Shown piece after piece: positions 1 to 64,000 of a stretch of DNA of 64,000 nucleotides (within the stretch, counting starts at the first letter, position 1; each line of letters opens with the position of its first letter). Both the position numbers and the translations under genes were made by a program. The notes below the pieces were generated by a model that saw nothing but the letters and a program-made list of their open reading frames with translations, was not told the origin of the DNA and did not search any database. Location: the NCBI GenBank assembly GCA_040376705.1, contig JBEIQE010000001.1, forward strand, positions 58,193 to 122,192. Reading direction: 5' to 3'. The stretch comes from Micavibrio sp. (GTDB lineage: Bacteria; Pseudomonadota; Alphaproteobacteria; UBA2400).

Positions 1-4
1 TCCC

Positions 5-724
5 TTAGGCGAGTTTCGCGAGTTTCGAGTAGGCCGTACGCAGGCGGTCGTGCTCGGTTTTCATTAACTGCTGAATGTTCTGGTATTGGCGGTTGATGTC
101 GATCATCGTGGTCATCTCCACAATCGACTGCACATTCGAATCTTCCAGAAAGCCTTGGCGGATAACAACATCCTCAGCTTCGGTCGCGGTCTGGTCAGTC
201 TGATACAAGCCATTGCCCAGCTGGGTCATGAATTGTTCATTCTCGAACTTGTAAATGCCGATCTGGCCAATCTGCACGTTACCGCTTGAGATAATGCCGC
301 TGGGGCCGATGTTGATATCGCGGGCGTTGGCAGGAATGGTAATGGGATTGCCGGTATCATCGAGCACGGGCAGGCCGCCCGCTGCGGTTAGCTGGCGTTC
401 ACTGTCCATGCTGAAGTTGCCACCGCGGGTGTAGCGGGTACCATCCAGCGTATCGAGTGCGAAGTAGCCATTACCTTCAATCGCTACATCAAGCGGATTA
501 CCGGTTTGGGTAATGGGGCCTGCTGAAAGGTCGCGCAGGGTCGCGTAGTCCTGTACCAGACTGTACTTCTCATCCGGCGCGGGGCGGTTGATGTACTCTA
601 TGAATAGCGGTTGCTCGGCCTTGAAGCCGGTGGTGTTCATGTTGGCAACGTTGTTGGCAGAGATATCCATCTGCCGCTGCAAGGTCACCGCCCGTGAAAG
701 GGCAATAAGAGACGTGTTCTCCAT
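5..724 (-). CDS. Flagellar basal-body rod protein FlgF/FlgG family
   Basis: ORF track 5..829 minus. The likely start is the internal Met of MENTSLIALSRAV. An N-terminal rod motif (ANNVANMNTTGFK) and the conserved C-terminal rod domain are present. The stop sits at the window edge, at 2-4. Confidence 0.8.
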   Translation of the reverse strand: MENTSLIALSRAVTLQRQMDISANNVANMNTTGFKAEQPLFIEYINRPAPDEKYSLVQDYATLRDLSAGPITQTGNPLDVAIEGNGYFALDTLDGTRYTRGGNFSMDSERQLTAAGGLPVLDDTGNPITIPANARDINIGPSGIISSGNVQIGQIGIYKFENEQFMTQLGNGLYQTDQTATEAEDVVIRQGFLEDSNVQSIVEMTTMIDINRQYQNIQQLMKTEHDRLRTAYSKLAKLA

Positions 725-922
725 AATAACTCCCAACCTTTCCGCGGTGCCCGTTAAACGTGGTGGGTCTTTCCGCTTGCAAGTAGCTATGCACCTGCCG
801 TGCCAGATTGGAGATGTGTTGTTTTTCAATGGGTTGTGATGGAGGCTTTATCAGGGCGCGGCAGAGTTAGCCGAGCAAATTTGGCAAACGGGATTCTTAT
901 ATATGCTTATTTATGCGCTGCA

Positions 923-934
923 GGGGGGGGGGGG
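923..934. repeat. Homopolymeric G12 tract (C12 on minus strand), flanked by the inverted repeat GCGCTG/CAGCGC
   Basis: This is a direct reading of cagggggggggggggctttt. It lies in the 725-940 intergenic region between the pilin-like gene and flgF. Confidence 0.9.
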
Positions 935-940
935 CTTTTG

Positions 941-1591
941 TCAGCGCGCCATTTGAAAATCGATAGCATTTACCTTGCCCGAGGCACATGTGGAGACAAC
1001 GTCATCAACTGTGTTCCCGGTCCATCCAGATGCATCGGGGGGGACCGTAGTGCTTGATGCTCCGCCTCCATTCAGATAACCGATATTGAAACGCAGTTCG
1101 CTAAACCCAGGGAAAAGGGAGATGTTCCATATTTTGCGCGCTAGCCAGATACAATCCGCCTGATCGAGCGGGCCAAGCAGGTAGTGATAACGGCGCCCTC
1201 CACCAGCGAGACTTTCATAAAGAACAGTGAGATAGCCACTGTCGAGCGGCTTGGCCAGATAGTTGGTATCTTGGTAATACCAGGCAGTTCGAATATCCGC
1301 AGGAATGGTCGAGTGCTGAATGAGACCGACATCACCGAAAATCGGGAGTGTATAGTCACCTTGATATCCCACACCGCTAAAGCTTACATCTCGCGCCAGC
1401 ACTTCCATCTGTTGCTGCGCCCTTATTAATGTTGTGAATAATTCCTGCCGTCTTTGATTGGCGGCAACATTACTCGCCGCAACCCAAATGCCGCCGATAA
1501 CCAGGCCGATAACACCGAGCACAATAGCTGCCTCGACGAGGTTGAAACCCCGCTTGTGCTCTGAGCACTGAATTTTATCAGCAGCTACCAT
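941..1591 (-). CDS. Prepilin-type N-terminal cleavage/methylation domain protein (type IV pilin/pseudopilin-like)
   Basis: The N-terminus KRGFNLVEAAIVLGVIGLVIGGIWVAA matches a class III signal peptide (G|F-x-L-x-E plus a hydrophobic helix). The protein is 216 aa. It overlaps the upstream gene by 7 bp. Confidence 0.55.
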   Translation of the reverse strand: MVAADKIQCSEHKRGFNLVEAAIVLGVIGLVIGGIWVAASNVAANQRRQELFTTLIRAQQQMEVLARDVSFSGVGYQGDYTLPIFGDVGLIQHSTIPADIRTAWYYQDTNYLAKPLDSGYLTVLYESLAGGGRRYHYLLGPLDQADCIWLARKIWNISLFPGFSELRFNIGYLNGGGASSTTVPPDASGWTGNTVDDVVSTCASGKVNAIDFQMAR

Positions 1592-2025
1592 TCAGCAGTT
1601 ATACATCCCGGCAGATTAAAGCTCGGGCCGTTATCGCCCACCCACACATCAACATCACGCCCGATCTGGTAGCTTGTTCCGCTCACAGCGGTAAGCACAT
1701 GCTGTTCTCCGGCGGTACCATATTTAGAGGGGCCAGAGGTGCAGGAGCTGGAGAAATTGGTTTGATCGCCTGTGGTGGTTTGAGTAGTGGTGCATTCCAT
1801 GGGCGGGGCGATGCAGTTTCCGGTCGCCATTATCAGCTTCACTGTTACCTTGTCGCCTTCAACAGCAGTAATGCGAGATCCCCAGCGCACGCCAGCAACA
1901 TCTTCCTGCGCTTGAGCAGAGCTGATTAGCGCTGCGATTAGAATGACTGCACCAAGCAAAGCAGCGCCAAAAGGCCGGCCATAACGCGTTGGCTGGCGTG
2001 AGAGAGGGCAGTCGATGTATTCCAT
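1585..2025 (-). CDS. Hypothetical secreted protein (signal peptide), co-operonic with the pilin-like gene
   Basis: The N-terminus has a hydrophobic stretch, AALLGAVILIAALISSAQAQE, with an AQA cleavage-like site. The mature part is Cys/Thr/Gly-rich. The 3' end overlaps the next gene. Confidence 0.4.
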   Translation of the reverse strand: MEYIDCPLSRQPTRYGRPFGAALLGAVILIAALISSAQAQEDVAGVRWGSRITAVEGDKVTVKLIMATGNCIAPPMECTTTQTTTGDQTNFSSSCTSGPSKYGTAGEQHVLTAVSGTSYQIGRDVDVWVGDNGPSFNLPGCITAEW

Positions 2026-2191
2026 CTCATACGGATACCGCTGCGGCAGTTAAAAAGGCTTTAATGGGTATCCACACTTATTCTTTTCAGCTATCAGGTC
2101 GCTTGTGATGCTGGGTGGCAACAGTGTGTTGTCGCGCAGGCCACAAATGCGTGGTTATTTAAACCTATTTCAGTGTCTTGGCGCGATTAAG

Positions 2192-2206
2192 CTTAAAGGC
2201 GTATTA
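2192..2206 (+). promoter_or_regulatory. CtrA-box-like TTAA-N7-TTAA motif upstream of fliL
   Basis: The sequence cTTAAaggcgtaTTAAc lies about 50 bp upstream of the fliL ATG. CtrA controls class II flagellar genes in alphaproteobacteria. Confidence 0.4.
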
Positions 2207-2257
2207 ACAATTTTAGCCATATGGTTAAAATAGCTCGAAGTATTAACGGAGCAAGAC

Positions 2258-2806
2258 ATGGCCGCCGCGAAGAAAGAAGCCTCAGGAGACGAAGACGCCA
2301 AGCCGGAAGGCGGCGAAGGCGTTGATCTGCCTAAGAAAAAAGTTTCCGGCAAGAAGATGGCTCTTATTATCGTCGCTGTATTGCTGCTGTTGGGCGGTGG
2401 TGCAGGCGGTGCCTATTTCATGGGCATGTTTGGTGGCGCACCCGCTGAAGAGGCCGCCGCTGCAGCCGAGGCCAAAGCTGCTGAAGAGGCTGCTAATGCA
2501 GCGCCTGCTTACTACGAGATGCCCGCTATTGTGGTGAACCTCACCTCCACCGGCCGCCGGCCTGCTTATGTAAAGGTGCGTGTGCAGCTGCTATTGGCCA
2601 AAGAGGAAGAGCGCCCCAAGATTGAAGAGAACCAGCCGCGCATCGTCGACAGCTTCCAGACCTACCTGCGCGAACTGACCATGGAAGAGCTGCAGGGTTC
2701 GGGTGGTTTGCTGCGTTTACGCGAGGAACTACTGGTCAGGGTCAATGCGGCGGTTGCGCCGGCGATTGTTAAAGACGTGTTATTCCAGGAAATTCTGCCA
2801 CAATAA
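2258..2806 (+). CDS. fliL: Flagellar basal body-associated protein FliL
   Basis: A Lys/Glu-rich N-terminus is followed by a single TM (LIIVAVLLLLGGGAGGAYF) and a FliL periplasmic domain (YYEMPAIVVNLTS...VKVRVQL). Its position before fliM supports the call. Confidence 0.85.
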   Translation: MAAAKKEASGDEDAKPEGGEGVDLPKKKVSGKKMALIIVAVLLLLGGGAGGAYFMGMFGGAPAEEAAAAAEAKAAEEAANAAPAYYEMPAIVVNLTSTGRRPAYVKVRVQLLLAKEEERPKIEENQPRIVDSFQTYLRELTMEELQGSGGLLRLREELLVRVNAAVAPAIVKDVLFQEILPQ

Positions 2807-2840
2807 CAATAAGCGGCATAAGGATTGCAGGTAACCAAGT

Positions 2841-3896
2841 ATGAGCGAACCGACTGATGGCATGAGCGAAGAAGAGCGGATGGCAGCGGAATGGGCTGCT
2901 GCTGCCGAAGGGGGTGCCGACGAGGGCGGGACCACCCGTGTGCTTAATCAGGACGAAATCGATTCACTGCTGGGCTTTGATGGCGACAAGAACGAAGGCC
3001 AGTCCGGCATCATGGCGCTCATCAACAGCGCGCTGGTTAACTACGAGCGTCTGCCGATGCTCGAAGTGGTGTTCGACCGCCTGGTGCGCGTCATGTCCAC
3101 CAGCTTACGTAATTTCACGTCAGATAACGTCGATGTCAGCATCGACAGCATTACATCCGTCCGCTTTGGCGATTACCTCAATTCCATTCCGCTGCCCGCC
3201 ATGCTCTCGGTGTTCAAGGCCGAAGAGTGGGATAACTATGGCCTGATGGTGATTGATAGCGCGATGATCTATTCGATCGTCGACGTGCTGCTGGGTGGCC
3301 GCCGCGGTACGGCCGCCATGCGTATTGAGGGGCGCCCGTATACGACCATTGAGCGTAATCTGGTTGAGCGCATGGTGCATGTCATCATGGCTGATCTGTC
3401 GTCTGCTTTCGATCCGCTCTCGCCGGTAACCTTCAGGTTCGACCGCCTCGAGACCAACCCGCGCTTTGCCGCGCTTACCCGCCCGTCTAACGCTGCTGTG
3501 CTGGTGCGCTTGCGTGTGGATATGGAAGACCGCGGTGGGCGCGTTGAAATTGTGCTGCCCTATGCCACGCTCGAGCCAGTGCGCGAATTGCTGCTGCAGA
3601 TGTTCATGGGCGAAAAATTCGGCCGCGACTCCATCTGGGAAACCCATTTGGGTAACGAGCTTTTGGGTACCGATATTGACATTACCGCTGTACTGTCCGA
3701 AACCACAGTTGAGCTGAATGATGTGCTCAACTGGAAGCCGGGTTCGCAGGTCATCTTCAATATGAAGAAGGAAGATTTCGTGCAGCTGCGGTGTGGCGAA
3801 ATTCCGTTGTTCGAGGGCCAGATGGGCCAGTCGGGCGGGCATATCGCCATCAAGGTCGAAAAAGAGGCGCCCAAGATGCGCACGGAGGATGAGTAA
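2841..3896 (+). CDS. fliM: Flagellar motor switch protein FliM
   Basis: The N-terminus carries a CheY-P-binding LSQDEIDSLLG-like motif (VLNQDEIDSLLGF). FliM middle and C-terminal domains are present. Length is 351 aa. Confidence 0.9.
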   Translation: MSEPTDGMSEEERMAAEWAAAAEGGADEGGTTRVLNQDEIDSLLGFDGDKNEGQSGIMALINSALVNYERLPMLEVVFDRLVRVMSTSLRNFTSDNVDVSIDSITSVRFGDYLNSIPLPAMLSVFKAEEWDNYGLMVIDSAMIYSIVDVLLGGRRGTAAMRIEGRPYTTIERNLVERMVHVIMADLSSAFDPLSPVTFRFDRLETNPRFAALTRPSNAAVLVRLRVDMEDRGGRVEIVLPYATLEPVRELLLQMFMGEKFGRDSIWETHLGNELLGTDIDITAVLSETTVELNDVLNWKPGSQVIFNMKKEDFVQLRCGEIPLFEGQMGQSGGHIAIKVEKEAPKMRTEDE

Positions 3897-3898
3897 GC

Positions 3899-4339
3899 GT
3901 GCAGACACTCGGTTTGATACTGGATGGCGTTATGGTCGTCCTGCTGGCGCTGACTATCATCAGCGTATGGGTGCTTGCGGGCCGTCTTAAGTATCTGCGC
4001 GATAGCCGCCGCGAATTCGAGAAAATGATTCAGCAGTTTGACGAAGCCACCAAGCGTGCCGATGTAGGCATCAAGGGGTTGCAGCAAGCCGCCAGCAAAA
4101 CAGGTGAGGGGCTGCAGCAGCAGCTCGACCGTGCACGCAGCCTGCGCGATGAGCTTTCGATCATGATTGAGAGTGCCGATAGCCTGGCCCGCCGCCTTGA
4201 GGCTGCATCATCCAGCGGCAAGCCTGCGCCTGAAACCAGCAAGCCTGCCGATACCGGCCGTGCCGACCCGCGCTCCAAGGCCGAGATGGACCTGCTGCGT
4301 GCCATGACCAGCGGCCCGCGCCGTGAAGGGGGCACCTAA
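3899..4339 (+). CDS. Flagellar-cluster small membrane protein (DUF6468-like), function unknown
   Basis: An N-terminal TM (LILDGVMVVLLALTIISVWVL) is followed by a coiled-coil region. The gene is tightly coupled between fliM and the motE-like gene. Confidence 0.5.
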   Translation: MQTLGLILDGVMVVLLALTIISVWVLAGRLKYLRDSRREFEKMIQQFDEATKRADVGIKGLQQAASKTGEGLQQQLDRARSLRDELSIMIESADSLARRLEAASSSGKPAPETSKPADTGRADPRSKAEMDLLRAMTSGPRREGGT

Positions 4340-5065
4340 ATGACCGCGCTGCCTACCGCACGTTTACTGCCACTGCTCATGATCATGGCTGTGCTCATGC
4401 TGGGCACGCGTGGTTATAGTTTCTGGAACGAGTTGAACTACGGTGGCACCTCACAGGCCTCAGCAGCACAGGCCAGTCCGCCCTCCGAGCCGATGCGCGC
4501 GCCCGCTGCAGCGCCTGCTGCGCCAGCGGTTGAAAAGCCAACTGAAGTACCCGGCAGTACTGTATTAGGCACAGAGGCCGAGCCCGCTGCTCCGCGTGGT
4601 GTGGAGCAGATGCCCGCTGCGCCGCTTGATGAAAACATGCCCGGTGAATACACTCCCGCCGAAGTGCAGGTGCTGCAAAGCCTTGGCACGCGCCGTGCCG
4701 AGCTTGATGCCCGCGCTGCCGAGCTTGACCAGCGCGAAGCCCTGCTTGAAGCCGCGCAACAAAGTGTCAGCGACAAGGTTGGCGAGCTGCAGGCCCTGCG
4801 CACCGAGCTGCAGGAATTATTGCGTACCGTCGATACGCAACAAAATGAGCGTATCTTATCATTAGTCAAAATCTACGAGACGATGAAGCCGCGCGAAGCC
4901 GCTGCCATTCTCGAAACCCTTGAAATTCAAGTCGCTCTCGATGTTTTGGAGAAAATGCGCGAAACCAAGAGCGCTCCGATTCTGGCCTCAATGGACCCAC
5001 AAAAGGCAAGCGCCATCACGGTGGAAATGTCACGCCGGCAGCAGTTACCGGAAATTCCCCAATAG
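4340..5065 (+). CDS. MotE-like flagellar motility protein (MgtE_N-like C-terminal domain)
   Basis: Signal peptide/TM, a Pro/Ala-rich linker, a coiled coil, and a C-terminal MgtE-N-like segment (LSLVKIYETMKPREAAAILETL...LASMDPQKASAI). Confidence 0.5.
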   Translation: MTALPTARLLPLLMIMAVLMLGTRGYSFWNELNYGGTSQASAAQASPPSEPMRAPAAAPAAPAVEKPTEVPGSTVLGTEAEPAAPRGVEQMPAAPLDENMPGEYTPAEVQVLQSLGTRRAELDARAAELDQREALLEAAQQSVSDKVGELQALRTELQELLRTVDTQQNERILSLVKIYETMKPREAAAILETLEIQVALDVLEKMRETKSAPILASMDPQKASAITVEMSRRQQLPEIPQ

Positions 5066-5161
5066 TCTTTGTATTATTAACCTTTTGGCAAACAGCTCCC
5101 TTCATAACTGATATTGCGCCGCGGCAGCTGAATGCCCGGTTCATTCATGAGGAGTGGCCAA

Positions 5162-5563
5162 ATGTCGGTCGACAAGAAAATGCCTGTGCTGGTGGTTGAT
5201 GATTTCCCGACCATGCGCAAGATCATCCGCAACCTGCTCGATCAGCTTGGTTTCAACAACATCAGCGAAGCCGAAGATGGCTCGGATGCTTTGCGCAAGA
5301 TGCGCGATATGAGCAGCCGCGGTCTGTTCGGCCTTGTGATCTCCGACTGGAACATGGAGCCGATGACCGGCCTGCAGCTGCTGAAGGAAGTGCGCGCAGA
5401 TAACGTCCTCAAGGCAACGCCTTTCATCATGATTACTGCCGAAAACAAAACCGAGAACGTGGTAGCTGCCAAGCAGGCGGGCGTGAACAACTACATCGTC
5501 AAGCCGTTCAACGCGGCCACGCTCAAGTCCAAGATCGAAGCGGTCATCGGGCCTATCGGCTAA
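5162..5563 (+). CDS. cheY: Chemotaxis response regulator CheY
   Basis: Single receiver domain with VLVVDDFPTMR, a phospho-acceptor Asp in VISDWNMEPMTG, and NYIVKPF. The start is refined to MSVDKK, which has an aggag RBS. The ORF track start is 5132. Confidence 0.85.
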   Translation: MSVDKKMPVLVVDDFPTMRKIIRNLLDQLGFNNISEAEDGSDALRKMRDMSSRGLFGLVISDWNMEPMTGLQLLKEVRADNVLKATPFIMITAENKTENVVAAKQAGVNNYIVKPFNAATLKSKIEAVIGPIG

Positions 5564-5604
5564 CCAGAACACAAGCTACAGCCTACAAACAGGGGATTAT
5601 TGAT

Positions 5605-6198
5605 ATGACGCAACCCGCGCCCAAGCTCGATGGCAAGTTACTCACTCGCGAGCAGGTCAGTTCGGCCATTACCACACTGGTTGGCAAGGTGAGCAGCCAA
5701 GCCCGCGACAAGGTGGTGGAGGACCTCTACGATCTGGCCGGCCAGATTGATAATCTCTATGCCGAACTGGGCCGTTTGCAGCCGCGTAACCTCAAAGAGG
5801 GCGAGATCAAAACTGCTCATGACGAGCTGTCGGCGGTTATCACGGCCACCTCTGAAGCAACATTTCTTATCATCAGCGAAGCCGAAAAGCTCGAGAAGAT
5901 TGGGAAAGAACTGCCTGAAGCGCAGGCCCAGGCTGTTTCAAGCAGCGTGACCTCCATTTACGAAGCCTGCGGCTTCCAGGATATTACAGGCCAGCGCATC
6001 AAGAAGGTGGTTACCACCTTGCGCACCATTGAAGAGAAGATCGACGCCTTGATCGAAACCCTCGGCGGTGTGCGCCCCGGCAGTGCCGAGGCTAAGGACG
6101 AAGATACCCGCACCGGTGATGCGGCCTTGCTCAATGGGCCGTCGCTTGATGGGCAGGGTATATCGCAAGACGAGATCGACAAGCTGCTTGGGTTCTAA
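5605..6198 (+). CDS. CheZ-like CheY-P phosphatase
   Basis: The C-terminal region FQDITGQRIKKV matches the CheZ catalytic motif DFQDLTGQ. A helical hairpin is predicted. The gene sits directly downstream of cheY. Confidence 0.6.
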   Translation: MTQPAPKLDGKLLTREQVSSAITTLVGKVSSQARDKVVEDLYDLAGQIDNLYAELGRLQPRNLKEGEIKTAHDELSAVITATSEATFLIISEAEKLEKIGKELPEAQAQAVSSSVTSIYEACGFQDITGQRIKKVVTTLRTIEEKIDALIETLGGVRPGSAEAKDEDTRTGDAALLNGPSLDGQGISQDEIDKLLGF

Positions 6199-6318
6199 GC
6201 CTGCAGCCAGCGTCTCAAAAATACCACAGACTCCAATCGCTTAGCGCGTTAACACATCTGTTCGGCAAGGCCGTTTAGGGTTATTCTATCCTCAGGTTTT
6301 ACTTATGGGGATAGCGGC

Positions 6319-9300
6319 ATGCGCCGTACGGGCCAATCGTTACTGCTACGCTCGTCCATCAGCGTGATTGCGCTGATGGCATGGCTGGCGCCTGCAGTTG
6401 CGCTGGCCGATGAAGTTTCACTGCGCGCCGGCGAGCGCGGCAATGGCGTGCGTATGGTGTTCGAGTGGCCGCAGGCGGTGGAGCATTCAGCCCAGCTTTC
6501 CGGCAATCAGCTCAAGCTTACATTTGCGCGCCCGGCTGAGGCCGATGTTGCAAGCCTCACATCGCGCCTTTCTGCATGGGTGAGCGGGGCCAGCCGCTCA
6601 GCCGATGGCCGCGAGATTACCATTACCCTCAAGCAGCCCGCCAAACTGCAAAGTTTTATCTCCGGTACACGTGTGATTGTTGATCTCACGCCCGCTGCCG
6701 CCATCGCCTCAACCTCGCCAACCCCGGGCGCTGATGCACCGGTAGCTATACCCGCTGCTCCCGCTGTGCGTGATGCCGAGGTTCGTATTGGCCGCCATCA
6801 GGGCTTTAATCGCGCGGTGCTCAGGCTGGCGTCGCGCCCCACGATCAACACCAATGGCAACAAGCTTACATTAACCGCGCCCGCCGCCCGCCGCCTGACC
6901 GCCCGCCAGCTAGAGCAGTTAAAATTACCGCAGGTGGAAGATGTAAAGCAGGCTGTTGCAAACGACAGGCTAACACTGACCTTCACCCTCAAGCCGGGGG
7001 TGCATACAGATAGCTTCCGTGTGCCCTCAGGTATCGGAATTAACTTCAACGACGCGCCAGCTGCCGCAGCAGCGCGCCCTGCCGACCGTGCACCAGCACC
7101 GGTAGCGGCCCCCGCACGCAGACCGGTTGAAACAGCCCCGATTACTGCCGAAGCTAAACCACCAGTAACAGAAACCGCCGAAACGCCTGCGCCTGCGCCT
7201 GTAGCACCTGCAACTGCAGCCCCTGCGCCAGTTGCTGCGGCAACGCCCCCAGTTACAACGCCGCCTGCAGTTGTGCCGCCGGCCGGCACTGTAACAACAC
7301 CAGCTGTAAGCATTCCCGCCTCAACCGATGGGGAAGAGTCTGTAGCCACGGTGGTTGCCAGCACGCCAGCTGAAGAGGCAGCACCACCTGCACCTGTGAT
7401 GCCTATGGATGCACCCTTACCGCCGCTTGAGATGACCGTAGGCAAGGATACGCCGCTGGCCGTGTTCCAGCGCGGTGATGCTTTGTATGTGGTGGTGAAT
7501 GAGAAGAACACCCCGCGTGAGCTGATCCCGCTGGTCGGTAGTGCCATGGCCTCATCTCCGCGTGTTGAGCTACTTGCTGGTGAGGGAGGGCGTATTATCC
7601 GTATCGACCTCACCGATAAAAAAGTATTCCCCAGCATCAGCGCAACACCAACCGGCTGGAAGATTACTTTTGGCGAAGCTGCCGTAACGACTGCTGCGCT
7701 GGCCATTAAAGAAGATCCAGACTATTCGCTTGGGCCACGCCTGTTTGTAACGACAGGTAATCCCGCCAGCCCTGTGCTGTTCGCTGACCCCGTTGTAGGG
7801 GATACGCTGGCTGTTATTCCGGTACCTGCAGCCGCTACTGGTGTGGTGAGCCGTATTCGCACGGTGCAGTCTGAGCTGCTGCCGAGCTATCAGGGCCTTG
7901 TGATCAAGTCATGGACCGAGGACCTCAATGTCATTAGCACGGCTGAGGGGATCGAGATCAGTGCTCGTAGCGGTTTCAAACTGGCCGAGCGCTTGCTGGG
8001 CGAGGTTGACCCGGTGGTACCGCTTTCAACGCCCACCCCCACAAATGACTCAGGCATCAACACCAGCGCATCGCCCTATATGCCGCCGTCGTTTAACTTT
8101 GAGGCCATGGGCCAGCCTGAAATCGGCAAGTTCACGCCAGAGCGTGAGCGCTTGCAAAACGAAATCATCAAGGCAGGGGCAGGCGAAAAGCGCCGCGCAT
8201 GGCTTGATCTGGCCAATCATTTCTTCATGTATGGCATGCCGACCGAGGCGGCTGCCATCTGGCAGGACCAAGCCAAGGATAATGCTGATCTGGCTAGCAG
8301 GCCCGAGTTTGCGCTCATTCGCGCGATTGCGGCCTTCTCATCTGGCACGCTTGATAACGTGAAGGCTGCGCTTACCGCGGTAAACCAGCCGACCACCGAC
8401 AGCTCGCTCTGGCATGGCATGCTCGCCGCTAAGGAGAGCGATTGGGTGGCTGCAGCCGAGCGCTTCCGCCCAGCGCTCAACCGCATCTGGGAATATCCCG
8501 AGCCGTATCTCAGCCGTTTGGCGATAGCCGCGATTGATACCTCGCTGCAGACGCAGGATTATGCACAGGCCGAAATGTTGCTGGGCAAACTGAATGACCG
8601 CTACCGCATGGAAGAGCGCAAGCCCACGCCCGCAGTTGAGTACCTGACCGGTGCGCTTGACTTTGGCCGTAACCGTACCGATGAGGCCCGCGCGCATCTT
8701 GGCAGTGCGGCGCAAAGCTGGGACCAGCTGTGGCGTGCCCGGGCCGAGCTGATGCTGATTGATGCCGATATTAAGGACAACCGCAGCCGTCCGGCAGATC
8801 TGGCACAGCGGCTTGAGCGCCTGCGCTTTGCCTGGCGCGGGGATGGGCTTGAGTTCGAGGTGCTGCATCGCCTCGCCAAACAGCATATTGCAGCTGGCGA
8901 TTTTGCCGCCGCGTTTGAAGACTATGCGCAAATGGCCACCAAGTATCCGGCCCTTGCGACTAAAGCGAATGTCGATGCCGAGCAGAAGGCTGCCTTTGTG
9001 CGCATCTTCCAGGGTGAAGACCGCGACCGTACGCCATCTTACAGCCAGCTCGCCATCTGGGACCGTTACCCTGAGTTCCGCCCCACGCAGCCAAGCGTGC
9101 TTGATGATATCAACCTTTATCTGGCAGAGCGTGTTGCGGGCATCGACCTGCTCGACAGGGCTGCCGGTTTTTATAACGATGTGCTCAAGAGCACTACCGA
9201 TGCTGCCGCCCGTGCAGCTTTGGGCACCAAGATCTCTGGTCTTTATCTGCTGGATCACAAATATACCGAAGCGATTGAAGCGCTCGATGTGACCGAGCCC

Positions 9301-9867
9301 AAACCGGTTGAAGGCCAGCCTTCGGTGCTGCGTGAGGATGCCAAGGACGAGCGCCGCCAGTTACGTGCCCGCGCTATTGTGGGCCTTGGCAAGCCGGATG
9401 ACGCATTGGCGCTGCTGGTGAATGATTATAGTGAGCCTGCCACCCGCTTGCGGGCCGATATCAACTGGAAAACCCGCCGCTGGGCCGAGGCTGCAGCAAC
9501 CCTTGATGCCTTGATTGGCGATGCTACCGCCAGCGGCCAGCCGCTGAGTGATGAAAAGTCGGGTCTTATCTTGAAGCGTGCAACGGCACTGGCTCTGGCG
9601 GGCGATCGCACGGCTTTGCGTGACTTACGGATTAAATATGGTGAGCTGATGACCGCCACGGTTGATGGCTCGGCCTTTGCGCTGCTTACCCGCCCTGAAG
9701 TGGCCGGCGGTCTGCCAGACCGCGCGACACTCAACGGCCGTGTGGCTGAGGTTGATTTGTTCCAGAAGTTCCTTGAGCGTTACCGTAGCCCGGCGGCGGC
9801 AGCGCCGAGCGGGGAGACCAGCTCAGCGGCTGTAACGCCTGCAACACCGGCGGCTACGCAGCCGTAA
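6319..9867 (+). CDS. Large exported TPR-repeat protein with Pro/Ala/Thr-rich linker (1182 aa)
   Basis: N-terminal signal peptide (LMAWLAPAVALA). There is a roughly 120-aa proline-rich low-complexity region. The C-terminal half has TPR-like repeats. It is embedded in the flagellar cluster. Confidence 0.6.
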   Translation: MRRTGQSLLLRSSISVIALMAWLAPAVALADEVSLRAGERGNGVRMVFEWPQAVEHSAQLSGNQLKLTFARPAEADVASLTSRLSAWVSGASRSADGREITITLKQPAKLQSFISGTRVIVDLTPAAAIASTSPTPGADAPVAIPAAPAVRDAEVRIGRHQGFNRAVLRLASRPTINTNGNKLTLTAPAARRLTARQLEQLKLPQVEDVKQAVANDRLTLTFTLKPGVHTDSFRVPSGIGINFNDAPAAAAARPADRAPAPVAAPARRPVETAPITAEAKPPVTETAETPAPAPVAPATAAPAPVAAATPPVTTPPAVVPPAGTVTTPAVSIPASTDGEESVATVVASTPAEEAAPPAPVMPMDAPLPPLEMTVGKDTPLAVFQRGDALYVVVNEKNTPRELIPLVGSAMASSPRVELLAGEGGRIIRIDLTDKKVFPSISATPTGWKITFGEAAVTTAALAIKEDPDYSLGPRLFVTTGNPASPVLFADPVVGDTLAVIPVPAAATGVVSRIRTVQSELLPSYQGLVIKSWTEDLNVISTAEGIEISARSGFKLAERLLGEVDPVVPLSTPTPTNDSGINTSASPYMPPSFNFEAMGQPEIGKFTPERERLQNEIIKAGAGEKRRAWLDLANHFFMYGMPTEAAAIWQDQAKDNADLASRPEFALIRAIAAFSSGTLDNVKAALTAVNQPTTDSSLWHGMLAAKESDWVAAAERFRPALNRIWEYPEPYLSRLAIAAIDTSLQTQDYAQAEMLLGKLNDRYRMEERKPTPAVEYLTGALDFGRNRTDEARAHLGSAAQSWDQLWRARAELMLIDADIKDNRSRPADLAQRLERLRFAWRGDGLEFEVLHRLAKQHIAAGDFAAAFEDYAQMATKYPALATKANVDAEQKAAFVRIFQGEDRDRTPSYSQLAIWDRYPEFRPTQPSVLDDINLYLAERVAGIDLLDRAAGFYNDVLKSTTDAAARAALGTKISGLYLLDHKYTEAIEALDVTEPKPVEGQPSVLREDAKDERRQLRARAIVGLGKPDDALALLVNDYSEPATRLRADINWKTRRWAEAAATLDALIGDATASGQPLSDEKSGLILKRATALALAGDRTALRDLRIKYGELMTATVDGSAFALLTRPEVAGGLPDRATLNGRVAEVDLFQKFLERYRSPAAAAPSGETSSAAVTPATPAATQP

Positions 9868-10282
9868 GCGCTCTTGCTTTGTTTTTGCAATTATACGCAC
9901 TTGCCACAAACCCGGCAGTGAATGCGCTATCGATAAGTGCTTTGGCAATTTGGGTCTCGGGCATAAAGGCGCGTAGACTGTAACTGGCGCCAGTTAAGGC
10001 AAAATTCCAATGCAGGTTAGCAAGCTGGCCATAAGCCTGTTTGGGGCTGGCGGCAGCTTGCTGGTTGATGAGCTTATATGTACGGCCAAACGCGCGCGCA
10101 TTGCGATAAGTCAGGTAGGCATAGAGCGCGGTGAGTGGAAGGGTTTTATGCGGGGCAGGTACAGCACTGCGGGGCGGCATCAGCTGGCTTAGTGTGCTGA
10201 TAACGCAAAAGCTGGTAGCAATACCGGCACCTACCAGTCCGCCAATCAGCTTGGGTCGCATGGTATCGGCTGTCTGGCTCAT
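9854..10282 (-). CDS. Small membrane-anchored protein, paralog 1 of 3 (unknown family)
   Basis: 142 aa with an N-terminal TM. It shares the motifs Y-x-x-Y-R-N, DW-N/D-F and AY-x-x-x-S-x-Y-x-x-K-K-x-A with the two adjacent ORFs. Confidence 0.5.
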   Translation of the reverse strand: MSQTADTMRPKLIGGLVGAGIATSFCVISTLSQLMPPRSAVPAPHKTLPLTALYAYLTYRNARAFGRTYKLINQQAAASPKQAYGQLANLHWNFALTGASYSLRAFMPETQIAKALIDSAFTAGFVASAYNCKNKARALTAA

Positions 10283-10710
10283 GCTGCAGGCGGCGGCAGG
10301 GCCTTGGCCTTTTTCTGGTGGTCGTAGGTGCTGTAAAGCATATACGCACCAATAGCAGCTGTAAAAGCTGTAGCGACGAGATGGCTCTCAGGCGCCCTGG
10401 TCGCAAAGTCGATAGCGGCTACACCCAGCAGGCGGCTGGTGTTCCAGTCGGCCACAGCTTCATAACGGTGGAAGTTAAGCGGTGTATGCAGCTTGGTATC
10501 GTTCATGAAGCCGGTATAAGCGACCAGATCACGCTTGCTGCGCTGGAGCATATATACATAAGCGCCTGCCACCAGCGTATTGCGGATGGGCCGCTCCTTC
10601 AGATCATCAAGATTAAAGACATTGTCCCCGAACAACAGCAGGCCGCCCACCATTACCACTGCGCTAATGGTTTTGCTCACTTTCATGGTGGCGGGGTTGG
10701 GCAGGGTCAT
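10279..10710 (-). CDS. Small membrane-anchored protein, paralog 2 of 3
   Basis: 143 aa. It overlaps paralog 1 by 4 bp and shares the same conserved motifs. Confidence 0.5.
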   Translation of the reverse strand: MTLPNPATMKVSKTISAVVMVGGLLLFGDNVFNLDDLKERPIRNTLVAGAYVYMLQRSKRDLVAYTGFMNDTKLHTPLNFHRYEAVADWNTSRLLGVAAIDFATRAPESHLVATAFTAAIGAYMLYSTYDHQKKAKALPPPAA

Positions 10711-10715
10711 GATGC

Positions 10716-11147
10716 CTAGTCGGTAATTCTGGGGCCAGCCAGTTTCTTGTTCTGATAGGCACTGTGAATGCAGTAAGCACCAACCGCCACATCAATAGCG
10801 CCGCGCAGGAGCTTGGCTTCGGGCTGGGCAGTCAAATGATCGGCAGCAACAACCAGTAAGGTACGGCCAAAGTCCCAATCGAGTTGTGCCTGCTGGCGGT
10901 AAAGCTCAGCGCCCTTGAGGGGAGTGCTGTTTGGCGTAGCGCGATGATAGTTTAGCAGGCTGCGGCCATTACGGTAAGTCATATAGCCATAAGCAGCCAG
11001 CAGGCCAAAAGTGCGTGCCGGGCTTTCATCTCTGGCTTTGGTATCGGTTGCCAGACTGTGCAGGCTCATGGCGCAGGCGCCGATGGCAAGGGCACTGAAC
11101 AGTTTGTTGAAAACGGGGCCGGGTGCATAGGGGGCTGGCTTGCTCAT
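10716..11147 (-). CDS. Small membrane-anchored protein, paralog 3 of 3
   Basis: 143 aa with the same motif set (YMTYRNGRS, DWDFGR, AYQNKKLA). Confidence 0.5.
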   Translation of the reverse strand: MSKPAPYAPGPVFNKLFSALAIGACAMSLHSLATDTKARDESPARTFGLLAAYGYMTYRNGRSLLNYHRATPNSTPLKGAELYRQQAQLDWDFGRTLLVVAADHLTAQPEAKLLRGAIDVAVGAYCIHSAYQNKKLAGPRITD

Positions 11148-11228
11148 GATTGTCTCCTTAAGTGTGGCGACAATTTAGTAAGCTGGGCTAGGCGCACGCA
11201 AGCATATACTGCGTTAAGGATTATGAAC

Positions 11229-11636
11229 TTAGTGGTGCAGGTCGTCGTAGATCATTTTAACCAGCTCTTCCTTTTGCCGTGCACCATATTCGGCATTAAA
11301 CGGCTGGCCCCATACCGGCGCTGGCCACGCGGCATCGCCAATACAGCGGGCAATTACATGCACATGCAGCTGGCGGGTGATATTGCCGATGGAGGCAATA
11401 TTAAGCTTGTCTGGCGTTGTGAGCTTGCGCAGCACATGCGCAACTTTATTCACTTCGCGCAGCAGCGTGCCTTGATCAGCCTCGGAAAGGTCAATCAGGT
11501 CGTAAACTTCGGTGCGGCGGGGCACCAGAACCAGCCATGGCCAGGTCGCGTTTTTATGCAGACGTACGCTGCACAGCGTGAGATCGCAGATAAACCAGGT
11601 GTCACGTTCAAGGTTCGGGTCGAGCGCAAAGGTCAT
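11229..11636 (-). CDS. HIT family hydrolase
   Basis: Carries the histidine triad HVHVHVIAR (HxHxHxx). 135 aa. It overlaps the fliP stop by 4 bp. Confidence 0.8.
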   Translation of the reverse strand: MTFALDPNLERDTWFICDLTLCSVRLHKNATWPWLVLVPRRTEVYDLIDLSEADQGTLLREVNKVAHVLRKLTTPDKLNIASIGNITRQLHVHVIARCIGDAAWPAPVWGQPFNAEYGARQKEELVKMIYDDLHH

Positions 11637-12439
11637 GGCGTAGCTCCCACGCCGTAGCTTTGTACCAGCGAGCCCGCCAGCATGTTCCAGCCATCAATCA
11701 ACACAAAGAAGATGATCTTGAACGGGAGCGAGATAACCACTGGTGGCAGCATCATCATACCCATGGCCATGAGGACCGAGGCCACTACCATATCGATTAC
11801 CAAAAACGGCAGGAAGATGAGGAAGCCGATTTCGAATGCGCGCTTGAGCTCCGAGATCATGAAGGCAGGAATAAGCGCAACCAGTGGCGTCTCTTCCGGC
11901 TTCATTTCAGCAGTGCTGTACTTGCCCATATCGAGGAAGAGCTGCAGGTCCTTATCGCGTACATGCACCATCATGAAGGCGTGGAACGGCTCGACTGTGG
12001 CCTCATAGGCGGCTTTCTCGTCTATCGTTTCGTTCATGTACGGCTCGATGCCGTTTTCCCATGCCTTGGTAAAGGTTGGTGCCATGATGAAGAAGGTCAG
12101 GAACAGCGCAAGCGAGATCAGCACCTGATTGGGCGGTGTCTGCTGCACACCAAGCGCCGAGCGCACGAACGAGAGCACCACGATAATGCGGGTAAAGCTG
12201 GTAACCATCACCAAGATGCCCGGCGCAAGCGAGAGCACCGTAAGCATGGCGATAAGCTGGATCATACGGGCGGAGCTGGATGCGCCGCCTTCCTGCGCAG
12301 GGCCGCCCATATCGAGCGACAGGGTCTGTGCAATAGCGGGCAAGGCCAATAGCAGGAAGAGGCTGATCAGGCACAGCTTGAACAGGGCCGGCAGGTGCGG
12401 GCGCAGGTTGTGCACAAATTTCATTGGGGGCAGCTTCAT
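11633..12439 (-). CDS. fliP: Flagellar biosynthesis protein FliP
   Basis: Canonical FliP segments are present: MIQLIAMLTVLSLAPGILVMVTSFTRIIVVLSF and GVQQTPPNQVL, with 4 TM helices. Confidence 0.9.
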   Translation of the reverse strand: MKLPPMKFVHNLRPHLPALFKLCLISLFLLLALPAIAQTLSLDMGGPAQEGGASSSARMIQLIAMLTVLSLAPGILVMVTSFTRIIVVLSFVRSALGVQQTPPNQVLISLALFLTFFIMAPTFTKAWENGIEPYMNETIDEKAAYEATVEPFHAFMMVHVRDKDLQLFLDMGKYSTAEMKPEETPLVALIPAFMISELKRAFEIGFLIFLPFLVIDMVVASVLMAMGMMMLPPVVISLPFKIIFFVLIDGWNMLAGSLVQSYGVGATP

Positions 12440-12720
12440 GATGCGGGAGCCTCGGGGGGAATGTTGCGCTCAATAACTTGGGATTCGCCGGTAGATGAGA
12501 CGAGCAGCAGATGCTCGGCCTTGTCGCGGCGCACGAGGATGAGCTGATGGCGGGCGTCTATCTGCTTCCACTCAATCACGCCTAGGCGGTTGTTGGGATT
12601 ATTGCGGTTAAGCATCGGCACGTTGCGGCCAAACCGGTTGAGCAGCCACGCGCAGAGACCCAGTAGCGACAGGGTAAAGACAAGCGCCATGGCAAGGCGC
12701 AGCAGCAGCTCCAAATTCAT
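12436..12720 (-). CDS. fliO: Flagellar biosynthesis protein FliO
   Basis: A small single-TM protein immediately upstream of fliP and overlapping it. It has the FliO-like L-x-V-x-R segment (RHQLILVRRDKAEHLLLVSS). Confidence 0.6.
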   Translation of the reverse strand: MNLELLLRLAMALVFTLSLLGLCAWLLNRFGRNVPMLNRNNPNNRLGVIEWKQIDARHQLILVRRDKAEHLLLVSSTGESQVIERNIPPEAPAS

Positions 12721-12792
12721 AGGTTAATGGGTAGCTTGGTTTGCAGGGACGGGCAAGGTTTCCCTCTTCCCCTGCATAGGGGATGGACTAAA

Positions 12793-13128
12793 TCAAGCCG
12801 ACTCGTCGCTCTTGCCCAGTGCCGCTGCGCTTTTGGCATAGGCGGTGCTGGCCTTCAGGCGGGTGGAAAGCTGCTCGATGCCCGCCTTGGCGGCCTCGCG
12901 CTGGCGGCCAAAGTCCTGCGCCAGTTCGGCCAGCGCCTGATCGATTTCGAGCAGAGCCGGTATATGCATACGGCCCTCTTCCTTGGGCAGCTTTAACAGC
13001 CCGGCGTTGAGGGCCTCGAGCTTGGGGCTCAGCTCGCTCATATCGGCGGCATTGCCCTCGCTCATGAAGGTGCGTAACTGCTCGATGGTATTTTTAACGT
13101 CGGTCAGCTGGTCAGCAAATTCAGTCAT
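12793..13128 (-). CDS. Hypothetical helical protein in flagellar operon
   Basis: 111 aa, acidic, predicted coiled coil. Its start overlaps the preceding FlhB-C-like gene. Confidence 0.4.
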   Translation of the reverse strand: MTEFADQLTDVKNTIEQLRTFMSEGNAADMSELSPKLEALNAGLLKLPKEEGRMHIPALLEIDQALAELAQDFGRQREAAKAGIEQLSTRLKASTAYAKSAAALGKSDESA

Positions 13129-13394
13129 TTTTCGTTCCTTCCGTTGGCCTCGTAAACACGGGCCAGAATATCGCTTACCGCCTGCAGGGCTTCGAGCGGG
13201 ATGCTCTCCTCAAGATCGAGCGCCACAAGAATTTGCGCCAGATCGGCATCTTCACGCACTTTCACGCCATTGGCAAAGGCGAGGGCAAGAATCTCTTCGG
13301 CTACCTTGCCATAGCCGCTGGCCAATATCTGCGGCATGTCGCGGCTGCTTCCCAAAGCAGCGGCAATCTGGCGGCGGGGCTTCTCATCGCTCAT
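13125..13394 (-). CDS. FlhB C-terminal domain-like (EscU/YscU/HrcU family) small protein
   Basis: 89 aa, similar to the post-cleavage FlhB C-terminal domain (VAEEILALAFANGVKVREDADLAQILVALDLEESIPLEALQAVSDILARVY). It has no NPTH motif. Confidence 0.65.
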   Translation of the reverse strand: MSDEKPRRQIAAALGSSRDMPQILASGYGKVAEEILALAFANGVKVREDADLAQILVALDLEESIPLEALQAVSDILARVYEANGRNEK

Positions 13395-14902
13395 TTAATG
13401 TATAGTCCCAGCCATGCCGGCCGCGTTTCAGGCATATACAGCAAGCCTGCAGCTATAAGCAAAATCAGGGCCAGCGTGATCAGGGCTACCAGCCCGCCAG
13501 CCGCACTTATTGTAGCGCGCATGGGCATAACCCGCTTGATTGCCCATTGGCCAACCAGCCCTACGGTGGCCCACCCGAGCAGAGCCAGAATAACAGCAAT
13601 TGCGCCATCTACCGCCATGGGTGGGACCGGCAGGTCAAAGCGCGGGGTATTGAGCCAGCTGTAGTAAATACCGCCAGCAATAACGGCGCTAATCACAGAG
13701 GCCATAACGCGCGGCATCAGCGTGGTGCTGGCAAATACCTTTTTAAGCTGCGCATGAATGGCCATGGCCAAGGGGGCTGTGAGGCCAAACGGATAGCGCT
13801 GGCTAAAGAAGCGGGCAGGCTTTTCCCCCCGGCCCATGGCCTCGGCCAGCTCGCGGATGAGGCGGTATTTCTTGCTCATGGCCACCAGCGTACCAGCGTT
13901 CAGATCGGCGGGCACATGGCTGAGGGTATCGTCCAGCAATGGCGGGAATTCGGACAATACAGGCTTCATGCCTACAGCAATTACATCGTGAATTTCGCCC
14001 TTGAGGTTTAGGTTGTAACGGCCATAGGGCAGCAGGGCATCGTAATCTATAGCTGTACCAACCGGCGAGGGCATGGGCGTAATTACCGCATGCCCGCGTG
14101 CCAGCCCTTCGGCTCCCAGGGCATCAATCACCTGCGTTACGCCTTTGGGCGTAGAGGTGAGTGAGCCGAGCATGAAGCGGCCCTGTGCGGCCACTTTAAG
14201 TAATGTTTCCTCAACAAAAAAGCCGTGTCCCTGGCACTCGATACACAAGGTCAGGCCCGTCGCACGGCAATTGGCGCAGGGGGTGCGGCCTTTGGCCTGG
14301 CAGGTATGGCAGGCCAGTTTCATCTTGCCGCGGCAGTTAGTGCAGGGGCTGTTACGATCGTTCGGATTAACACCATTGCCACTACAGGTTGGGCACCACA
14401 TTTCGCGCGCACCGTTACAGGCCCTGCAGTTGACCTCGCGCTGGCCGTGGCACTGGCGGCAGGTTTCATTCTTCTGGCCACGGCAGATATCGCACGGCAA
14501 AACCAGCGCTACGCGCTTGGTCTGTTTGGCCAAATCCCAGTCGCCCTGCTCAAGGCCCCAGCCGCCGGTGGGGCTTTTTGCCAGCCGTGCGCGTAGCTCT
14601 TCAACCCAGCTCGGATCTTCGGCCAACTCGCTATGGAAGCTGCCGATGTAGCCCGCCAGCTCTTCGCGGCTCTTGAACACGGCAGCTTCGTTGCCCTTGG
14701 GCAAACCCGGCACGCGGGTTTCGGTCGGGACCACCTGCAGCTCAAGCATCAAGCGGCCCGGAAGATGCAGGTCAGTCTCCTGAACAGTTTTGAGTTTGAT
14801 GTCCTCGAGCGAGTAGCCGTTGCCAACCAGAAGGCGGCGGAGCAGGGCCAGGGTTTTGGCCTCGGTATCAGAAGATTTGGGGCCTTCTGGAATATTGCTC
14901 AT
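13391..14902 (-). CDS. Membrane protein with DnaJ-type CxxCxG zinc-finger repeats (8 CxxC motifs) and C-terminal multi-TM region
   Basis: Residues about 140-230 read CDICRGQ..CRQCHGQ..CRACNGA..CPTCSGNG..CTNCRGK..CHTCQAK..CANCRATG..CIECQGHG. The C-terminal roughly 120 aa are hydrophobic. The start overlaps the csrA stop (ATGA). Confidence 0.6.
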   Translation of the reverse strand: MSNIPEGPKSSDTEAKTLALLRRLLVGNGYSLEDIKLKTVQETDLHLPGRLMLELQVVPTETRVPGLPKGNEAAVFKSREELAGYIGSFHSELAEDPSWVEELRARLAKSPTGGWGLEQGDWDLAKQTKRVALVLPCDICRGQKNETCRQCHGQREVNCRACNGAREMWCPTCSGNGVNPNDRNSPCTNCRGKMKLACHTCQAKGRTPCANCRATGLTLCIECQGHGFFVEETLLKVAAQGRFMLGSLTSTPKGVTQVIDALGAEGLARGHAVITPMPSPVGTAIDYDALLPYGRYNLNLKGEIHDVIAVGMKPVLSEFPPLLDDTLSHVPADLNAGTLVAMSKKYRLIRELAEAMGRGEKPARFFSQRYPFGLTAPLAMAIHAQLKKVFASTTLMPRVMASVISAVIAGGIYYSWLNTPRFDLPVPPMAVDGAIAVILALLGWATVGLVGQWAIKRVMPMRATISAAGGLVALITLALILLIAAGLLYMPETRPAWLGLYIK

Positions 14903-15177
14903 TACTCGTCTTCATCCTCGGTTTTGGCGGTTGGAGGGGCCGGCGGTAGCGGCGAGGGCTTGACCGGCAGCATGAGGTTCGAAAGGTTGGGGGCATTTTC
15001 TGCCGCGGCACGGTTTTCCGCCTGGATGCGGTCGAATACTTCCTTACGCATTACCGTAACGTCAGGCGGGAAGTTGAAGCCCAGTTTTACGACCTTGCCG
15101 GAGACAGAAACCACAGTAACTTCAACATCTTCGTTGATTACGATGGTCTCTCCGATCTTTCGGGTCAAATAAAGCAC
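14902..15177 (-). CDS. csrA: Carbon storage regulator CsrA (with Pro-rich C-terminal tail)
   Basis: MLYLTRKIGETIVINEDVEVTVVSVSGKVVKLGFNFPPDVTVMRKEVFDRIQ matches the CsrA fold signature. Confidence 0.8.
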   Translation of the reverse strand: MLYLTRKIGETIVINEDVEVTVVSVSGKVVKLGFNFPPDVTVMRKEVFDRIQAENRAAAENAPNLSNLMLPVKPSPLPPAPPTAKTEDEDE

Positions 15178-15303
15178 TGAGTTGGCCCACTTCCTGCAAA
15201 GCCTGTGATGAGCCCAAAAGGCTCCTATTGAGTATTAACAGGCCGGACCCGTTCTGACAAAGCGAAAAGCTGCAGAACCCCAGCCTTGAAGGGTAGGGAT
15301 AAC

Positions 15304-15699
15304 ATGGACCTCAACGGATTAGCGTTGTTCCAGCAAATGGAACAAAAAATGCACTGGCTTTCGGCCCGTCAGACTGTTCTGTCGGAAAACATCGCCAATG
15401 CCGATACCCCGTACTATCAGGCACGCGACCTCAAGCCGTTTGCTGCTGAAATGGCCAACGCCATGCCGGTTGTGCGCACCAATGTGAGCCATATCTCGGG
15501 CGGCAACGCCTCAACCGTGCCGGTCGTGGCGCGCGACCGCAACTTCATCGAGATCAGCCCTGATGGCAATCAGGTGTCGCTCGAAGACCAGCTGACCAAG
15601 GTTGCCGACACCGGCATGGAATACCAGATGCTCACCAATCTGTACCGCAAGCAGCTGAGCATGATCAAAACCGCCCTTGGGCGTAACGGTTCGGCATAA
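15304..15699 (+). CDS. flgB: Flagellar basal-body rod protein FlgB
   Basis: VLSENIANADTPYYQARDL is the rod N-terminal motif. The ATG at 15304 has an aggga RBS. An alternative TTG start at 15286 is given in the ORF track. Confidence 0.85.
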   Translation: MDLNGLALFQQMEQKMHWLSARQTVLSENIANADTPYYQARDLKPFAAEMANAMPVVRTNVSHISGGNASTVPVVARDRNFIEISPDGNQVSLEDQLTKVADTGMEYQMLTNLYRKQLSMIKTALGRNGSA

Positions 15700-15713
15700 G
15701 GGGAGGACGCATC

Positions 15714-16130
15714 ATGAGCAACGATCTCGTAAATTCCCTCTCCATCTCATCCTCGGGTATGAAGGCGCAGAGCCTGCGTATGCGGGTGATTTCAGAGAAT
15801 ATCGCCAACGCCAACTCAACCGGCCTGACGCCGGGTGATATGCCCTACCGCCGCCAGGTGGTGAGCTTTGAGAACGAGCTGGACCGCGCTACCGGCGCCA
15901 ATATGGTCAAGGTGAGCGAAGTGGGTAAGGACCCCTCGCAGTTCCAGCGCAGGTTCATGCCCGGTCACCCAAGTGCTGATGCTGATGGCTATGTGATGAT
16001 GCCGAACGTCAATACCCTGATTGAGACCATGGATATGCGTGAGGCGCAGCGCAGCTACGAAGCGAATTTGAATGTTATCGAAGTTTCGCGTATGATGATC
16101 ATGCGCACTATCGATATGCTGAGAGCTTAA
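15714..16130 (+). CDS. flgC: Flagellar basal-body rod protein FlgC
   Basis: MRVISENIANANSTG and the C-terminal EMVNMI-like region NVNTLIETMDMREAQRSYEANLNVIEVSRMM are present. Confidence 0.9.
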   Translation: MSNDLVNSLSISSSGMKAQSLRMRVISENIANANSTGLTPGDMPYRRQVVSFENELDRATGANMVKVSEVGKDPSQFQRRFMPGHPSADADGYVMMPNVNTLIETMDMREAQRSYEANLNVIEVSRMMIMRTIDMLRA

Positions 16131-16144
16131 GGGAGGGCTGACAC

Positions 16145-16450
16145 ATGGTAAACATGAACCAGATTGCAGCCGCCGCTTACGGTGCTACCTCCAAGCTGCC
16201 AACCGCTGCCGGTGAGGGCGAAGCCCTGGGCGGCTCGAGCTTTGCCGATCTGGTCTCTTCAGCCCTTGATGACGCGATTGGCAGCCAGAAGGCCGCCGAG
16301 CAGATCTCGCGCGATGCCGTTATCGGTAAGGCCGATATCAATGATGTGATCCTCGCCGTACAGAACGCCGATGTGGTGCTGAATACCGTTGTCGCCATCC
16401 GCGACAAGGTAGTAAACGCCTATCAGGACATCCTGAGGATGGCCATTTAA
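16145..16450 (+). CDS. fliE: Flagellar hook-basal body protein FliE
   Basis: 101 aa, with the C-terminal FliE motif NTVVAIRDKVVNAYQDILRM. It follows flgC. Confidence 0.75.
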   Translation: MVNMNQIAAAAYGATSKLPTAAGEGEALGGSSFADLVSSALDDAIGSQKAAEQISRDAVIGKADINDVILAVQNADVVLNTVVAIRDKVVNAYQDILRMAI

Positions 16451-16492
16451 GGCGGGATTTGCCATTAAGGCCAATCGTGTTATGCTGGCTGC

Positions 16493-16771
16493 ATGACTGA
16501 AGCGGATATCATCCAAATCACCCGCGACGCGATCTGGCTGCTGCTGGTCGTGTGCTCGCCGCTTCTTATTATCGCCATGGTGGTGGGTTTCGTTATCTCG
16601 CTCATTCAGGCGCTGACGCAAATTCAGGAAGCGACTATCGCTTTCGTGCCTAAAATCATCATCATGTTCCTCTCGCTCATGTTTTTGCTGCCGTTCATGA
16701 CGCAAAAGATGATCGACTTCGGCAACCGCCTCTCACCGATGATTATTCAGGTTGGTGCCTCACAAGAGTAG
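16493..16771 (+). CDS. fliQ: Flagellar biosynthesis protein FliQ
   Basis: 92 aa with 2 TM. LLIIAMVVGFVISLIQALTQIQEATIAFVPKI is canonical FliQ. Confidence 0.9.
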   Translation: MTEADIIQITRDAIWLLLVVCSPLLIIAMVVGFVISLIQALTQIQEATIAFVPKIIIMFLSLMFLLPFMTQKMIDFGNRLSPMIIQVGASQE

Positions 16772-18299
16772 TGCCTGCAGGCAGGGTCTTCTCCCAAGCC
16801 GAGAGCGCTTTTTCTAGACGCTCAGCCTCAGCCGGATTGGCGAGGTAGAGGCTTACTGTATTGTGAGCTACCACAACGCTATCCCGATTAAAGCTAAATT
16901 CCCCTACTTTGCTCCAGCTGGCAGGTATCTGGTTGGTGAACCAAGGATCGTAAAGAATGAAGAGGCTAACCCCGTGGCGCGTAGCATAATCGGCCAGTGC
17001 CGCCTGATTCCATTTGCTGCCAAAGGCGCGTAGCTGTCTGACCTCCTCAGAGCCAAGGCCAAAAATATCATGCACCTGGTAGGGGTTTTGCCAACTTAGG
17101 TAGCCAATGTCATTCGCACCAACCGGGCCTTGCCAGAAGTTTTTTATCAGGCGCGTGTATTGCACCTGCTGCCAATAGATATCCTGACTGGCGTAGGGCA
17201 TTTTTGCTGTTGTCAGTAAACTAGCGTAAAAACAAAGCATGAATGCAAAGGCCCAGATGCAGCGCGAAGCAGGGCTGAACTTTATTGTCAGTATAACTGG
17301 GCGCAGGGTGTAGAGAAGCGCTATGAAGCCAAAGGCAAGTAGATAGCTATGATAGCGGTCACTCCAGATAACTCGCCCCCCCAGTATATGGGCAAGAATG
17401 CAAAGCATGGCCAGCAGAGCAATACGGTTTCGGTAAATCACCATCGTGATTGACAGGAAAACCAGTAAGATAATCAAAATGGATGACTGCGGATGCAGGA
17501 GGTTGAGCACGACACGCTCAAGAAAGACCTGAAACGGTTCGGCACCATTAATCGCGTCGGTTTTTATAAGAACCGAGCCCGCTACAAGAGGTAGGCCAAG
17601 TGAGTACAGATAAGCTGCATGTGCCAGCTGGATGGCTGTTTCTGTGGCGCCCACCAGCACGGCTACCAGTCTGTAACGCGTCGTCAACAGCCATAACAGG
17701 GTAAGGCCGAACAGCGCTATGCCTTCGTAGCGGATCATGGGCATAAGAATAAGCGCCGCCCAGAACCACTTGGGCAGAGGTTTATTCTCATTTAGATCGA
17801 TCAGTGCTGAGAGTACAGCCAACACGGTAGTAATATGCAGGCTGTGTTCCATGCCCAGCAGCAGCATGGTATAAATGTTGGTGGCCAGAGCAAAAAAGGC
17901 TACTAGCCAGCCAGTCGCATATGTTGGGTAAAGGTTGGTGAGGTTCAGCTGGCCAGAGATGCGGCACAGCAGCCACAGGCTGATGGCCGCAGGCACCAGG
18001 TTGAGAAACAGTGGTGCCAGCAGAAAATCAGCAAATGGCACCAGCAACCACGGATAGATTATTGATGAAGAGGCTGCCGCCGGAATGCCTGCCGTCGTAC
18101 CGTATTGGCCCGGCAAGAGGCTGGCGATAGCCAAATGAATATAGGTATCGTCTATCGGATAGGTGAAATGTCCCTCGGTCATATACAGGCTGCACGCCAG
18201 AAAAATGGCGATGATCAGCCCAGAGAGGGCAAGGGTTTGGGCATAAATACGCGGTGATGTACTTGAGTAAACCATATGCTTAACTTCGCCAGTGCTCAT
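16743..18299 (-). CDS. Multi-pass membrane protein with C-terminal soluble domain, paralog A (GT-C-like?)
   Basis: 518 aa. About 10 TM helices are followed by a roughly 180-aa C-terminal domain. A DD motif after the first TM (FTYPIDDTYIHL) is present. It is highly similar to the adjacent paralog B. It is antisense to the fliQ/fliR operon, and its 3' end overlaps the fliQ 3' end. Confidence 0.6.
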   Translation of the reverse strand: MSTGEVKHMVYSSTSPRIYAQTLALSGLIIAIFLACSLYMTEGHFTYPIDDTYIHLAIASLLPGQYGTTAGIPAAASSSIIYPWLLVPFADFLLAPLFLNLVPAAISLWLLCRISGQLNLTNLYPTYATGWLVAFFALATNIYTMLLLGMEHSLHITTVLAVLSALIDLNENKPLPKWFWAALILMPMIRYEGIALFGLTLLWLLTTRYRLVAVLVGATETAIQLAHAAYLYSLGLPLVAGSVLIKTDAINGAEPFQVFLERVVLNLLHPQSSILIILLVFLSITMVIYRNRIALLAMLCILAHILGGRVIWSDRYHSYLLAFGFIALLYTLRPVILTIKFSPASRCIWAFAFMLCFYASLLTTAKMPYASQDIYWQQVQYTRLIKNFWQGPVGANDIGYLSWQNPYQVHDIFGLGSEEVRQLRAFGSKWNQAALADYATRHGVSLFILYDPWFTNQIPASWSKVGEFSFNRDSVVVAHNTVSLYLANPAEAERLEKALSAWEKTLPAGTTLVRHQPE

Positions 18300-19843
18300 T
18301 TATATTGATGCCTTATAAGTGTTGTGCCGGCTGGCAGCGTCTTCTGCCATGCCATGAGGGCTTTTTCAAGCCGCTCGGCCTCAGCTGGATTGGCGAGATA
18401 AAGACTTACATAATTGTAGGCAACATTAACGTGTGGCCGGTTGAAGCTGAAATCTGCAACCTTGACCCAGCTGTCAGGCAGCTGTCCTGTAAACCAGGGG
18501 TCATAAATAATAAACAGGCTTAGATTATATCTGTTTGCATAGTCGTCCAGCTCTGCCGGATCCCAGCGATTACCATGCACGCGCAGCTGTCGCACTTCCT
18601 CAGAGCCGAGGCCGTAAATATCGTAAATCGGATAGGGGCTTTGCCAGCTTAGATAACCTATGTCGTTTGCACCAACTGGGTCTTGCCAAAAATCGCGTAC
18701 CAGCCGCGTGAATTGTACCTGCTGTAGATAAATATCCTGACTGGCATAAGGGGTTTTAAGCGTTGTCCAGAAGCTGCTGTGATAACTGGCAACAAAAACA
18801 ATCAGCCACAGTAGCCGGGAAATTGCATTGAACTCTATGCGAGCGATAGTTGGGCGCAGCAAATACATCAATACGATGAAGCTGAACGCGAGCAGATAGC
18901 TTTGGTAACGATCGCCCCATACAATTTTTCCCCCAATAAAATGAGCAATAATGCAGATAAACGCCAGTGCCACGATGCGATTGGCATGTTTGCCTGGCGC
19001 GAACAGCAGAAGTGCTGAGATAATAAGTAATATCCAGCTTCGTGGCTGAATCAGGTTATTGCGGATACGATCAAGAATACTGATGATTGGAGTGTCTATG
19101 TTGTTTACGCCGGTTTTTATCAGAATTGAGGCCGCTACCATGGGCAAGCCAGATGAATGCATATAAGCGGCGTGAATAAGGTGGACGCCCATCTCTATCC
19201 CGCCAACTATTAGGGCTGACATCCTGTATTGTGTGGTGAGCAGCCAGAGCAATGTAATGCCGAACATCGCAAATCCTTCGTAACGGATCATCGGCATCAG
19301 GATGAGTGCTGCCCAGAACCATTTGGGCAGTGGCTTCTTGTCATTCAGGTCGATCAGGCCGGAGAGTACAGCCAGAACAGCTGTAATATGCAGGCTGTGC
19401 TCCATCCCCAGCAGCGGCATACTGTAAAGGTTGCCCGCCAAACCAAGCAGCAAAATTATAGGGGCTGTTGCCCACGCGGGATAAAGAGTGATGAGGTTAA
19501 GCTGGGCCGAGATGCGGCAGAGCAGCCATAGGCTGGTTGCAAGTGCCAGCAGGTTAAGTACAAGTGGGGCAAACACCAAGTCGGCAAAGGGTGCCAGAAG
19601 CCACGGATATATAAGTGAGGATGAGGCTGCTGCCGGAATACCTGCCGTTGTGCCATATTGCCCCGGCAAGAGGCTGGCGATGGCCAGATGGATATAGGCA
19701 TCGTCAACCGCATAAGTGAAATGCCCGTCAGTCAGGTACAGGCTGCAACCCACAAGAACGGCAATAACCAGGCCCGAGAGGGCAAGCGTTTGGGCGTAAA
19801 TACGGGCAGAAGGCATGACGGCACATATAGCTGAGAGCGCCAT
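18296..19843 (-). CDS. Multi-pass membrane protein with C-terminal soluble domain, paralog B (GT-C-like?)
   Basis: 515 aa. It aligns along its full length with paralog A (FTYAVDDAYIHLAIASLLPGQYGTTAGIPAAASS...ANPAEAERLEKAL). Confidence 0.6.
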   Translation of the reverse strand: MALSAICAVMPSARIYAQTLALSGLVIAVLVGCSLYLTDGHFTYAVDDAYIHLAIASLLPGQYGTTAGIPAAASSSLIYPWLLAPFADLVFAPLVLNLLALATSLWLLCRISAQLNLITLYPAWATAPIILLLGLAGNLYSMPLLGMEHSLHITAVLAVLSGLIDLNDKKPLPKWFWAALILMPMIRYEGFAMFGITLLWLLTTQYRMSALIVGGIEMGVHLIHAAYMHSSGLPMVAASILIKTGVNNIDTPIISILDRIRNNLIQPRSWILLIISALLLFAPGKHANRIVALAFICIIAHFIGGKIVWGDRYQSYLLAFSFIVLMYLLRPTIARIEFNAISRLLWLIVFVASYHSSFWTTLKTPYASQDIYLQQVQFTRLVRDFWQDPVGANDIGYLSWQSPYPIYDIYGLGSEEVRQLRVHGNRWDPAELDDYANRYNLSLFIIYDPWFTGQLPDSWVKVADFSFNRPHVNVAYNYVSLYLANPAEAERLEKALMAWQKTLPAGTTLIRHQYK

Positions 19844-19861
19844 ATTGCGCTATCCTAAGTT

Positions 19862-20638
19862 ATGCCTGAGTCGGTACTGCAAGAGCTGCTCACAACCAAT
19901 GTCTTCGCGTGGATGCTAATCTTCACGCGGGTGGGCTCCGCTTTTATCGTTTTGCCGGGTGTTGGCGAGGCGTTTGTGCCGTCGCGCATTCGTCTGCTGT
20001 TCGCGCTTACGGTCAGTGCGCTGCTGGTGCCGGTAATTGGCCCCAAGTTACCTGCCATGCCAGCACAGGTGCTCGACCTGCTGGCACTGATTGCGGGTGA
20101 AGCATTCTACGGCCTGTTCATTGGTATTGTGGCACGGCTCATCATGTCCACAGTTGAAACTGCGGGTATGATCATCGCCATGCAGATATCGCTTTCCAAC
20201 GCGTCGGTTTTCAACCCCGCCATGGCAGCGCAAAGCTCGCTCACCTCGGCGCTTTTGGGCGTAGCTGCGCTGGCGCTGATGTTCGCGGCTGATTTGCACC
20301 ACTTGCTGCTCTGGGCGGTGGCGGATAGTTATACGGTATTCACTCCCGGCACCTTCCCGCAAATGGGCGATCATGCCACCACTTATGCAAGGTTACTGGG
20401 GCAGAGCTTTGGTGTGGCCACGCAGCTTTCGGCGCCGTTTTTGGTGCTAGGTCTTGTTTTTTATCTCGGCCTTGGCCTGCTGGCGCGCCTCATGCCGCAG
20501 TTGCAGATCTTCTTCATCGCCATTCCAGCGCAGATTTATCTCGGGCTTATCATTTTGGGCTTAACCCTCTCCACCATGATGATGGTGTGGCTGAACTACG
20601 CCCGCTTTACAATCAACGCTTTGATGGGGGTCGAATAA
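19862..20638 (+). CDS. fliR: Flagellar biosynthesis protein FliR
   Basis: 258 aa, 6-7 TM. The FliR N-terminal region is FAWMLIFTRVGSAFIVLPGVGE. Confidence 0.85.
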   Translation: MPESVLQELLTTNVFAWMLIFTRVGSAFIVLPGVGEAFVPSRIRLLFALTVSALLVPVIGPKLPAMPAQVLDLLALIAGEAFYGLFIGIVARLIMSTVETAGMIIAMQISLSNASVFNPAMAAQSSLTSALLGVAALALMFAADLHHLLLWAVADSYTVFTPGTFPQMGDHATTYARLLGQSFGVATQLSAPFLVLGLVFYLGLGLLARLMPQLQIFFIAIPAQIYLGLIILGLTLSTMMMVWLNYARFTINALMGVE

Positions 20639-20639
20639 G

Positions 20640-21731
20640 ATGTCCGAAGGCGAAGATGACTCCAGTAAAACGGAAGAGCCCTCCCAAAAAAAGCTAGAAG
20701 ACGCACGAAAAAAGGGCGAGACGGTCCTTTCCCGTGAAATCTCCCACTGGTTCATGATTTTGGCTGGCATGATGTTCATCATGCTCATCGCCGGGCCGCT
20801 GATGCGCGATCTGGGGCAGGCGCTGCTGCCGTTCATCACACGGCCACATGATTTGCCGGTCAGCACTATGGGCGAGATTGGCGCTGTGCTGAGCATCATG
20901 CTCAAGGCCACCATCATTGCCCTCTTGCTGCCGTTTTTGGCCTTCATCATCGGTGCGATTGCAGGCCCCATGCTGCAGGTGGGCCCCATGTGGTCGCCTG
21001 ACAGTATGATGCCCAAGCTTGAGCGTGTTTCGCTGATCGCGGGTATTGGCCGTATGTTCTCCAAGCGCAATCTGGTTGAGTTTATCAAGGGTCTGCTCAA
21101 GCTCACGATTGTCGCGATTGTGGTGATCTGGAGCGCATGGCCTTCTACGCCCACCATCGAGCATAGTATCGACCTGAGCCTTGTCGCCATGATGCTGCTG
21201 GTGAAAGAGATCAGCATGGATATTCTGGTCAGTGTGCTGGTGGTGATGTTCTGTATTGCCGCCGCCGACTATCTGGCTCAGCGTTTCATGTTCATGTCGC
21301 GCATGCGCATGAGCCGCTCGGAAATGAAGGAAGAATACAAACAGAGCGAAGGTGACCCGATCATCAAGCAGCGTCTGCGCCAGTTGCGTATGGAGCGTGC
21401 GCGCCAGCGCATGATGGCCTCTGTCCCCACGGCCGACGTTGTTATTACAAACCCTGAGCATTACGCGGTTGCTCTTAAATACAACCCGCCCGAGGATGCC
21501 GCACCTATTGTTGTGGCCATGGGTATGGACAATATCGCCCAGAAAATTAAGGAAGTCGCGCGCGAGCATGATATCCCGGTTGTCGAGAACCCGCCATTGG
21601 CCCGTGCGCTGTATGCGACTGCCGATATTGACCGGCAGATTCCCGGCGAGCACTACCGTGCGGTGGCCGAAATCATCAGCTATGTCTTCAAGCTCAAGAA
21701 CAAGATTATTAAACCCCAGCCAAAGAAGTAA
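20640..21731 (+). CDS. flhB: Flagellar biosynthesis protein FlhB
   Basis: 363 aa with 4 TM. An NPxH autocleavage site is present as NPEH (VVITNPEHYAVAL). The C-terminal domain is conserved. Confidence 0.9.
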   Translation: MSEGEDDSSKTEEPSQKKLEDARKKGETVLSREISHWFMILAGMMFIMLIAGPLMRDLGQALLPFITRPHDLPVSTMGEIGAVLSIMLKATIIALLLPFLAFIIGAIAGPMLQVGPMWSPDSMMPKLERVSLIAGIGRMFSKRNLVEFIKGLLKLTIVAIVVIWSAWPSTPTIEHSIDLSLVAMMLLVKEISMDILVSVLVVMFCIAAADYLAQRFMFMSRMRMSRSEMKEEYKQSEGDPIIKQRLRQLRMERARQRMMASVPTADVVITNPEHYAVALKYNPPEDAAPIVVAMGMDNIAQKIKEVAREHDIPVVENPPLARALYATADIDRQIPGEHYRAVAEIISYVFKLKNKIIKPQPKK

Positions 21732-21734
21732 GGC

Positions 21735-22658
21735 TTAAGGGGCAGGGTGCGTTAGCGCTTTGGGGTCGAAATACTCGGGCAGCACGCGGCGTAATTGCTG
21801 CTGGCGCAGCGTGAGGCGCTCAATATCAGTGGTAAAATTCTGTGTCCACTGCGCATAGGGCTGCAGGCGTGCAGCCAGCTGCTGCATGCGGCTCTGCGGG
21901 TAATGCTCAATTGCGGTAACAGCGGCTTCAACATAAGGCGCGATTTTATCTGGCGGCAGGGTGAACAGCGCCCAGCGCTGGTCCTGGTCGAGTGCGGTTG
22001 GAATGCGATCTGGCGGGTCGATATAGAAATTCACTTTATCGAGGTCGACGCCATACATTTGCGTATAGCGGCCCTGTGCACCCCGTGCGCCCAGTACAAT
22101 GCTGCCACTGTGGCGGTCATAATTACGCATCCAGATATCGGCTACGCTCAGCGCGGCAAAGGCGGGGGCCAGCTCAGGGTTCTCCTGCAGGAACACAGGG
22201 TAGTGCCGGTCGACCATCATCAGGCTGCACCTGCCGCCTGTGCATACCTCATCAATCGACTTGGCATTTTCATAGGCTACAAGGCTGATGAGAGCATTCG
22301 GCACATCAGGGCGCTGCGGGTTTGTTGCCATAAGCGCTGCTGGAGCATGCGGCAGGCGCAGGTCTTGCAGGATGTCGCTAAAGAATTTCTCACGCAGCAG
22401 GCTGCCGCTGGGCTTATAGCTCTCGCTGTTACAGAAATGATCAGGTTTGAGGTAGCCTATAGCTGTCTCGCTGGCCCTGTATTGGTGCCAGGATTTATAG
22501 CGCGAAGGGCCGATTATTTCGGTAAAACGCTGCGTGATGACTTCCCCGCTCAGGCGGTCAGCCTCCTGCTCAATCGCTACGCTAAAGCTGCGCAGCTCGC
22601 TTAAGCGCGCTACAGCAGCGTTAAAAGCCGGTGAGGGAGCTTTTTTGAAAGCGAGCAT
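21735..22658 (-). CDS. Hypothetical protein (308 aa)
   Basis: The ORF track extends to 23057, but that region overlaps the convergent kinase gene. The internal Met MLAFKK at 22658 is the likely start. There is a Y-D-R-H-S-G-S motif. Confidence 0.5.
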   Translation of the reverse strand: MLAFKKAPSPAFNAAVARLSELRSFSVAIEQEADRLSGEVITQRFTEIIGPSRYKSWHQYRASETAIGYLKPDHFCNSESYKPSGSLLREKFFSDILQDLRLPHAPAALMATNPQRPDVPNALISLVAYENAKSIDEVCTGGRCSLMMVDRHYPVFLQENPELAPAFAALSVADIWMRNYDRHSGSIVLGARGAQGRYTQMYGVDLDKVNFYIDPPDRIPTALDQDQRWALFTLPPDKIAPYVEAAVTAIEHYPQSRMQQLAARLQPYAQWTQNFTTDIERLTLRQQQLRRVLPEYFDPKALTHPAP

Positions 22659-22788
22659 GTCGCGAGGATAGCGACTCCGCGCCTTGAATTTCAAGCGATT
22701 AGAGTAAATCTTTATTAACCATAACCTGCCCAAATGCACAGGGAATTGAAGTCGATTCCTTTTTGACGGGAATTGGCAGAGGGAATTT

Positions 22789-25410
22789 ATGGACGAGAGC
22801 AACAAACCAGCACCCGATAACAAGCCGATGGTAAACGAAATTCCGTTCGCTGTGCCGGCTGTTGTCGTGCCCGAAGTGCTGGTTGCGGTGCAGACGATTG
22901 AAGAGCTCAAGTCCACCACGGCAGGGGTAAAGCCCAGCCGCGTGTTGCTGTTCTCGGGTGGGGTAATTCTCGCTACCGCCATGGCGGGCCTGTTTGTGGC
23001 CTTGGGCGGCAAGAATTTTGGTCTTGAGGTGGACGTACCGGTTATTGCCTCGGTCATGGCGGGTCTGGCGAGCTTCTCGGCGCTGGTGCTGCTGATGGTC
23101 GATCGCTACCAATCCCAGCTTGAGCGCGAACGCGCCCTGATGGTCGAGACAATTGACGAAGGCCTCACTGGCCGCTTCATCACCGGCCCCAATGGCGAGC
23201 TGGTCTTTGCCAATCAGGCGTTCTGGCGGCAGCTGGCCCCATTACCTGAAGGCGCGGACCGCACTAAACCTGAGGCCGTACTGATGAGCTACTTCGCCCG
23301 TGACCCGGGTAGGGATGCTGACTTCAAGCGCGTATCGCAGCAGGCACATGCCGGTCAGTTCAGCGCGTGCGAATTGTTCCTGCGCGATGCTGCAGGCGTA
23401 ACCCATTGCTATCTGCTCGAGGGTTGGCCCTCAGCCAACTACAAGGGCTATGTAAACTGGCGCCTTGAAGACATTACCCCGCGCCTGCAGGTGCAAGAGG
23501 CCATTCAGCGCGAGCAGGCCCGCTGGGCTGATTTTATGGACCATGCGCCGGTTGGTTTCTACTCGGCCGATGCCGAGGGCAAGTTCATCTTCGCCAATTC
23601 GACATTGGCGCGCTGGTTGGGCAGCAATGCCCGCGAAGTGATGGATGGCCTGCGCCTGCATGATGTGATGGTGAAAGCCCCGCTCGATGGCACCAAGTTT
23701 GATATTACGGTTGAGGGCGGCGAGTTCCAGCAGGGCGAATTCACCCTGCGTGGCCCGGGTGGCCGCCAGTTCCAGGCACTGATTGCGCAGACTGTTGATA
23801 AAAGCCGTGAAGGGCTTATCCGCACCCGCGCTGTGGTGCACGATCTTACCGCCGAGCGTGAATGGCAAAGCGCCCTGCAAGAGAGCCAGGCGCGCTTCCG
23901 CCGCTTCTTTGAAGAAAGCCCGATTGGTGTGGCGCTGGTGGCCGAAGGCGGCATGCTGGCGGAGTGCAACCCGGCCTTCCTGAAGATGATTGGTTCGGAT
24001 GCCGCGCATATTCTGGCCCAGCCGCTCGACCGCTTTGTGATTGGTGCGCAGGGTGGGCTTGAGCAGAACCTGGCCCGCGTTGCCTCAGGCGAAGTAACCG
24101 GCATGACGCAAGAAGTGAAGCTGAAGGGCAGTGCCGATCGCGAAATCATGGCACAGCTCTACATTCGCCGCCTTGAGGCAGATGATGTAACCGGCGCGAA
24201 GCTTATTCTGCACTTCATCGATTTGTCTGAGCAGAAGAACCTTGAAGCGCGCTTTGCCCAGTCGCAGAAGATGCAGGCCATTGGCCAGCTGGCGGGCGGT
24301 GTGGCGCACGATTTCAACAACCTCCTTACTGCCATGATCGGTTTCTGCGATCTACTGCTCCTGCGTCACAAGCCGGGCGATGCTTCGTTTGCCGATATCA
24401 TGCAGATCAAGCAGAATGCCAATCGCGCAGCCGGCCTTGTGCGTCAGCTGCTGGCTTTCTCGCGTCAGCAGACACTGCAGCCACGCGTGCTGAACCTTAC
24501 CGATGTGCTGGTTGAACTCTCGAACCTGCTGCGCCGCCTGATTGGCGAGAATATTCAGCTCAACATGCAGCATGGCCGCGAATTGGGCCTCGTGAAAGCC
24601 GATCAGGGCCAGATCGAGCAGGTCATCATCAATATGGCGGTAAACGCGCGCGATGCCATGCCCGCGGGCGGTAAACTCTCCATCACTACCAGCAACTTTG
24701 CGCTCAAGGCACCGCTGCGCCGCGAGCACGATGAAGTGCCGCCGGGTGAGTGGATTGTGACCGAAATATCGGATACCGGTACCGGCATTCCGGCCGATAT
24801 CATTGGCCGTATTTTTGATCCGTTCTTCTCGACCAAAGAAGTGGGCAAGGGCACAGGCTTGGGCCTCTCTACCTGCTACGGTATTGTAAAGCAGACCGGT
24901 GGCTTTGTGTTCGTGGACAGCGAAATGGGCCGCGGCACCAAGTTTACGGTTTACTTGCCGCGCTACACCCGCACGGCGGATGAAATTGCTGAAGTGCAGA
25001 AGCAGGAAACAGCAGCGCAGATTTCGCCCGACCTGACCGGCGCTGGCGTGATCATGCTGATTGAAGATGAAGATGCCGTACGCATGTTCGCGTCGCGTGC
25101 GCTCAAGAACAAGGGTTATACAGTGGTTGAGGCCCGCTCGGGCGACCATGCGCTTGAAGTACTCAAGACCTATACCGGCAAAATCGACCTCATCGTGTCA
25201 GACGTTATGATGCCGGGTACCGATGGCCCGACCACGCTGAAGGAAATTCGCCGCAGCCTGCCCACCATCAAGGCCATTTTCATTTCGGGTTACTCGGAAG
25301 AGCGCCTGAAAGAAAGCTTCGAGACCGGCGAGGCGGTACACTTCCTGCCCAAGCCATTCTCGCTCAAGCAATTGGCCGAGAAGGTGAAAGAAGTTCTGCG
25401 TGAAGGCTGA
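22789..25410 (+). CDS. Hybrid sensor histidine kinase/response regulator, CckA-like (TM - PAS x2-3 - HisKA - HATPase - REC)
   Basis: An N-terminal TM pair is followed by PAS-like segments. The H-box is HDFNNLLTAMIGF, the G-box is GTGLGLS, and the C-terminal receiver is LIVSDVMMPGTDG. Total length is 873 aa. Confidence 0.85.
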   Translation: MDESNKPAPDNKPMVNEIPFAVPAVVVPEVLVAVQTIEELKSTTAGVKPSRVLLFSGGVILATAMAGLFVALGGKNFGLEVDVPVIASVMAGLASFSALVLLMVDRYQSQLERERALMVETIDEGLTGRFITGPNGELVFANQAFWRQLAPLPEGADRTKPEAVLMSYFARDPGRDADFKRVSQQAHAGQFSACELFLRDAAGVTHCYLLEGWPSANYKGYVNWRLEDITPRLQVQEAIQREQARWADFMDHAPVGFYSADAEGKFIFANSTLARWLGSNAREVMDGLRLHDVMVKAPLDGTKFDITVEGGEFQQGEFTLRGPGGRQFQALIAQTVDKSREGLIRTRAVVHDLTAEREWQSALQESQARFRRFFEESPIGVALVAEGGMLAECNPAFLKMIGSDAAHILAQPLDRFVIGAQGGLEQNLARVASGEVTGMTQEVKLKGSADREIMAQLYIRRLEADDVTGAKLILHFIDLSEQKNLEARFAQSQKMQAIGQLAGGVAHDFNNLLTAMIGFCDLLLLRHKPGDASFADIMQIKQNANRAAGLVRQLLAFSRQQTLQPRVLNLTDVLVELSNLLRRLIGENIQLNMQHGRELGLVKADQGQIEQVIINMAVNARDAMPAGGKLSITTSNFALKAPLRREHDEVPPGEWIVTEISDTGTGIPADIIGRIFDPFFSTKEVGKGTGLGLSTCYGIVKQTGGFVFVDSEMGRGTKFTVYLPRYTRTADEIAEVQKQETAAQISPDLTGAGVIMLIEDEDAVRMFASRALKNKGYTVVEARSGDHALEVLKTYTGKIDLIVSDVMMPGTDGPTTLKEIRRSLPTIKAIFISGYSEERLKESFETGEAVHFLPKPFSLKQLAEKVKEVLREG

Positions 25411-25419
25411 TGCCTGCCG

Positions 25420-26043
25420 TTAGCTTTGGTTGAATGGCTTGGCAATAGCGCTTTGTATAGTGGCATGCGTTGCGCGCAGGTTATGCGAGAGCATTACGTC
25501 ATTACCGGCTTCAGATAGTTTGGCAAAAGCAGTGCAAACAATGCGGTCGGCCTCTGCGGGCTCAATCTTATAGAGCCTGCCAATGTTGGCGCAGATCTTT
25601 TTCCATGCACTCGAGGGCTCGGCGAAAGCGCCGGGGCGCAGTTCCTGCTCGGTCACATTAACAGTTTCTGATCTGTCATCCATACCGCGTGCAACCCTGA
25701 TGTCGGTTGAAACCATATGCACGAAGTGATTGGCACTGCCACAAGCCGCCATATCAGCCTGATCGGCATGAGCCTGCTGCACAAACTGGCGCGCGGCTTC
25801 ATCATCCTTCAGGACTGGTTCAAGCACAGCGAAAAATTCCTTATCTCCCTTCAGAAGGGGGCTGCTCGTCAGCTCAGCGCGGGCTTCGGCAATCTGCTGC
25901 TCAATTGGCGGCTGCGGTTTAGCCAGCATGACCGCATGAGCCGACTCCCTGAAGGCATTATACAATGTGCTGCTAATCTCTTCGCGTGTCGCATAGTCCT
26001 GATTGCTGATGGCGATCTGGCTGAGATACTGGCTGCGGATCAT
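25420..26043 (-). CDS. Hypothetical protein (207 aa), downstream of the J-domain gene
   Basis: No recognisable motifs. It is on the same strand as, and 90 bp after, the J-domain gene. Confidence 0.45.
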   Translation of the reverse strand: MIRSQYLSQIAISNQDYATREEISSTLYNAFRESAHAVMLAKPQPPIEQQIAEARAELTSSPLLKGDKEFFAVLEPVLKDDEAARQFVQQAHADQADMAACGSANHFVHMVSTDIRVARGMDDRSETVNVTEQELRPGAFAEPSSAWKKICANIGRLYKIEPAEADRIVCTAFAKLSEAGNDVMLSHNLRATHATIQSAIAKPFNQS

Positions 26044-26132
26044 GGTGATCTCCGGAAAATGTTACTCAAAGGCAAGCTAGCACCCTGCATCAAGCGACTT
26101 CCAGCAAAATCACTCCACTAGATGCCGGTGTT

Positions 26133-27422
26133 TTAGCCCATTAAATCAGTGTGTTGGTTTGATATGCCGGGCCAGGGCGCGGCTCCCGGCAAACGGCTTT
26201 TTATAGCGCTTACCGCACGCTGCCACCATTTGGGATCGGGGCTGTTTTCAAGCTGCGTGGCGGCGAAGGTCACTTCCATGAAGTAGTCGGGGATATGGCT
26301 TGAGTGAATAACCGCGATTGACGGAATATCCTTAGGCGCAGCGGCGCGGGCCATGGCGATGGTCGGTGCGTCGCCTTCTGGCAGGGTGCAGCCTACCATC
26401 TTGAATGCATCGCCTTGCCTGACCATCTCGAAGGTAGCCATAAGGGCGGGCTCAGCCTGCTCATCTGCCTTGAACAGATAGACATGCCGCATGCCATCGC
26501 TCAGTTTGGCAGGGCGGTTGAACATATGGGTCACACTGAGCGGCAATAGCTCTTCAAGTGTGGCCTGCTTCTGCCGCGCAATATCGCGAATGCGGTCAGC
26601 CCGCACATCAAAATTTTCCTGCGCCTTGGCGATAATGTTATTGGTAACCTCTTCGCTCATCACCGTGGGAGGGGCGGTCTCATCTACCGGGTTATCGGGG
26701 TTATCATAGGTCAGTAGCAGGGGCGGCTGGGCGATGCCAATAGCTACCGCCGTGCGGCGTTGATCGACTGAATTGATAATCACTTCATCGCGCGTATAGG
26801 TAATCGCGAGTTGGGCGGCCTGAGCATATTCATCCGGATACAGAACATGGCCTTTAGTAGTTTCAGCGCCAGTATAGCCTGCGCAAATCCATGCAACGCT
26901 TTCGAGCAGGCTCAGGTAGGTGAGCTTGCTGCCCAGCTGGTCGCGGTAGGTATTACGCAGATCAGTATTCTTAGGGTCAGCTTTATAAAGTTTTGCGATT
27001 AACTCGGTATGGCCTTCAACATAGCCGCTCATGGCCTTAGCTTGCTCAGCCATTCTCTCAAAATTATCATCTCCGTCTTCAAGTAGCGAGTTAAGGTCGA
27101 AACGACCGCCACTCAGGCTGATGATGGCTGTGCCGTTAGTGCTTACAAACTCCGGCTTCTCGGCTTTGAACTTGGCAAGGCGCTCGTCGTACAGCGGGCG
27201 CAGCGCATCGTTGAGCAGAATGGTGGTGCAGTCTTTCACCAGATTACGGGTACGTTCGGCAGCACGCTGAATTTCAGCACCAAGGCGGATCATTTTGTCC
27301 GGGTGGTTTTCGGCCAAACGCTGGCGTGCAGTTGCGTGGATCTCGTCCTTACTGGCGTCGGGTGTAAGCCCAAGGAACGCATAGCGGTCGAAAATATAGT
27401 CAACGCCTTCAACTGGATCCAT
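26133..27422 (-). CDS. J-domain (DnaJ N-terminal domain) protein with roughly 350-aa unknown C-terminal region
   Basis: The N-terminus YAFLGLTPDASKDEIHATARQRLAENHPDK has the HPD tripeptide of J-domains. There is no zinc-finger or DnaJ C-terminal domain. Length is 429 aa. Confidence 0.65.
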   Translation of the reverse strand: MDPVEGVDYIFDRYAFLGLTPDASKDEIHATARQRLAENHPDKMIRLGAEIQRAAERTRNLVKDCTTILLNDALRPLYDERLAKFKAEKPEFVSTNGTAIISLSGGRFDLNSLLEDGDDNFERMAEQAKAMSGYVEGHTELIAKLYKADPKNTDLRNTYRDQLGSKLTYLSLLESVAWICAGYTGAETTKGHVLYPDEYAQAAQLAITYTRDEVIINSVDQRRTAVAIGIAQPPLLLTYDNPDNPVDETAPPTVMSEEVTNNIIAKAQENFDVRADRIRDIARQKQATLEELLPLSVTHMFNRPAKLSDGMRHVYLFKADEQAEPALMATFEMVRQGDAFKMVGCTLPEGDAPTIAMARAAAPKDIPSIAVIHSSHIPDYFMEVTFAATQLENSPDPKWWQRAVSAIKSRLPGAAPWPGISNQHTDLMG

Positions 27423-27546
27423 GGCATCCCCCCTGTAAAGGCAAGCAGGCTAGCACTAGCGCTGGCGCTTTTGCACTGGTTTTCCGGCAATTTCAGCTGC
27501 TTGTTTAATGGGTAATTCCCCGCTAGGCTCGGGTTAATAAATAAGT

Positions 27547-28581
27547 ATGGGCAGGGTATATATGGGGCAATCACGGGACAGGCGTAATCCGCATGGCTGG
27601 CTTGGCGCGCTTGCGGGTTTTAACGGCCAGCAACAGCGCTGGGCTGCGGCAGCATTGGCGCATCTCGAGACACAATATAATAACGACCCACACAATATAC
27701 TTAAACTGGCCGAGGCGGCGCCTGCTGGCCTGACCGGCGAGATCCAACTGCGCCAGCTGGGGCGGGATTATGCAGCTTTCTGGTTGCTGCAGCGGTTTGA
27801 TTACAAGCAGGACCCAACGCCCGAACAGCAACAGGCCTTGTGGGAGCGCACATTAAGCATCCCCACCTTCCGCACGTTCGATTTGGTGCATGCGGCCATG
27901 GGGTGGGATATAACCACTCTGCGCGTTGGTGTGTCTCGGGATACTGCCGCCATGCGTTTTGCGGCCAGCCCGTTTGCTGATGAGCTGGAAGAGCTGTTGG
28001 CCTATGTGCCGGTGGCCGATAAAAAGGCTTATCTAGCCCTGCGCAACAGGCAGGGGTTTACTGCTGTGCATACGAGCGCGCATGCCAGCACACTGGCCGT
28101 GCTGGCGGCGCAGGGCGCCAGCCTTGAGGCCACTACGCGCATAGAGGTTGCAGGCTGCAAGATGGATGTGACTATAGCCCACCTCGCGGTACTCAATGGT
28201 CGCGTGGGCCAGACGCTTGAGCTGGTGCGCCTGCAGCCAGAGTTGTTCAAGCCAGACAAGCTGCTTGATTACACGCCGATGGAAGCCGGGCAGATGCAGC
28301 TTGAAGACATGCTCGAGGGCTATGGCCGCAAGCAGTTCAGCCAGCTTATCATCAGCGCGTTTACGGCCATTGCCAGCAAGGGCGAGCTGAATGCTGTTAG
28401 CCAGGTACCTGCCGAACAGCAGGATGCACTGGCCCAGCATTACGCCAATATTGCGCGCTGTGTGAATATCCCTGCGCATGTGCAGGGCAAGCCGCTGCCT
28501 TACCCCGAGCATGCGGATGTGCTGGGCCAGCTTGTTAAAACAGCACCGGTCAAGCCGCCAGAGAAAATGGGGCTGAATTGA
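27547..28581 (+). CDS. Ankyrin-repeat protein, paralog 1 (shared novel N-terminal domain plus ANK repeats)
   Basis: ANK-like repeats are GFTAVHTSAHASTLAVLAAQGASLE and TIAHLAVLNGR. The N-terminal domain NPHGWLGALAGFNGQ...DYAAFWLLQRF is shared with the next two ORFs. Confidence 0.65.
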   Translation: MGRVYMGQSRDRRNPHGWLGALAGFNGQQQRWAAAALAHLETQYNNDPHNILKLAEAAPAGLTGEIQLRQLGRDYAAFWLLQRFDYKQDPTPEQQQALWERTLSIPTFRTFDLVHAAMGWDITTLRVGVSRDTAAMRFAASPFADELEELLAYVPVADKKAYLALRNRQGFTAVHTSAHASTLAVLAAQGASLEATTRIEVAGCKMDVTIAHLAVLNGRVGQTLELVRLQPELFKPDKLLDYTPMEAGQMQLEDMLEGYGRKQFSQLIISAFTAIASKGELNAVSQVPAEQQDALAQHYANIARCVNIPAHVQGKPLPYPEHADVLGQLVKTAPVKPPEKMGLN

Positions 28582-29519
28582 GCATGAACCAGCGCAAACC
28601 CACCGGCAGCTTTAACAACCCCTATGGCCGCCTTGGCGAAATGGCAGGCTTTAAGGGTAAGCCAGCTGCATGGCAGGCTGCAGCCGAAGCGCGGCTGATG
28701 GAGCGCTATTATAGCGACCCGGATGGTATCATTTATGAAACCAAACGGGCAGCACTCGCCGCCAGTAAGAGCGTAGAAGGCGCGCAGGAAGCGCTGGATG
28801 AGCTGCGGCAGGATTATGCCGCCTATTGGCTAATTAAACGCCTGAAGGGCGAGCCGCTGCCGGATAAAGATGAGCAGGCGCACCACTGGAAATCGGCCTT
28901 CATCGCTGCGCCAGACCGCCAGCTGGCACTCACGCTTGCTGTTGCCGGATTTGAGACGGTGGATATGCGGGTGGACGATGACCCGATACTCAGCTCTTTT
29001 GTGTTTTCGGCCACCGCCAATGAGCTTGAGGATTTCTTGCAGCTTATGCCGGCTGATAAGCGCGCCGAGCATATCAACATCAAAGGCGATGCTGATATGA
29101 CACCCATGCACATCGCCAGCTTTGCGGCAGGGCCGGGTAGCTTGGCGGTTTTACAGCAGCATGGTGGCGACCTGACGGCGCTTATGACCATCACCATGGG
29201 GACGGGTGAAATTATAAGGGGAAATCCTGCGCATCTGGCGGTACTGAACGGTCGGCCGGATATGACTGCCGAACTGATGGCGCTCGACCGCGGCCTGTTT
29301 ACCCGCTACGTGCCTGAAATAAAGTATACGCCGGATGAAATGGTTGAGGCCTGTGCCAAGGTCACCAACAATATCAATAAGGAAATTCGCAAGGCGGCTA
29401 ATATTGCTGCGTATGCAATCGACCGGCCGGTACCATTCCCCGAAGTAGGCTGGATCCTCAAGCAGCTGACATCGGCCACGGCACCACGTGCGCGGGTTAT
29501 GGGGCATACACTCAATTAG
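28578..29519 (+). CDS. Ankyrin-repeat protein, paralog 2
   Basis: MTPMHIASFAAGPGSLAVLQQHGGDL and NPAHLAVLNGRPD are ANK-like. The N-terminus is NPYGRLGEMAGFKGK...DYAAYWLIKRL. It overlaps paralog 1 by 4 bp. Confidence 0.65.
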   Translation: MSMNQRKPTGSFNNPYGRLGEMAGFKGKPAAWQAAAEARLMERYYSDPDGIIYETKRAALAASKSVEGAQEALDELRQDYAAYWLIKRLKGEPLPDKDEQAHHWKSAFIAAPDRQLALTLAVAGFETVDMRVDDDPILSSFVFSATANELEDFLQLMPADKRAEHINIKGDADMTPMHIASFAAGPGSLAVLQQHGGDLTALMTITMGTGEIIRGNPAHLAVLNGRPDMTAELMALDRGLFTRYVPEIKYTPDEMVEACAKVTNNINKEIRKAANIAAYAIDRPVPFPEVGWILKQLTSATAPRARVMGHTLN

Positions 29520-29581
29520 GGCTTGCACTGCCGCGTGCAGCCGCTAGCCTCATAGCCAAATATAAAAGGGAGTATGGGATT

Positions 29582-30616
29582 ATGGCCAAACGTAAAAGCA
29601 AATCGCTGCTGGGTATCTATGCATCGCTCACCTCGAGCAGCCCTATCGCGCGCGAACAGGCCTTAACCCGCATCAACGGTATGTATGATGGCGATGGCCA
29701 GCGTATTGCCTATGCCTCCGAGTGTGCTTCTAAAAAGATTTTCTTTTACGGTAACAGTGAGCACGGTATGCAGCCCGACCCCAATGTCGTGCGCGCCGAC
29801 TTTGCCGCATGGCTGGTGATCAACAAGGTCAACCCGGGGCCGGACAGCAAACCGCTAAGTGCTGAAGCCGAATGGAAGTTGATGGAGCGTATCAGCAAGA
29901 TCGACGACAAGTTGCTAACGCTCATGGCGCTTGAGGCCGGTATTTCACCAATGCCACCCGCCAGAGCTGAGCTTAAGGAGACCAGCGCGCTGCAGCTGTT
30001 CTGCGAGAGTGCCAAGGCGGCCGAGGTGCATGCGTTTCTGGCGCTGGTGCCCGAGGCTACGCGCACCGAGGTCGTCAATTATATCGATGGCAAAGGCCGC
30101 AACGCCGTGCACTGCGCCACCCATAACCCAAATGTAGGCGTTATAACCGAGCTGAAGGGGGCGGGAGCAGATCTGGACGTGGTCTGGCAGGCCAGACTCG
30201 GCAAGCGCGAGCCTAAGCGCGCGGCGCATATGGCCGTGCTGGCGGGTAATCTGGGCGTAGCGACTGAGCTGGGCGGCTTGGCCCTGCACCAGTTTACCGC
30301 ATCGCCCGCATGCCCTGTGACTCCGTATGAGATGGGGATGCTGCGTATTCAGAATAATTTGTCCGAAGTGCCGCGCCCTGTGCCGATGAATGCTAAAGCC
30401 GAACACGCCAAGAACCCGATGCAGATGCTACCCCCCACCAACCCGCAAGAGGCGGACGAGGCCAAAGAGCGCGCCCTGCGCCTGCAGCGTATTATGGAAG
30501 CTACGGATATTGCGGCTGGCTTTTTGGGTATAAGCGCACCATTTGGTAACACAGGCAAGGTTGAGGCTGCGCAGCGTGCTGTTGGCGCCAAAAGCAACCA
30601 GCATGGTCTTAACTAA
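29582..30616 (+). CDS. Ankyrin-repeat protein, paralog 3
   Basis: GRNAVHCATHNPNVGVITELKGAGADLD and AAHMAVLAGNLG are ANK-like. The N-terminal region is more diverged (DFAAWLVINKV). Confidence 0.6.
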   Translation: MAKRKSKSLLGIYASLTSSSPIAREQALTRINGMYDGDGQRIAYASECASKKIFFYGNSEHGMQPDPNVVRADFAAWLVINKVNPGPDSKPLSAEAEWKLMERISKIDDKLLTLMALEAGISPMPPARAELKETSALQLFCESAKAAEVHAFLALVPEATRTEVVNYIDGKGRNAVHCATHNPNVGVITELKGAGADLDVVWQARLGKREPKRAAHMAVLAGNLGVATELGGLALHQFTASPACPVTPYEMGMLRIQNNLSEVPRPVPMNAKAEHAKNPMQMLPPTNPQEADEAKERALRLQRIMEATDIAAGFLGISAPFGNTGKVEAAQRAVGAKSNQHGLN

Positions 30617-30796
30617 CTTGCCCGTAAGCATAATGCCAAATACGCTTATATTATAGGCATTAGGGCCGGTATTTTTTACATAGCCTTTCGCTGCCCCTTT
30701 GCACTTGCAAAAATTGTTAAGAACACCCACCTTATAAGTTAATGAGCAGGGATTCGCGTTTGTCTTTGCTTCTGATTTTTACAGAAGGGTTTTCCC

Positions 30797-33205
30797 ATGG
30801 TCGATCTTCCCCCCAAAGGTGTTCTCTTTCCGGTCCTGCCGCTGCGTGACATCGTCGTTTTCCCGCACATGATTGTGCCGCTCTTTGTCGGGCGCGAAAA
30901 GTCGGTCAAGGCCCTTGAGGACGTGATGAAGGAGGACAAGCAGATCCTGCTCGTCACCCAGAAGAACGCCGGTCAGGATGACCCGGGCCCGGCCGACCTC
31001 TACTCAATTGGTGTGCTTGGCACTGTGCTGCAGCTCCTCAAGCTGCCGGACGGCACCGTGAAGGTGCTGGTCGAAGGCCAGCAGCGTGCCCGCATTATGC
31101 GCTATTCGGATAACCCCGAGTTCTATCAGGCCTATGCCGAGCTGGTGAAGGACACCGAGCCGGAAGGTCAGGAAACTGATGCCCTCATGCGCGCTGTAAC
31201 TTCGGAGTTCGAGCAGTATGTAAAGCTCAACAAGAAGATTCCGCCAGAAGTCCTGGTCTCACTCGGCCAAATCGACGGTGCAGGCAAGCTGGCCGATACT
31301 GTAGCCTCGCATCTTGCTCTCAAGCTGGCTGAAAAGCAGCAGCTGCTCGAAGCCGCTGACGTGACCGAGCGCCTAGAGAAGATCTACGGCCATATGGAAG
31401 GCGAGATCGGTGTTCTGCAGGTCGAAAAGCGCATCCGTAACCGCGTGAAGCGCCAGATGGAGAAGACCCAGCGTGAGTACTACCTGAATGAGCAGATGAA
31501 GGCCATTCAGAAGGAACTTGGCGACGGTGAAGATGGCCGCGACGAGATGAGCGAGCTTGAAGACCGCATCAAGAAAACCAAGCTGAGCAAAGAAGCGCGC
31601 GACAAGGCCATGGGCGAGCTCAAGAAGCTGCGCAACATGAGCCCGATGAGCGCTGAAGCAACGGTGGTACGCAACTACCTCGACTGGATGCTGAGTATTC
31701 CCTGGAAAAAGCGCAGCAAGCTCAAGCATGACATCAACTATGCCGAAGACGTGCTGAACGAAGACCACTACGGCCTCGAGAAGGTCAAGGAGCGTATCCT
31801 TGAGTATCTCTCGGTGCAGCAGCGTACCGAGAAGGTGCGTGGTCCCATCCTCTGCCTCGTTGGTCCTCCGGGTGTGGGTAAAACCTCGCTGGGCAAGTCC
31901 ATCGCCAAGGCCGTAGGCCGCAGCTTTGTGCGTATGTCGTTGGGCGGCGTGCGTGATGAAGCCGAAGTACGCGGCCACCGCCGTACCTACATCGGCTCCA
32001 TGCCCGGCAAGGTCATTCAAGGGATGAAGAAGGCCAAGCAGAGCAATCCGCTGTTCCTTCTCGATGAAATTGACAAGCTGGGTCAGGACTATCGTGGCGA
32101 TCCGTCATCGGCGCTTCTTGAGGTGCTGGATCCGGAGCAGAACGCTACATTCAATGACCACTATCTCGAGGTTGATTACGACCTTTCGGATACGCTGTTC
32201 ATCTGCACGGCCAACTCGCTCAACATGCCGCAGCCGCTGCTTGACCGTATGGAAATCATCCGCCTCTCGGGTTACACCGAAGATGAGAAGGTTGAAATCG
32301 CCAAGCGCCATCTGGTTGCCAAGCAGGTAAAGGACAACGGCCTCAAGCCGGAAGAATTCGAGCTGGCGGACGATGCTTTGCGGGCTGTTATCCGTACGTA
32401 TACCCGCGAAGCTGGTGTGCGTAGCCTCGAGCGTGAAATCGCCAAACTGTGCCGCAAGGCCGTGAAACTGATTGTCAGCAAGAAAGAGGAAAAGGTGGTG
32501 GTAACTACCGACAAGCTCGAGAAGCTGCTGGGCGTTGCCAAGTACCGTTATGGTGAGATTGAGGATACCGATATGGTGGGTGTTACCACCGGCCTCGCCT
32601 GGACCGAGGTTGGCGGCGATATCCTGCAGATCGAAGCTGTTGCCCTGCCGGGCAAGGGCAAGGTCTCGGCTACCGGTAAGCTTGGCGATGTCATGAAGGA
32701 ATCGGTACAAGCTGCCGAGAGCTTCGTGAAGTCGCGCGCTACCATCTATGGTATCAAGCCCACTTACTTCGGTCGCCGCGATATCCATGTGCATGTGCCG
32801 GAAGGTGCGACGCCCAAGGATGGCCCAAGTGCGGGTGTAGCAATGGTGGTCTCGATTGTTTCCGTCATGACTGGTATTCCGGTACGCAAGGATGTCGCCA
32901 TGACCGGCGAGATCTCGCTGCGTGGCCGCGTATTGCCTATCGGCGGCCTGAAGGAGAAGCTGCTGGCAGCCCTGCGTGCAGGCATCAAGACAGTGCTGAT
33001 CCCGAAGGAAAACGAGAAGGATCTGGCCGAGATTCCGGCCAACGTGAAGGAAGGCCTCGAGATTGTGCCTGTGACTATGGCGGATGAAGCTTTGGCCCGT
33101 GCGCTCTCCCGTCCGCTGGTACCGATCGAGTGGAGCGAGAAGGATGAAATCGCCGAGAATGCCCGCCTGAAAGGCGATGGCGGCGATGAAGCCCGCGCTC
33201 ACTAA
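30797..33205 (+). CDS. lon: ATP-dependent Lon protease
   Basis: An N-terminal LON domain is followed by an AAA+ Walker A (GPPGVGKTS) and a C-terminal protease domain with catalytic Ser in PKDGPSAG. Length is 802 aa. Confidence 0.95.
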   Translation: MVDLPPKGVLFPVLPLRDIVVFPHMIVPLFVGREKSVKALEDVMKEDKQILLVTQKNAGQDDPGPADLYSIGVLGTVLQLLKLPDGTVKVLVEGQQRARIMRYSDNPEFYQAYAELVKDTEPEGQETDALMRAVTSEFEQYVKLNKKIPPEVLVSLGQIDGAGKLADTVASHLALKLAEKQQLLEAADVTERLEKIYGHMEGEIGVLQVEKRIRNRVKRQMEKTQREYYLNEQMKAIQKELGDGEDGRDEMSELEDRIKKTKLSKEARDKAMGELKKLRNMSPMSAEATVVRNYLDWMLSIPWKKRSKLKHDINYAEDVLNEDHYGLEKVKERILEYLSVQQRTEKVRGPILCLVGPPGVGKTSLGKSIAKAVGRSFVRMSLGGVRDEAEVRGHRRTYIGSMPGKVIQGMKKAKQSNPLFLLDEIDKLGQDYRGDPSSALLEVLDPEQNATFNDHYLEVDYDLSDTLFICTANSLNMPQPLLDRMEIIRLSGYTEDEKVEIAKRHLVAKQVKDNGLKPEEFELADDALRAVIRTYTREAGVRSLEREIAKLCRKAVKLIVSKKEEKVVVTTDKLEKLLGVAKYRYGEIEDTDMVGVTTGLAWTEVGGDILQIEAVALPGKGKVSATGKLGDVMKESVQAAESFVKSRATIYGIKPTYFGRRDIHVHVPEGATPKDGPSAGVAMVVSIVSVMTGIPVRKDVAMTGEISLRGRVLPIGGLKEKLLAALRAGIKTVLIPKENEKDLAEIPANVKEGLEIVPVTMADEALARALSRPLVPIEWSEKDEIAENARLKGDGGDEARAH

Positions 33206-33226
33206 GCGCTAAAACAAACAGAGAAA

Positions 33227-33256
33227 AGGCCGGGGCTCAAATCCCGGCCTTTTAAT
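33227..33256 (+). terminator. Rho-independent terminator after lon
   Basis: aaaaggccggggctcaaatcccggcctttt forms a GC stem followed by a T-run. Confidence 0.6.
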
Positions 33257-33269
33257 TCATAAGGATTTT

Positions 33270-33974
33270 ATGATGGCCCGTTTAAAGACGCATAGTGAGA
33301 GTCATCTGGTCGCCCGCGTTGGCTGGCTGCGTGCTGCAGTTCTGGGGGCAAATGACGGGCTGATTTCTACTGCCAGTCTTATCGTTGGTGTGGCCGCTGC
33401 AGCAGCCACCAAGGGCGATATCATGATTGCCGGTACGGCTGGGTTAGTTGCTGGAGCTATGTCGATGGCAGCAGGTGAGTATATATCTGTTAGTTCGCAG
33501 CATGACACAGAGCAGGCCGATCTTAATCGTGAGCGAAAAGAGCTGGCAGAAAGCCCTAAGGCTGAACTCTATGAGTTGATGCAAATATATCAAAAACGGG
33601 GTATTACACCTGAATTAGCACAGCAAGTAGCGGCACAGCTCATGCAAAAAGACGCGCTGGCTGCCCATGCACGCGATGAACTGGGTATCAGCGAGCATTC
33701 TATCGCTCGGCCGGTTCAGGCGGCTGTTACATCAGCTTTCACTTTCTCTGTTGGTGCAATCCTGCCTCTAGTGGTGGTTATGCTGTCACCGCCCGCTATA
33801 CTTGTTACAACTGTTGCTGCATCATCGCTGGTATTTCTGGCCATTCTCGGTGCTCTAGGTGCCAAAGCAGGTGGAGCAGGTATGTTGCGCGCAACTTTGC
33901 GTGTAACTTTTTGGGGCACTTTGGCGCTGATGGTAACAGCTATAATCGGTAAAGTTTTTGGAACTGTTGTTTAA
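33270..33974 (+). CDS. VIT1/CCC1 family iron/manganese transporter
   Basis: The VIT-family signatures LRAAVLGANDGLISTASLIVGVA and AMSMAAGEYISVSSQ are present, with a C-terminal TM bundle. Confidence 0.8.
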   Translation: MMARLKTHSESHLVARVGWLRAAVLGANDGLISTASLIVGVAAAAATKGDIMIAGTAGLVAGAMSMAAGEYISVSSQHDTEQADLNRERKELAESPKAELYELMQIYQKRGITPELAQQVAAQLMQKDALAAHARDELGISEHSIARPVQAAVTSAFTFSVGAILPLVVVMLSPPAILVTTVAASSLVFLAILGALGAKAGGAGMLRATLRVTFWGTLALMVTAIIGKVFGTVV

Positions 33975-34048
33975 GCAAAAGCGCAACTAAAAACGGAAAA
34001 CTGATTTAGATATCAGCCTAAAATTGGGATGATAGATCCTCAGCCTTT

Positions 34049-35512
34049 TTAGTTAGGCTTGGTGAACTCATAAATCGCGGTTATGCCCGTGCGATAGCGC
34101 TCATGAATGGTATATCCGGCAGATAGCAGGCCATTTTTGATATCCATATCGTTATACCAGTCATCCGCAAATACGCCCCAAAGCGCGCCGGAGGTATGGG
34201 CGATTTCAGCAATCGCAGCTGGCCTTGCAGTACCACAGCTTGGCGCTGTTATGCGGCTATGCACCTGTGCAGTCCATTGAGTTTTAAGGCCGACGATATC
34301 AACCAGTTTAAAGCGGGTGCTAGCATGCGCAATGTAACCGGCATCATGCACCAGCAGAGCGTTATTTGCTGGAATATGCTGGTTCGCCCATGTAATAGCG
34401 CTTTTATTGTCATCTCCACGGCGCAGTACATGCGGTGTGATGGCAAAGGTAAGGCTGCAGATAATACCAATCGCGCAAACTAGCAGACTGCTGTGCTGAA
34501 TGTTTTTAGTGGCCTTTGGGCTGGTAGCCATAACAGTCAGGAAGCAGAAAATCCATGCAGGGATCAGTATGGGGCTGTAACGGCCGGTATAGAAATTGAG
34601 CAGTAATGCCGAGGGAAAAATAAGGCCATAGGTAATCAAGAAGGCTGTTGTAAAAACAATTGAGCAGATAAAAAGTTTCTGTCGGCTCGGGAAAAACAGG
34701 AACAGGCAGATAGGCATGCTGATGAGCATCAGTTCAATCAGCCCCTTGAGGCTGATACCTGCTTTTTGTAATAGCGGCAGGCAGCTTTGCGCATAGAACA
34801 TCGACTTGGCGGTCCATGTCTGCGGTAGCCACAGACCAGTTTGTGCATGCACAAACAATACTGGCGGTAGCGCTGCCGCCAGCCCCAACAGGCCCATAAA
34901 TATGGGGGCAGGGAGTTGCATAACCTTATGCTGCCTCAGCTCATATGCCTTAAACAGAAAAGCCGGAATAGCCAGTGCCGCCAGCTCGATGCGCACATGG
35001 ACAGCAAGGCCGCACAAGGCCGCCAGCACAAAGGCGCTGCTGGTACGTTTATCCATAAGTAAAACCAGGAGCCACAGGCTGGTGCCCAGAGCGAGGCCGG
35101 TTTCGAGGCCGTTGAGCAGGTGTAAAGGCATGATGCCGACCAGCAGGAACATCGCCAGCGCATAGGGGGCAGCTTTGCCAAGCTTGAGCTGCTGCGTTAC
35201 CGCAAAGGCAGCTGCAGCATAAACCCAGCAACCAAGTATCGCGGCACAGAGCAGGGCAGGCTCGGTAGGCATGACTCTGGAGAAGATAGCAACCACCAGC
35301 AGGTGGATAGTACTGGTTGATCCGCTGATGGATGGCGTGCCGTAAAGTGGATCGACGGTGGTGCCTTGTAGCAGGAGGAAGGCATTACGGCCTGTTATAT
35401 AAGCATCATCCAGAAAGAAAGCTGGATGAATCAGGCCTGCAAAGGCCAGTGCCATAGCGGCTAATGCGCTTAGAGCGATAGCTGTTTGCATGCTGCACAG
35501 GGATAATTTCAT
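34049..35512 (-). CDS. Multi-pass membrane protein with C-terminal soluble domain, paralog C (same family as 16743-19843)
   Basis: PAFFLDDAYITGRNAFLL and the C-terminal DAGYIAHASTRFKLVDIVGLKT align with paralogs A and B. The ORF track runs to 35635. The likely start is the internal Met (MKLSL/MQTAIAL), near 35512-35491. Confidence 0.55.
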   Translation of the reverse strand: MKLSLCSMQTAIALSALAAMALAFAGLIHPAFFLDDAYITGRNAFLLLQGTTVDPLYGTPSISGSTSTIHLLVVAIFSRVMPTEPALLCAAILGCWVYAAAAFAVTQQLKLGKAAPYALAMFLLVGIMPLHLLNGLETGLALGTSLWLLVLLMDKRTSSAFVLAALCGLAVHVRIELAALAIPAFLFKAYELRQHKVMQLPAPIFMGLLGLAAALPPVLFVHAQTGLWLPQTWTAKSMFYAQSCLPLLQKAGISLKGLIELMLISMPICLFLFFPSRQKLFICSIVFTTAFLITYGLIFPSALLLNFYTGRYSPILIPAWIFCFLTVMATSPKATKNIQHSSLLVCAIGIICSLTFAITPHVLRRGDDNKSAITWANQHIPANNALLVHDAGYIAHASTRFKLVDIVGLKTQWTAQVHSRITAPSCGTARPAAIAEIAHTSGALWGVFADDWYNDMDIKNGLLSAGYTIHERYRTGITAIYEFTKPN

Positions 35513-35751
35513 AGCGCGGTATAGCTCTTGAAGGGAAACGCTAGTTGCTGACCGCACAGCATGATATTTTTGTCGTAGTTGAAATTCGCTTGGGCCATAG
35601 TCTTGCTTTGGTAGCAGCTTTTTGCCCCGGGCCATGCGGCCCAGCTGATGAATGTTTTGAACGGGCCGTTTGGTCTCATGCCTGCAAGTTAGCGGGTGTA
35701 AGGTAATTTGACAGCCCTTTTTTATTGGCGGTTTTGGGTTATGTTCTGGCT

Positions 35752-36495
35752 ATGAACGACACACTCAAAATCATCGCCGACCATCGCTCGTCCCGCAGTT
35801 ATACCGAGGAGCCCGTTGATGATGCGCTACTTGATGAGCTGATTGCCACCTGCCAGCGCGCGCCGACCTCGGGTAATACGCAGCATGTATCGCTGATGGT
35901 GATTAAAGATCCTGCCAAGCGCGCTAAAATAGCCGAGCTGGCGGGTGGGCAGCCGTGGATTGCGCGGGCGCCAGTCTTCATGGTCATTCTGGTCGATCAC
36001 TACAAAACCGCTCAGGCGATGGAAATTGCAGGCCATCCGCATGTCATACAAGAGCATATCGAAGGTACGATCTCGGCTGTTACTGATGCAGGCATTTTGT
36101 TGGGGCAGCTCATGATTGCAGGGCAGGCGCTAGGCCTTGGAATAGTGCCGATAGGCGCTGTTCGCAATGATGCAGATGCGATGATCGATCTGCTCGAGCT
36201 GCCGCCCAATGTGTTTCCGGTGGTGGGCCTGTGCCTTGGCCATATCAAGAACCCGGCACAGCAGCGGCCTCGTTTACCGCTTGAGACCTTCAGGTTTAAT
36301 GAGCGTTATGGCACACCCGACCTCAAGCCCGCGATCAAGGCGTATGATGACGCGCTGCTGGCGCATTGGAAGCGGGTGGGGCGCGAGGATGGCGAGGCAT
36401 GGACTACGGCCATTACCCATTACAGCGACCACAACTACCGCCCGGCGCTGATGGCTTCACTTTTGCGCCAAGGTTTCAGGTTCGATAAGGGCTAG
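35752..36495 (+). CDS. NfsA-like NADPH nitroreductase family protein
   Basis: HRSSRSYTEEPVDDALLDELIATCQRAPTSGNTQHVSLMVI is a nitroreductase fold signature. The start is refined to MNDTLKI. The ORF track TTG start is at 35725. Confidence 0.8.
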   Translation: MNDTLKIIADHRSSRSYTEEPVDDALLDELIATCQRAPTSGNTQHVSLMVIKDPAKRAKIAELAGGQPWIARAPVFMVILVDHYKTAQAMEIAGHPHVIQEHIEGTISAVTDAGILLGQLMIAGQALGLGIVPIGAVRNDADAMIDLLELPPNVFPVVGLCLGHIKNPAQQRPRLPLETFRFNERYGTPDLKPAIKAYDDALLAHWKRVGREDGEAWTTAITHYSDHNYRPALMASLLRQGFRFDKG

Positions 36496-36630
36496 CGAGA
36501 CAAACAGGGGATATGGGGTGTGAGTTCCTGTTTGGTTTCGGGGCCCGCGTTTTTTGTTAAAATATACAATGATGGTTGACCTCGCCGCCTCTATGTGTTT
36601 GCATCTGCTGGGATATTCAGGGAGAACACC

Positions 36631-36921
36631 ATGAACAAAAATGACCTTATTGAACAGATTGCCGGTAAAACCGGTCTGACCAAAGCTGCCACCAGCGAGG
36701 CTGTAGAAGCTTTGCTTGAGACCATCAGCGTCACCCTCGAACAGGGCGAAGAAGTGCGCCTTACCGGGTTTGGCAGTTTCCGCATGACCGAGCGCAAGGG
36801 CAGTGAAGGCCGTAACCCGCGTACGGGCGAAGTCATCCAGATCCAGCCGTCCAAGAACATCAAGTTCCGCGTTGGTACCGAGCTTAAAGAACGCGTTAAC
36901 AAGCGCCGTTCGGCTGGCTGA
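36631..36921 (+). CDS. HU family DNA-binding protein
   Basis: MNKNDLIEQIAGKTGLTKAATSEAVEAL...GFGSFRMTERKGSEGRNPRTGEVIQI is the HU/IHF beta-arm signature. The refined start has a gggaga RBS. Confidence 0.85.
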   Translation: MNKNDLIEQIAGKTGLTKAATSEAVEALLETISVTLEQGEEVRLTGFGSFRMTERKGSEGRNPRTGEVIQIQPSKNIKFRVGTELKERVNKRRSAG

Positions 36922-37020
36922 TAAGCTGGAAGCTCCGGGGCTCAAAAAGATACGATTCTTTAAAGGGTTGCGCCTTACAACATCCCTGCTAGCCTGTATG
37001 GGCTGAAAGGGATTCTGGTT

Positions 37021-38277
37021 ATGGGTGTAGGTCTTCCCCGCGGGGCTAATACGTCAATTCAGGCTGCAATTGCCCCTGAAAACGGCATTTTCCGCGTGAA
37101 TCTTGAGTATAACGGGGATAATCCTGCGCGTCCGTCGATCGATGCGGTCGCCTTCCTGCTCACCGATACCGGCAAGGTTCGCGGCGACTCCGATATGGTT
37201 TTCTATAACCATAAAACCATCGCCGAAGGCGGGGTGGAGATGCTCGATGGCGCAGATGTCGCCGGCCTGCGCCAACAGCCTTTTATCATCGACCTCAACA
37301 AGCTGCCAGCTGGGATTGTACGCATCTGCTTCTGCCTGGTTGCGGATGGCACCGGTGTGCAGTACATCGCCCAGCTCAGCCGTATGGCCATTCGCCTCAT
37401 GGGTGGCACCACCCGCACCGAGGTTGCCAGTAGCAGCCTTGAGCTGGCCGGCGCCGCCAAGGAAACGGCGCTTGTATTGGGCGAACTTTATTTGCGTAAT
37501 GGCGAATGGAAGTTCAAGTCCATCGGGCAGGGGTATGAGCAAGGTCTGGCTGCTTTGGCGCAGAGCTATGGTATTGTAGTTGCCGAAGCTGCGCAGGCCA
37601 CCGGCACCATGGCCCGCCCTAACGAAACACTGCCGCCTTCAGCGGCTGATCGTTCGGCCATTCCCAAGCAGCGGTTTGACCGGCCGGCTATGGGGTTTGA
37701 CGAAATCGTGATCAATCTGGTGTGGAACGCCACGCCGCCGGAAGAGCCGATAACCGATGCGCCGGTGGCTAAAAAGGGCCTGTTCAGCTCCATCGTCGCG
37801 CCGTCCAAGCCGCGCCCGATCGATCTTGACCTCTGCTGCCTTTACGAGCTGAACGATGGCTATCGTGGCGTGATCTCGGCTTTGGGCGATAATTACGGTG
37901 CCTTCAATTCGGCCCCGTTCATGGAGCTGATGGGTGATGAGCGCAAGGGCACCGGCACCCAAGGCGAGGTTATCCGTATCAACGGTGTGCGCTGGAACGA
38001 AATTACCCGCATTCTTGTTTATGCCATGATTTTTGAGGGCTCGCCTAATTGGGCACTGGCATCGGGGCGCTGCGTTATCCGTGTGCCGGATCAGATGCCG
38101 CTGAACGTGAAGCTCGATCAGAATGTGAACGACAAGCGCGCCTGCACCATTGCCTTGATTGAGAATGATGGCGGCCACATCAGCATCCAGAAGCGGGTTG
38201 AGGCGTTCAAGAACCCGCGCGAGGTCGATCTGTATTACGGTTGGGGGCTGCGCTGGGGCGCAGGCACCAAGGAATAG
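37021..38277 (+). CDS. TerD-domain protein (two-domain, 418 aa)
   Basis: The N-terminal half aligns with the downstream TerD (VAFLLTDTGKVRGDSDMVFYNH...GELYLRNGEWKFKSIGQGY). The C-terminal half is a second, diverged TerD-like domain. Confidence 0.65.
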   Translation: MGVGLPRGANTSIQAAIAPENGIFRVNLEYNGDNPARPSIDAVAFLLTDTGKVRGDSDMVFYNHKTIAEGGVEMLDGADVAGLRQQPFIIDLNKLPAGIVRICFCLVADGTGVQYIAQLSRMAIRLMGGTTRTEVASSSLELAGAAKETALVLGELYLRNGEWKFKSIGQGYEQGLAALAQSYGIVVAEAAQATGTMARPNETLPPSAADRSAIPKQRFDRPAMGFDEIVINLVWNATPPEEPITDAPVAKKGLFSSIVAPSKPRPIDLDLCCLYELNDGYRGVISALGDNYGAFNSAPFMELMGDERKGTGTQGEVIRINGVRWNEITRILVYAMIFEGSPNWALASGRCVIRVPDQMPLNVKLDQNVNDKRACTIALIENDGGHISIQKRVEAFKNPREVDLYYGWGLRWGAGTKE

Positions 38278-38307
38278 AAACAGCGAATTAAACCAGAGGA
38301 GTAGAAT

Positions 38308-38895
38308 ATGCCTGTAGCATTATCCAAGGGCGAAAACGTAAGTCTGACGCGGGAAGCTCCTGACCTTACCAACATTATTGTTGGTCTGGGCTGGAGCCCG
38401 CGCGAAACCGATGGCGAAGATTTTGATCTTGATGCCTCTGCCTATCTGCTCGATGCGGATGGAAAAGTGCCGAGCGATAACGACTTCATCTTCTACAACA
38501 ACCTCGTATCACCCTGTGCCTCGGTGGTGCATTCCGGCGATAATCTGACCGGTGGTGCCGAGGGGGTTGCGTCTGATTCCGAGCAGCTGAAGATCAATCT
38601 GGTGACCCTGCCGCCAGTGATCGAGCGGATTGCCATTTGCGTTTCCATTCACATGGCTGAGCTGCGCCAGCAGAACTTCGGTATGGTGGGCGGGGCTTAT
38701 ATCCGCATCATCAACGACCGCGGTGGCAGCGAGCTGGCCCGTTTCGATTTGAGTGAAGACGCCTCGGTTGAAACGGCCATGATCTTTGGTGAGCTGTACC
38801 GTTATGGTGCCGAGTGGAAGTTCCGCGCTTCGGCTCAGGGCTTCCCGGGCGGATTGGGCGAGCTGGCCCGTCACTTTGGTGTGAACGTCGAATAA
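38308..38895 (+). CDS. TerD family stress protein
   Basis: 195 aa. GLGWSPRETDGEDFDLDASAYLLDADGKV...DNDFIFYNN...GDNLTGG...GELYRYGAEWKFRASAQGF are classic TerD/TerZ signatures. Confidence 0.8.
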   Translation: MPVALSKGENVSLTREAPDLTNIIVGLGWSPRETDGEDFDLDASAYLLDADGKVPSDNDFIFYNNLVSPCASVVHSGDNLTGGAEGVASDSEQLKINLVTLPPVIERIAICVSIHMAELRQQNFGMVGGAYIRIINDRGGSELARFDLSEDASVETAMIFGELYRYGAEWKFRASAQGFPGGLGELARHFGVNVE

Positions 38896-38920
38896 GCCGA
38901 AAGCAGGACAAATAAAAACT

Positions 38921-38950
38921 CCGGCACCTTGCGATGCCGGAGTTTTTTAT
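38921..38950. terminator. Bidirectional rho-independent terminator between terD and amtB
   Basis: aaaactccggcaccttgcgatgccggagtttttt forms a stem, with A-runs on one side and T-runs on the other. Confidence 0.65.
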
Positions 38951-38963
38951 TATGCAGCTTGGT

Positions 38964-40313
38964 TTAAGAAGCCTGCTGCTCGCGGTAACGGGCAAGCTCA
39001 CCATGCTGGCTGTCATCAAGGCCGGCCTTTTCCTCTTCTTCGCTCACACGGAGCTTCATGAAGAGGCCAACTAGCTTGATCAGCACATAGGTAACGATAA
39101 CCGAGTACACAATCACCGTTGCTGTAGCAGCCAGGTTGGCCTTCAGCAGGGCGGTTGAGCCATCCACGAAGTAACCCTGATTGGTCACAGCCGAGTTAAC
39201 TGCTGTGGTGGCAAACATGCCGGTCATGAGCGCGCCTAGAATACCGCCCACACCGTGGCAGCCGAACACGTCCAGCGCGTCGTCAAGGCGGGTTGCGCGC
39301 TTGATCATGCGTGAGGCGAGGTTACACAGCACGCCACCAATAGCACCCATGAACATGGCGCTTTGAATGGTAACAAAGCCAGCTGCAGGCGTGATGACCA
39401 CCAGACCAGCCACCAGACCAACCGCCGAACCTACAGCCGAGGGCTTGCCGTTTACCAGCCAGTCATAAGCCATCCAGGTGAGGAAGGCACAGGCAGCAGC
39501 CACAAAGGTGGTAGCAAACGCATGTGCAGCCAGACCGTTGGCAGCCAGAGCCGAACCAGCGTTAAAGCCGAACCAGCCAAACCACAGCAGGGCAGCGCCG
39601 AGCAGAACCATGCTTACATCGTTCGGGCGTGCGTGATCCTTGCCATGGCCAGCATTACGGCGACCGAAGATGAGCGCAGCCACCAGTGCCGAAACACCAG
39701 ACGAGATGTGCACAACCAGACCACCAGCAAAGTCGAGACCACCAGCAGCGAAGATCCAGCCATCCGGACCCCAAACCCAGTGGGCGATGGGGGCATAAAC
39801 CAAGAGGCTCCACAGGGCCATGATCACCAACCAAGCCGCAAAGTTGATACGTTCAACCAGCGAGCCGATGATGAGTGCCGGGGTAATAATGGCAAACATC
39901 ATCTGGAACACAACGAACAGAATGTGCGGAATGTTGTTGGTTGTACCGTTCAGCACAAAGCCATTGGTATCGACATTCGCGAGCATGAAGTAGGCTTTCC
40001 AGTCGCCAATCCACATGCCGCCTTCGCCAAACGCGAGCGAGTAGCCAACTACAACCCACAGCACGCCCACAATCGCGAGGGCTACATAGTTCTTGAACAA
40101 TGTGGAAACCACGTTCTTGTTTTTCACCATACCGGCGTAGAAGAACGCCAGACCGGGGGTCATGAGCATCACGAGCGCAGCTGACATAAGCAGCCAGGCG
40201 GTGGCACCGGCATCAATAGGAATTGGGGTAGAAGCGGCTGCGGCGTCCTGTGCCATTGCGGCAGAAGGTGCCAATAGCGCCAGTGCGAGCGCATACCATC
40301 GTGATTTGAACAT
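38964..40313 (-). CDS. amtB: Ammonium transporter AmtB
   Basis: Signal peptide plus 11 TM. Amt family signatures include DFAGGLVVHISSG, GAIGGVLCN and GCHGVGGILG. Confidence 0.9.
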   Translation of the reverse strand: MFKSRWYALALALLAPSAAMAQDAAAASTPIPIDAGATAWLLMSAALVMLMTPGLAFFYAGMVKNKNVVSTLFKNYVALAIVGVLWVVVGYSLAFGEGGMWIGDWKAYFMLANVDTNGFVLNGTTNNIPHILFVVFQMMFAIITPALIIGSLVERINFAAWLVIMALWSLLVYAPIAHWVWGPDGWIFAAGGLDFAGGLVVHISSGVSALVAALIFGRRNAGHGKDHARPNDVSMVLLGAALLWFGWFGFNAGSALAANGLAAHAFATTFVAAACAFLTWMAYDWLVNGKPSAVGSAVGLVAGLVVITPAAGFVTIQSAMFMGAIGGVLCNLASRMIKRATRLDDALDVFGCHGVGGILGALMTGMFATTAVNSAVTNQGYFVDGSTALLKANLAATATVIVYSVIVTYVLIKLVGLFMKLRVSEEEEKAGLDDSQHGELARYREQQAS

Positions 40314-40559
40314 GTTTCCGGGCCTCCTAGTAGGTGAGTGTGCTGTTAGTTGATTCTTTCAGCAGTCCCGGGAATTGACCCTAACGGAATGCCGGTTAAC
40401 TGGAGGTTAACGGAATTGATAAAGAGCAAGAGTCGTAGGGACTTAGCAAGCACTTTGTTGCATTGCATATAAAATCAGCCTGCGACTCGATAGATAATTC
40501 CAAAAGCCCTTAACATCAGGGCAGCATCGCTATTTAATGCCGGTTGTACAGGAGACACC

Positions 40560-41738
40560 ATGAGCCAGTCATATCGCGAAGTTACCCATACCGGATATTT
40601 CAAGAATGTGAAGAACGCCTTTGCCGGGCTGCTGTTCGGCTTGCTGTTCTTCATCGGCTCGTTCTTCCTGCTCAGCTGGAACGAGGGCAACTCGGTCAAG
40701 ACGCATGCTGCGCTTAACTGGGCGCAAGCGCAAATGCTGACCGCCGAGCCGCAACCGCTCGACCGCACGCTTGAAGATCGCATCGTCTACTTGGCGGGCG
40801 ATACGACTGTAACACAGCCTATTCTTGATAGTACTTTTGCCGTAAGCGCACCGGATGCGCTACGCTTGCGCCGCATGGTTGAAATGTATCAGTGGCGTGA
40901 AAGCAAAAATACGCGTGAAGAAAACACCTACGGCGGCGGTACCAACAAGGTAACCACGTATACCTATAGCAAGGGCTGGTCAGAGAAGGCCGAGAATTCG
41001 GCTGAATTCCATATTCCTGCAGGTCATCAGAACCCACCCATGCCGGTACGCTCGGAAACACTGAACGCGCAAACCGCAACGCTGGGCGATTATGTGCTCA
41101 CCCCGCGTATTCTGGCTGAGCTTGAGAATTATACGCGTACGGTTATGCCTGCTGCCACCGGCGAGTATCGCGTCATCAACGAGCAGCTCTATAAGGGCGC
41201 AACGCCTGAGGACCCGCAGGTGGGCGATATCCGCGTCAGTTTTGCAGCTGTACCGGCTGATGAAGTCAGCATCATTGGGCAGCAGCGGGGTAACAGTATT
41301 GTCGAGGCCAAGGGCCCAAGCGATCGTAATGTGCTGCTGGTTGAACCCGGTATCCAGAGCGCCGAGAGTATGTTTGATAATGCACACCGCACCGCCAGCC
41401 TGTTGACTTGGGCCATCAGGGCAGGGGGCTGGTTCCTCATGTACCTTGGGTTGGTGCTCATTCTCAACCCGATCAAGATGGTAGCGGGCTTCATTCCCGG
41501 CGCGCGGCCACTGTTGGGTTTTGGTATCGGGCTGGTCAGCGCCATTCTGGCTCTTCTGCTCTCTGGCGTTACTATTGCAATTGCATGGCTGGCTTACCGC
41601 CCGCTGTTCTCGCTTGGGGCGATTGCCACTGGCATTGGCCTGGCCTTTGTGCTGGCCATGTTCCAGCGCGGTAAGTCACGCAGCGCCATTCCTGACCACC
41701 GCCAGAGTGCAGAGCAAGCCGCTATAATACAGCGCTAA
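40560..41738 (+). CDS. Hypothetical membrane protein (N-terminal TM, large soluble middle, C-terminal TM cluster; TMEM43-like topology)
   Basis: 392 aa. There is a TM at about 25-45 and 3-4 TM in the C-terminal roughly 120 aa. No catalytic motifs. Confidence 0.5.
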   Translation: MSQSYREVTHTGYFKNVKNAFAGLLFGLLFFIGSFFLLSWNEGNSVKTHAALNWAQAQMLTAEPQPLDRTLEDRIVYLAGDTTVTQPILDSTFAVSAPDALRLRRMVEMYQWRESKNTREENTYGGGTNKVTTYTYSKGWSEKAENSAEFHIPAGHQNPPMPVRSETLNAQTATLGDYVLTPRILAELENYTRTVMPAATGEYRVINEQLYKGATPEDPQVGDIRVSFAAVPADEVSIIGQQRGNSIVEAKGPSDRNVLLVEPGIQSAESMFDNAHRTASLLTWAIRAGGWFLMYLGLVLILNPIKMVAGFIPGARPLLGFGIGLVSAILALLLSGVTIAIAWLAYRPLFSLGAIATGIGLAFVLAMFQRGKSRSAIPDHRQSAEQAAIIQR

Positions 41739-41796
41739 TCTACAGCGCGTTATCCAGCGCTAATCTACAGCGCATATCCAGCGCCAGTAAAAGCGA

Positions 41797-43275
41797 TTAC
41801 TTGCGCGATCGGGTGAGCACCGCCATCTGGTCGACCACGCCCAGCAGCTTGCTGGCTGTGCGCCAGGCATGGCTGGCCTTTTCGCGCTGTTCCTCGGTAA
41901 TTTCCTTGTTTTGCAGTACCGCGCTGATCGAGCTCATGATGCTGCCCAAGGGGCTGCGCAGGTCATCCGAGATATCCTTGATCAGCTGGCTTTTTGCGGT
42001 TACTGACTGCTCAAGTTTGAGCTTCATCTCGTCCAGCTCAGCTTCAAGGTGCTTGCGTGCACTGATATCGGTGAGCGAGCCTGCCATGCGGATGGCGCGG
42101 CCGTTCTGGTCGCTGATGCTGGCTCCCGAGGCCTTAACCCACAGGTAGCTGCCATCTTCGCGGCGCATACGGAACTCTGCATCATAAGGCAGCTGGTTGC
42201 GTGTATGCGCTTCGAGCTTTTTGGTGATGCGCTCGCGATCTTCGGGATGCAGACGATTCTTGAACTCGCCATATCCGGGCTGGAAGTCGGCATCTTCAAT
42301 GCCCAGCATGGCCTTGAAATGGTCTGACCAGTAGAGCTTGTTGGCGGGGATGTTCCAGTCCCACAGGCCGGCATTCGAGCCTTTAACCGCCAGTTCGTAG
42401 CGCTCTTCGCTTTCGCGCAGCTTGGCTTCGGCTTTTATACGCTCGCTGGTATCACGCAGAATAACCGAGAAGCAGCACTGGCCGTCCAGCATGAACTCGG
42501 AGATTGAGTATTCTGCGGCAAAGCTGGTACCATCCTTGCGGGTGATAATCTCAACCTGATCGGTATGCTCACCTTTAATGGCATGGGCATAGATCACCGG
42601 AATGATTTTGGCGATGTTACTGCCCAGCACCTCAAAGCGGTGATAGCCCAGTACGGTTTCGCAGGCGCTGTTAAAGCCGGTAATCATACCGTCTTCGTTA
42701 AAGGTAATCACGCCTTCACGGATGTTATCGAGTACTGCACGCTCGCGCAGCTGCAGACTCTTCTGCAGACGGTCGTAGAGGTCGATGTTTTCCATCGCAA
42801 TTGAAGTGGCATCAGCCAGAGCCTGTAGAATATGGATTTCCTCTTCAGTTGGCTGACGCAGGTTAGCCCAATAAGTGCCAATCGCGCCGATGGGCGAGGT
42901 CTGGCGAATGGGCACCATGGCCATACTCTTTACAAAGGTGGTGCGGTAGGCATCAACCGGGATGCGCTCATCAGCATAGATATCACCAATAATGGCAGGC
43001 TGTGCGTTCTGCATGACCCAGCCGCTGATGCAGCGGTTCATGAGGAAGCGCTGGCCCTTCCACAGCGGGCTTACGGCTTCTTCATCTGCATAGTAGCAGA
43101 AGTCGGCATCGCGCAGAATAAAGGCCGCACCATCGGCGCCGACAAGGCTGCGGGCTGCACTGCGTACAATCGACATGACACTGCCGATGTCGCGTGTGTG
43201 TGAAAGGTTCTGAATGATGTCCGGCAGCTGACCAATAGCCTCAAGATAGCGTCTGCCTTGTTCTGTCTGTCGCAT
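41797..43275 (-). CDS. GAF-PAS-PAS sensor protein with degenerate DHp (HisKA-like) C-terminus and no ATPase domain
   Basis: The N-terminal GAF is followed by two PAS-like repeats. The C-terminal region reads ISDDLRSPLGSIMSSI, where the canonical H-E-L-R-T-P-L His is replaced by Asp. There is no HATPase_c. Confidence 0.65.
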   Translation of the reverse strand: MRQTEQGRRYLEAIGQLPDIIQNLSHTRDIGSVMSIVRSAARSLVGADGAAFILRDADFCYYADEEAVSPLWKGQRFLMNRCISGWVMQNAQPAIIGDIYADERIPVDAYRTTFVKSMAMVPIRQTSPIGAIGTYWANLRQPTEEEIHILQALADATSIAMENIDLYDRLQKSLQLRERAVLDNIREGVITFNEDGMITGFNSACETVLGYHRFEVLGSNIAKIIPVIYAHAIKGEHTDQVEIITRKDGTSFAAEYSISEFMLDGQCCFSVILRDTSERIKAEAKLRESEERYELAVKGSNAGLWDWNIPANKLYWSDHFKAMLGIEDADFQPGYGEFKNRLHPEDRERITKKLEAHTRNQLPYDAEFRMRREDGSYLWVKASGASISDQNGRAIRMAGSLTDISARKHLEAELDEMKLKLEQSVTAKSQLIKDISDDLRSPLGSIMSSISAVLQNKEITEEQREKASHAWRTASKLLGVVDQMAVLTRSRK

Positions 43276-43500
43276 TTTACCAACCCCGCAAGTTTCTTGT
43301 TCTTATATTTTGATGGTACATCAATGCGAGTTGGATCACCTTGACATTGGTTATTTTGCGCAAAAATTTTTTCATGCGACTTATGCCTGTAAATACAGGC
43401 TTTTTCATGCATCTGGCGATGCATAAAACATCTGATAAACCGAAGATGAATCGATCTTAGTAAAGTGATGAATCAATCTTAGCCAAGAGATGAACCGATT

Positions 43501-44097
43501 TTAGGATTTGCTGCCTACTTCGGTGCATTCAAGGTCGCGCATGAGGCCGTCACGTAAACTATAAACCGCTCCATGTATCTGCAGCTGCTGGCCGCGGGCC
43601 CAGGCACTTTGCACAATCGGGGTAGAGGAGAGGCGTGCAACCTGCTTGCGTACACTCAGGTCGCATAGATGGTTGGCCCTGTCATTTACATCAACAATTG
43701 CTTTCAGTTCGTCTGCATGATGCTGCGCGAGTTCGGCCAGCGGATTGAGCCAGTAGTCGATAAGGCCGAACTTCTGCTTGTCGATAACCGCACGCACGCC
43801 GCCACAACCATGGTGGCCGCACACAACAATGTGTTTTACCTTGAGTACATCCACTGCAAACTGCAGCACTGAAAGGCAGTTGAGATCGCCGGGATTGACC
43901 AGATTGGCCACGTTACGGTGCACAAACACAGCGCCGGGATCGAGGCCGGTAATCACGTTAGCGGGCACGCGGCTGTCCGAGCAGCCAATCCACAGATAAT
44001 TGGGAGCCTGCTGGCCTTGCAGGCGGGTGAAAAACTCGGGGTCAGAGCGCTTACGCTCGGCTGCCCAGAGCTTGTTGCCGTCGAGAAGTTCTTTCAT
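43501..44097 (-). CDS. Beta-class carbonic anhydrase
   Basis: CSDSRV...HRNVANLV...VVCGHHGCGGV are the beta-CA zinc-ligand motifs. Confidence 0.85.
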   Translation of the reverse strand: MKELLDGNKLWAAERKRSDPEFFTRLQGQQAPNYLWIGCSDSRVPANVITGLDPGAVFVHRNVANLVNPGDLNCLSVLQFAVDVLKVKHIVVCGHHGCGGVRAVIDKQKFGLIDYWLNPLAELAQHHADELKAIVDVNDRANHLCDLSVRKQVARLSSTPIVQSAWARGQQLQIHGAVYSLRDGLMRDLECTEVGSKS

Positions 44098-44140
44098 ACG
44101 GCAAGATTAGCAGGTCATTTCAAATTGGCTAGAGCGTGCT

Positions 44141-45175
44141 TTAGGCCTCGGCATCGGGCTTCTGGATGATAACGCCAGTCCAGCCAAGGCCGTTATATTC
44201 CTGATAGCCGATGGTTTTGGCAAAGGCCACGAGGGTACCATCACTCTCATAATAATGGCCTTTGGTTTTACCCTGCGCGTTGAGGACAAAGCTTTGCAGC
44301 ATGCCCTGTCCATCGCTGGCGGCAATCACGCGGTTCTTGTTATCGAGCAGCAGCACGCGGCTACGCTTCCATTCATCAGCCGAGAGGGTAGGCTCACTGC
44401 ATACAATGGTTTTCGATTGTTCCGGCCAGTCGAAGAACACACCGATAACGCCCAGCGTTTCGCCATGTACTTCGCCACCACGGCGCACCGCTGTTGCGTA
44501 AACGGAAACGGGCAGGTTCTCATGCAGGGGGTCGTTGAAGATATCGTCCACCACATATTCATCGCCGCTGCGGGTGGCGATTGCGCCGTTGAACCATTGG
44601 GTGCGGCCCACGCTGGCCCCCATGACGCGCTGGTATTTACCGGCGTTGGAGCAGGCCACTACATTGCCGGTTTTATCAACCAGCACGAGGTTCATATAAA
44701 CCGAGTAGAAGCGGTTGATCAGCGCCAGACGCTTGATGGCGTGTTCGATATTCGCAGGGGTGAGGTCGGCCATGCACTTGTAGAAGGCGTCATCAGTGGC
44801 CCACCAGCGCACGTCGGCAGTGCGCTCGTAAAGATTACGTACAATCAGCTGCACCAGCGTTTGCGCCATTTCCGTCAGGCGGGTGCTGTCGCGCTCGGCA
44901 AACTGGTCCGAGAGCTGGCTGGTCTGGGTCATGATGTCGCCCAGCACGCGGGTACGCAGATCCTTGGAATTCTTGGCCGCCTGAGAGGCCAGTGATTTTA
45001 CCTCGCCCGCAACCACGGCAAAGCCCTTGCCGAAATCACCCGCACGCACGGCTTCAATCGTGGCATTGAGGGCGAGCAGGTTAGTCTGATGGGCGATTTT
45101 CTCGTTGGTAGCGGCAAATTTCTGCACTTCGATCTGAATGGTATCGATAATCTCACGGATTTTGATATTCGACAT
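44141..45175 (-). CDS. MCP signalling-tip fragment fused to C-terminal Cache-like sensor domain (atypical soluble chemoreceptor-like protein)
   Basis: The N-terminal roughly 70 aa read [39 protein letters not shown], the methyl-accepting tip consensus. There is no TM or HAMP. The C-terminal roughly 200 aa have a Cache-like pattern ([11 protein letters not shown]...GVIGVFFDW). Confidence 0.6.
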
Positions 45176-45454
45176 TGTGAGTTATCTCCCCTGATTCATC
45201 TATGCTGCGCACATCCAACTATGCGTACGCTGCCTTGCAATATGGTTAACGATTGTGACCAATGTTGACTAATATCAATAAAAAAGCCAGCGGCTTGTTC
45301 TTTTTAAACAGCAATACGGGATCTTGCGGAATAATATTACCCAACGGCAGGCGGCTGATTTTATGAGGCTATTCGGCGGTTTTGGCAAGCGCCCGGGCCA
45401 AACGCGGGTTTGTAGTGAGTCTCAGGGCGGTTACGGCGGGGCTTAAGAGCTGTC

Positions 45455-45481
45455 TTGACTTAAACGCGCCAGACCTATAAA
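45455..45481 (+). promoter_or_regulatory. Sigma70-like promoter for tRNA-Gln
   Basis: TTGACT, a 15-16 nt spacer, and TATAAAT end about 15 bp before the tRNA 5' end. Confidence 0.5.
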
Positions 45482-45495
45482 TCAGCCCCCACTGC

Positions 45496-45569
45496 TGGGG
45501 GATCGTCTAACGGTAGGACCACGGACTCTGACTCCGTTTGTCTAGGTTCGAATCCTAGTCCCCCAGCCA
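45496..45569 (+). tRNA. tRNA-Gln (anticodon CUG), CCA-encoded
   Basis: Manual fold: acceptor TGGGGGA/TCCCCCA; D-arm with GG; anticodon stem ACGGA/TCCGT with loop cTCTGac; T-arm CTAGG-TTCGAAT-CCTAG; discriminator G; CCA. Confidence 0.85.
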
Positions 45570-45570
45570 A

Positions 45571-45600
45571 CAAAAGCCCCGCCTCGTGCGGGGTTTTTTG
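45571..45600 (+). terminator. Rho-independent terminator after tRNA-Gln
   Basis: aaaagccccgcctcgtgcggggttttttg. Confidence 0.7.
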
Positions 45601-45682
45601 TTGGCATACGGGCCTGAAGCTGAAGGGCCGGTTGGTTCGACATAACAGTGTGGGGCACTGTTATGCGCGCGGGCCGTCCACC

Positions 45683-46138
45683 TCAGGCGGTTTTGGCGTT
45701 AATACCGTGCTTGGCCAGAAAGTAGCGCACCTGATGCGGCTGCTGGCCGCCTTCAAATCCATCCAGTTTTTCACCATTACGGAACAGCGCTATAGTGGGA
45801 ATGCAGGTAACCTTGAAATGTTTGACCAGCTGCGGGTTCTGGTCGAAATCAACCCGTGCCAGTAAAAAGCTGCCGTTATAGTCGCGTGCCATTTCGGCCA
45901 TCACCGGCGCAAAGTCGTGGCAGGGGCCGCACCAACGGGCATAGAAATCAACTACCACCGGCACCTCGTTTGAGGTTTTGAGCACCATATCGGCAAACTC
46001 ATCGCCGCTGATATCGCGCTCATAAGGGCTGATGGGGGCGGGCAAGGCAGGGTAGCGTTCGCGCTTCTGCTGCCAGAGAATGAACAGGATGAAGCCCGCA
46101 ACGGCGAGCACAGCAAGAAGGGCAGGCATGGTATGCAT
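45683..46138 (-). CDS. Membrane-anchored thioredoxin-family protein
   Basis: WCGPC active site, N-terminal TM (LLAVLAVAGFILFILW), 151 aa. Confidence 0.8.
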   Translation of the reverse strand: MHTMPALLAVLAVAGFILFILWQQKRERYPALPAPISPYERDISGDEFADMVLKTSNEVPVVVDFYARWCGPCHDFAPVMAEMARDYNGSFLLARVDFDQNPQLVKHFKVTCIPTIALFRNGEKLDGFEGGQQPHQVRYFLAKHGINAKTA

Positions 46139-46205
46139 AATATAGCAGCCCTAATATTCCTTATAAACGGCTATTTTATGCATGTAAGGCAACCCATAAT
46201 CAGAG

Positions 46206-46236
46206 GGAACGTTTGCTCCACTTGGTGATTGGCCTG
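46206..46236 (+). promoter_or_regulatory. EcfG-type (general stress sigma) promoter-like motif GGAAC-N16-GATT upstream of yciE-like gene
   Basis: GGAACgtttgctccacttggtGATT lies about 45 bp upstream of the ATG at 46281. Confidence 0.3.
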
Positions 46237-46280
46237 TTACCGCGCAGCTGCGTGGCAACCCTCAAGCAAGGATTTCTCAC

Positions 46281-46781
46281 ATGCAGGAAAAAACATTCGA
46301 CACGCTCTTTCACGATCACCTGAAAGACATCTACTACGCCGAGAAGAAAATCTACAAGGTACTGCCGAAAATGGAGAAGGCCGCACAGTCGCCGCAGTTG
46401 AAGGCAGCATTTGCCAAACACCGTGAGGAGACTGAAGGCCAGATCGAGCGCCTCGAGCAGGTATTCGAGATTTTTGGCAAGCGTGCACAGGGCAAAACCT
46501 GTCTCGCGATTGACGGTATTCTTGAAGAGAGCACCGAAGTGATGGAGGAGTACAAAGATTCTCCCGCACTCGATGCTGGCCTTGTGGCTTCAGCACAGGC
46601 CGTAGAGCACTATGAAATCGCGCGCTATACGACGTTGCGCCGTTTGGCCTTGCTGATTGGCCTTAATGATGCAGCCCGTCTGCTTGATGAAACCCTGAAG
46701 CAGGAAACCAAAACCGATATGGATCTCTCGAAGCTTGCCGATATGCAAACAGACGGACCTGCCATACGTAAAGTTGCCTGA
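46281..46781 (+). CDS. YciE/YciF-type ferritin-like (DUF892) stress protein
   Basis: LKDIYYAEKKIYKVLPKM...AVEHYEIARYTTL is the ferritin-like four-helix signature of the YciE family. Confidence 0.7.
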   Translation: MQEKTFDTLFHDHLKDIYYAEKKIYKVLPKMEKAAQSPQLKAAFAKHREETEGQIERLEQVFEIFGKRAQGKTCLAIDGILEESTEVMEEYKDSPALDAGLVASAQAVEHYEIARYTTLRRLALLIGLNDAARLLDETLKQETKTDMDLSKLADMQTDGPAIRKVA

Positions 46782-46962
46782 TCTTGCAATAAAATGAGGG
46801 GGCGTAGAGGCGGTGCGCCCCTTTATTTATGCATTATTGCGATGCAGTGATGCAGATACAAAACTGAAACAAAAGTTTTTCACGCCGCTTACAAACCAGA
46901 CAAAAAAATGTAACGCTGAGCTGTGAACCTGCAGTTGCTTCAACGCAAACAGGAGAAACATC

Positions 46963-47214
46963 ATGAACCTCATTCCCCATGTTATCTCAGGTGTTAACCA
47001 TCCGCTGGTGAGTCAGGTCTATGTTAAGGAGGGCCTGAGGCTACGTAACAAGACCGAGCATGTGCTGGTCATTCGCACCAACATCGAGCGCGATATTGAA
47101 GTGGCTGATGATGATGTGCTGATGTCTTTGTTCGCGGCACTGCCCGCTATCAAGGACAAGGCGCGGAGCCAGACCGGCAATTCAATCGAACGTCTTGAGA
47201 TCCGTTATAACTAA
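46963..47214 (+). CDS. Hypothetical small protein (83 aa)
   Basis: ORF with the upstream RBS aggaga. No motifs. Confidence 0.35.
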   Translation: MNLIPHVISGVNHPLVSQVYVKEGLRLRNKTEHVLVIRTNIERDIEVADDDVLMSLFAALPAIKDKARSQTGNSIERLEIRYN

Positions 47215-47227
47215 TTAATCTCGCGGG

Positions 47228-47983
47228 CTATGCCACTTCCTCTACGGGAGTAAGGCAGCACATATAGCCCACGCCGCGCACGGTTTTGATCATCCGTGGT
47301 GTGCGTGGGCTATCGCCCAGCTTCTTGCGGATACGGCCGATCTGGATATCTATCGCGCGGTCGAAGGATTCGAAATTTCCATCACGGGTGAGGTCGAACA
47401 GATGATCGCGTGTTAAAACGCGGTTGGGCGACAGCACCAGAGCTTCAAGCAGCTTGAACTCACCAGTGGTGAGGTCGAGCGAGGTGCCATGCGCATCGAA
47501 AACCTGATACTGGTTACGGTCGAGGCACATACCCTCAAACATCAGCCGCACCGGGCCACTCTGCGCGTGCTTGTCTTCAATGGCAGCGGCAGCAGGTGTA
47601 GCCGAGGGGGCAGGGGCCGCACGGCGGCGCAGTACGGCTTTAATACGCGCGGCTAGCTCACGCAGCTCATAGGGTTTGGTCAGGTAATCATCCGCGCCCA
47701 TTTCAAGGCCGACGATCTTCTCGGTGGTCTCTGACTTGCCGCTGGCAATGATAACGCCCGCATCACACGCATTCTTGATACGGCCTAATACACTAAAGCC
47801 ATCTGCATCCGGCAGGCCAAGGTCGAGGATCACCACATCCGGCTTCAGGTTCTGTAATGCTGTATCAACCGCAGCACTGCTTTGCGCGGTGTGCACGGTA
47901 TAGCCCTCGTCTTCGAGGTAATGACCGACCACGGTGATAAGTGCCGTATCGTCATCGATATAGAGAACGGAGGCTTTAGTCAT
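47228..47983 (-). CDS. OmpR-family two-component response regulator
   Basis: REC (VLYIDDD...VILDLGLPDADG...KPY) plus a winged-helix C-terminus (LTRDHLF...TVRGVGY). The start is refined to MTKAS, which has a gaggat RBS. Confidence 0.8.
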   Translation of the reverse strand: MTKASVLYIDDDTALITVVGHYLEDEGYTVHTAQSSAAVDTALQNLKPDVVILDLGLPDADGFSVLGRIKNACDAGVIIASGKSETTEKIVGLEMGADDYLTKPYELRELAARIKAVLRRRAAPAPSATPAAAAIEDKHAQSGPVRLMFEGMCLDRNQYQVFDAHGTSLDLTTGEFKLLEALVLSPNRVLTRDHLFDLTRDGNFESFDRAIDIQIGRIRKKLGDSPRTPRMIKTVRGVGYMCCLTPVEEVA

Positions 47984-48133
47984 GAAATCCTCAAAAATGG
48001 TGCGCAAACCTAGCCCAGTTACAAAACTGATACAAACTCTTTCCTGTCAGAAACATTCCGGAAGAATTACAGCAGCATAGCGGGCCTACATTGCGCTCCA
48101 GTAGTTGATGTTAACGATTACCCGGAGGATGTT

Positions 48134-48634
48134 ATGTTTACACACGATCAGCTTATGCCCCAGCTCGAGGGTTTGCGCCGCTTCTCCATGAAGCTGACCA
48201 GCAACCGTCCAGACTCGGACGATCTGCTGCAGTCCACCGTTCTGCGTGCCATCGAGAAGCAGCATTTGTTTGAAGATGGTACCAACCTGTTCCACTGGAC
48301 CAGCCGTATCATGTTCAACATTTTTGTAAGCAACTACAAGCGCCGTACCCAGCGCGAGTGTCAGTTCGACCCCGAGGCGCTCATCGCGTCGCTTTCGGTC
48401 ATGCCTGACCAGGAAAGCCGTATGCACTTCAAGTCGGTATGTGGCGCGATTGAAAAGCTCTCGCCGCAGCACCGCGAGATCATCACCGTTATCTGCTGGG
48501 ATGGACTCTCATATGAAGAGGCCGCACAGAAGCTCGGCATCGCTATTGGCACCGTGCGTTCGCGCCTTGCCCGTGCCCGTGAAAAGCTGATGGAGCGTCT
48601 GGGTGATGTGCCTGAAGGTACCACCATTCAGTAA
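48134..48634 (+). CDS. ECF-family RNA polymerase sigma factor
   Basis: Sigma-2 (LLQSTVLRAIEK...FHWTSRIMFN) and sigma-4 (LSPQHREIITVICWDGLSYEEAAQKLGIAIGTVRSRL) regions are present. It is divergent from the OmpR-type regulator. Confidence 0.8.
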   Translation: MFTHDQLMPQLEGLRRFSMKLTSNRPDSDDLLQSTVLRAIEKQHLFEDGTNLFHWTSRIMFNIFVSNYKRRTQRECQFDPEALIASLSVMPDQESRMHFKSVCGAIEKLSPQHREIITVICWDGLSYEEAAQKLGIAIGTVRSRLARAREKLMERLGDVPEGTTIQ

Positions 48635-48715
48635 ACACTGCCCGGAGCGGGGAACTATTCCTTCCGCTCCGGGTTCTTTGCATGTTGATTTACCGTCTTG
48701 AAGGAGACAGATAAA

Positions 48716-49540
48716 ATGAAGACCCAGCTTTTAGCCACCACGGCAATTGCCATTCTTATGGCACTGCCCGTTGCGGCCAACGCCGAAACCACCACGACCA
48801 CCACCAAGGTCGAGCATTCAGCAACAGTTCCGGCTGCATCCCCCACAGTCGGTCAGCGCCTTGATAGCGGTATCGAAAGTACCCGCGAAGGTATCGCTGC
48901 TGCAGCCGAAAGTGTGCGTGATTTCATGACTCCGTCAGATGCAGCTGGTGGCCTTGCCACTGTCAGCATCAACAAGCGTAATACCGTAGCCGGTATCATC
49001 GGCGAGAAGGTATACAACGTGCGTAATGAGCAGGTTGCGACTATCGACGACGTACTGTTCAACGCCGACGGCACCGCTTCCAAGATCATTCTCGCCAACG
49101 GTGGCATCATGGGTATGGGCGCCAAGCATGTAGCGGTAGATTTTGGTCTGCTCTACACCCGCGCTAATAACGATGACGTGATCGTACCGATTACCGAAGA
49201 AACCATCAAGCGTATGGCCCCTTTCTCGTATGAAGCGGCAGATGCCAAAGATGGCGCACAGACAATGGCCGCAGGCCAGGTCAGTGCCAAGGCGATGCTG
49301 GACGGCGAACTGCTCAATGCCCGTGGCACTGAAGTTGGTTCGATCGACAACATCACCATCAGCGAAGGCCATGCCAGCCAAGTGATTGTAGCTTACAACA
49401 CCACACTGGGCATGGGCGGCGAGAAGATGGCGATTGCCTACGACCAGCTGCAGAAGAGCGGCGACAATACCGAGGTAGACTTCAAGCTGCCGGGCACGTT
49501 GTCTTCGCGCTTTGAGACCTACGTCAAGGCTGCCAACTAA
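48716..49540 (+). CDS. Exported PRC-barrel domain protein (two PRC-barrel repeats)
   Basis: Signal peptide MKTQLLATTAIAILMALPVAANA. There are two copies of G-x-x-V-Y-N-x-x-x-E-x-V-x-x-I-D-D-V-L-x-x-x-D-G. The start is refined to 48716, with an aaggag RBS. Confidence 0.7.
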   Translation: MKTQLLATTAIAILMALPVAANAETTTTTTKVEHSATVPAASPTVGQRLDSGIESTREGIAAAAESVRDFMTPSDAAGGLATVSINKRNTVAGIIGEKVYNVRNEQVATIDDVLFNADGTASKIILANGGIMGMGAKHVAVDFGLLYTRANNDDVIVPITEETIKRMAPFSYEAADAKDGAQTMAAGQVSAKAMLDGELLNARGTEVGSIDNITISEGHASQVIVAYNTTLGMGGEKMAIAYDQLQKSGDNTEVDFKLPGTLSSRFETYVKAAN

Positions 49541-49567
49541 TTTAACCCACCAACCAAGGAGAAGATC

Positions 49568-49783
49568 ATGAATAGCGATATCATTCAGGGTAAATGGGAA
49601 CAGGTTAAGGGTGAAGTCATCAAGCAGTGGGGCAAGCTCACAGATGACACCATGACCGAGATTAACGGTAACCGCACCAAGCTTCTGGGCAAGATCCAGG
49701 AGACCTACGGTGTGGCTCAGGATGAAGCCGAACGTCAGGTTTCTGAATGGGAAAAGGCACGTGACAAGAGCAAAGCTGCCTAA
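49568..49783 (+). CDS. CsbD-family general stress protein
   Basis: KWEQVKGEVIKQWGKLTDDTMTEINGNRTKLLGKIQETYGVAQDEAERQVSEW is canonical CsbD. Confidence 0.8.
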   Translation: MNSDIIQGKWEQVKGEVIKQWGKLTDDTMTEINGNRTKLLGKIQETYGVAQDEAERQVSEWEKARDKSKAA

Positions 49784-49805
49784 AAACAGCCTGCTTATGT
49801 GAGGA

Positions 49806-49838
49806 AAGGGTGCAACTTGCGGGTTGCGCCCTTTCTTT
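49806..49838 (+). terminator. Rho-independent terminator after csbD
   Basis: aaagggtgcaacttgcgggttgcgccctttctttttt. Confidence 0.7.
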
Positions 49839-49858
49839 TTTATCCGTGTTTTATTTTA

Positions 49859-49887
49859 TGGAACGTTTATACGCGCCGGTTGTTCTT
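49859..49887 (+). promoter_or_regulatory. EcfG-type promoter-like motif GGAAC-N16-TGTT upstream of ompA-like gene
   Basis: GGAACgtttatacgcgccggtTGTT lies about 50 bp upstream of the ATG at 49935. Confidence 0.3.
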
Positions 49888-49934
49888 CCTGCGGCGGCAA
49901 TCATCGCCCTAACCAGAATATCGAGGAGCTTAAT

Positions 49935-50552
49935 ATGCACAAGTTTACTGCTACTGCCTTTGTCATGCTGACCGCGCTGACATTTGCCCATCCTGTTCAT
50001 GCCGATACGGCACTGAGCAACAATGCAATTGTTACCGACTCATCGGGTAAGCCGGTTCATGGTCTGGCCAGTGGTACGTGCGTACGCACTAGCTGGGAAA
50101 AGGGCGAGAACGTCTGTGCACCTGCACAGCAGACCCGCACAGTAACCCAGACCGTACTGACCGATGACGAGCGCGTTGTTTACTTCGCGTTCAACAGTGC
50201 CGAGCTGACGCCAGCTGCGCAGAACAACCTGAACGCAGTGGCCCAGCGCCTTGCCAAGGCTGACGACGTCGCCAGTGCCGAAATCGTTGGCTTTGCCGAC
50301 CGTATTGGCAGCAACGACTATAACGACAAGCTTTCGGCCCGTCGTGCGGCAGCTGTAAAGGACTATCTGGTCCGTAACGGCTACCTTAATGTTAACGTAA
50401 CGCAGGTACGTGCCATGGGCGAAAACCGCCCCACCACCAGCTGCCCGACAGATGCTGCGCGTAACAGCCAGATCGCCTGTCTCAGCCCTGACCGTCGCGT
50501 TGAAATTGAGCTGACCTATGTTGACCGTATGCGTCTGACCTCAACCCGCTAA
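49935..50552 (+). CDS. OmpA-family (OmpA C-terminal-like domain) exported protein
   Basis: Signal peptide MHKFTATAFVMLTALTFAHPVHA. The C-terminal OmpA-like domain reads VYFAFNSAELTPAAQNNL...GFADRIGSNDYNDKLSARRAAAV. Confidence 0.8.
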   Translation: MHKFTATAFVMLTALTFAHPVHADTALSNNAIVTDSSGKPVHGLASGTCVRTSWEKGENVCAPAQQTRTVTQTVLTDDERVVYFAFNSAELTPAAQNNLNAVAQRLAKADDVASAEIVGFADRIGSNDYNDKLSARRAAAVKDYLVRNGYLNVNVTQVRAMGENRPTTSCPTDAARNSQIACLSPDRRVEIELTYVDRMRLTSTR

Positions 50553-50631
50553 TACCGGACAGGTTTTTATAAAGAGCGGGCGGCCTGCGGGTCGCCCGTT
50601 TTTTCATACCGTTTTTTATGCCCATTTTAGA

Positions 50632-50656
50632 GGAACACTGGCCAACAGCAGGTGTT
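50632..50656 (+). promoter_or_regulatory. EcfG-type promoter-like motif GGAAC-N16-TGTT
   Basis: GGAACactggccaacagcaggTGTT lies about 45 bp upstream of the small ORF at 50701. Confidence 0.35.
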
Positions 50657-50700
50657 GGTAAAGCAAGAAGCATAGCTTCTCTGATCTAACTTAAACAAGG

Positions 50701-50907
50701 ATGACGATCATGACCAAGTTCAATCAGCCTCAGGCTTTGCAGGATATCAATTCGCCCGACCGTGTTGCCCGGAATCCGGACAACAAGAAGAAGGGTGAAG
50801 CGATGATTGATGTCGAAGAGCAGGGCGCCCGCAGTCCACAGGCCAAGGATAAGGCACCTTTGCATGATTTTCAGCAGGAGCCACGCAAGGTTTCCGGTGA
50901 CCGTTAA
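50701..50907 (+). CDS. Small hydrophilic disordered stress-type protein (KFNQP family), copy 1
   Basis: 68 aa, Lys/Asp/Gln-rich. The N-terminus M(TIM)TKFNQP is shared with the ORF at 51099. It is followed by a GC hairpin. Confidence 0.4.
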   Translation: MTIMTKFNQPQALQDINSPDRVARNPDNKKKGEAMIDVEEQGARSPQAKDKAPLHDFQQEPRKVSGDR

Positions 50908-50961
50908 ACCAGATTTTTCTGCCCTCCGGGCTGAATGATCCGGACTAACTCCCGGGATAGA

Positions 50962-50986
50962 GGGCCGCCTTCGCAAGAGGCGGCCC
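50962..50986. repeat. Conserved hairpin element copy 1 (GGGCCGCC-TTCGCAAGA-GGCGGCCC)
   Basis: An 8-bp GC stem with a TTCGCAAGA loop. It shares the loop core with copies at 51299 and 55996. Confidence 0.6.
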
Positions 50987-51019
50987 TCACTCTTTACAGC
51001 CATTTTACGGGCAAAGGGG

Positions 51020-51044
51020 GGAACATGTACCAGCCCCTCGTATT
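51020..51044 (+). promoter_or_regulatory. EcfG-type promoter-like motif GGAAC-N16-TATT
   Basis: GGAACatgtaccagcccctcgTATT lies about 55 bp upstream of the ATG at 51099. Confidence 0.3.
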
Positions 51045-51098
51045 GGTAAGGCACAAGGCCAGGAGCCTTTCCGATTTTAACATTGAGAGGAAACGATC

Positions 51099-51266
51099 AT
51101 GAACAAGTTCAATCAGCCTGACAACAAGAATAAGCCTGCCACCACTGGCAAGCCTGAGTCAGCCAACCCGCAGCAGGGTAATAACAAGCCCAAGGGCGAA
51201 GGTAAGGTTGAAGTCGGCGATCCTGATGCACAGGATGAGCAGACCAAGGCACAGGGCAGCCGTAAA
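51099..51266 (+). CDS. Small hydrophilic disordered protein (KFNQP family), copy 2 (55 aa, below ORF-track cutoff)
   Basis: Manual translation: MNKFNQPDNKNKPATTGKPESANPQQGNNKPKGEGKVEVGDPDAQDEQPDQGTGQP. RBS gagagg. Followed by hairpin copy 2. Confidence 0.35.
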
Positions 51267-51298
51267 GCCTCATAAGCTTTACTCACGCTAATGAATAG

Positions 51299-51325
51299 GG
51301 GCCACCTTCGCCAAGATGGTGGCCC
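51299..51325. repeat. Conserved hairpin element copy 2 (GGGCCACC-TTCGCCAAGAT-GGTGGCCC)
   Basis: It lies between the small ORF and the convergent histidine kinase gene. Confidence 0.6.
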
Positions 51326-51330
51326 TTGTT

Positions 51331-53580
51331 TTATGAAGCAAGGTTACTGTGCCTGAGGTTCATATGGCGGGCCAGCATATCGCGCAGATCATCGCCAAAA
51401 ATGGGTTTGGTCAGGTAGTCATCCATGCCGCTGGCAATTACGCGGTCTTTATCGTGCATCATGGCATGTGCTGTCATACAGATTATAGGCGTGCGGGGCA
51501 GGCCGCGGGCCTCCTCGATCTCGCGAATAGCTTTGGTTGCGGTAAAGCCATCCATAACCGGCATCTGCACGTCCATAAGAATGGCATCGTAATGGCCGGC
51601 CTCAAACTTATCGACTGCTTCCTTGCCATTTATGGCTACATCATAGGCCAGGCCCATCTCTTCAAAGATGAACGAGATAACCGCGATATTGCCATTATAG
51701 TCTTCGGCCAGCAGCACCTTCTTCTCATGCAGGGCCACAATGCGCGGGCGGGCTTGCGGCTCGGCGGTATCGGCCTCTTCAAGCGTGGCAGTTATCCCGC
51801 GGTGCGGCACCAGCAGGGTAAAGATGGAGCCACGGCCCAATACGCTATCAACATGAATATGCCCGCCCATAAGCGTGGCGAGGTTTTGCGAAATGGTGAG
51901 GCCAAGGCCAGTACCGCCAAACTTTTTGGTGATAAAGGCATCGCCCTGTTTGAATTGCTCGAAGATCTTTTCTTTCACACCATCGGCAATACCAATACCT
52001 GTATCAGTCACTGTAACGGAGAGGAATGGCGCGCCATCAAGGTCGATCAGCTTGGGCGTAACCGTAACCGAGCCTATTTCAGTAAACTTGATGGCATTAC
52101 CTACCAGATTGAGTAGCACTTGGCGCAGGCGCGGGCCGTCATAATACCCCACCACGCGGCTGAATGAGCGGTAATCAAGGTTATAGGTAATACCCTTCTC
52201 CTTGGCGGTGAGGGTGGTAATTTCATAAACCTCGCGCAGGATATGGCCGAGGTTGACCTCGCGCAGGTCAAGCTCCACCTGGCCGCTTTCAATACGCGAG
52301 AAATCGAGAATATCGGTTACCAGTTCGCGCAGTGTGATTGAGCTGGTATGCAACACATGCACCAGCTGCTTTTGCTTGTCGCTCAGGTTACCGGTGTTCT
52401 TCTGTAAAATTTCTGCCACGCCGTTAATGGCCGTAAGTGGCGTACGGATTTCGTGGCTCATATGCGCCAGAAACGCGCTCTTCGCAGCGCTGGCGCGCTC
52501 GGCTTCTTCCTTTTCAGCTGCCACCTTCTCCTGATAGAGGCGCAGGTAAGTAACATCCGCCGTGGCGCCTACCAGCCGCTCGACTTTGCCATTGGCGTCA
52601 ACAATGCAGCGGCCACGCGAGTTCACCCAGATCCAGCGTCCATCGCTATGGCTCAGGCGATACATATCGGTATACTCAGGTGTTTCATTGCGGCAGCCAG
52701 CCTCGATGTTCTTGAGCACATGCTCTTTATCATCCGGGTGCACCAGCTGCATAAACTCTTCTAGCGGAATGCCGGTTGTAATAGGGGCGCGGCCTAAAAG
52801 ATCAAAGAGCTGGCGCGAGTAGAACAGCTGGTTCTTCTCGATATCCATATCAAAGATACTGTCGTTACTGCCGCGCATGGCCATCTGGAAGCGCTGGCGC
52901 GCATCTTCAAGCCGCTTCTCGGCCTGTTGGCGCTTGCCCTGCACATAAAACAGGAAAGTGTTGAACACCAGCAGCAGGAGAATAGCTGCCGTACCGCCAA
53001 AAATAAGTGAAGTGAAATACTGCTGGCGCTTGTCGCTGGTCTCCTGCGTGCGCCGGATCATGATGTTCTGCTCATGGCTGATAAAGTCGCGAATAGCGGC
53101 AGTCAGGTCAGTGCGGGTTTTCTCTAGTGCGTCGTAGCCTTCCATAAAGCGGGGCAGACTAAAGCTTCGGCCCTGCAGGTCGGCAAGGCGTGTGTCGAGC
53201 TGGTCGATATAGGTTACGAAAAGGGCGCGAATGGCGGCCAGCTGTGCACTCTGGTCGGCATTATCAACAGTGCTTTTTTCGATATTCTCGATCTGCAGCA
53301 GGGCTTCTTCGCGTGCGGCTTTATAGGCATTCAGAAAACTTTCATCGCCGGTGAGCAGGTAGCTGCGTTCCTCCAGCAGCATGCGATTAGGCAGGGAGCT
53401 GAGCTTTTGCGTAGCGATAATTACATTATAGCTATGCATAACCCATGAGTTGCTCTCGGCGACATTGCTGCGGCCGCTGACAAAGATCTGCACAAAAACA
53501 CCTGCAGAAATGAGCAGGATGAATGAGAATAAAAGGAGGTCGCGCAGATTTCTATGGTTCATCACTTGCCCTTGTCGCAA
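51331..53580 (-). CDS. Hybrid sensor histidine kinase/response regulator with CHASE3-like periplasmic sensor, PAS, HisKA, HATPase and REC
   Basis: A TM is followed by NSWVMHSYNVIIATQKL...ERSYLLTGDESFL (CHASE3-like), a second TM, PAS, an H-box HMSHEIRTPL, a G-box GGTGLGL, and a C-terminal REC (ILMDVQMPVMDG). Confidence 0.85.
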   Translation of the reverse strand: MRQGQVMNHRNLRDLLLFSFILLISAGVFVQIFVSGRSNVAESNSWVMHSYNVIIATQKLSSLPNRMLLEERSYLLTGDESFLNAYKAAREEALLQIENIEKSTVDNADQSAQLAAIRALFVTYIDQLDTRLADLQGRSFSLPRFMEGYDALEKTRTDLTAAIRDFISHEQNIMIRRTQETSDKRQQYFTSLIFGGTAAILLLLVFNTFLFYVQGKRQQAEKRLEDARQRFQMAMRGSNDSIFDMDIEKNQLFYSRQLFDLLGRAPITTGIPLEEFMQLVHPDDKEHVLKNIEAGCRNETPEYTDMYRLSHSDGRWIWVNSRGRCIVDANGKVERLVGATADVTYLRLYQEKVAAEKEEAERASAAKSAFLAHMSHEIRTPLTAINGVAEILQKNTGNLSDKQKQLVHVLHTSSITLRELVTDILDFSRIESGQVELDLREVNLGHILREVYEITTLTAKEKGITYNLDYRSFSRVVGYYDGPRLRQVLLNLVGNAIKFTEIGSVTVTPKLIDLDGAPFLSVTVTDTGIGIADGVKEKIFEQFKQGDAFITKKFGGTGLGLTISQNLATLMGGHIHVDSVLGRGSIFTLLVPHRGITATLEEADTAEPQARPRIVALHEKKVLLAEDYNGNIAVISFIFEEMGLAYDVAINGKEAVDKFEAGHYDAILMDVQMPVMDGFTATKAIREIEEARGLPRTPIICMTAHAMMHDKDRVIASGMDDYLTKPIFGDDLRDMLARHMNLRHSNLAS

Positions 53581-53640
53581 TACTGAGGGGCAGGTTAGCC
53601 GCTAACATCTCTGGCAGCAATGGTGGTGAAGTCTGTTATT

Positions 53641-53823
53641 TTAAAGCGGATTCGGCGGCTTCCTGCCGGTAATCACATGCGCCAGCGCGGTGATGATGAA
53701 CAGCACAATGAAGATCAGGAAGATCAGCTGTGCCATCTCCATGGATATGGAAGCAATACCCGAGAAGCCTAAAGCGGCAGCTACAAGTGCAAGTACAAGA
53801 AAGGTCAGGGCCCAGCTCAGCAT
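53641..53823 (-). CDS. DUF1328 family small membrane protein
   Basis: 60 aa. MLSWALTFLVLALVAAALGFSGIA...IFLIFIVLF is a two-helix hydrophobic peptide typical of the DUF1328/YtjA family. Confidence 0.6.
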   Translation of the reverse strand: MLSWALTFLVLALVAAALGFSGIASISMEMAQLIFLIFIVLFIITALAHVITGRKPPNPL

Positions 53824-53998
53824 AATTTTTCCTCCATCTGCTGGGCTAATACATAAGGCGGGGGCTGAGTTCCGGCCCTTCTACAATAATTAGAAGGTGC
53901 ATTTATAAAATAATTATCTGAAAGGCGGTTCTATTGATGAACTTTTTCCGGCGCCAATCGTTAGCACTACATCAATACCATTCTTTCAGGAGCAAAAC

Positions 53999-54154
53999 AT
54001 GGTGACCACAAAGTTCATGAATACATTCTTCCTCGCCTGTCTGGCTTTAGGCGCAACCAGCGTTCTGACCGGCTGCAACACTTTTGAGGGCGCAGGGCAG
54101 GATATCCAGAATGGTGGCGAAGCGATTGAAGATGCCGCTCAAAACAACAAGTAA
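53999..54154 (+). CDS. Entericidin EcnA/B family lipoprotein (51 aa, below ORF-track cutoff)
   Basis: Manual translation: MVTTKFMNTFFLACLALGATSVLTGCNTFEGAGQDIQNGGEAIEDAAQNNK. A lipobox LTGC and a caggag RBS are present. Confidence 0.55.
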   Translation: MVTTKFMNTFFLACLALGATSVLTGCNTFEGAGQDIQNGGEAIEDAAQNNK

Positions 54155-54168
54155 CGGAAGGTGCAGCT

Positions 54169-54240
54169 ATGCGCAGTGTTATTCTTTTCCTGATTGGCGT
54201 GCCAATTCCCGTCATCATTATCTATAACCTGTTCTTCTAG
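54169..54240 (+). CDS. Possible 23-aa hydrophobic peptide (MRSVILFLIGVPIPVIIIYNLFF)
   Basis: A ggaaggtg RBS sits 7 nt upstream. It is immediately downstream of the entericidin gene. Very short and speculative. Confidence 0.25.
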   Translation: MRSVILFLIGVPIPVIIIYNLFF

Positions 54241-54297
54241 GCTGGTGCCCGAAGGCAGGGCCGCATATAACTATCCTCTCTGCTTTCGGGATACCCT

Positions 54298-55296
54298 ATG
54301 AAAACGCTTCAATTATTATTGCCCATTTTCCTGCTTTCTGGCACTGCCATGGCAGCAGATGATATGACCCGCCACGAGCCGGATACAAACAGCGGTATTA
54401 CTTTTGCGCTGGAAAACGATCTGTTTAACGGGCGTGACGATGGCTATACCAATGGCGTTCGCGCGGCCTACATGTCGCCCGAAGATGAAATGCCGTACTG
54501 GCTTTCGAGCACGGTTAACAACATTCCCTTCTTTGCGCGCGATGGCCACAAGCGCTGGCACCTTGAGGTCGGACAAAGTATGTTCGCACCCGAGGACCTC
54601 ACCATCAGCACGCTTCAGGCCAACGACCGGCCCTATGCCGGCTGGCTTTATGGCAGCGTGGGTGTGATCTCGGATACAGGCTCGCGCCTCGATAACCTGC
54701 AGCTTACCCTTGGTATGGTTGGCCCTGCCTCTGGCGCGGCTGAAGCTCAGCGCGTTGTGCACAAGATTGTCGGTGCGCCCATTCCGCAAGGCTGGGGTCA
54801 TCAGCTGAATAACGAGCCCGGCGTTATGCTTACCTATGAGCGCAAATGGCGTAATATGTATGAGCTTACACCGTTCGGTATGGGTGTTGATATTACCCCC
54901 AGTATGGGCGGTAGTGTGGGTAATGTTTATACCCACGCCTCAGTAGGTGCGATTGCCCGTATTGGATATGATTTACCGTCCGACTACGGACCGCCGGTTA
55001 TCAGGCCCAATCTACCGGGCTCAGACTTCTTCAAGCCCAGTGGTAATGTTAGTTGGTATTTCTTTGCCGGTGTAGAGGGCAGAGCGGTTGGCCATAACAT
55101 CTTCCTTGATGGTAATTCATTTACCGAGAGCCATAGCGTCGATAAAAACCTGTTTGTCGGGGGCGCGCAGGCTGGCGTGGCCATAACCTATAAGAGTACG
55201 CGCCTTGCTTATACGCAGATCTTCCGTACCCGCGAGTTTGAGGGGCAGCCGCGTAACGACCAGTTCGGTGCGCTCACACTATCGGTGCGCTACTAA
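54298..55296 (+). CDS. Outer-membrane beta-barrel protein, LpxR (lipid A 3-O-deacylase, DUF2219)-like
   Basis: Signal peptide plus GITFALENDLFNGRDDGYTNGVRAAY (ENDxF...DRxYTxG-like start) and a C-terminal aromatic residue. Family assignment is tentative. Confidence 0.5.
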   Translation: MKTLQLLLPIFLLSGTAMAADDMTRHEPDTNSGITFALENDLFNGRDDGYTNGVRAAYMSPEDEMPYWLSSTVNNIPFFARDGHKRWHLEVGQSMFAPEDLTISTLQANDRPYAGWLYGSVGVISDTGSRLDNLQLTLGMVGPASGAAEAQRVVHKIVGAPIPQGWGHQLNNEPGVMLTYERKWRNMYELTPFGMGVDITPSMGGSVGNVYTHASVGAIARIGYDLPSDYGPPVIRPNLPGSDFFKPSGNVSWYFFAGVEGRAVGHNIFLDGNSFTESHSVDKNLFVGGAQAGVAITYKSTRLAYTQIFRTREFEGQPRNDQFGALTLSVRY

Positions 55297-55401
55297 CAGG
55301 TTTTATAAGGGTTTTATAAAGTTACGGTATCTCGCAGCTCGATAATTTATCGGATTGGTCAGATATTGTGTGGGCACATCACTCTGTTACAGGAGGCTAT
55401 T

Positions 55402-55662
55402 ATGCCCACACCACGTCCGGCTGCCGATCCCAAGCTTTCTTCAACTGGCGAAGATAAGGCCCGTAAGGCAACGCTTGACCCTGCTAAAGGTCATATCACG
55501 CAATCAGGTCATAGCCGCGATATGTATCAGCGTGATAGCGATGGCGAGTTCATGGGTAATACCGACCGTGGTTACGGTGGCGGCTCAAGAGTTGATAATG
55601 GCGAGGCCCAGGGCGGCATAGCCGACCCTGCGCCTAAACAGGTCAAGCTGTTCAGGCGCTAG
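55402..55662 (+). CDS. Hypothetical small Gly/Asp-rich protein
   Basis: Refined start MPTPRPAAD with an aggagg RBS. Low complexity. Confidence 0.4.
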   Translation: MPTPRPAADPKLSSTGEDKARKATLDPAKGHITQSGHSRDMYQRDSDGEFMGNTDRGYGGGSRVDNGEAQGGIADPAPKQVKLFRR

Positions 55663-55877
55663 TGCCGAATGATATATGCATGGCCGCATCTTCACCCCGT
55701 AAGCGCAATCGCCACAATAACGAGCTGATAGTTGCTCTGGCGGGTGTCATGCTGCCCACACTGTTTATCATCATTATTGGTTTGGGGTATGGCATGGTTT
55801 ATAAATCAGCCCCCAGTTTTGAGGTGCAAAAGGTTTATATTGCCAAGGATTGCGATACGCGCGTCATGCGCCCATAG
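55662..55877 (+). CDS. Hypothetical small membrane protein
   Basis: Single TM IVALAGVMLPTLFIIIIGLGYGMV. 71 aa. Confidence 0.35.
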   Translation: MPNDICMAASSPRKRNRHNNELIVALAGVMLPTLFIIIIGLGYGMVYKSAPSFEVQKVYIAKDCDTRVMRP

Positions 55878-55995
55878 GCGGAACTCTTTTTCTGCCTATG
55901 TGTTGATAACGCAGGACAGCCAAGAACGTATAGCTTTCCGGGATCCGTCAGGTAGATGATCTGGACTTGTTCAGAATGTCTGCTTGTCCCGGAAC

Positions 55996-56025
55996 GAGGC
56001 CACTTTTCGCAAGAGAAGTGGCCTC
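55996..56025. repeat. Conserved hairpin element copy 3 (GAGGCCACTT-TTCGCAAGAG-AAGTGGCCTC)
   Basis: A 10-bp stem with the same TTCGCAAGA loop core as copies 1 and 2. Confidence 0.6.
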
Positions 56026-56047
56026 ACTTCTTAGATGTCTGATATGG

Positions 56048-56072
56048 GGAACTCTCAGCGCCAAGCGGGGTT
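56048..56072 (+). promoter_or_regulatory. EcfG-type promoter-like motif GGAAC-N16-GGTT upstream of DUF883 gene
   Basis: GGAACtctcagcgccaagcggGGTT lies about 35 bp upstream of the ATG at 56108. Confidence 0.3.
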
Positions 56073-56107
56073 TAACCTCTGCACTTACCTTTACCAAGGA
56101 GATGATT

Positions 56108-56437
56108 ATGGATTCCAATACAAAGATTCAGGACTACGCCGCTGCCGCCAAGAAGGTGGGCTATCCTGAGGTTGAGAGCATTCGCGGTGATCTGCGTGCG
56201 CTCAAGACTGATACAGTTGACCTCGGTCGCCATGTTGTGGCCGATGGCCGCGAGAAGCTGACCGAGCTGGCTGCCAACGCCAAGGATATGGCCAAGGACG
56301 AGTATGCAGAGCTGAGCAATCTCACCAAGGAAAAGAGCCGTGTGCTTGCCTCCTTCATTAAAGACAAGCCGTTCCAGGGTGCAGCTGCTGCATTTCTTAC
56401 CGGTTTTGTTATCAGCATGATGATGCGGAAGCGCTAA
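56108..56437 (+). CDS. DUF883 (ElaB/YqjD/YgaM) family stress-induced membrane-anchored protein
   Basis: A helical N-terminus plus a C-terminal TM (AAAAFLTGFVISMMMRKR). Start chosen for aaggag spacing. Confidence 0.7.
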   Translation: MDSNTKIQDYAAAAKKVGYPEVESIRGDLRALKTDTVDLGRHVVADGREKLTELAANAKDMAKDEYAELSNLTKEKSRVLASFIKDKPFQGAAAAFLTGFVISMMMRKR

Positions 56438-56440
56438 ACC

Positions 56441-56869
56441 ATGCCCGGATTAGCAGAGTACGCCGCCCTCGTGCAACTTCTTAGCCCGGCTTTGCCGCAG
56501 CAGGGAAGGCGCATCATTGCCCTTAACGAGCTTTGGCTGGTGGCAACTTTGCTGTCCGTGGTTGGTTTTATCGCCATACTGGTGGGGCTGTTTCTTTGGT
56601 TGGATAATCATTATCCCCGCGAAATAGCCCTGCTGGTGATTGGCGGTATTATGGTGGCGGTGAGCCTTATGCTGGTTGGCATATCGCTGTTCATAACCCG
56701 CCGGGTGGAACGCCCGGTGCGTGATATGGCCGATAATCTGGCCCATAACAGCACCGATTTCATCAAGTCGCTGATCGATGAGCTTGATGATCCCATCCGG
56801 GAGAACCCGGCCATGGCCATGGGCGTGGCGGCACTCTCCGGTTTCATCGCTGCCGAAAAGATGATGTAG
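56441..56869 (+). CDS. YqjE-like (DUF1469) inner membrane protein
   Basis: Two TM helices. It is tightly coupled (4 bp) after the DUF883 gene, which mirrors the E. coli yqjD-yqjE arrangement. Confidence 0.55.
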   Translation: MPGLAEYAALVQLLSPALPQQGRRIIALNELWLVATLLSVVGFIAILVGLFLWLDNHYPREIALLVIGGIMVAVSLMLVGISLFITRRVERPVRDMADNLAHNSTDFIKSLIDELDDPIRENPAMAMGVAALSGFIAAEKMM

Positions 56870-56923
56870 CCCACAGGCGGCATCATTCGTTTGTCAGCTT
56901 TACCCCTTACAAGGAGCATAACC

Positions 56924-57232
56924 ATGACCGAAGTTAAACCCTTGCAGCCTGTAGCCGCTAACATGAGCCCAATTGCCAATCCATCCGGCGAAAAGACATT
57001 ACCTCTAGATGCCGAGCTGTATGCCGGCAACCACCAGGCCGAGCATCTGGTTGGCAAAATTAAGGCCAAATGGAACGAGCTGTCGGATGAGGATGTTACT
57101 GCCTATCACAGCCAGCCTGAGCACTTCTATACCCGCCTTAATGAGAAGTACGGAATTACCCGTGAGCAGGCCGAGCTGGATGTTGCAGCCATGATCCCGC
57201 CACCAGTGGTGCCGGTTGAAGAAGAGGTATAG
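56924..57232 (+). CDS. CsbD-like diverged paralog 1
   Basis: KAKWNELSDEDVTAYHSQPEHFYTRLNEKYGITREQAE parallels the CsbD W-G-K-L-T-D-D...G-K-I-Q-E-x-Y-G pattern. Start refined to MTEVKP with an aaggag RBS. Confidence 0.5.
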   Translation: MTEVKPLQPVAANMSPIANPSGEKTLPLDAELYAGNHQAEHLVGKIKAKWNELSDEDVTAYHSQPEHFYTRLNEKYGITREQAELDVAAMIPPPVVPVEEEV

Positions 57233-57298
57233 CCATCGCGCCATAGAAAAACCCCCGCTCTCCAGATCGGACAGCGGGGGTATTATTTTGCGCAGAAG

Positions 57299-57784
57299 TT
57301 ATGAAGCCTTTTTGATACCAGCCTCAGCATCCAGGGCAGGCTGCACAATCTGCTCAAGGTTAGGCAAGACTTCATCAATCTTGCGGGAGGCGCGCAACAA
57401 TTGCTCACTCAAGGCCGCTTGGTCCTTGGTCAGTGGCGTGCCGCCTTCATCTGCCTGACGGCCCATCTCATCGGCAGCCATTTTCAGGCGGCCGCGCAGG
57501 TCGGTCAACCAGGCAGGGCCCAGTTCCGAAATTTTGCCCGCTGCCTTAATGCCGCGACGGTAAGATTCGGCCCAGCGCTCAAGTGTTTCCACCTGTTCGC
57601 GAATGCCTTCGGCTTCCAGTGTGGCCTCACAGTTTACCAGCAGGCGTTTTAGCTCGTTGGTCAGCTCCTCTACCTGTGCCAGCTGGCTGCCAAAGGCGGC
57701 CTGCTTGTCACCGGTATCCGGCACTGCAGTGGTTTCGGCCTCTGGTGCTGCGCCAGCGGGTGGCTGAGAGTAGGTGCTATGCAT
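57299..57784 (-). CDS. Hypothetical helical protein (161 aa)
   Basis: An ORF with an acidic N-terminus, followed by a T-rich region. Confidence 0.45.
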   Translation of the reverse strand: MHSTYSQPPAGAAPEAETTAVPDTGDKQAAFGSQLAQVEELTNELKRLLVNCEATLEAEGIREQVETLERWAESYRRGIKAAGKISELGPAWLTDLRGRLKMAADEMGRQADEGGTPLTKDQAALSEQLLRASRKIDEVLPNLEQIVQPALDAEAGIKKAS

Positions 57785-57811
57785 GCGTATCTCCTTGTAA
57801 CAGTTTAAGTT

Positions 57812-58039
57812 TTAAGGCGTACCGTCGGTCGCATCCTTAACGGTATCGGTTACACGCTCGGCCGGTGTACGGTCCTCAAGTTCGCGCGCAGCATTATCGA
57901 TACCATTCGGCAGCTCGGAAATGGCATCGCCAAGACGTTCGGCGCCATTACGGTTGTCCCTCATGTTAAAGAAGGCATAGCCGCCAACGGCTACAAGCGC
58001 GATCACGAGAACCGTGATGATGGTGTTGGTATTCTGGGT
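57812..58039 (-). CDS. Small single-TM protein (start MATQNTNTI)
   Basis: TM ITVLVIALVAVGGYAFF. ORF track runs to 58189. Start approximate. Confidence 0.4.
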   Translation of the reverse strand, partial: TQNTNTIITVLVIALVAVGGYAFFNMRDNRNGAERLGDAISELPNGIDNAARELEDRTPAERVTDTVKDATDGTP

Positions 58040-58227
58040 TGCCATGTAGATATCCTTGAATTGTGGGTGAATATGAAACTTAACAGCCGGTGGCGTGTTC
58101 AGTTCCCTGAGTAGCGCTGTTTTTGACAAAATCTCATAAAAACCGGAACTAAAACGGTAAGTTTCCCGTTCATGTATCAGCGGGCACACAGGTGCCGGTA
58201 GCCAGATACATTTACATGAGGGACCTC

Positions 58228-58926
58228 ATGAACCAGCTTAGAAATACCGTTCTCGTGATTGAGGACGACCAGTCGATCCGCAAGCTTTATGGCCTTACAC
58301 TGGATTCCGATGAGTTCAGGGTAATTGACTGTGAGAATGGCCGCTCGGGCATCCGCAGCGTCGCTTCGGTCAAGCCCGACCTGGTGCTGCTCGACCTCGG
58401 CCTGCCGGATATGAATGGCAAGGATGTGTTGCGGGCGATCCGTGAGTGGTCGCAGGTGCCCATCATCGTCTGCTCGGCGCGGGATGAAGATAGTGAAATT
58501 CTCGAGGCGTTTGAGAGCGGGGCCGATGATTATGTGATCAAGCCCTTCAGCCCCGATATACTGGTGGCGCGCATCATGGCCAATTTGCGCAAGTCAGTTA
58601 CGGTTGAGGCCGGCGAGCCTGAATTGGTGAATGGTGCCCTGCGGATTGACCTTGTACGGCATGAGGTGTTTTTGGGCGATGACAAGATATCGCTCACGCC
58701 CAAGGAGTTTGCGCTACTGCGCTATCTGCTCATCAACCGCGGCAAGATGCTGACGCATCAGCAGATTCTGTCCGAAATCTGGGGGCCAGCCCATATCAAT
58801 AATAATCAGTACCTGCGTGTTTATGTCGGCCATCTGCGTGATAAGCTTTCGAGCGATATACCCGGCGCACCGCACATCATGACCGAAGTGGGTATCGGCT
58901 ACCGTATGGAAGTAGCAGCTGCTTAA
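58228..58926 (+). CDS. OmpR/KdpE-like two-component response regulator
   Basis: VLVIEDDQSIRK...LVLLDLGLPDMNG...VIKPF plus a winged-helix C-terminus. Start refined to MNQLRN with a gaggga RBS. Confidence 0.8.
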   Translation: MNQLRNTVLVIEDDQSIRKLYGLTLDSDEFRVIDCENGRSGIRSVASVKPDLVLLDLGLPDMNGKDVLRAIREWSQVPIIVCSARDEDSEILEAFESGADDYVIKPFSPDILVARIMANLRKSVTVEAGEPELVNGALRIDLVRHEVFLGDDKISLTPKEFALLRYLLINRGKMLTHQQILSEIWGPAHINNNQYLRVYVGHLRDKLSSDIPGAPHIMTEVGIGYRMEVAAA

Positions 58927-60134
58927 ACCGTCTCGCTACCTTGCCCCAGTTCGGTGGTCGGGAAGGTGAGGCGCCATGTAGTACCGTTATCGGATGTCAT
59001 CTCGGCAGTGCCTTTGGCCTGTTCCATCAGCCGTTTGATGAGGCCAATACCGTGCCGTTTGCTACCTTCTTTTAACACAAATCCTACACCATCATCTGTA
59101 ATGGTCAGGACATTCAGGCCAGCCTCCTGTACAAGTGAGATCTTGATTGTACCGGCCTTGCTTTTAAATGCATGCAGATAGGCATTTGAGGTAACCTCGG
59201 TTACCACAATCCCCAGTGCAGTTACCAAATCGAGCCCTAGAGCGATGGGGGTGGCCTCGCAAGTGAGAATAACAGGGAACTCGCCTTTTTCCTGGAAATT
59301 AGCCAGATTGGTGCAAAGCGACTGTAAATACGCCGCAAAGTCGATGGTGGGGGCAAGGCCGTGGCCGAGTAAATGGTCGTAGATAAGCGAGAGGCTCACC
59401 ACACGGCGTGCTATAGCGCGGATGCCTTCCTTGCCGCTATCATCCGCCAGTTCGATCTGCCGTAGCAGCATACCGTGCACCAGCTGCAGGTTGTTGCGCA
59501 CACGATGCTGCAGCTCTGCTGCCAGTATGTTCTTCTCTTCCAATAATGTAGCGCGCTCGGCTGCCAGTGCTTCCATTTGTGCCAGCATGGCCTGCAGCAT
59601 GGCGGTGCGCTCGGCAGTGCCAATTGCCTGAGCGACTACATTGGCAAAACCGGTAAGGAAGTCGATATCATGTGTATCGAACTTGTGCTGTACCGAGCAG
59701 TCGGCTTCAAGTACCCCCCATGAACCGCCGTCTCCTTTAATCAGTACATCAACTGTTGAGACAATACCGTGCTGAGCATAAAAATCCGGTAGGTCATAGC
59801 TATTGCTTTTTGTGATGTCCTCAAGAATAACCGGCTCGCCAGTTACAAAGGCACGGCCCTGGGTTGAACTTTGGTCGGCTTGCGAAATAACATGGCCAAC
59901 CACGCCAGCTTCCCAGCCATAACCGGCCACGACCAGCAGGTCGTGCTCATCAGCACGGTAGCGGCAGATTTTTGAAAAAGGTACGCCCAGACTTTCGGCA
60001 CAGATGCGTGCTGCTTCAGACAGGATTTTTTCAAGACTGTTCTCGCTAAACGCAAAGCTGCCAAAATTGGCAAGTGCAGCCTGTTGCCGTAACAGGCGTT
60101 CTACCGTATGCGGAAAAACTTCTGGCTCTGTCAT
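58923..60134 (-). CDS. GAF-domain sensor histidine kinase of the HWE/HisKA_2 type
   Basis: N-terminal GAF-like region. The H-box HRVRNNLQLV is a HisKA_2/HWE signature. The C-terminal ATPase has GIGL. No TM. Confidence 0.8.
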   Translation of the reverse strand: MTEPEVFPHTVERLLRQQAALANFGSFAFSENSLEKILSEAARICAESLGVPFSKICRYRADEHDLLVVAGYGWEAGVVGHVISQADQSSTQGRAFVTGEPVILEDITKSNSYDLPDFYAQHGIVSTVDVLIKGDGGSWGVLEADCSVQHKFDTHDIDFLTGFANVVAQAIGTAERTAMLQAMLAQMEALAAERATLLEEKNILAAELQHRVRNNLQLVHGMLLRQIELADDSGKEGIRAIARRVVSLSLIYDHLLGHGLAPTIDFAAYLQSLCTNLANFQEKGEFPVILTCEATPIALGLDLVTALGIVVTEVTSNAYLHAFKSKAGTIKISLVQEAGLNVLTITDDGVGFVLKEGSKRHGIGLIKRLMEQAKGTAEMTSDNGTTWRLTFPTTELGQGSETV

Positions 60135-60574
60135 ATCATCGGGCTCCTGTACTCGTTCACTACATTCTTGAGCAGATGGAAGTTATGCGGAAACAGCTCT
60201 GGCGCAGATGCATGATTGGTTTTAATTTCGCTGACTATACGCAGGGCTTTGAGCAGGTCGGCCATCATGTAAGGCTTCTGGATATAGCCCTCACCATCAG
60301 CTTGTATCAGGTCGTGGTTGAGGCTGTCGCCACTGGCATAAAGAATAGCCATGGTGCGTTTGTGGGCCAGAAGCGGGCTTATCTGTGAGCCAAATCCACC
60401 ATCGGCGAGGCGATAATCAATAATCGCTATATCAGGTTGATGCAGGTCAGCGAGTGTGACGGCTTCATCTACCGTGCGCGCGATACCACATACACTATGG
60501 CCGCCTATCACGACAAATTCCTCAAGGATATCGGCGATCATTACATTGTCTTCGGCGATAAGGACATTTGACAT
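60131..60574 (-). CDS. Single-domain response regulator (REC only)
   Basis: MSNVLIAEDNVMIADIL...DIAIIDYRLADGG...IQKPY. Its 4-bp overlap with the upstream HWE kinase suggests a cognate pair. Start approximate (ORF track 60646). Confidence 0.7.
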   Translation of the reverse strand: MSNVLIAEDNVMIADILEEFVVIGGHSVCGIARTVDEAVTLADLHQPDIAIIDYRLADGGFGSQISPLLAHKRTMAILYASGDSLNHDLIQADGEGYIQKPYMMADLLKALRIVSEIKTNHASAPELFPHNFHLLKNVVNEYRSPMI

Positions 60575-60827
60575 GATGGTCTCCGTGTAGTGCGAATTGA
60601 TCTGTTTAATTACGCAGGAGCACAATGCTGCCGGAGACATGGGCAATTGAGTTTTGCTGTGGGCTGACCTTAGTCGATTGCTGGCTTCATGTATTCAACT
60701 ATATAGAGAAATATTCGGTTTATGGCTTCTTTACGGTATGACGGGTCTAAGGCATCGCATCCTTATGCCTCAAGCCCCATATACACAGTGTGCCGCTTGA
60801 AGCGGCGAAAGTTCAAAGGAGAACATC

Positions 60828-61103
60828 ATGACTACTGAAAACAACAATCCGACTGCCAAGCCAGTTACCCCTATCGTGGCCGCACCTGTGCAGCCCAAAG
60901 ATGACAAGTCGGCTGCAGTAAGTGCCGAAATGCAGAAGAGCTGGGACAAGCTGTCGCCTGAAGATATGAAGCTGTATGAGACAAGCCCTGACAAGTTCTT
61001 CGGCGTACTGAAAGACAAGCAGGGTGTGACCCGCGAGAATGCTGAAAAGCGCCTCACCGAGATCAAGAACAGCTGCGGTTGTAGTACAGAAAAAGCTGCT
61101 TAA
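60828..61103 (+). CDS. CsbD-like diverged paralog 2 (C-terminal CGC motif)
   Basis: KSWDKLSPEDMKLYETSPDKFFGVLKDKQGVTRENAEKRLTEIKNSCGCS. Confidence 0.5.
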   Translation: MTTENNNPTAKPVTPIVAAPVQPKDDKSAAVSAEMQKSWDKLSPEDMKLYETSPDKFFGVLKDKQGVTRENAEKRLTEIKNSCGCSTEKAA

Positions 61104-61172
61104 TCAGCAGTCAGTTATTGAAGGGGCCGGGTTCGCCCGGCCTCTTTCTTGTTTTACGGAAAATGCACAGAC

Positions 61173-61352
61173 ATGTTGTTGAAATTTGCTCTTCTATTCT
61201 TTGTGGTGGCGAGTGTGGCGGCCATTCTTGCGCTTGGCGATGCTGCCGCAGCCTATGCGCCGCTGGCCAGAAAAATATTCATGATCTCAATGGGTTTGTT
61301 TATTGTTTCAACAATTGCACATGCTTTTCGCAAGCGTACGCCCAAGCTCTAA
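61173..61352 (+). CDS. DUF1328-like small membrane protein, second copy
   Basis: MLLKFALLFFVVASVAAILALGDAAAAYAPLARKIFMISMGLFIV parallels the 53641-53823 protein. ORF track start 61149. Confidence 0.45.
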   Translation: MLLKFALLFFVVASVAAILALGDAAAAYAPLARKIFMISMGLFIVSTIAHAFRKRTPKL

Positions 61353-61500
61353 TCCAATCTGTGATTGTATATAATACATATGTCGGCAATTTTATGGCGT
61401 TTTTGCAGTGGGGCATCTCTCCCGTCTGGAAAAGTGATGCGCATGCGCGCAAGATGATCATATCACTTGTTTGCACAGCAGCAGTTCTGAGGAGGGTGCT

Positions 61501-61749
61501 ATGGCAGCAGGAAATAATACTCTGGTCGCAAAAGCCACGAGCTGGCCCGACCGCTACGCCGACATATGCATAGAAATGAAAGAGCTGTGGGACAAACTCA
61601 GCAATGAGGATGTGCGCCTTTATCACATCGAGCCTGAGCAGTTTTTCATCCGCCTTAAAGAGAAGCAGGGTGTGAGCCGCGAAGTTGCCGAGCGCTGTAT
61701 GGCGCAGATCAAGGCCGAGTGTGGCTGCGATAATGGCCGGTTTGCCTGA
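61501..61749 (+). CDS. CsbD-like diverged paralog 3 (C-terminal CGC motif)
   Basis: KELWDKLSNEDVRLYHIEPEQFFIRLKEKQGVSREVAERCMAQIKAECGCD. Start refined to MAAGNN with a gaggagg RBS. Confidence 0.5.
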   Translation: MAAGNNTLVAKATSWPDRYADICIEMKELWDKLSNEDVRLYHIEPEQFFIRLKEKQGVSREVAERCMAQIKAECGCDNGRFA

Positions 61750-61761
61750 AGAGCGTGCTTA

Positions 61762-61800
61762 AGCAAAAAGCCTGCCCGCAGGAGCGGACAGGCTTTTTTG
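61762..61800. terminator. Bidirectional terminator between CsbD-like gene and AlaRS-like gene
   Basis: aaaaagcctgcccgcaggagcggacaggcttttttg. Confidence 0.65.
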
Positions 61801-61818
61801 TTGCTTATCTTCTGATGA

Positions 61819-63699
61819 TTACGAAGCGGTGAGTACCGCCTTGATACGGCGTACGCCAACCGAGCTGCTCTCTTCCTTCTGGATGGCGAACTTGCCCAGC
61901 TTGCCGATTTCGCTGGTGTTGGCCACATGCGGGCCACCGCACAGCTCGCGGCTCCAGATCTTGCCAGTTGCATCCTTGAACTGGAAGACCTTCACAACAT
62001 CGGGGTACTTCTCCCAGAAACTGCCCTCAACGCCTTCGGCCTTGGCCTGTTCCTTGGGCATTTCAACAATGGTCATCTCGGCATTGGCGTTGATGGCTTC
62101 ATTCACATAAATCTCAACTGCCTTTTTCTGTTCTTCAGTCATCTTTTCGTGATGGCTGAAGTCGAAGCGGGCGCGCTCAGCCGTAATATTGCTACCCTTC
62201 TGGTGCACGTGATCGCCCAAAATACTGCGCAGACCAGCCAGCATGAGGTGGGTAGCAGTGTGCAGGGCTGTAGTGACTTCGCTATGGTCGGCCAAGCCAC
62301 CCTTGAACTTGCCGGCAGCAGCGGTACGGCTCAGCTCGGCATGCTCTTTAGCGGCAATATTAAAGGCCTCAGGCTCAAGCATTTGCTTGCCGTTTTCCTC
62401 AAGGAATTCTTCGGTCAGCTCACGCGGGAAGCCATAAGTCTCGTAGAAGTGGAAGGCATCCTTGCCACTGATGGTACCATGTTGCTCGATATGGCGTTTC
62501 ATCTCACGCTCACCGCTCTGCAGGGTCTTCTGGAACTGTGCTTCTTCAGCAGCAATGGTGGCCAGAATATCTTTTTTGTTGAGCGCCATTTCCGGGTAGG
62601 CGGTGGCGTCATCGATATAGATTTCGGCAATCTGGGTCATGAACGCGCCGTTAAAGCCCAGCTTGCGGCCCACGCGAATGGCGCGGCGCATGAGGCGGCG
62701 GGTTACATACCCCGCATCAATATTGGCAGGCTTGGCGCCATCATTAATCAGGAAGGTGGCGGCGCGGGTATGGTCCAGCACGATGCGGAAGTTCTTGGTC
62801 TCCTCAGCATACTTCTTGCCAGTCAGCTCTTCGATTTTGGCAATCGGGCGGGTAAAGAAGGCACTGAGGTAAATATCCGAATTGCCGTTCATGGCGGCGG
62901 CTACGCGCTCGAGACCTCCACCGTAGTCGATGTTCGGGCGCGGCAGGGGCATGAAGCCGTTCTCGGTCTTCTTGTGTGACATGAACACGTTATTACCGAT
63001 TTCAAGGAAACGCGGTGTGTCGGTCGCCGGATGGTCGAGCGGGTCGCCAGCCGGGTTAAAGTCGTAGAACATTTCGCTGTCAGGGCCACCGGGTTCACCA
63101 ACCGGCATCTTTTCGGGGCGGCCAGCGCGGCTCCACCAGTTTTCGCCTTCATCATACATAAAGATACGGCCACCGCGCGATACACCATACTTCCAGGGTT
63201 CACGCTCAACCACGGGGTCGATGCCCACGCTCTTGAACAGGTCAGTCCAGATGGCAACCGCTTCGTCATCCGGTGCGATGCCCATGTCCTTGTTGCCCTG
63301 ATAAACGCTGACGTAGAAATTCTTGGGGTCGATGCCCAGCTCTTCAATCTGCCACTTCCACATGAAAGTAACCTGTTGGCGCTTGAAGGTGGCCGGATCG
63401 GCACCAAACGACCAGCGGCCAATCATCTCGAAGAAAGTGAGGTGCGAGTTATCGCCCACTTCGTTGATGTCGCCAGTGCGCAGGCACTTCTGGGTATTGG
63501 AGATATCGTTGCCCGACGGATGCTTTTCACCCAGCAGATACGGGATCATCGGCTGCATGCCGCTGCCGGTAAACAGGGTGGTGGGGTCGTTCTCGGGCAG
63601 CAGGCTGGACGACGGAACATTGACCGAGCCTTGCGCGGTCATGAAATCGAGGAACGATTTGCGCAGAAGGTTAGGGTCGTTCTTGATGCTCTTGCTCAT
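61819..63699 (-). CDS. Alanyl-tRNA synthetase-like protein with catalytic and editing domains but no C-Ala domain (about 626 aa)
   Basis: Class II AlaRS motifs are TLFTGSGMQ, HLTFFEMIGRWSFG and GGGLERV. The editing site is HTATHL...HHE...CGGPHV. The ORF terminates right after the editing domain at a clean terminator. Start refined to MSKSIK. ORF track start 63777. Confidence 0.8.
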   Translation of the reverse strand: MSKSIKNDPNLLRKSFLDFMTAQGSVNVPSSSLLPENDPTTLFTGSGMQPMIPYLLGEKHPSGNDISNTQKCLRTGDINEVGDNSHLTFFEMIGRWSFGADPATFKRQQVTFMWKWQIEELGIDPKNFYVSVYQGNKDMGIAPDDEAVAIWTDLFKSVGIDPVVEREPWKYGVSRGGRIFMYDEGENWWSRAGRPEKMPVGEPGGPDSEMFYDFNPAGDPLDHPATDTPRFLEIGNNVFMSHKKTENGFMPLPRPNIDYGGGLERVAAAMNGNSDIYLSAFFTRPIAKIEELTGKKYAEETKNFRIVLDHTRAATFLINDGAKPANIDAGYVTRRLMRRAIRVGRKLGFNGAFMTQIAEIYIDDATAYPEMALNKKDILATIAAEEAQFQKTLQSGEREMKRHIEQHGTISGKDAFHFYETYGFPRELTEEFLEENGKQMLEPEAFNIAAKEHAELSRTAAAGKFKGGLADHSEVTTALHTATHLMLAGLRSILGDHVHQKGSNITAERARFDFSHHEKMTEEQKKAVEIYVNEAINANAEMTIVEMPKEQAKAEGVEGSFWEKYPDVVKVFQFKDATGKIWSRELCGGPHVANTSEIGKLGKFAIQKEESSSVGVRRIKAVLTAS

Positions 63700-63889
63700 A
63701 ATCCGGGCTCGTCTCTCTGGTGCAGATGTGGGGCGCTGTGCGCGGTTTCCCCTGTGATATAGGGGATTTTCGGGCAAGATTCAATTGCCATAGGTAGCGC
63801 TGCGGCAGGGACGCGGGGCAGGCGGGCTGCCCTTGCAGAATGGGCGAAAACAGAGCAAAATGCGGCCTCATTCATTCACAGAGGTAAAT

Positions 63890-64000
63890 ATGACGGTAGA
63901 CCTGAAGGCACGTATTGCAGAGCTCACATCGCTGGAGCAGGCCGAACAGCTCTATCCTGCGCGTAATCTGCCTGCCGGTGCCGAAGTGGTGCGCGTCGCG
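63890..64000 (+). CDS. 5' partial CDS, possibly phenylalanine--tRNA ligase alpha subunit N-terminus
   Basis: MTVDLKARIAELTSLEQAEQLY...AEVVRVA resembles the PheS N-terminal helix ending in VRV-x-x-LGKKG. It runs off the window. Confidence 0.3.
   Translation, partial: MTVDLKARIAELTSLEQAEQLYPARNLPAGAEVVRVA

Follow-up and report, generated by a model that had tools for sequence, protein, structure and literature searches.

A very rare family of small membrane proteins, arrayed at the end of a probable fliO-fliP-HIT operon and carried by lambda-like prophages, suggests an accessory, possibly phage-exclusion, role

Lambda RexB is a polytopic inner-membrane protein of roughly four transmembrane segments that is expressed from the prophage, and in the same phage the lom gene sits after J. 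Cor, encoded by phi80 and N15, inactivates FhuA, the receptor of the phage itself (PMC3594210, PMC11436027). HK97 gp15, a small moron product of the inner membrane encoded in the tail region, stops genome injection, and its homologues (YebO) are for the most part encoded on chromosomes outside prophages (PMC3594210). P22 SieA, located in the inner membrane and expressed from the prophage, prevents the entry of phage genomes (PMC10883804). The window analysed here, a 64,000-nucleotide stretch of a Micavibrio sp. contig, contains three adjacent genes (A, B, and C) of a very rare and previously undescribed family of basic proteins of roughly 140 to 165 aa, which is found both in a flagellar gene cluster and in prophages (Table 1). 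This array suggests an accessory, possibly phage-exclusion, role and not that of a core flagellar part. The structural and evolutionary description of the family is offered with high confidence, the function far more tentatively.

Table 1. Features of the array and its surroundings in the window
Feature	Position	Strand	Description
FliO-like	12436-12720	-	Upstream of array; FliO match weak, E 0.007
FliP	11633-12439	-	Upstream of array; Pfam FliP, 8.5e-83
HIT-family protein	11229-11636	-	Directly before gene A; Pfam HIT, 1.4e-14
FliO-like/FliP/HIT block	11229-12720	-	Same transcription direction as array; 4-nt junction overlaps
HIT-A spacer	11148-11228	-	81 nt; strong Shine-Dalgarno AAGGAGA at 11153-11159, 6 nt ahead of the A start codon (ATG)
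Gene A	10716-11147	-	143 aa; leading gene of the array; A/B clade
Gap between A stop and B start	10711-10715	-	5 nt
Gene B	10279-10710	-	143 aa; nearest to the single-copy form of locus L008
B stop/C start overlap (ATGA)	10279-10282	-	Translational coupling
Gene C	9854-10282	-	142 aa; most divergent paralogue; separate clade
3' overlap of gene C and 1182-aa gene	9854-9867	.	14 nt; C on -, 1182-aa gene on +
Convergent 1182-aa gene	6319-9867	+	Secreted; N-terminal AMIN, Ala/Pro-rich linkers, helical C-terminal half

The three ORFs are consecutive on the minus strand, with exactly the boundaries and lengths that the preliminary description of this DNA had given. BLASTP retrieved identities of 37% over 100 aa between A and B (E of 1e-15), 30% over 119 aa between A and C (E of 2e-12), and 23% over 90 aa between B and C (E of 7e-5). 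These values are not at background level, and A, B, and C are genuine paralogues with homology well above chance, as had been proposed. Each has relatives of its own type in public data. A protein identical to gene A (P0001) is present there, together with an orthologue, P0002, that is 66 to 67% identical; gene B has the orthologues P0004 (76%) and P0007 (59%) and also matches the phage-borne P0010 and P0011 (BLASTP E of 3e-8 and 3e-9), and gene C has P0006 (68%) and P0009 (48%). The shared motifs reported earlier hold only loosely in their exact forms. A and C, but not B, contain Y-x-x-Y-R-N, DW[ND]F occurs in A alone, and no ORF of the array has AY-x-x-S-x-Y-x-x-KK-x-A in its stated form, while the relaxed forms Y-x-Y-x3-R, W-[ND], and S-x-Y-x2-3-K-rich are found in all of them. 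Lipobox-like sequences are confined to A-type members, as IGAC at residues 22 to 25 of gene A and as ISAC in the A-type member of L001. The 18 other members are devoid of the lipobox pattern [LVI][ASTVI][GAS]C, and lipoprotein was rejected as an identity for the family.

The rarity of this family is extreme. An exhaustive HMMER search of 1.84 billion representatives returned only 8 clusters at an E of <=1e-3, 2 to 7 matches were obtained in 5.8 billion clusters, and about 20 distinct family sequences emerged from collections numbering up to 15 billion proteins. Nothing was found in IMG/VR with P0010 or the alpha-subtype pair, in JGI metagenomes with B-type patterns, or by tblastn with P0010 in 50,697 genomes of isolated phages, and later subtype pattern scans recovered only two contigs that were already known. 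The preliminary description had been unable to name a family, and this stands across Pfam, NCBIfam, PHROGs, PADLOC, and the PDB. Nothing in Pfam-A or NCBIfam scored above its gathering or curated cutoff, the best matches being PNTB_4TM with 13.3 bits (cutoff of 26.2), YbiJ with 14.5 (cutoff of 110), and cobJ with 14.1 (cutoff of 246), and the FliO, FliQ, FliL, FliX, and holin families of these two collections did not match the array family. The scan of 16 members against PHROGs v4 and PADLOC also gave no match, with best E values of 0.06 and 0.025, each from a single member, and the PDB sequence search led to no family assignment.

All three proteins have a hydrophobic N-terminal segment, with Kyte-Doolittle maxima over 19 residues of 1.54 to 1.78 at about residues 12 to 34, in agreement with their earlier description as membrane anchored. 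A single anchor probably understates the topology, since the family profile contains four hydrophobic segments, consisting of one strong and three moderate helices. AF2 models of gene A (pLDDT of 79, pTM of 0.70) and of the phage member P0010 (pLDDT of 84.6, pTM of 0.76) both present four long helices; the second structure prediction was built from 12 alignment rows, and the four-helix bundle retrieved no specific fold match. Basic residues cluster at positions 59 to 70 and in the C-terminal tail, which is Lys-rich in the family, and the loops at 35 to 45 and 108 to 113 are acidic or neutral. Because of this hydropathy and charge profile, with its positive-inside distribution, and the modeled four-helix bundle, the family is most probably a small polytopic inner-membrane protein in an N-in/C-in arrangement, which fits better than a single anchor. 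Such an arrangement would put the majority of the conserved residues, and the largest part outside the membrane, on the cytoplasmic side.

The array is probably the terminal part of a fliO-fliP-HIT operon. It had been placed upstream of HIT-fliP, and in the direction of transcription it lies downstream, the minus-strand order being fliO, fliP, HIT, A, B, and C. A scan of the HIT-A spacer revealed no terminator-like and no sigma-70-like site, with nothing above chance. Two elements of this spacer, CTGCTTGC and ACTAAATTG, are common to the window and L001, and neither has a recognizable match to the sigma-54 or sigma-28 consensus; the spacer at this position in L008 measures just 5 nt. The fliO-fliP-HIT-array gene order is kept in L001, L008, and L010, and so is the convergent 3' overlap with the 1182-aa gene, which measures 4 to 23 nt in these loci and 14 nt in the window, where overlapping stops had been noted. 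The neighbor is indeed a giant protein, and its designation as a TPR protein is weak (TPR_2, E of 0.2), with only the N-terminal AMIN domain above threshold. Distant homologues that are 29 to 31% identical to it are found in L017 to L019 in the same MotE-CheY-CheZ neighborhood. As to a functional link between the array and the 1182-aa gene, adjacency alone was found, and elsewhere fliP directly adjoins a distant homologue of this gene with no family member present.

Evolutionary rates give the array an ordinary appearance. The dN/dS values against orthologues are 0.30 for A, 0.15 for B, and 0.14 for C, within an overall range of 0.13 to 0.30, and these values place each array gene under purifying selection comparable to that of the adjacent HIT gene (0.14). 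The divergence among paralogues is spread evenly over all segments, and no hypervariable segment specific to them was found; the diversifying selection that had been invoked finds no support on either count. A second organism, whose neighboring genes are 76 to 90% identical, already has the A/B/C triplet. Since the C type is as distant from A/B as from the phage-borne members, and since relatives with one or two copies exist, the array combines old subtypes. It is a copy-number-variable accessory cassette and not a recent triplication, so that the old tandem duplication of an uncharacterized family proposed earlier is retained as regards tandem arrangement and age and is dropped as a simple triplication.

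The family occupies two genomic niches. One is the flagellar slot, which is filled in four related uncultured Alphaproteobacteria with one, two, or three copies. In a more distant relative (L018), the slot is empty and HIT is absent, and fliP abuts the giant gene, with the MotE-CheY-CheZ-giant set kept in convergent orientation with FliP-FliO-FlhB-C-like. A core flagellar component was therefore rejected as an identity, as presence is not conserved. The only other context is a prophage slot, where members lie antisense between a J-like tail-tip gene and a tail-fibre gene, a context that the preliminary description had missed. The phage loci match PHROGs for central tail fibre J, distal tail protein, tape measure, and endolysin, and their tail protein shares 36% identity with its counterpart in Roseobacter phage CRP-831, where tail and fibre genes are contiguous. 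Among closely related lambda-like prophages, the slot holds zero, one, two, or four copies: one in L016, two in L014, four in L013, and one or two in L021 to L023. It is empty in L024 to L026, where the J-like and fibre genes are 17 to 25 nt apart. The pattern is that of a "moron" insertion, with J and fibre genes adjacent in L024 to L026 and CRP-831 and split by antisense members in L016, L021, L022, L014, L023, and L013. The phage backbones are 58 to 99% (J) and 79 to 98% (fibre) identical, and the slot members are only 11 to 36% identical. In sequence, the family members of the phage slot are more diverse than those of the flagellar slot. The antisense orientation of the phage copies implies a separate promoter, and consensus scans of the slot for promoters and terminators gave nothing above shuffled expectation. 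Base composition of the array genes is not anomalous, with GC and GC3 (GC3 of 0.53 to 0.74) within or slightly below the values of flanking genes. An extra ORF in the L022 slot was considered as a HicB-like antitoxin, and this was not supported.

From the position of the genes and the analogy with moron-encoded inner-membrane exclusion proteins, envelope-level phage exclusion is tentatively put forward as a possible function. The family is inserted as a variable cassette beside the tail-fibre gene in prophages of a narrow lambda-like clade and, in a single uncultured alphaproteobacterial lineage, has become fixed together with a HIT gene in the distal position of the fliO-fliP operon. The chromosomal copies there are translationally coupled and would be read through from flagellar promoters and expressed along with the flagellar apparatus. 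The proteins may shield the envelope from incoming phage by blocking genome entry or the formation of the tail-tip channel at the inner membrane, with each diverged paralogue adding a specificity. Several observations weigh against exclusion. The chromosomal copies are stably syntenic in four lineages and under ordinary purifying selection, which is not typical of arms-race genes, and the predicted cytoplasmic location of the conserved parts is not the obvious side for stopping an incoming tail. The classic hallmarks of morons, namely, their own promoter and terminator and a deviant GC content, are not demonstrable here, and the tight tie to the flagellar export operon would fit a flagellar role as well. 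At the level of sequence, the family bears no resemblance to known exclusion or defence proteins (PHROGs, PADLOC, and RexB, the latter with an hhalign probability of 0.2%).

The main rival to exclusion makes the proteins accessory subunits or regulators of the flagellum that are specific to the lineage, for instance small membrane partners of the FliPQR/FlhAB export gate, the stator, or the periplasmic AMIN-domain giant; the prophages would then carry cargo of host origin that modulates the motility or flagellar receptor of the lysogen. This reading is rather unlikely. In its favor, the genes are co-directional, tightly spaced, and probably cotranscribed with fliO-fliP-HIT in all four lineages, translational coupling suggests stoichiometric coproduction, purifying selection goes with stable synteny, the predicted cytoplasmic basic hairpin and tail are conserved, and cargo that remodels flagella is known from prophages (PMC13418256). 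It is opposed by the lack of a family member in the otherwise syntenic L018 cluster, by the one to three copies among close relatives, by the absence of HMM similarity to flagellar families of Pfam or NCBIfam, and by the greater diversity in the phage slot, while a convergent junction is the position expected of a tolerated insertion. Gene position alone is no ground for annotating the array genes as flagellar components. An improbable extension of the exclusion reading joins both niches in a two-state anti-phage module, in which a swappable prophage array next to receptor-binding genes would have a host form hard-wired into the flagellar export operon, so that expression of the protection would coincide exactly with the building of the flagellum, itself a phage receptor. 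The host form might be directed against flagellotropic phages or might work directly through the export gate or motor of the flagellum, and in an equivalent version the phage copies would modulate the flagellar apparatus of the host.

The remaining alternatives are less probable still. Immunity-type membrane proteins with diverged "orphan" specificities against a membrane-damaging toxin, such as a pore-forming bacteriocin, a tailocin, or a holin-like effector, would agree with the small, basic, polytopic architecture predicted for the inner membrane and with very divergent paralogue arrays of variable copy number on mobile elements. Immunity proteins of pore formers with three or four transmembrane segments may resemble the array family, and diverged orphan arrays occur for other polytopic immunity proteins. 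This idea is nonetheless quite doubtful, as neither context has an adjacent toxin gene, no immunity family of PADLOC or Pfam was matched, and the sole membrane-active neighbors in the phages are the holin and endolysin of the phage itself, on the opposite strand. That same neighborhood, with an endolysin and a GTA_holin_3TM gene within about 1.5 kb, and the small size, hydrophobic helices, and Lys-rich C-terminal tail could point to holin- or antiholin-like lysis regulators. Such a role is extremely unlikely: the family genes run opposite to those for the lysozyme and GTA_holin_3TM, a separate holin already exists there, they are dispensable (the slot is empty in the sibling phages L024 to L026), the chromosomal copies sit in a flagellar operon with no endolysin partner, and no holin of PHROGs or Pfam was matched. 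A recent-to-old triplication in situ under diversifying selection, partnered with the convergent "TPR" protein, would account for tandem paralogues of equal length and for a 3' overlap kept in relatives. It is about as doubtful as immunity, given the low dN/dS, subtypes as deep as the entire family, the one- and two-copy states, and a homologue of the giant gene at a locus with no array; the TPR assignment is faint, and convergent overlap does not imply coregulation.

Phage exclusion continues to be the preferred, if tentative, reading. If it is true, an unrecognized family joins the short list of small inner-membrane proteins by which phages and hosts control entry, and its genes would be the first of this kind recruited into a flagellar operon, linking protection to receptor expression. 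The present work defines, beyond Pfam, NCBIfam, and PHROGs, an orphan family with its fold, likely topology, and two genomic niches, and its general importance is limited by extreme rarity unless the mechanism proves new.

Compared with the described systems, the array family shares different features with each. FliO, FliQ, and FliL are likewise small membrane proteins from the operon of fliP; in contrast to them, the array family is missing in L018, varies in copy number, and has prophage homologues, and they have no HMM similarity to it. RexB, with 144 aa in the lambda record, is close in size and predicted topology, but homology was rejected on the hhalign result; RexB works with RexA and sits in the immunity region, whereas no RexA-like gene adjoins the array family, which occupies another locus. 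Lambda lom and cor of phi80 and N15 likewise sit as accessory genes next to J and the tail-fibre genes, although these encode outer-membrane or outer-membrane-directed proteins unrelated in sequence and fold, whereas the array proteins are helical with a predicted inner-membrane location and their genes run antisense to the tail genes. P22 SieA, an inner-membrane blocker of genome entry expressed from the prophage (PMC10883804), has the role proposed for the array family and differs in being single copy, in its genomic position, and in its unrelated sequence (no PHROG match). HK97 gp15/YebO has no sequence relationship to the array family (no PHROG match at an E of <=0.1), and the array family differs from it in forming sets of diverged copies and in that its exclusion activity is a prediction. 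Both are nevertheless small membrane proteins encoded by an extra gene in the tail region of lambda-like phages, and both are distributed over phages and chromosomes.

The three minus-strand genes A, B and C are consecutive open reading frames and lie exactly where the preliminary description placed them. BLASTP comparisons gave 37% identity between A and B (E 1e-15), 30% between A and C (E 2e-12) and 23% between B and C (E 7e-5), showing that their homology is genuine and not background. The motifs proposed to unite them held in part: Y-x-x-Y-R-N occurs in A and C and is missing from B, DW[ND]F is found in A only, and the third motif is matched in its exact form by none. Relaxed versions (Y-x-Y-x3-R, W-[ND], and S-x-Y followed by a Lys-rich tail) are present in all three. 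A strong Shine-Dalgarno sequence (AAGGAGA) stands 6 nt ahead of the gene A ATG, 5 nt separate the A stop from the B start, B and C overlap at ATGA, and the 3′ ends of C and of the convergent giant gene overlap by 14 nt. Transcription on the minus strand runs FliO-like, FliP, HIT, A, B, C, and the array therefore lies downstream of fliP-HIT and not, as had been stated, upstream. The HIT-family gene, part of the flagellar operon, has a 4-nt overlap with the fliP stop; neither a terminator-like nor a sigma-70-like site was found in the 81-nt spacer between HIT and A.

Features in the window and in phage loci, with Nei-Gojobori estimates against the orthologues of L001, a second organism
Feature	Locus	Coordinates	Strand	Product	dN/dS	dS
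Gene A	window	10716-11147	minus	143 aa	0.30	0.96
Gene B	window	10279-10710	minus	143 aa	0.15	1.02
Gene C	window	9854-10282	minus	142 aa	0.14	1.69
HIT-family gene	window	11229-11636	minus		0.14	0.90
FliP	window				0.07	0.83
Giant gene	window	6319-9867	plus	1182 aa		
MgtE_N-domain gene	window	4340-5065	plus	241 aa		
FlhB-C-terminal-domain-like gene	window	13125-13394		89 aa		
Cys-rich protein gene	window	13391-14902	minus	503 aa		
Second tandem pair, one gene	window	16743-18299	minus	~515 aa		
Second tandem pair, other gene	window	18296-19843	minus	~515 aa		
ORF similar to L021	window	941-1591	minus			
ORF similar to window	L021	9991-10596	minus			
Extra unannotated ORF	L022	4641-5102	plus	153 aa		
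First gene of four-copy array	L013	7487-7981	plus	called 164 aa		

L001 carries orthologues of A, B and C in the same order. The dN/dS values support protein-coding function and indicate real genes under purifying selection, contrary to the diversifying selection suggested earlier; divergence among the paralogues is distributed across all segments.

Extremely few proteins belong to the family. Word-indexed searching recovered 2, 7 and 5 proteins from 5.8 billion clusters, and when 1.84 billion 50%-identity representatives were searched exhaustively by HMMER with an eight-sequence profile, no more than 8 clusters reached E ≤ 1e-3. HMM searches iterated across the ORFs of every fetched locus brought the total to approximately 20 distinct proteins, without off-family matches. 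Pfam-A, NCBIfam, PHROGs and PADLOC gave no significant match, nor did a profile run against the whole set of PDB sequences, in agreement with the claim that no named family fits; the observation holds, and the family is new to databases.

AlphaFold2 predicts protein A as a bundle of four long helices (residues 11-34, 43-70, 79-107 and 113-137; pLDDT 79, pTM 0.70), and the phage-borne member P0010 has the same predicted architecture at higher confidence (pLDDT 84.6, pTM 0.76). A hydropathy and charge profile over 16 members shows hydrophobic segments at 15-34 (strong), 47-57, 93-106 and 113-130, Lys/Arg enrichment at 59-70 and in the C-terminal tail, and acidic or neutral loops at 35-45 and 108-113, the latter with a conserved Pro-Glu. 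The positive-inside rule is an established basis for reading topology from charge, and by it the profile agrees better with a polytopic inner-membrane protein of N-in/C-in orientation, carrying a basic hairpin on the cytoplasmic side, than with a single anchor and a soluble domain. The hydrophobic N terminus described earlier is present, in a protein that appears polytopic rather than simply anchored. Lambda RexB, a 144-aa prophage protein with four transmembrane segments, was ruled out as a relative (hhalign probability 0.2%). Residues 22-25 of protein A form a lipobox-like sequence, I-G-A-C, which reads I-S-A-C in its L001 orthologue; it is restricted to A-type members, and the remaining 18 proteins of the family lack it. 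Protein A might be lipid-modified, or the match might be coincidental.

In four related lineages the genes run csrA, 503-aa Cys-rich protein, FlhB-C-like, 111-aa protein, FliO, FliP, HIT and array, followed by the convergent giant gene (products 64-76% identical) and then CheZ, CheY and MotE-like. The slot behind fliO-fliP-HIT contains three genes in both the window and L001, two (A/B-like and C-like) in L010, and a single B-like gene starting 5 nt past HIT in L008. The more distant cluster L018 keeps the MotE-CheY-CheZ-giant neighbourhood, and its FliP (63% identical) ends approximately 40 nt from the giant gene stop; neither HIT nor a family member was found in that cluster. This makes HIT and the array lineage-specific additions, placed at a convergent junction, and sets them apart from the core flagellar parts; HIT may have been gained along with the array, since L018 lacks both.

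Relatives of the giant protein were found in only three uncultured alphaproteobacterial MAGs among 185,579 species-representative genomes (29-31% identity; one labelled Micavibrio). Its label as a giant TPR protein rests on a faint signal (E 0.2), and only an N-terminal AMIN domain (residues 93-172) exceeds threshold (21.0 bits, cutoff 20.5). In L018 the gene comes right after one resembling MotB, a hint of a role in the stator or as a periplasmic scaffold.

The second tandem pair of the flagellar cluster, beside fliR/flhB and missing from the syntenic L001 cluster, encodes polytopic proteins 66% identical over 502 aa, without Pfam or NCBIfam matches; their DD-containing N-terminal membrane region may be of the GT-C glycosyltransferase type. 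The 503-aa protein has a DnaJ-like Cys-rich zinc-finger region with repeated CxxC, weak BSD2_CRD and DnaJ matches and a hydrophobic C-terminal part; its position between csrA and the stand-alone FlhB-C-terminal-domain-like gene is kept in L001 and L008, and we know of no described flagellar role for it. The MgtE_N protein, encoded upstream of a CheY-CheZ pair in the flagellar cluster, matches FlbB, a flagellar collar protein of spirochaetes, below threshold (E 7.9e-9; 35.6 bits, cutoff 110).

Three more distant members, P0010, P0011 and P0012, share one genomic position in phages. It is bounded on one side by a ~940-aa central-tail-fibre-J-like protein and on the other by a conserved 278-aa protein resembling tail fibres, past which come a 92-aa gene, an endolysin and a GTA_holin_3TM gene; the family members run antisense to all of these. 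In L013, on a 203-kb contig, bacterial genes flank one side of the element, which is therefore an integrated prophage. The nearest isolated phage is Roseobacter phage CRP-831, whose tail protein is 36% identical to the J-like protein over 93% of its length and in which the fibre gene adjoins the tail gene directly. A search anchored on the 278-aa protein yielded 160 additional phage loci, with family genes solely in those most closely related. In the full set of closely related loci the slot contains no copy (L024, L025, L026), one (L016, L021/L101, L022), two (L014/L015, L023/L102) or four (L013), within a backbone 58-99% (J) and 79-98% (fibre) identical; its occupants are mostly non-orthologous subtypes, 11-36% identical. 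By positional definition the insertion is a moron; a promoter or terminator of its own and deviant GC were looked for and not found. In L022 the 153-aa ORF, with no Pfam match, sits beside the family gene, so the slot takes other cargo. The first gene of the L013 array probably encodes 140 aa from an internal ATG at 7559, since it aligns with its L023 homologue from residue 1 (44% identity). Besides the family, the sole similarity between window and phage loci is a short stretch shared by a window ORF and an ORF on the prophage-carrying L021 contig (58% identical over 45 aa, E 7e-13).

A neighbour-joining tree, of low resolution at these identities, shows several deep subtypes and does not group the flagellar A/B and C clades to the exclusion of phage members. 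The arrays (one, two or three copies in the flagellar slot; none, one, two or four in the phage slot) therefore combine old subtypes, and that of the window is no simple triplication: its best reading is a pair of one A/B-type and one C-type gene, such as L010 has, in which A and B split later. A putative phage-to-chromosome capture is favoured by the greater sequence diversity in the phage slot and by the empty flagellar slot of L018.

Beyond the homology, selection, fold, two contexts and polymorphism established for the family, we infer an envelope-level accessory function. The phage copies lie beside receptor-binding genes on the opposite strand and are dispensable and swappable, a niche like that of exclusion proteins expressed by prophages. 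We tentatively propose prophage-type exclusion at the envelope, in which diverged paralogues would add specificities and fixation behind fliP would tie array expression to that of the flagellum. The main rival, a lineage-specific flagellar accessory whose phage copies manipulate the host flagellum, seems to us somewhat less likely; a flagella-remodelling prophage is on record, although in that case superinfection exclusion had been ruled out as an explanation (PMC13418256). Immunity-protein and holin functions are less likely still, as is the initial reading of a diversifying triplication partnered with the giant gene, for which no evidence of partnership was found.

The prophage slot and the copy-number series in both contexts are new relative to the preliminary description; the extreme rarity of the family limits general significance unless the link between flagellum and phage proves mechanistic. 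HK97 gp15 offers the nearest parallel to the proposed exclusion: this small moron protein of the inner membrane, encoded in the tail region, stops genome injection, and its homologues (YebO) are mostly chromosomal (PMC3594210). Cor and SieA are further analogues.

Follow-up and report, generated by a model that had tools for sequence, protein, structure and literature searches.

A membrane zinc-finger protein encoded between csrA and an flhX-like gene in an alphaproteobacterial flagellar operon: a candidate partner of CsrA or FlhX

In Bacillus, Campylobacter, Borrelia and other bacteria CsrA is antagonised by the protein FliW, and CsrA outside the Gammaproteobacteria is thought to be under the control of FliW. 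The role of FlhX, on the other hand, is to our knowledge poorly understood in any organism. Micavibrio, to which the DNA described here belongs, is a genus of predatory bacteria. CsrA control in Alphaproteobacteria is essentially unstudied, and our literature search found no paper on it. In the CsrA of B. subtilis, N55 is the residue for FliW binding, and I14 and D41 are those for inhibition by FliW (10.1101/2020.07.02.184341). A precedent for a zinc-finger protein that acts on such a regulator comes from Bacillus, where anti-TRAP (RtpA), a relative of the cysteine-rich domain (CRD) of DnaJ, blocks RNA binding by a small oligomeric regulator to which it binds (PMC2896485, PMC4027176). ZnJ6 and ORANGE are membrane-associated DnaJ-like zinc-finger chaperones (PMC7865324, PMC12063368), and FlhX is defined by stand-alone homology to the C-terminal part of FlhB (10.1101/2021.08.29.457346).

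We analysed a 64-kb stretch of DNA (the window), in which csrA (positions 14902..15177, minus strand; GTG start, 91 aa) is followed by the gene of a zinc-finger membrane protein, ZnF (13391..14902, minus strand; ATG start, 503 aa). The ORF list and the sequence bore out the coordinates and strands of the original prediction, as well as the overlap of the csrA stop with the ZnF start. This junction reads GAC GAG TAA TG, the shared A giving a 1-nt overlap (TAATG). The ZnF stop in turn overlaps by 4 nt (ATGA) the start of an flhX-like gene (13125..13394, minus strand; 89 aa, a homologue of the FlhB C-terminal subdomain), which is coupled by a further 4-nt overlap to p111 (12793..13128, minus strand), an ORF of 111 aa that matched no Pfam or NCBIfam family. 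From these junctions, ZnF appears to be translationally coupled to both of its neighbours, csrA and flhX, and this coupling would have been kept since the gene was inserted. Two genes that are read in the same direction as the csrA–ZnF–flhX cassette are fliO (12436-12720, minus strand; weak Pfam and TIGR03500 matches) and fliP (11633-12439, minus strand). The latter was assigned by synteny, as its position and length are those of the Pfam-annotated FliP of L001 and L019. The genes flgB, flgC, fliE and fliQ (15286..16771, plus strand; from ORFs and synteny) are divergent from csrA. The csrA/flgB divergent intergenic region (15178..15303) carries the csrA Shine-Dalgarno sequence AGGAAG and presumably the promoters. 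A promoter and terminator scan returned nothing above chance, including one weak sigma-70-like match on the minus strand of this intergenic region. In an Rfam scan of the window for RNA antagonists of CsrA, a tRNA was the only hit, and the density of GGA revealed no sponge-like region.

ZnF has exactly 16 cysteines, every one of which lies within eight CxxC motifs at residues 137, 148, 159, 170, 187, 198, 209 and 220 (eight or more CxxC in 0 of 20,000 residue shuffles), and all 16 are invariant across 15 homologues. The count of eight motifs that had been claimed is thus correct; their uniform CxxC(x)G form is not, five being CxxCxG and the other three CxxCxxxG or CxxCxxG. The zinc region (residues 137-227; 14222..14494, minus strand) consists of two tandem DnaJ/BSD2-type modules, each with four CxxCxGxG-like repeats and predicted hairpins. 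It is related both by sequence and by predicted fold to the DnaJ cysteine-rich domain twice over, in agreement with the original prediction. Profile matches of ZnF reached the E. coli DnaJ CRD (1exk) and BSD2, and when the predicted hairpins are superposed on BSD2 (6ekb), 55 residues align at 1.5 A, with a sequence identity of 31%; the Pfam BSD2_CRD score was 20.7, below the cutoff of 27. The two modules are predicted to carry four Zn sites. The label 'holdase' for ZnF rests on this one region of ~90 residues.

The C-terminal polytopic membrane region (residues ~399-493; 13424..13708, minus strand) corresponds to three predicted helices, at ~399-417, 431-455 and 467-490, which were seen in a hydropathy scan and as long helices in the AlphaFold2 model. 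As there is no signal peptide and the 456-462 loop is rich in Lys and Arg, the N-terminus is probably cytoplasmic and the C-terminus outside. The 503-aa ORF, whose AlphaFold2 model has a pLDDT of 87.2, is a real gene. Fold comparisons were run against the PDB, where residues 1-136 and 228-375 matched no known fold. We rejected a FliW-like fold and one like the DnaJ C-terminal domains, the zinc region alone matching anything. Pfam and NCBIfam scans found no J-domain, and the DnaJ matches were confined to the zinc region (profile positions 167-243). ZnF is therefore not a DnaJ/Hsp40 proper, as it has neither the J-domain nor the C-terminal substrate-binding domains.

The flhX product matched the Pfam family Bac_export_2 (E 2.2e-9; 37.5 bits vs 24.4) at profile positions 271-335 of 335, and TIGR00789 flhB_rel with 49.9 bits (E 2.7e-13; below the cutoff of 117). 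The match covers only the C-terminal part of FlhB that follows the cleavage site and the product has no membrane domain, which is consistent with its assignment as FlhX.

The membership of the 91-aa protein in the CsrA/RsmA family is firm by sequence comparison. It matched Pfam CsrA (PF02599) with E 3.9e-21 (75.2 bits vs a cutoff of 27), passed the NCBIfam equivalogs NF002469 (77.9 vs 73) and TIGR00202 (75.3 vs 70.1), and had PDB sequence matches to RsmE (2jpp) and to the Geobacillus CsrA of the FliW complex (5dmb_D), with E down to 1e-13. The RNA-contact residues, which we take from E. coli mutagenesis to be L2, L4, R6/K7, V40, V42 and R44 in two binding regions, are all present in the alignment (L2, L4, R6, K7, V40, V42 and R44). 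The core (residues 1-52) is followed by a helix extension, IQAENRAAAE, and a Pro-rich tail. This tail, already pointed out in the original prediction, is real; it is also acidic, and is conserved in the ZnF-linked CsrAs (ENRAAAENAPDLxxLxLPxxPxPLPP, then acidic). These CsrAs have in common an SVSGK signature and the ENAPDLxxLxLPxxPxP…acidic tail, and those of ZnF-less alphaproteobacteria have EVRGK and variable tails. The sequence features of CsrA track the presence of ZnF. The flagellin leader of L021 has three GGA motifs, one of them at the Shine-Dalgarno sequence, and a fold z-score of -1.4; we dropped it as evidence of a CsrA target, since that many GGA are expected by chance.

We then compared the locus with its relatives. 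ZnF has 15 close homologues, beyond which a word-indexed search that used the broad A2 alignment added none; a metagenome scan with the A3 alignment gave three loci and a genome scan two. The csrA–ZnF adjacency, the conservation of which the original prediction had left to be checked, is kept in seven sequenced loci (the window, L001, L004, L007, L012, L017 and L021), with a csrA stop/ZnF start overlap of 1-8 nt and ZnF identity down to 33%. In each locus that extends far enough, flhX directly follows ZnF. In seven further cases the csrA and ZnF matches lie on contigs of identical length and are therefore probably on one and the same contig, for example a 98-aa CsrA and a 506-aa ZnF at 2,639 nt. 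The genes flgB/flgC/fliE/fliQ are divergent from csrA in L001, L004, L012, L019, L020, L021 and L022 (Pfam-annotated synteny). Related alphaproteobacteria lack the ZnF gene here, although their csrA is likewise placed divergently from flgBC-fliE; it is separated from flhX in L020 and stands alone in L022. Because these relatives keep csrA at the same site without ZnF, the ZnF gene is a lineage-specific insertion between csrA and flhX, heading the flhX–p111–fliO–fliP operon. The only named relatives in the ZnF-linked clade are MAGs labelled Micavibrio.

The original prediction presented ZnF as standing in place of fliW. A FliW was indeed not found in the window, with no Pfam FliW match in the 60 ORFs scanned (nearly all those judged likely coding), and none was found among the called genes of L001-L006, L009-L015 and L019-L022 (Pfam gene tables). 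However, in the related alphaproteobacteria the csrA at this position adjoins neither fliW nor ZnF, and hence ZnF was inserted into an already FliW-less neighbourhood. ZnF does not appear, on this comparison, to be a general substitute for FliW, and it has no sequence or fold similarity to the FliW family (PF02623). The CsrA of the window has N55 and I14, neither of which varies in the clade, and position 41 is Thr in the alignment. As CsrA keeps the FliW-contact residue N55, a fliW gene elsewhere in the genome is possible. The supplement of PMC4682653 lists neither Micavibrio nor Rhodospirillales genera.

These observations led us to a tentative proposal, to which we give somewhat less than an even chance, that ZnF is a membrane-tethered zinc-finger protein-binding module acting on its cassette partners CsrA and/or FlhX. 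ZnF would be a zinc-stabilised holdase or adaptor tethered to the membrane, in the manner of stand-alone DnaJ-type zinc-finger proteins, and its clients would probably be the products of its own cassette. It may hold CsrA, by the conserved Pro-rich acidic tail, at the inner membrane near the export gate, and/or may hold the soluble FlhB-like FlhX there, by the flagellar export gate. In this way CsrA-controlled translation and the state of the export apparatus would be linked. ZnF is a plausible candidate for direct contact with CsrA.

Alternatively, ZnF may make no contact with CsrA and serve instead as an assembly chaperone, either of the type III export gate (FliO/P/Q/R, FlhB) or of exported subunits, csrA being its neighbour only because it already headed the operon. 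We consider this possible but rather unlikely. The position of csrA, which is the same in ZnF-less relatives, is consistent with such a chaperone, as are the genes that follow the cassette: p111 or its homologue comes after flhX in the window, L001, L007 and L017, and fliO-fliP follow where annotated (the window and L001). An unannotated 107-aa ORF lies at the p111 position in the ZnF-less L019, the match being positional. Characterised DnaJ-type zinc-finger proteins are, moreover, mostly complex-assembly factors, several of them for membrane complexes (PMC5818400, PMC7865324, PMC4806229), and the wider ZnF family has no link to CsrA. However, in L004 and L021 the csrA–ZnF–flhX triad is intact although p111-fliO-fliP are no longer downstream, so that the triad survives rearrangement of the operon; the overlap with the csrA stop is retained in 7/7 loci; and ZnF-less relatives build flagella without ZnF.

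A narrower version of the proposal, that ZnF is a membrane-anchored zinc-finger 'anti-CsrA' or CsrA anchor, is unlikely in our estimate. ZnF would capture the Pro-rich acidic tail, and release or sequestration of CsrA would be set by the state of the export gate, sensed through FlhX. Such an 'anti-CsrA' would be a functional parallel of FliW, CesT and anti-TRAP, and would be structurally unrelated to FliW.

Next, we considered the wider family of ZnF, on which a literature search found no paper. This large uncharacterised bacterial family comprises at least 261 clusters at 50% identity (E<=1e-30), has a tandem DnaJ-type zinc module and lacks a whole-protein Pfam model. The eight CxxC are kept, with the same architecture, in 131 of the 141 full-length representatives, and no fusion of ZnF to CsrA, FlhX or p111 was seen in 149 family representatives. 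The distant members lie in housekeeping contexts and are apparently stand-alone, without csrA or flagellar neighbours. The ZnF of the window is the flagellar-operon paralogue within this family, and its core activity is not CsrA-specific, because the wider family lacks such neighbours. These features would also suit a passenger without any flagellar role, a housekeeping copy that landed once between csrA and flhX, was vertically inherited and does the general job of its paralogues. The linked clade is probably monophyletic, and for this reason the gene order and the CsrA signatures may reflect one inherited insertion, ancestral to all linked loci, rather than repeated selection. In the linked clade, moreover, the features common to the whole family (8 CxxC, the GNG motif, YP-G and three TM helices) are unchanged. 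Mapping of clade-specific conservation on ZnF showed differences all along its length, mildly enriched at residues 341-380, and no sharp surface or clear interface. This result, the probable monophyly of the linked clade, the contexts of the wider family and the confinement of known folds to the zinc region all weigh against our main proposal. A passenger would be expected to have been lost or relocated in some lineages, whereas ZnF has held its position and overlapping junctions down to 33% identity while the neighbouring genes were reshuffled; we therefore regard this explanation as doubtful. It is very improbable that ZnF is a redox or zinc switch, in which oxidation of the 16 Cys or loss of zinc causes a conformational change by which the flagellar programme is informed of envelope or oxidative stress: the four predicted Cys4 sites lie within one exposed region, ZnJ6 has oxidizing activity (PMC7865324) and DnaJ is an oxidoreductase acting on DksA (PMC8262869), but the cassette has no sensor domain, output domain or redox partner, and no sequence feature favours redox sensing over structural zinc.

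The aforementioned data define a set of alphaproteobacteria in which csrA heads the flagellar export operon with no fliW nearby, and one clade (named relatives: Micavibrio MAGs) in which a conserved membrane zinc-finger protein has been wedged between csrA and flhX. If ZnF binds CsrA, it would represent a third structural solution for the control of CsrA by a protein, and the export machine in the membrane would be physically tied to translational control. Binding to FlhX instead would offer a first handle on that protein.

Compared with the FliW systems, the ZnF gene is likewise tied to csrA within a flagellar cluster, which makes its product a candidate partner of CsrA, and the CsrA of the window shares N55, I14 and a C-terminal extension with CsrAs of the FliW type. 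The flhX-like gene resembles known FlhX (HP1575, PP_4329) in that its match falls on the final 65 positions of the FlhB profile. It differs in its company, as flhX is paired with fliK2 in Pseudomonas and with csrA and ZnF here. Anti-TRAP, which the A1 profile of ZnF matched weakly (3lcz, E 0.024), would by analogy be a mechanistic precedent for the antagonism of an RNA-binding regulator, in this case CsrA, by a zinc-finger protein. In contrast to ZnF, it is a soluble protein of 53 residues that has a single zinc site and assembles into trimers and dodecamers; its target is TRAP, not CsrA, and the similarity is confined to the CxxC motifs. With the DnaJ CRD, BSD2, ZnJ2, ZnJ6, PSA2 and ORANGE, ZnF shares CxxCxG(xG) motifs repeated ~11 residues apart. 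Like BSD2 and ORANGE it is without a J-domain, and ZnJ6 and ORANGE are also membrane-associated. Unlike these proteins, which have one such module, ZnF carries two in tandem (8 motifs, 4 predicted Zn), inserted between the unmatched regions of residues 1-136 and 228-375, and is anchored by three predicted C-terminal TM helices; its host is a non-photosynthetic bacterium, and its gene lies within a flagellar operon.

The csrA gene of the window (14902-15177, minus strand; GTG start, 91 aa) is followed directly by the ORF of ZnF, a 503-aa Cys-rich membrane protein (13391-14902, minus strand), with a 1-nt overlap at the junction TAATG. The identity of CsrA is unambiguous (Pfam E 3.9e-21; two NCBIfam equivalog cutoffs passed; RsmE and CsrA as top PDB matches). 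The end of ZnF overlaps, at ATGA, an 89-aa gene (13125-13394, minus strand). Its product matches the FlhB profile in the final 65 positions alone and is therefore a stand-alone FlhB C-terminal homologue; such proteins are named FlhX in Helicobacter and Pseudomonas (10.1101/2021.08.29.457346). A 111-aa ORF, p111 (12793-13128, minus strand), overlaps this flhX-like gene by 4 nt, and beyond it, across a 72-nt gap, lie fliO and then fliP. On the opposite side of csrA, flgB, flgC, fliE and fliQ are transcribed divergently. The p111 product, coupled to flhX, matched no family; homologues follow flhX in the ZnF-linked loci L001, L007 and L017, and an unannotated 107-aa ORF holds the equivalent position in the ZnF-less locus L019. 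The p111 product could instead be what partners CsrA or FlhX.

Elsewhere in the window, two tandem, clearly paralogous ORFs of ∼515 aa lie between fliQ and fliR (16743-19843, minus strand); the one scanned had no Pfam match, and the equivalent gap in L001 holds a PAP2_3 protein. Three tandem ORFs of 142-143 aa lacking Pfam matches (9854-11147, minus strand) come after fliP and a HIT-domain gene and are oriented like them. An 1182-aa Ala/Pro-rich protein (6319-9867, plus strand), with a weak AMIN match only, looks like a conserved, unnamed component of the flagellar cluster; proteins of similar size adjoin fliP in L019 (1171 aa, no Pfam match) and L020 (1083 aa, faint TPR_19). At 44141-45175 (minus strand) an MCP signalling-domain match (residues 20-93) precedes a Cache match. 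As this reverses the usual receptor order, the chemoreceptor gene may be truncated, rearranged or mis-framed.

The original prediction called for a comparison of the csrA/ZnF adjacency among relatives, and we found the pairing to be conserved. In seven sequenced loci (the window, L001, L004, L007, L012, L017 and L021), csrA lies directly upstream of ZnF with overlaps of 1-8 nt, and across these loci ZnF diverges to as little as 33% identity with the protein of the window. L001 recurs as L002, L003, L008 and L016, and L004 as L005 and L006, each being counted once; L008 is labelled Micavibrio sp. UBA2400 and L007 uncultured Pseudobdellovibrionaceae. Wherever the contig continues, flhX is directly downstream of ZnF, and in L004 and L021 csrA–ZnF–flhX is intact although p111, fliO and fliP no longer follow. 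Seven more pairs of CsrA and ZnF matches come from contigs equal in size, which suggests the same pairing.

The 503-aa ORF encodes a genuine protein that is conserved. All its 16 cysteines fall within eight CxxC motifs (residues 137-223), a pattern reproduced in none of 20 000 shuffles, and all 16 are kept in 15 homologues of 42-100% identity. An AlphaFold2 model from the alignment of these homologues (mean pLDDT 87) begins with an N-terminal alpha/beta region (12-136) and a series of short hairpins (137-227). A second region, rich in beta structure (228-320), leads into helices (322-368), and the three long helices after these are hydrophobic (∼399-490). The homologue profile matches the E. 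coli DnaJ cysteine-rich domain (1exk, E 2.9e-6), further DnaJ/Ydj1 zinc regions and BSD2, and weakly anti-TRAP. With these matches and the eight motifs, the description of the protein as carrying twice the DnaJ cysteine-rich domain was correct. Pfam and NCBIfam scans found no J-domain, and outside the zinc region ZnF is without known relative among solved structures.

FliW, the CsrA antagonist of Bacillus and others, was not found among the 60 window ORFs scanned, nor among the called genes of related loci with Pfam annotation. The alignment of the window CsrA to the Geobacillus CsrA of the FliW co-crystal extends as far as residue 62 ('IQAENRAAA' versus 'IQAENNAAS'). N55 and I14, required for FliW action in Bacillus (10.1101/2020.07.02.184341), are kept, and D41 is not. 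N55 is invariant among all aligned ZnF-linked CsrAs, as well as in every ZnF-less alphaproteobacterial CsrA fetched. Its retention cuts both ways, and may reflect either a FliW elsewhere in the genome or a CsrA face used by another partner.

The ZnF-linked CsrAs have in common 'VVSVSGK' and a tail 'ENAPDLxxLxLPxxPxPLPP' with acidic residues, versus 'VVEVRGK' and variable tails in ZnF-less alphaproteobacteria. P0230, picked for its SVSGK signature, proved ZnF-linked, and P0212, with VRGK, did not. The linked clade probably has a single origin, so that the correlation is no more than suggestive. In L021, a flagellin leader 3.6 kb from csrA (10238-10345, minus strand) has three GGA motifs, one inside an AAGGAG Shine-Dalgarno; it resembles CsrA-controlled leaders, but the GGA number is near chance and the leader shows no significant folding (z -1.4).

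The ZnF family is far wider than the linked clade, with at least 261 clusters at 50% identity (profile search, E≤1e-30), mostly full-length among the matches listed. Exactly eight CxxC occur in 131 of 141 full-length representatives. P0018 (508 aa) and P0020 (471 aa), whose scores fall in the gap separating csrA-linked members from unlinked ones, have only six and four, respectively, indicating that zinc modules can be lost. Four members of ≤28% identity were looked up, among them one of MAGs that bear the label Micavibrio sp.; each is surrounded by housekeeping genes (trmE, rho, hemE/hemH, greA, ATP synthase), and neither csrA nor any flagellar gene lies within 6-8 kb. The window contains a pair of neighbouring TerD-domain genes (37021-38895, plus strand; 418 and 195 aa), and TerD genes also occur near a housekeeping ZnF homologue in L010, probably by coincidence.

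The closest CsrAs examined outside the linked clade are those of L019 (3.27-Mb contig; 8001-10073), L020 (Limimonas halophila; 8001-8303) and L022 (a MAG; 4005-4298). In all three, csrA diverges from flgB-flgC-fliE-fliQ-fliR-flhB, and neither ZnF nor fliW was found beside it; the L019 order is csrA–flhX–107 aa–fliO–fliP. CsrA control in these alphaproteobacteria appears unstudied. The simplest history suggested by these gene orders is that csrA heading the export operon is older, and that a housekeeping ZnF copy was inserted later between csrA and flhX in an ancestor of the Micavibrio-like clade. Two results thus limit the proposal of ZnF as a CsrA partner: it belongs to a large family whose four distant members looked up are all free of nearby csrA, and ZnF-less relatives keep csrA in place.

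The gene structure of ZnF, its coupling, its conservation and its domain relationship are shown; its functional link to the cassette is so far a genomic one. Zinc-thiolate sites are expected in a reducing cytoplasm. This expectation, the absence of a signal peptide and the basic character of the TM2-TM3 loop would place the N-terminal 375 residues in the cytoplasm. By analogy with BSD2, ZnJ2, ZnJ6, PSA2 and ORANGE (including PMC7865324, PMC12063368), the tandem zinc modules may act as a protein-binding surface, with CsrA and/or FlhX as putative clients. We propose this partnership tentatively, at somewhat less than an even chance; its narrower form, ZnF as CsrA antagonist or anchor, is unlikely. 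Anti-TRAP, kin of the DnaJ cysteine-rich domain, blocks an RNA-binding regulator (PMC2896485, PMC4027176). A chaperone of export-gate assembly, making no contact with CsrA, is a rather doubtful alternative. A 429-aa protein (26133-27422, minus strand), unannotated but for an N-terminal J-domain-like match just under the Pfam cutoff (25.8 versus 27.8 bits), might conceivably be a J-protein partner for some zinc-finger chaperone. That ZnF is a passenger inherited vertically in the linked clade seems improbable, and a redox or zinc switch very improbable.

Among known systems, ZnF is ruled out as a DnaJ by the missing J-domain, as a FliW by having neither sequence nor fold in common, and as an anti-TRAP by sharing the motif alone. 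Pfam and NCBIfam hold no whole-protein model for it, and in searching the literature we found neither the family nor the csrA–ZnF–flhX cassette described, and nothing on CsrA in Micavibrio. The zinc domain is bona fide of the DnaJ/BSD2 type, but duplicated and set in a new architecture. Known counterparts of the protein are the DnaJ-like zinc-finger proteins, and those of the cassette are flagellar gene groups linked to CsrA.

Follow-up and report, generated by a model that had tools for sequence, protein, structure and literature searches.

The 64-kb stretch of DNA analysed here (the window) contains a tandem array of three co-oriented + strand open reading frames, A1, A2 and A3, whose products each combine an all-helical N-terminal domain (N-domain) of ~120 aa, about 3 divergent ankyrin (ANK) repeats and a helical C-terminal region (C-region); no further copy is present elsewhere in the window (Table 1). 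It is suggested that the three proteins are soluble, cooperating ANK adaptors making up a lineage-specific cytoplasmic module, a reading given about an even chance of being correct. According to this proposal, A1, A2 and A3 would act through protein binding, not catalysis, with the short ankyrin stack as the binding surface, flanked on one side by a six-helix N-domain and on the other by the C-region and a disordered tail ending in a hydrophobic residue and Asn. They would most likely serve to keep hold of particular client proteins in the cell, or to present them.

Table 1. Coordinates of the array, its parts and its neighbours in the window.
Feature	Position	Strand	Description
cckA-type hybrid histidine kinase	22789..25410	+	scores 736 bits with NF046020, under the 1000 bits set for an equivalog; anchors the locus upstream
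207-aa orphan	25420..26043	-	downstream of the J-like gene
J-like orphan	26133..27422	-	429 aa; weak J domain at residues 13-79; divergent from the array
Divergent spacer, J-like gene/A1	27423..27561	.	conservation window against L002
A1	27562..28581	+	339 aa; alternative ATG upstream at 27547
A1 N-domain	27562-27927		residues 1-122
A1 ANK region	27928-28254		residues about 123-231
A1 C-region	28255-28578		C-terminal helices, NIPAH..PLPYPE motif, tail ending GLN
A2	28584..29519	+	311 aa; 313 aa with TTG 28578 as start
A2 N-domain	28584-28973
A2 ANK region	28974-29306
A2 C-region	29307-29516
A3	29582..30616	+	344 aa; most divergent subfamily; ends GLN
A3 N-domain	29582-29965
A3 ANK region	29966-30301
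A3 C-region	30302-30613
lon protease	30797..33205	+	downstream anchor of the locus

The initial annotation placed the start of the array at 27547, but A1 most likely begins at the ATG at 27562, since the orthologous proteins begin MGQ and a conserved ribosome-binding block, GGGCAGGG, lies 5 nt upstream. With this start the spacer between A1 and the J-like gene is 139 bp, rather than the 124 bp first given. Within this spacer the blocks GCTTGTTTA...CCCGCTAGGCT and AATAAATAAGTATGGGCAGGGTA are kept between the window and the relative L002 and are presumed to represent the promoter, a putative role, and the ribosome-binding site of the array; a CtrA box (TTAA-N7-TTAA) was looked for in the same spacer and is absent. 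For A2, the ATG at 28584 is the start chosen by the gene caller and found in both orthologs, and leaves a gap of 2 nt after the A1 stop (1 nt in L002 and L005), so that the 4-bp overlap of A1 and A2 described earlier holds only if the TTG at 28578 is used. Under either start the two genes appear tightly coupled. A GGGAG ribosome-binding site lies upstream of A3, a consensus scan for intrinsic terminators predicted none on the + strand within the array, and shuffled sequences contain terminator-like sites at least as often. The three genes would form one transcription unit, read from the spacer held in common with the divergent J-like gene, and A1 and A2 would be translationally coupled. Given that the paralogs are kept together, on what would be one transcript, and that A1 and A2 are coupled, we infer that their products act jointly, probably assembled into a hetero-oligomer that serves as adaptor or scaffold; co-transcription and hetero-oligomerisation are both read from gene spacing alone.

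Comparison of the three proteins by tblastn indicates that they are true paralogs, far beyond chance, with an E-value of about 1e-27 between A1 and A2, 3e-9 between A1 and A3, and 2e-10 between A3 and the A2 ortholog of a relative. Single-sequence Pfam scans gave nothing above threshold for A1, A2 or A3: A1 and A2 have no ANK match at E<=1, and A3 reaches Ank_2 at 13 bits against a cut-off of 27.3 bits. NCBIfam scans of the single sequences gave nothing significant, and the anti-phage defence models of PADLOC match neither A1-A3 nor the J-like protein nor the 207-aa orphan. A profile built from nine family members, on the other hand, matches PDB ankyrins and designed ankyrins (DARPins) with E-values of 2e-23 to 1e-8, Ank_2 is matched at E<=0.01 in 8 of the 21 family members, and the family has stacked helix-turn-helix repeats of ~33 residues with beta-hairpin finger joints. 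The earlier description of three tandem ANK paralogs stands, although it does so at the level of the family profile: no protein of the window passes a Pfam ANK gathering threshold, because the repeats are so divergent. Among 1.84 billion proteins, the non-family matches align at profile positions ~130-250 in the form of multiple repeated stretches within long proteins, as is expected for generic ANK proteins. The nearest known kind is the ankyrin-repeat protein-binding domain of Pfam clan Ank (PF12796, PF13606, PF00023; ankyrin-R/B, DARPins), from which A1-A3 differ in having only about 3 repeats, set between two regions that have no known relatives.

The novelty claimed for the N-domain is borne out, given that it has no relative by sequence or by fold, the AlphaFold models having been built from alignments that are shallow, with 7 and 16 sequences; it is predicted to be a family-specific six-helix domain. 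It was taken to be roughly 90 aa and is about 120 aa, and the motif quoted for it is found unaltered in A1 and A2, A3 having a degenerate form (LLxxYASL ... ADFAAWLV). The C-region, likewise without known relatives, carries the family motif NLAAxAxDxPxPF and is followed by a disordered tail that ends in [LFVMP]N in 17 of the 21 members, though the remaining tail varies. In A2 this region is short, without about 38 aa of the first long helix, and the protein ends TLN. The initial annotation was silent on the C-terminal helices, their motif and the hydrophobic-Asn end. If this reading is right, the N-domain, the C-region and the tail motif constitute an undescribed domain family fused to a minimal ankyrin stack. 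The practical weight of this is limited by an uncultured clade, a tiny family and a function that is predicted only.

An exhaustive search of 1.84 billion representative proteins found about 13 clusters of the family, and a word-indexed protein search yielded just six proteins even when queried with a profile of 21 sequences. A scan of a genome collection with the three-protein alignment gave zero relatives, and a metagenome scan with the A3 subfamily added one contig of 1.4 kb. The family is restricted to one uncultured alphaproteobacterial clade. Orthologous triads in the same gene order occur in L002 and L005, and the A1, A2 and A3 subfamilies are old orthologous lineages, contrary to the suggestion that the array is expanding by duplication. 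Some relatives carry one copy at the locus (L086 and L087) or two (L091), and the triad is therefore not obligatory. Between the window and L002, dN/dS is 0.33 for A1, 0.14 for A2 and 0.10 for A3, with dS near saturation, and dN is 0.46, 0.20 and 0.18 respectively, as against 0.046 for cckA; the three genes are under purifying selection, yet evolve 4-10 times faster than cckA. The GC and GC3 of the array are native and match those of its neighbours, and recent horizontal transfer was ruled out by GC, GC3 and synteny. The module would be vertically inherited and fast-evolving within the clade, with its place between cckA and lon.

One to three family copies adjoin cckA, lon or both in 7 of the 8 relatives' contigs with context. 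The lon gene lies directly 3' of the family in the window and in L002, L086, L087, L090 and L091; in L005 the triad is present without lon downstream, and one A3-like gene is found near secDF instead. A CckA scan of the GTDB genome collection returned 80 loci, the closest CckA being 54% identical, and at none of these is a family member or lon found within 10 kb, so that cckA-lon adjacency is seen only in the family's clade. Upstream of lon there is a conserved sigma-32-type promoter (CTTGCAA at 30704-30710 and CCCACCTTATA at 30726-30736), invariant among the sequences compared, and lon would accordingly be read from its own promoter and lie outside the array transcript; no sigma-32 promoter was recognised upstream of A1. 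The literature search found no paper tying ANK proteins to cckA or lon, and the placement of the array yields a concrete hypothesis, in which the family would be linked with regulated proteolysis or with the cell cycle.

The neighbour described at first as a J-domain operon bears that label weakly. The N-terminal ~65 residues of the J-like protein match the DnaJ profile PF00226 with an E-value of 1.1e-5 and 25.8 bits, under the cut-off of 27.8, NCBIfam DnaJ models give about 23 bits, and PDB J domains are matched at E 0.03. The HPD tripeptide of J domains is required for Hsp70 stimulation, and it is present in this genome but replaced by HTD in L002 and HED in L086. In these respects the protein resembles co-chaperones of the DnaJ/Hsp40 and DjlA types at its N-terminus only, whereas its C-terminal ~345 aa are clade-specific, with only two homologs among 5.8 billion proteins. 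The gene is found in L002 and L086 and is missing from L005, L087 and L091. The 207-aa orphan has a 31%-identical homolog in L091 and L092, likewise placed between cckA and the array, and is possibly an accessory component; a 214-aa gene in this position in L087 proved unrelated. One or other of the two orphans is often near family genes in relatives, and a domain common to them and the family was ruled out by hhalign (probability <=1%). Given that the J-like gene is missing from L005 and L087 and that the 207-aa orphan is kept only in L091 and L092, the proposed partners are dispensable, and both may be optional partners of the module.

An alternative, which takes up the effector idea of the initial annotation, is that A1-A3 are ANK effectors that leave the cell by secretion or translocation, through machinery encoded at some other locus, and that their ANK groove binds eukaryotic host or prey proteins, while their conserved C-terminal tail perhaps serves for export recognition. 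The rate of evolution relative to cckA and the many large orphan ORFs of the window would fit such a role, as would a conserved end on a disordered tail, type IV secretion signals being C-terminal. Translocated ANK effectors, however, depend on secretion machinery of their own (Dot/Icm, VirB or T1SS) and a protein translocation signal, and within the 64-kb window there is no T4SS, T6SS or non-flagellar T3SS/injectisome gene, only flagellar export genes, while neither a signal peptide nor a membrane segment is predicted in A1-A3. The window, a core chromosomal region, otherwise encodes flagellar and chemotaxis functions, AmtB, AlaRS and a large number of environmental sensor kinases, a gene content that looks like that of a motile, free-living bacterium. 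Outside the ANK stack there is no specific similarity between A1-A3 and the effectors AnkB/AnkC/AnkX of Legionella, Ank of Coxiella, AnkA of Anaplasma or the ANK proteins of Wolbachia, and the similarity of the family to AnkC is not above that to other ANK proteins. In contrast to these effectors, A1-A3 are encoded at a fixed core-genome position, adjoining cckA and/or lon in most relatives, with native composition, and paralogs so tightly coupled in translation point to a stoichiometric complex. Given the lack of export signals and of secretion genes in the window, the native GC3 and the fixed locus, no positive support was found for a host-interaction module, and the effector reading is considered unlikely.

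The position of lon raises the possibility that the family belongs to a Lon- or chaperone-linked proteostasis module, in which the hydrophobic-Asn tail is a signal for the Lon encoded next door, the ANK proteins are either Lon substrates or adaptors or modulators delivering clients, and the J-like protein recruits Hsp70. The adjacency of lon, the confinement of cckA-lon neighbourhood to the family's clade, the near-constancy of the last two residues on an otherwise variable tail and the HPD of the J-like protein would all fit, and there is a formal precedent in Caulobacter LarA, an 89-aa, sigma-32-induced heat-shock protein ending in His, which binds Lon and activates it by means of a helix and, after it, a C-terminus of five unstructured, hydrophobic residues (PMC10665427). 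A1-A3 resemble LarA in having a helix and then a short, unstructured tail in which a hydrophobic residue close to the C-terminus is conserved, and as a family they are linked by position to lon; they differ in length (311-344 aa), in their Asn end, in the promoter and in having no sequence relationship, so that LarA would serve as an analogy only. The terminal His of the known Lon C-terminal degrons named in PMC10665427, the small size of the LarA type and a sigma-32 promoter are not found in A1-A3. Adjacency is moreover not function: lon appears to have its own promoter, the L005 triad and the A3-like gene near secDF do without it, and the J-like gene is often missing, with HPD not conserved among its orthologs. 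This scenario is regarded as distinctly improbable, and its more specific form, in which the family are clade-specific Lon adaptors or modulators whose tail docks on Lon while the ANK groove and N-domain hold clients, as a long shot. If true, the latter would connect the cckA cell-cycle locus with regulated proteolysis, the J-like orphan supplying Hsp70, and the family would be a new, ankyrin-based class of AAA+ protease adaptor whose C-terminal recognition signal is also of a new type. That the ORFs are decaying or spurious, or resemble ANK by chance in low-complexity alanine-rich sequence, would account for the failure of every window protein to reach a Pfam threshold and for the alanine- and leucine-rich composition of A1-A3, but is already refuted by the evidence gathered and has a negligible probability.

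The cytoplasmic adaptor module is accordingly preferred, and the description of a protein-protein interaction scaffold family, also offered at first, is supported. If this is right, ANK proteins can form a cytoplasmic module that is stable and passed on vertically in an alphaproteobacterium of apparently free-living type, which counsels caution against taking every bacterial ANK gene for a host effector. The speed at which A1 and the J-like protein evolve would be compatible, too, with an outward-facing role in conflict.

Three successive ORFs occupy 27.5-30.6 kb of the window on the + strand, at the coordinates given by the initial annotation, whose observation of a three-paralog array is confirmed with small corrections. 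Start sites were set by comparison with orthologs and by gene calls; the 4-bp gene overlap described previously exists only if an upstream TTG is taken as the A2 start and disappears with the ATG at 28584. Paralogy is far above chance, with E values of ~1e-27 (A1-A2), 3e-9 (A1-A3) and 2e-10 (A3 against an A2 ortholog) at amino-acid identities of 34% for A1-A2 and 23% for A1-A3, and no further family copy was found in the rest of the 64-kb window.

Coordinates of the array, its neighbours and other features (window positions unless stated)
Feature	Position	Strand	Remarks
cckA	22789-25410	+	upstream anchor
207-aa orphan	25420-26043	-	no family match
207-aa homologs	L091 3-635; L092 71-724		31% identical
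J-like gene	26133-27422	-	
J-like orthologs	L002 8592-9857; L086 8677-9861		
A1	27562-28581	+	ATG; ortholog N-termini MGQ...; conserved GGGCAGGG block 5 nt upstream
A1 N-terminal domain	residues 12-112		six helices
A1 central stack	residues ~129-229		helix pairs with beta-hairpin
A1 C-terminal helices	residues 239-272, 284-307; 315-326		two long; one short
A1 tail	residues 328-339		disordered
A2	28584-29519	+	ATG, 2 nt past A1 stop; ortholog comparison and gene calls
A3	29582-30616	+	ATG; GGGAG site in front
Sigma-32-type promoter	30704-30736		CTTGCAA-N15-CCCACCTTATA, upstream of lon
lon	30797-33205	+	downstream anchor
TerD-domain gene pair	37021-38895; L086 15061-16917		49% and 78% identity
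CtrA-type boxes	2050-2064, 2193-2207		divergent spacer upstream of fliL
CtrA-type box	40396-40410		between amtB and TMEM43-like gene
Large ORFs	6319-9867, 13391-14902, 16743-18299, 18296-19843, 21735-23057, 34049-35635		440-1182 aa
344-aa ORF	44141-45175	-	
tRNA-Gln	45496-45569		

The A1 elements tabulated are from an AlphaFold2 model (pLDDT 81.6, pTM 0.76). An ankyrin (ANK) HMM search with Pfam fails for A1 and A2 taken singly and gives only 13 bits (E 0.15) for A3, but succeeds at the level of a family profile: a 9-member profile matches PDB ankyrins and DARPins via positions ~132-231, with E values of 2e-23 against Ankyrin-1/2, summed over repeats, and 1.8e-8 against a designed three-repeat protein, and 8 of 21 members match Ank_2 at E<=0.01 (best 3.4e-7). 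On this profile evidence the family is one of ankyrin-repeat proteins at the family level, with one cap-like repeat, two canonical repeats and a possible degenerate fourth, for which the earlier count of 3-4 was fair. The N-terminal domain, previously proposed to be novel, gives a confident fold when modelled alone (pLDDT 89.5, pTM 0.84) and has no relative, whether by profile in the PDB (best E 0.34) or by Foldseek at E<=0.001; that it is a degenerate ANK stack was rejected. An exhaustive search of 1.84 billion representative proteins restricts the domain to the family itself: ~13 clusters match full-length and all other listed matches are via the ANK region only. Nor did a profile of the C-terminal region find a relative in the PDB. 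In a 21-member alignment, GRLGELAGF near the N-terminus marks the A1 and A2 types and LLxxYAS the A3 types, followed by Y..DP..I and R-DYAA-WL and, later, by G-x-TA-x-H ... GADL, AH-x-AVL-x-G ... EL and NLAA-x-A-x-D-x-P-x-PF; in the A2 type the first of the two long C-terminal helices is shorter by ~38 residues. Of the 21 members, 17, with all subfamilies represented, have Asn as the last residue and a hydrophobic one before it. The family is a new ANK-protein variant of very narrow distribution, in which the N-terminal domain and the tail motif are previously undescribed.

The family is extremely rare: six proteins came from a word-indexed search of 5.8 billion, one further contig from the 241 million metagenome records scanned, and the genome collection (GTDB, 185,579 species) contained no member. 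Most carrier contigs are from relatives with CckA 72-95% identical to that of the window, some of these identities being taken on C-terminal kinase fragments only, and the nearest CckA in the genome collection (Azospirillum and others) is 54% identical; apparently the clade is either absent from that collection or masked there. Eight contigs from relatives show context, and on seven of them the family adjoins cckA, lon or both; one A3-like gene is instead near secDF. The window order is cckA, 207-aa orphan (-), J-like (-), A1 A2 A3, lon. The relatives' contigs read: L002, cckA, J-like (-), A1 A2 A3, lon; L005, cckA, A1 A2 A3, cydBA (-); L091 and L092, cckA, 207-aa homolog (-), A2-like, A3-like, lon; L086, cckA, J-like (-), one copy, lon, then TerD genes as in the window; L087, fliQ fliR flhB cckA, an unrelated 214-aa gene, one A1-like copy, lon; L089, cckA, A2-like; L090, A3-like, lon. 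Neither lon nor a family member lies within 10 kb of cckA in any of 80 genome-collection loci (L006-L085), against which cckA and lon within ~5 kb of each other (window 22789-33205) are found in this clade only. Given that the TerD pair downstream of lon is at the same place in L086, a more distant relative, locus synteny extends well past the ANK genes.

A1-A3 are real, constrained genes, and the possibility that they are spurious ORFs was excluded. Between the window and L002, amino-acid identity, dN and dN/dS, the ratios being rough because dS is near saturation, are 94%, 0.046 and 0.050 for CckA; 86%, 0.086 and 0.086 for FliR; 84%, 0.097 and 0.092 for FlhB; 76%, 0.18 and 0.10 for A3; 71%, 0.20 and 0.14 for A2; 53%, 0.46 and 0.33 for A1; and 42%, 0.57 and 0.33 for J-like, the fastest-evolving gene measured. 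A1-A3 evolve at 4-10 times the rate of cckA, a core gene nearby, with divergence distributed across all protein regions, and GC and GC3 of the array agree with those of its neighbours. In the neighbour-joining tree the A1, A2 and A3 types form separate old subfamilies beside a small fourth group; the triad is accordingly ancient, with occasional reduction, and the earlier description of a family expanding by duplication is wrong.

The function of an ANK stack is to bind other proteins. Given this, the absence of any catalytic signature found in A1-A3, their cytoplasmic look and the retention of the paralogs together and tightly coupled, an adaptor or scaffold role is suggested, in support of one proposal of the initial annotation; with about even confidence, A1-A3 are soluble proteins that act together as adaptors or scaffolds in an intracellular module peculiar to this lineage. 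Clients would be bound via the ANK groove, family-specific contacts would be made by the new N-terminal domain and the conserved C-terminal tail, and the J-like protein and 207-aa orphan would be optional partners. The same annotation's other proposal, that these are secreted or host effectors, is unlikely: fast evolution, the C-terminal motif and the general association of bacterial ANK genes with intracellular bacteria (PMC3563639) are in its favour, but no positive evidence supports it. No T4SS, T6SS or injectisome genes were found within the 64-kb window, and no signal peptide or membrane segment in A1-A3, the J-like protein or the 207-aa orphan.

A Lon- or chaperone-linked role is consistent with the constant adjacency of lon and with a tail that resembles the LarA degron in form (PMC10665427). 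This role is nevertheless improbable: the known degrons named there end in His, whereas the family tails end mostly in Asn, the L005 locus is without lon, and lon has its own sigma-32-type promoter, the core of which is invariant in six clade loci (window, L002, L091, L090, L086 and L087). To judge from this promoter, lon is probably a heat-shock gene that is separately transcribed, immediately behind the ANK array. The J-like protein matches DnaJ weakly (25.8 bits, cut-off 27.8 bits) and carries HPD in the window and HTD or HED in orthologs, and may, to judge from these tripeptides, not be a working Hsp70 co-chaperone throughout the clade; the distribution of its C-terminal 345 aa is restricted to the clade to the same degree as that of the ANK family. 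No domain common to the family and either the J-like or the 207-aa neighbour was found. Homologs of the 207-aa orphan occupy the corresponding place, with cckA on one side and the ANK genes on the other, in a relative without the J-like gene.

The window belongs to the core chromosome of a motile alphaproteobacterium rich in sensors and carries flagellar genes (flgF/G-type, fliL, fliM, fliP, fliR, flhB), CheZ, an MCP, several PAS/GAF/CHASE3 kinases, AmtB, carbonic anhydrase, LpxR, TerD and AlaRS. It holds three full CtrA-type boxes (TTAA-N7-TTAA) against 0.32 expected by chance, none of them ahead of the ANK array. Six large ORFs are without a Pfam family at E<=1e-5, most of them in or beside the flagellar cluster, and may be flagellar components that have diverged strongly, or more orphans specific to the clade. 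Adjoining tRNA-Gln, the 344-aa ORF has an MCP signalling-domain match (residues 20-93) before a dCache match (79-238), opposite to the order usual in chemoreceptors, and might derive from a receptor gene by rearrangement or fragmentation.
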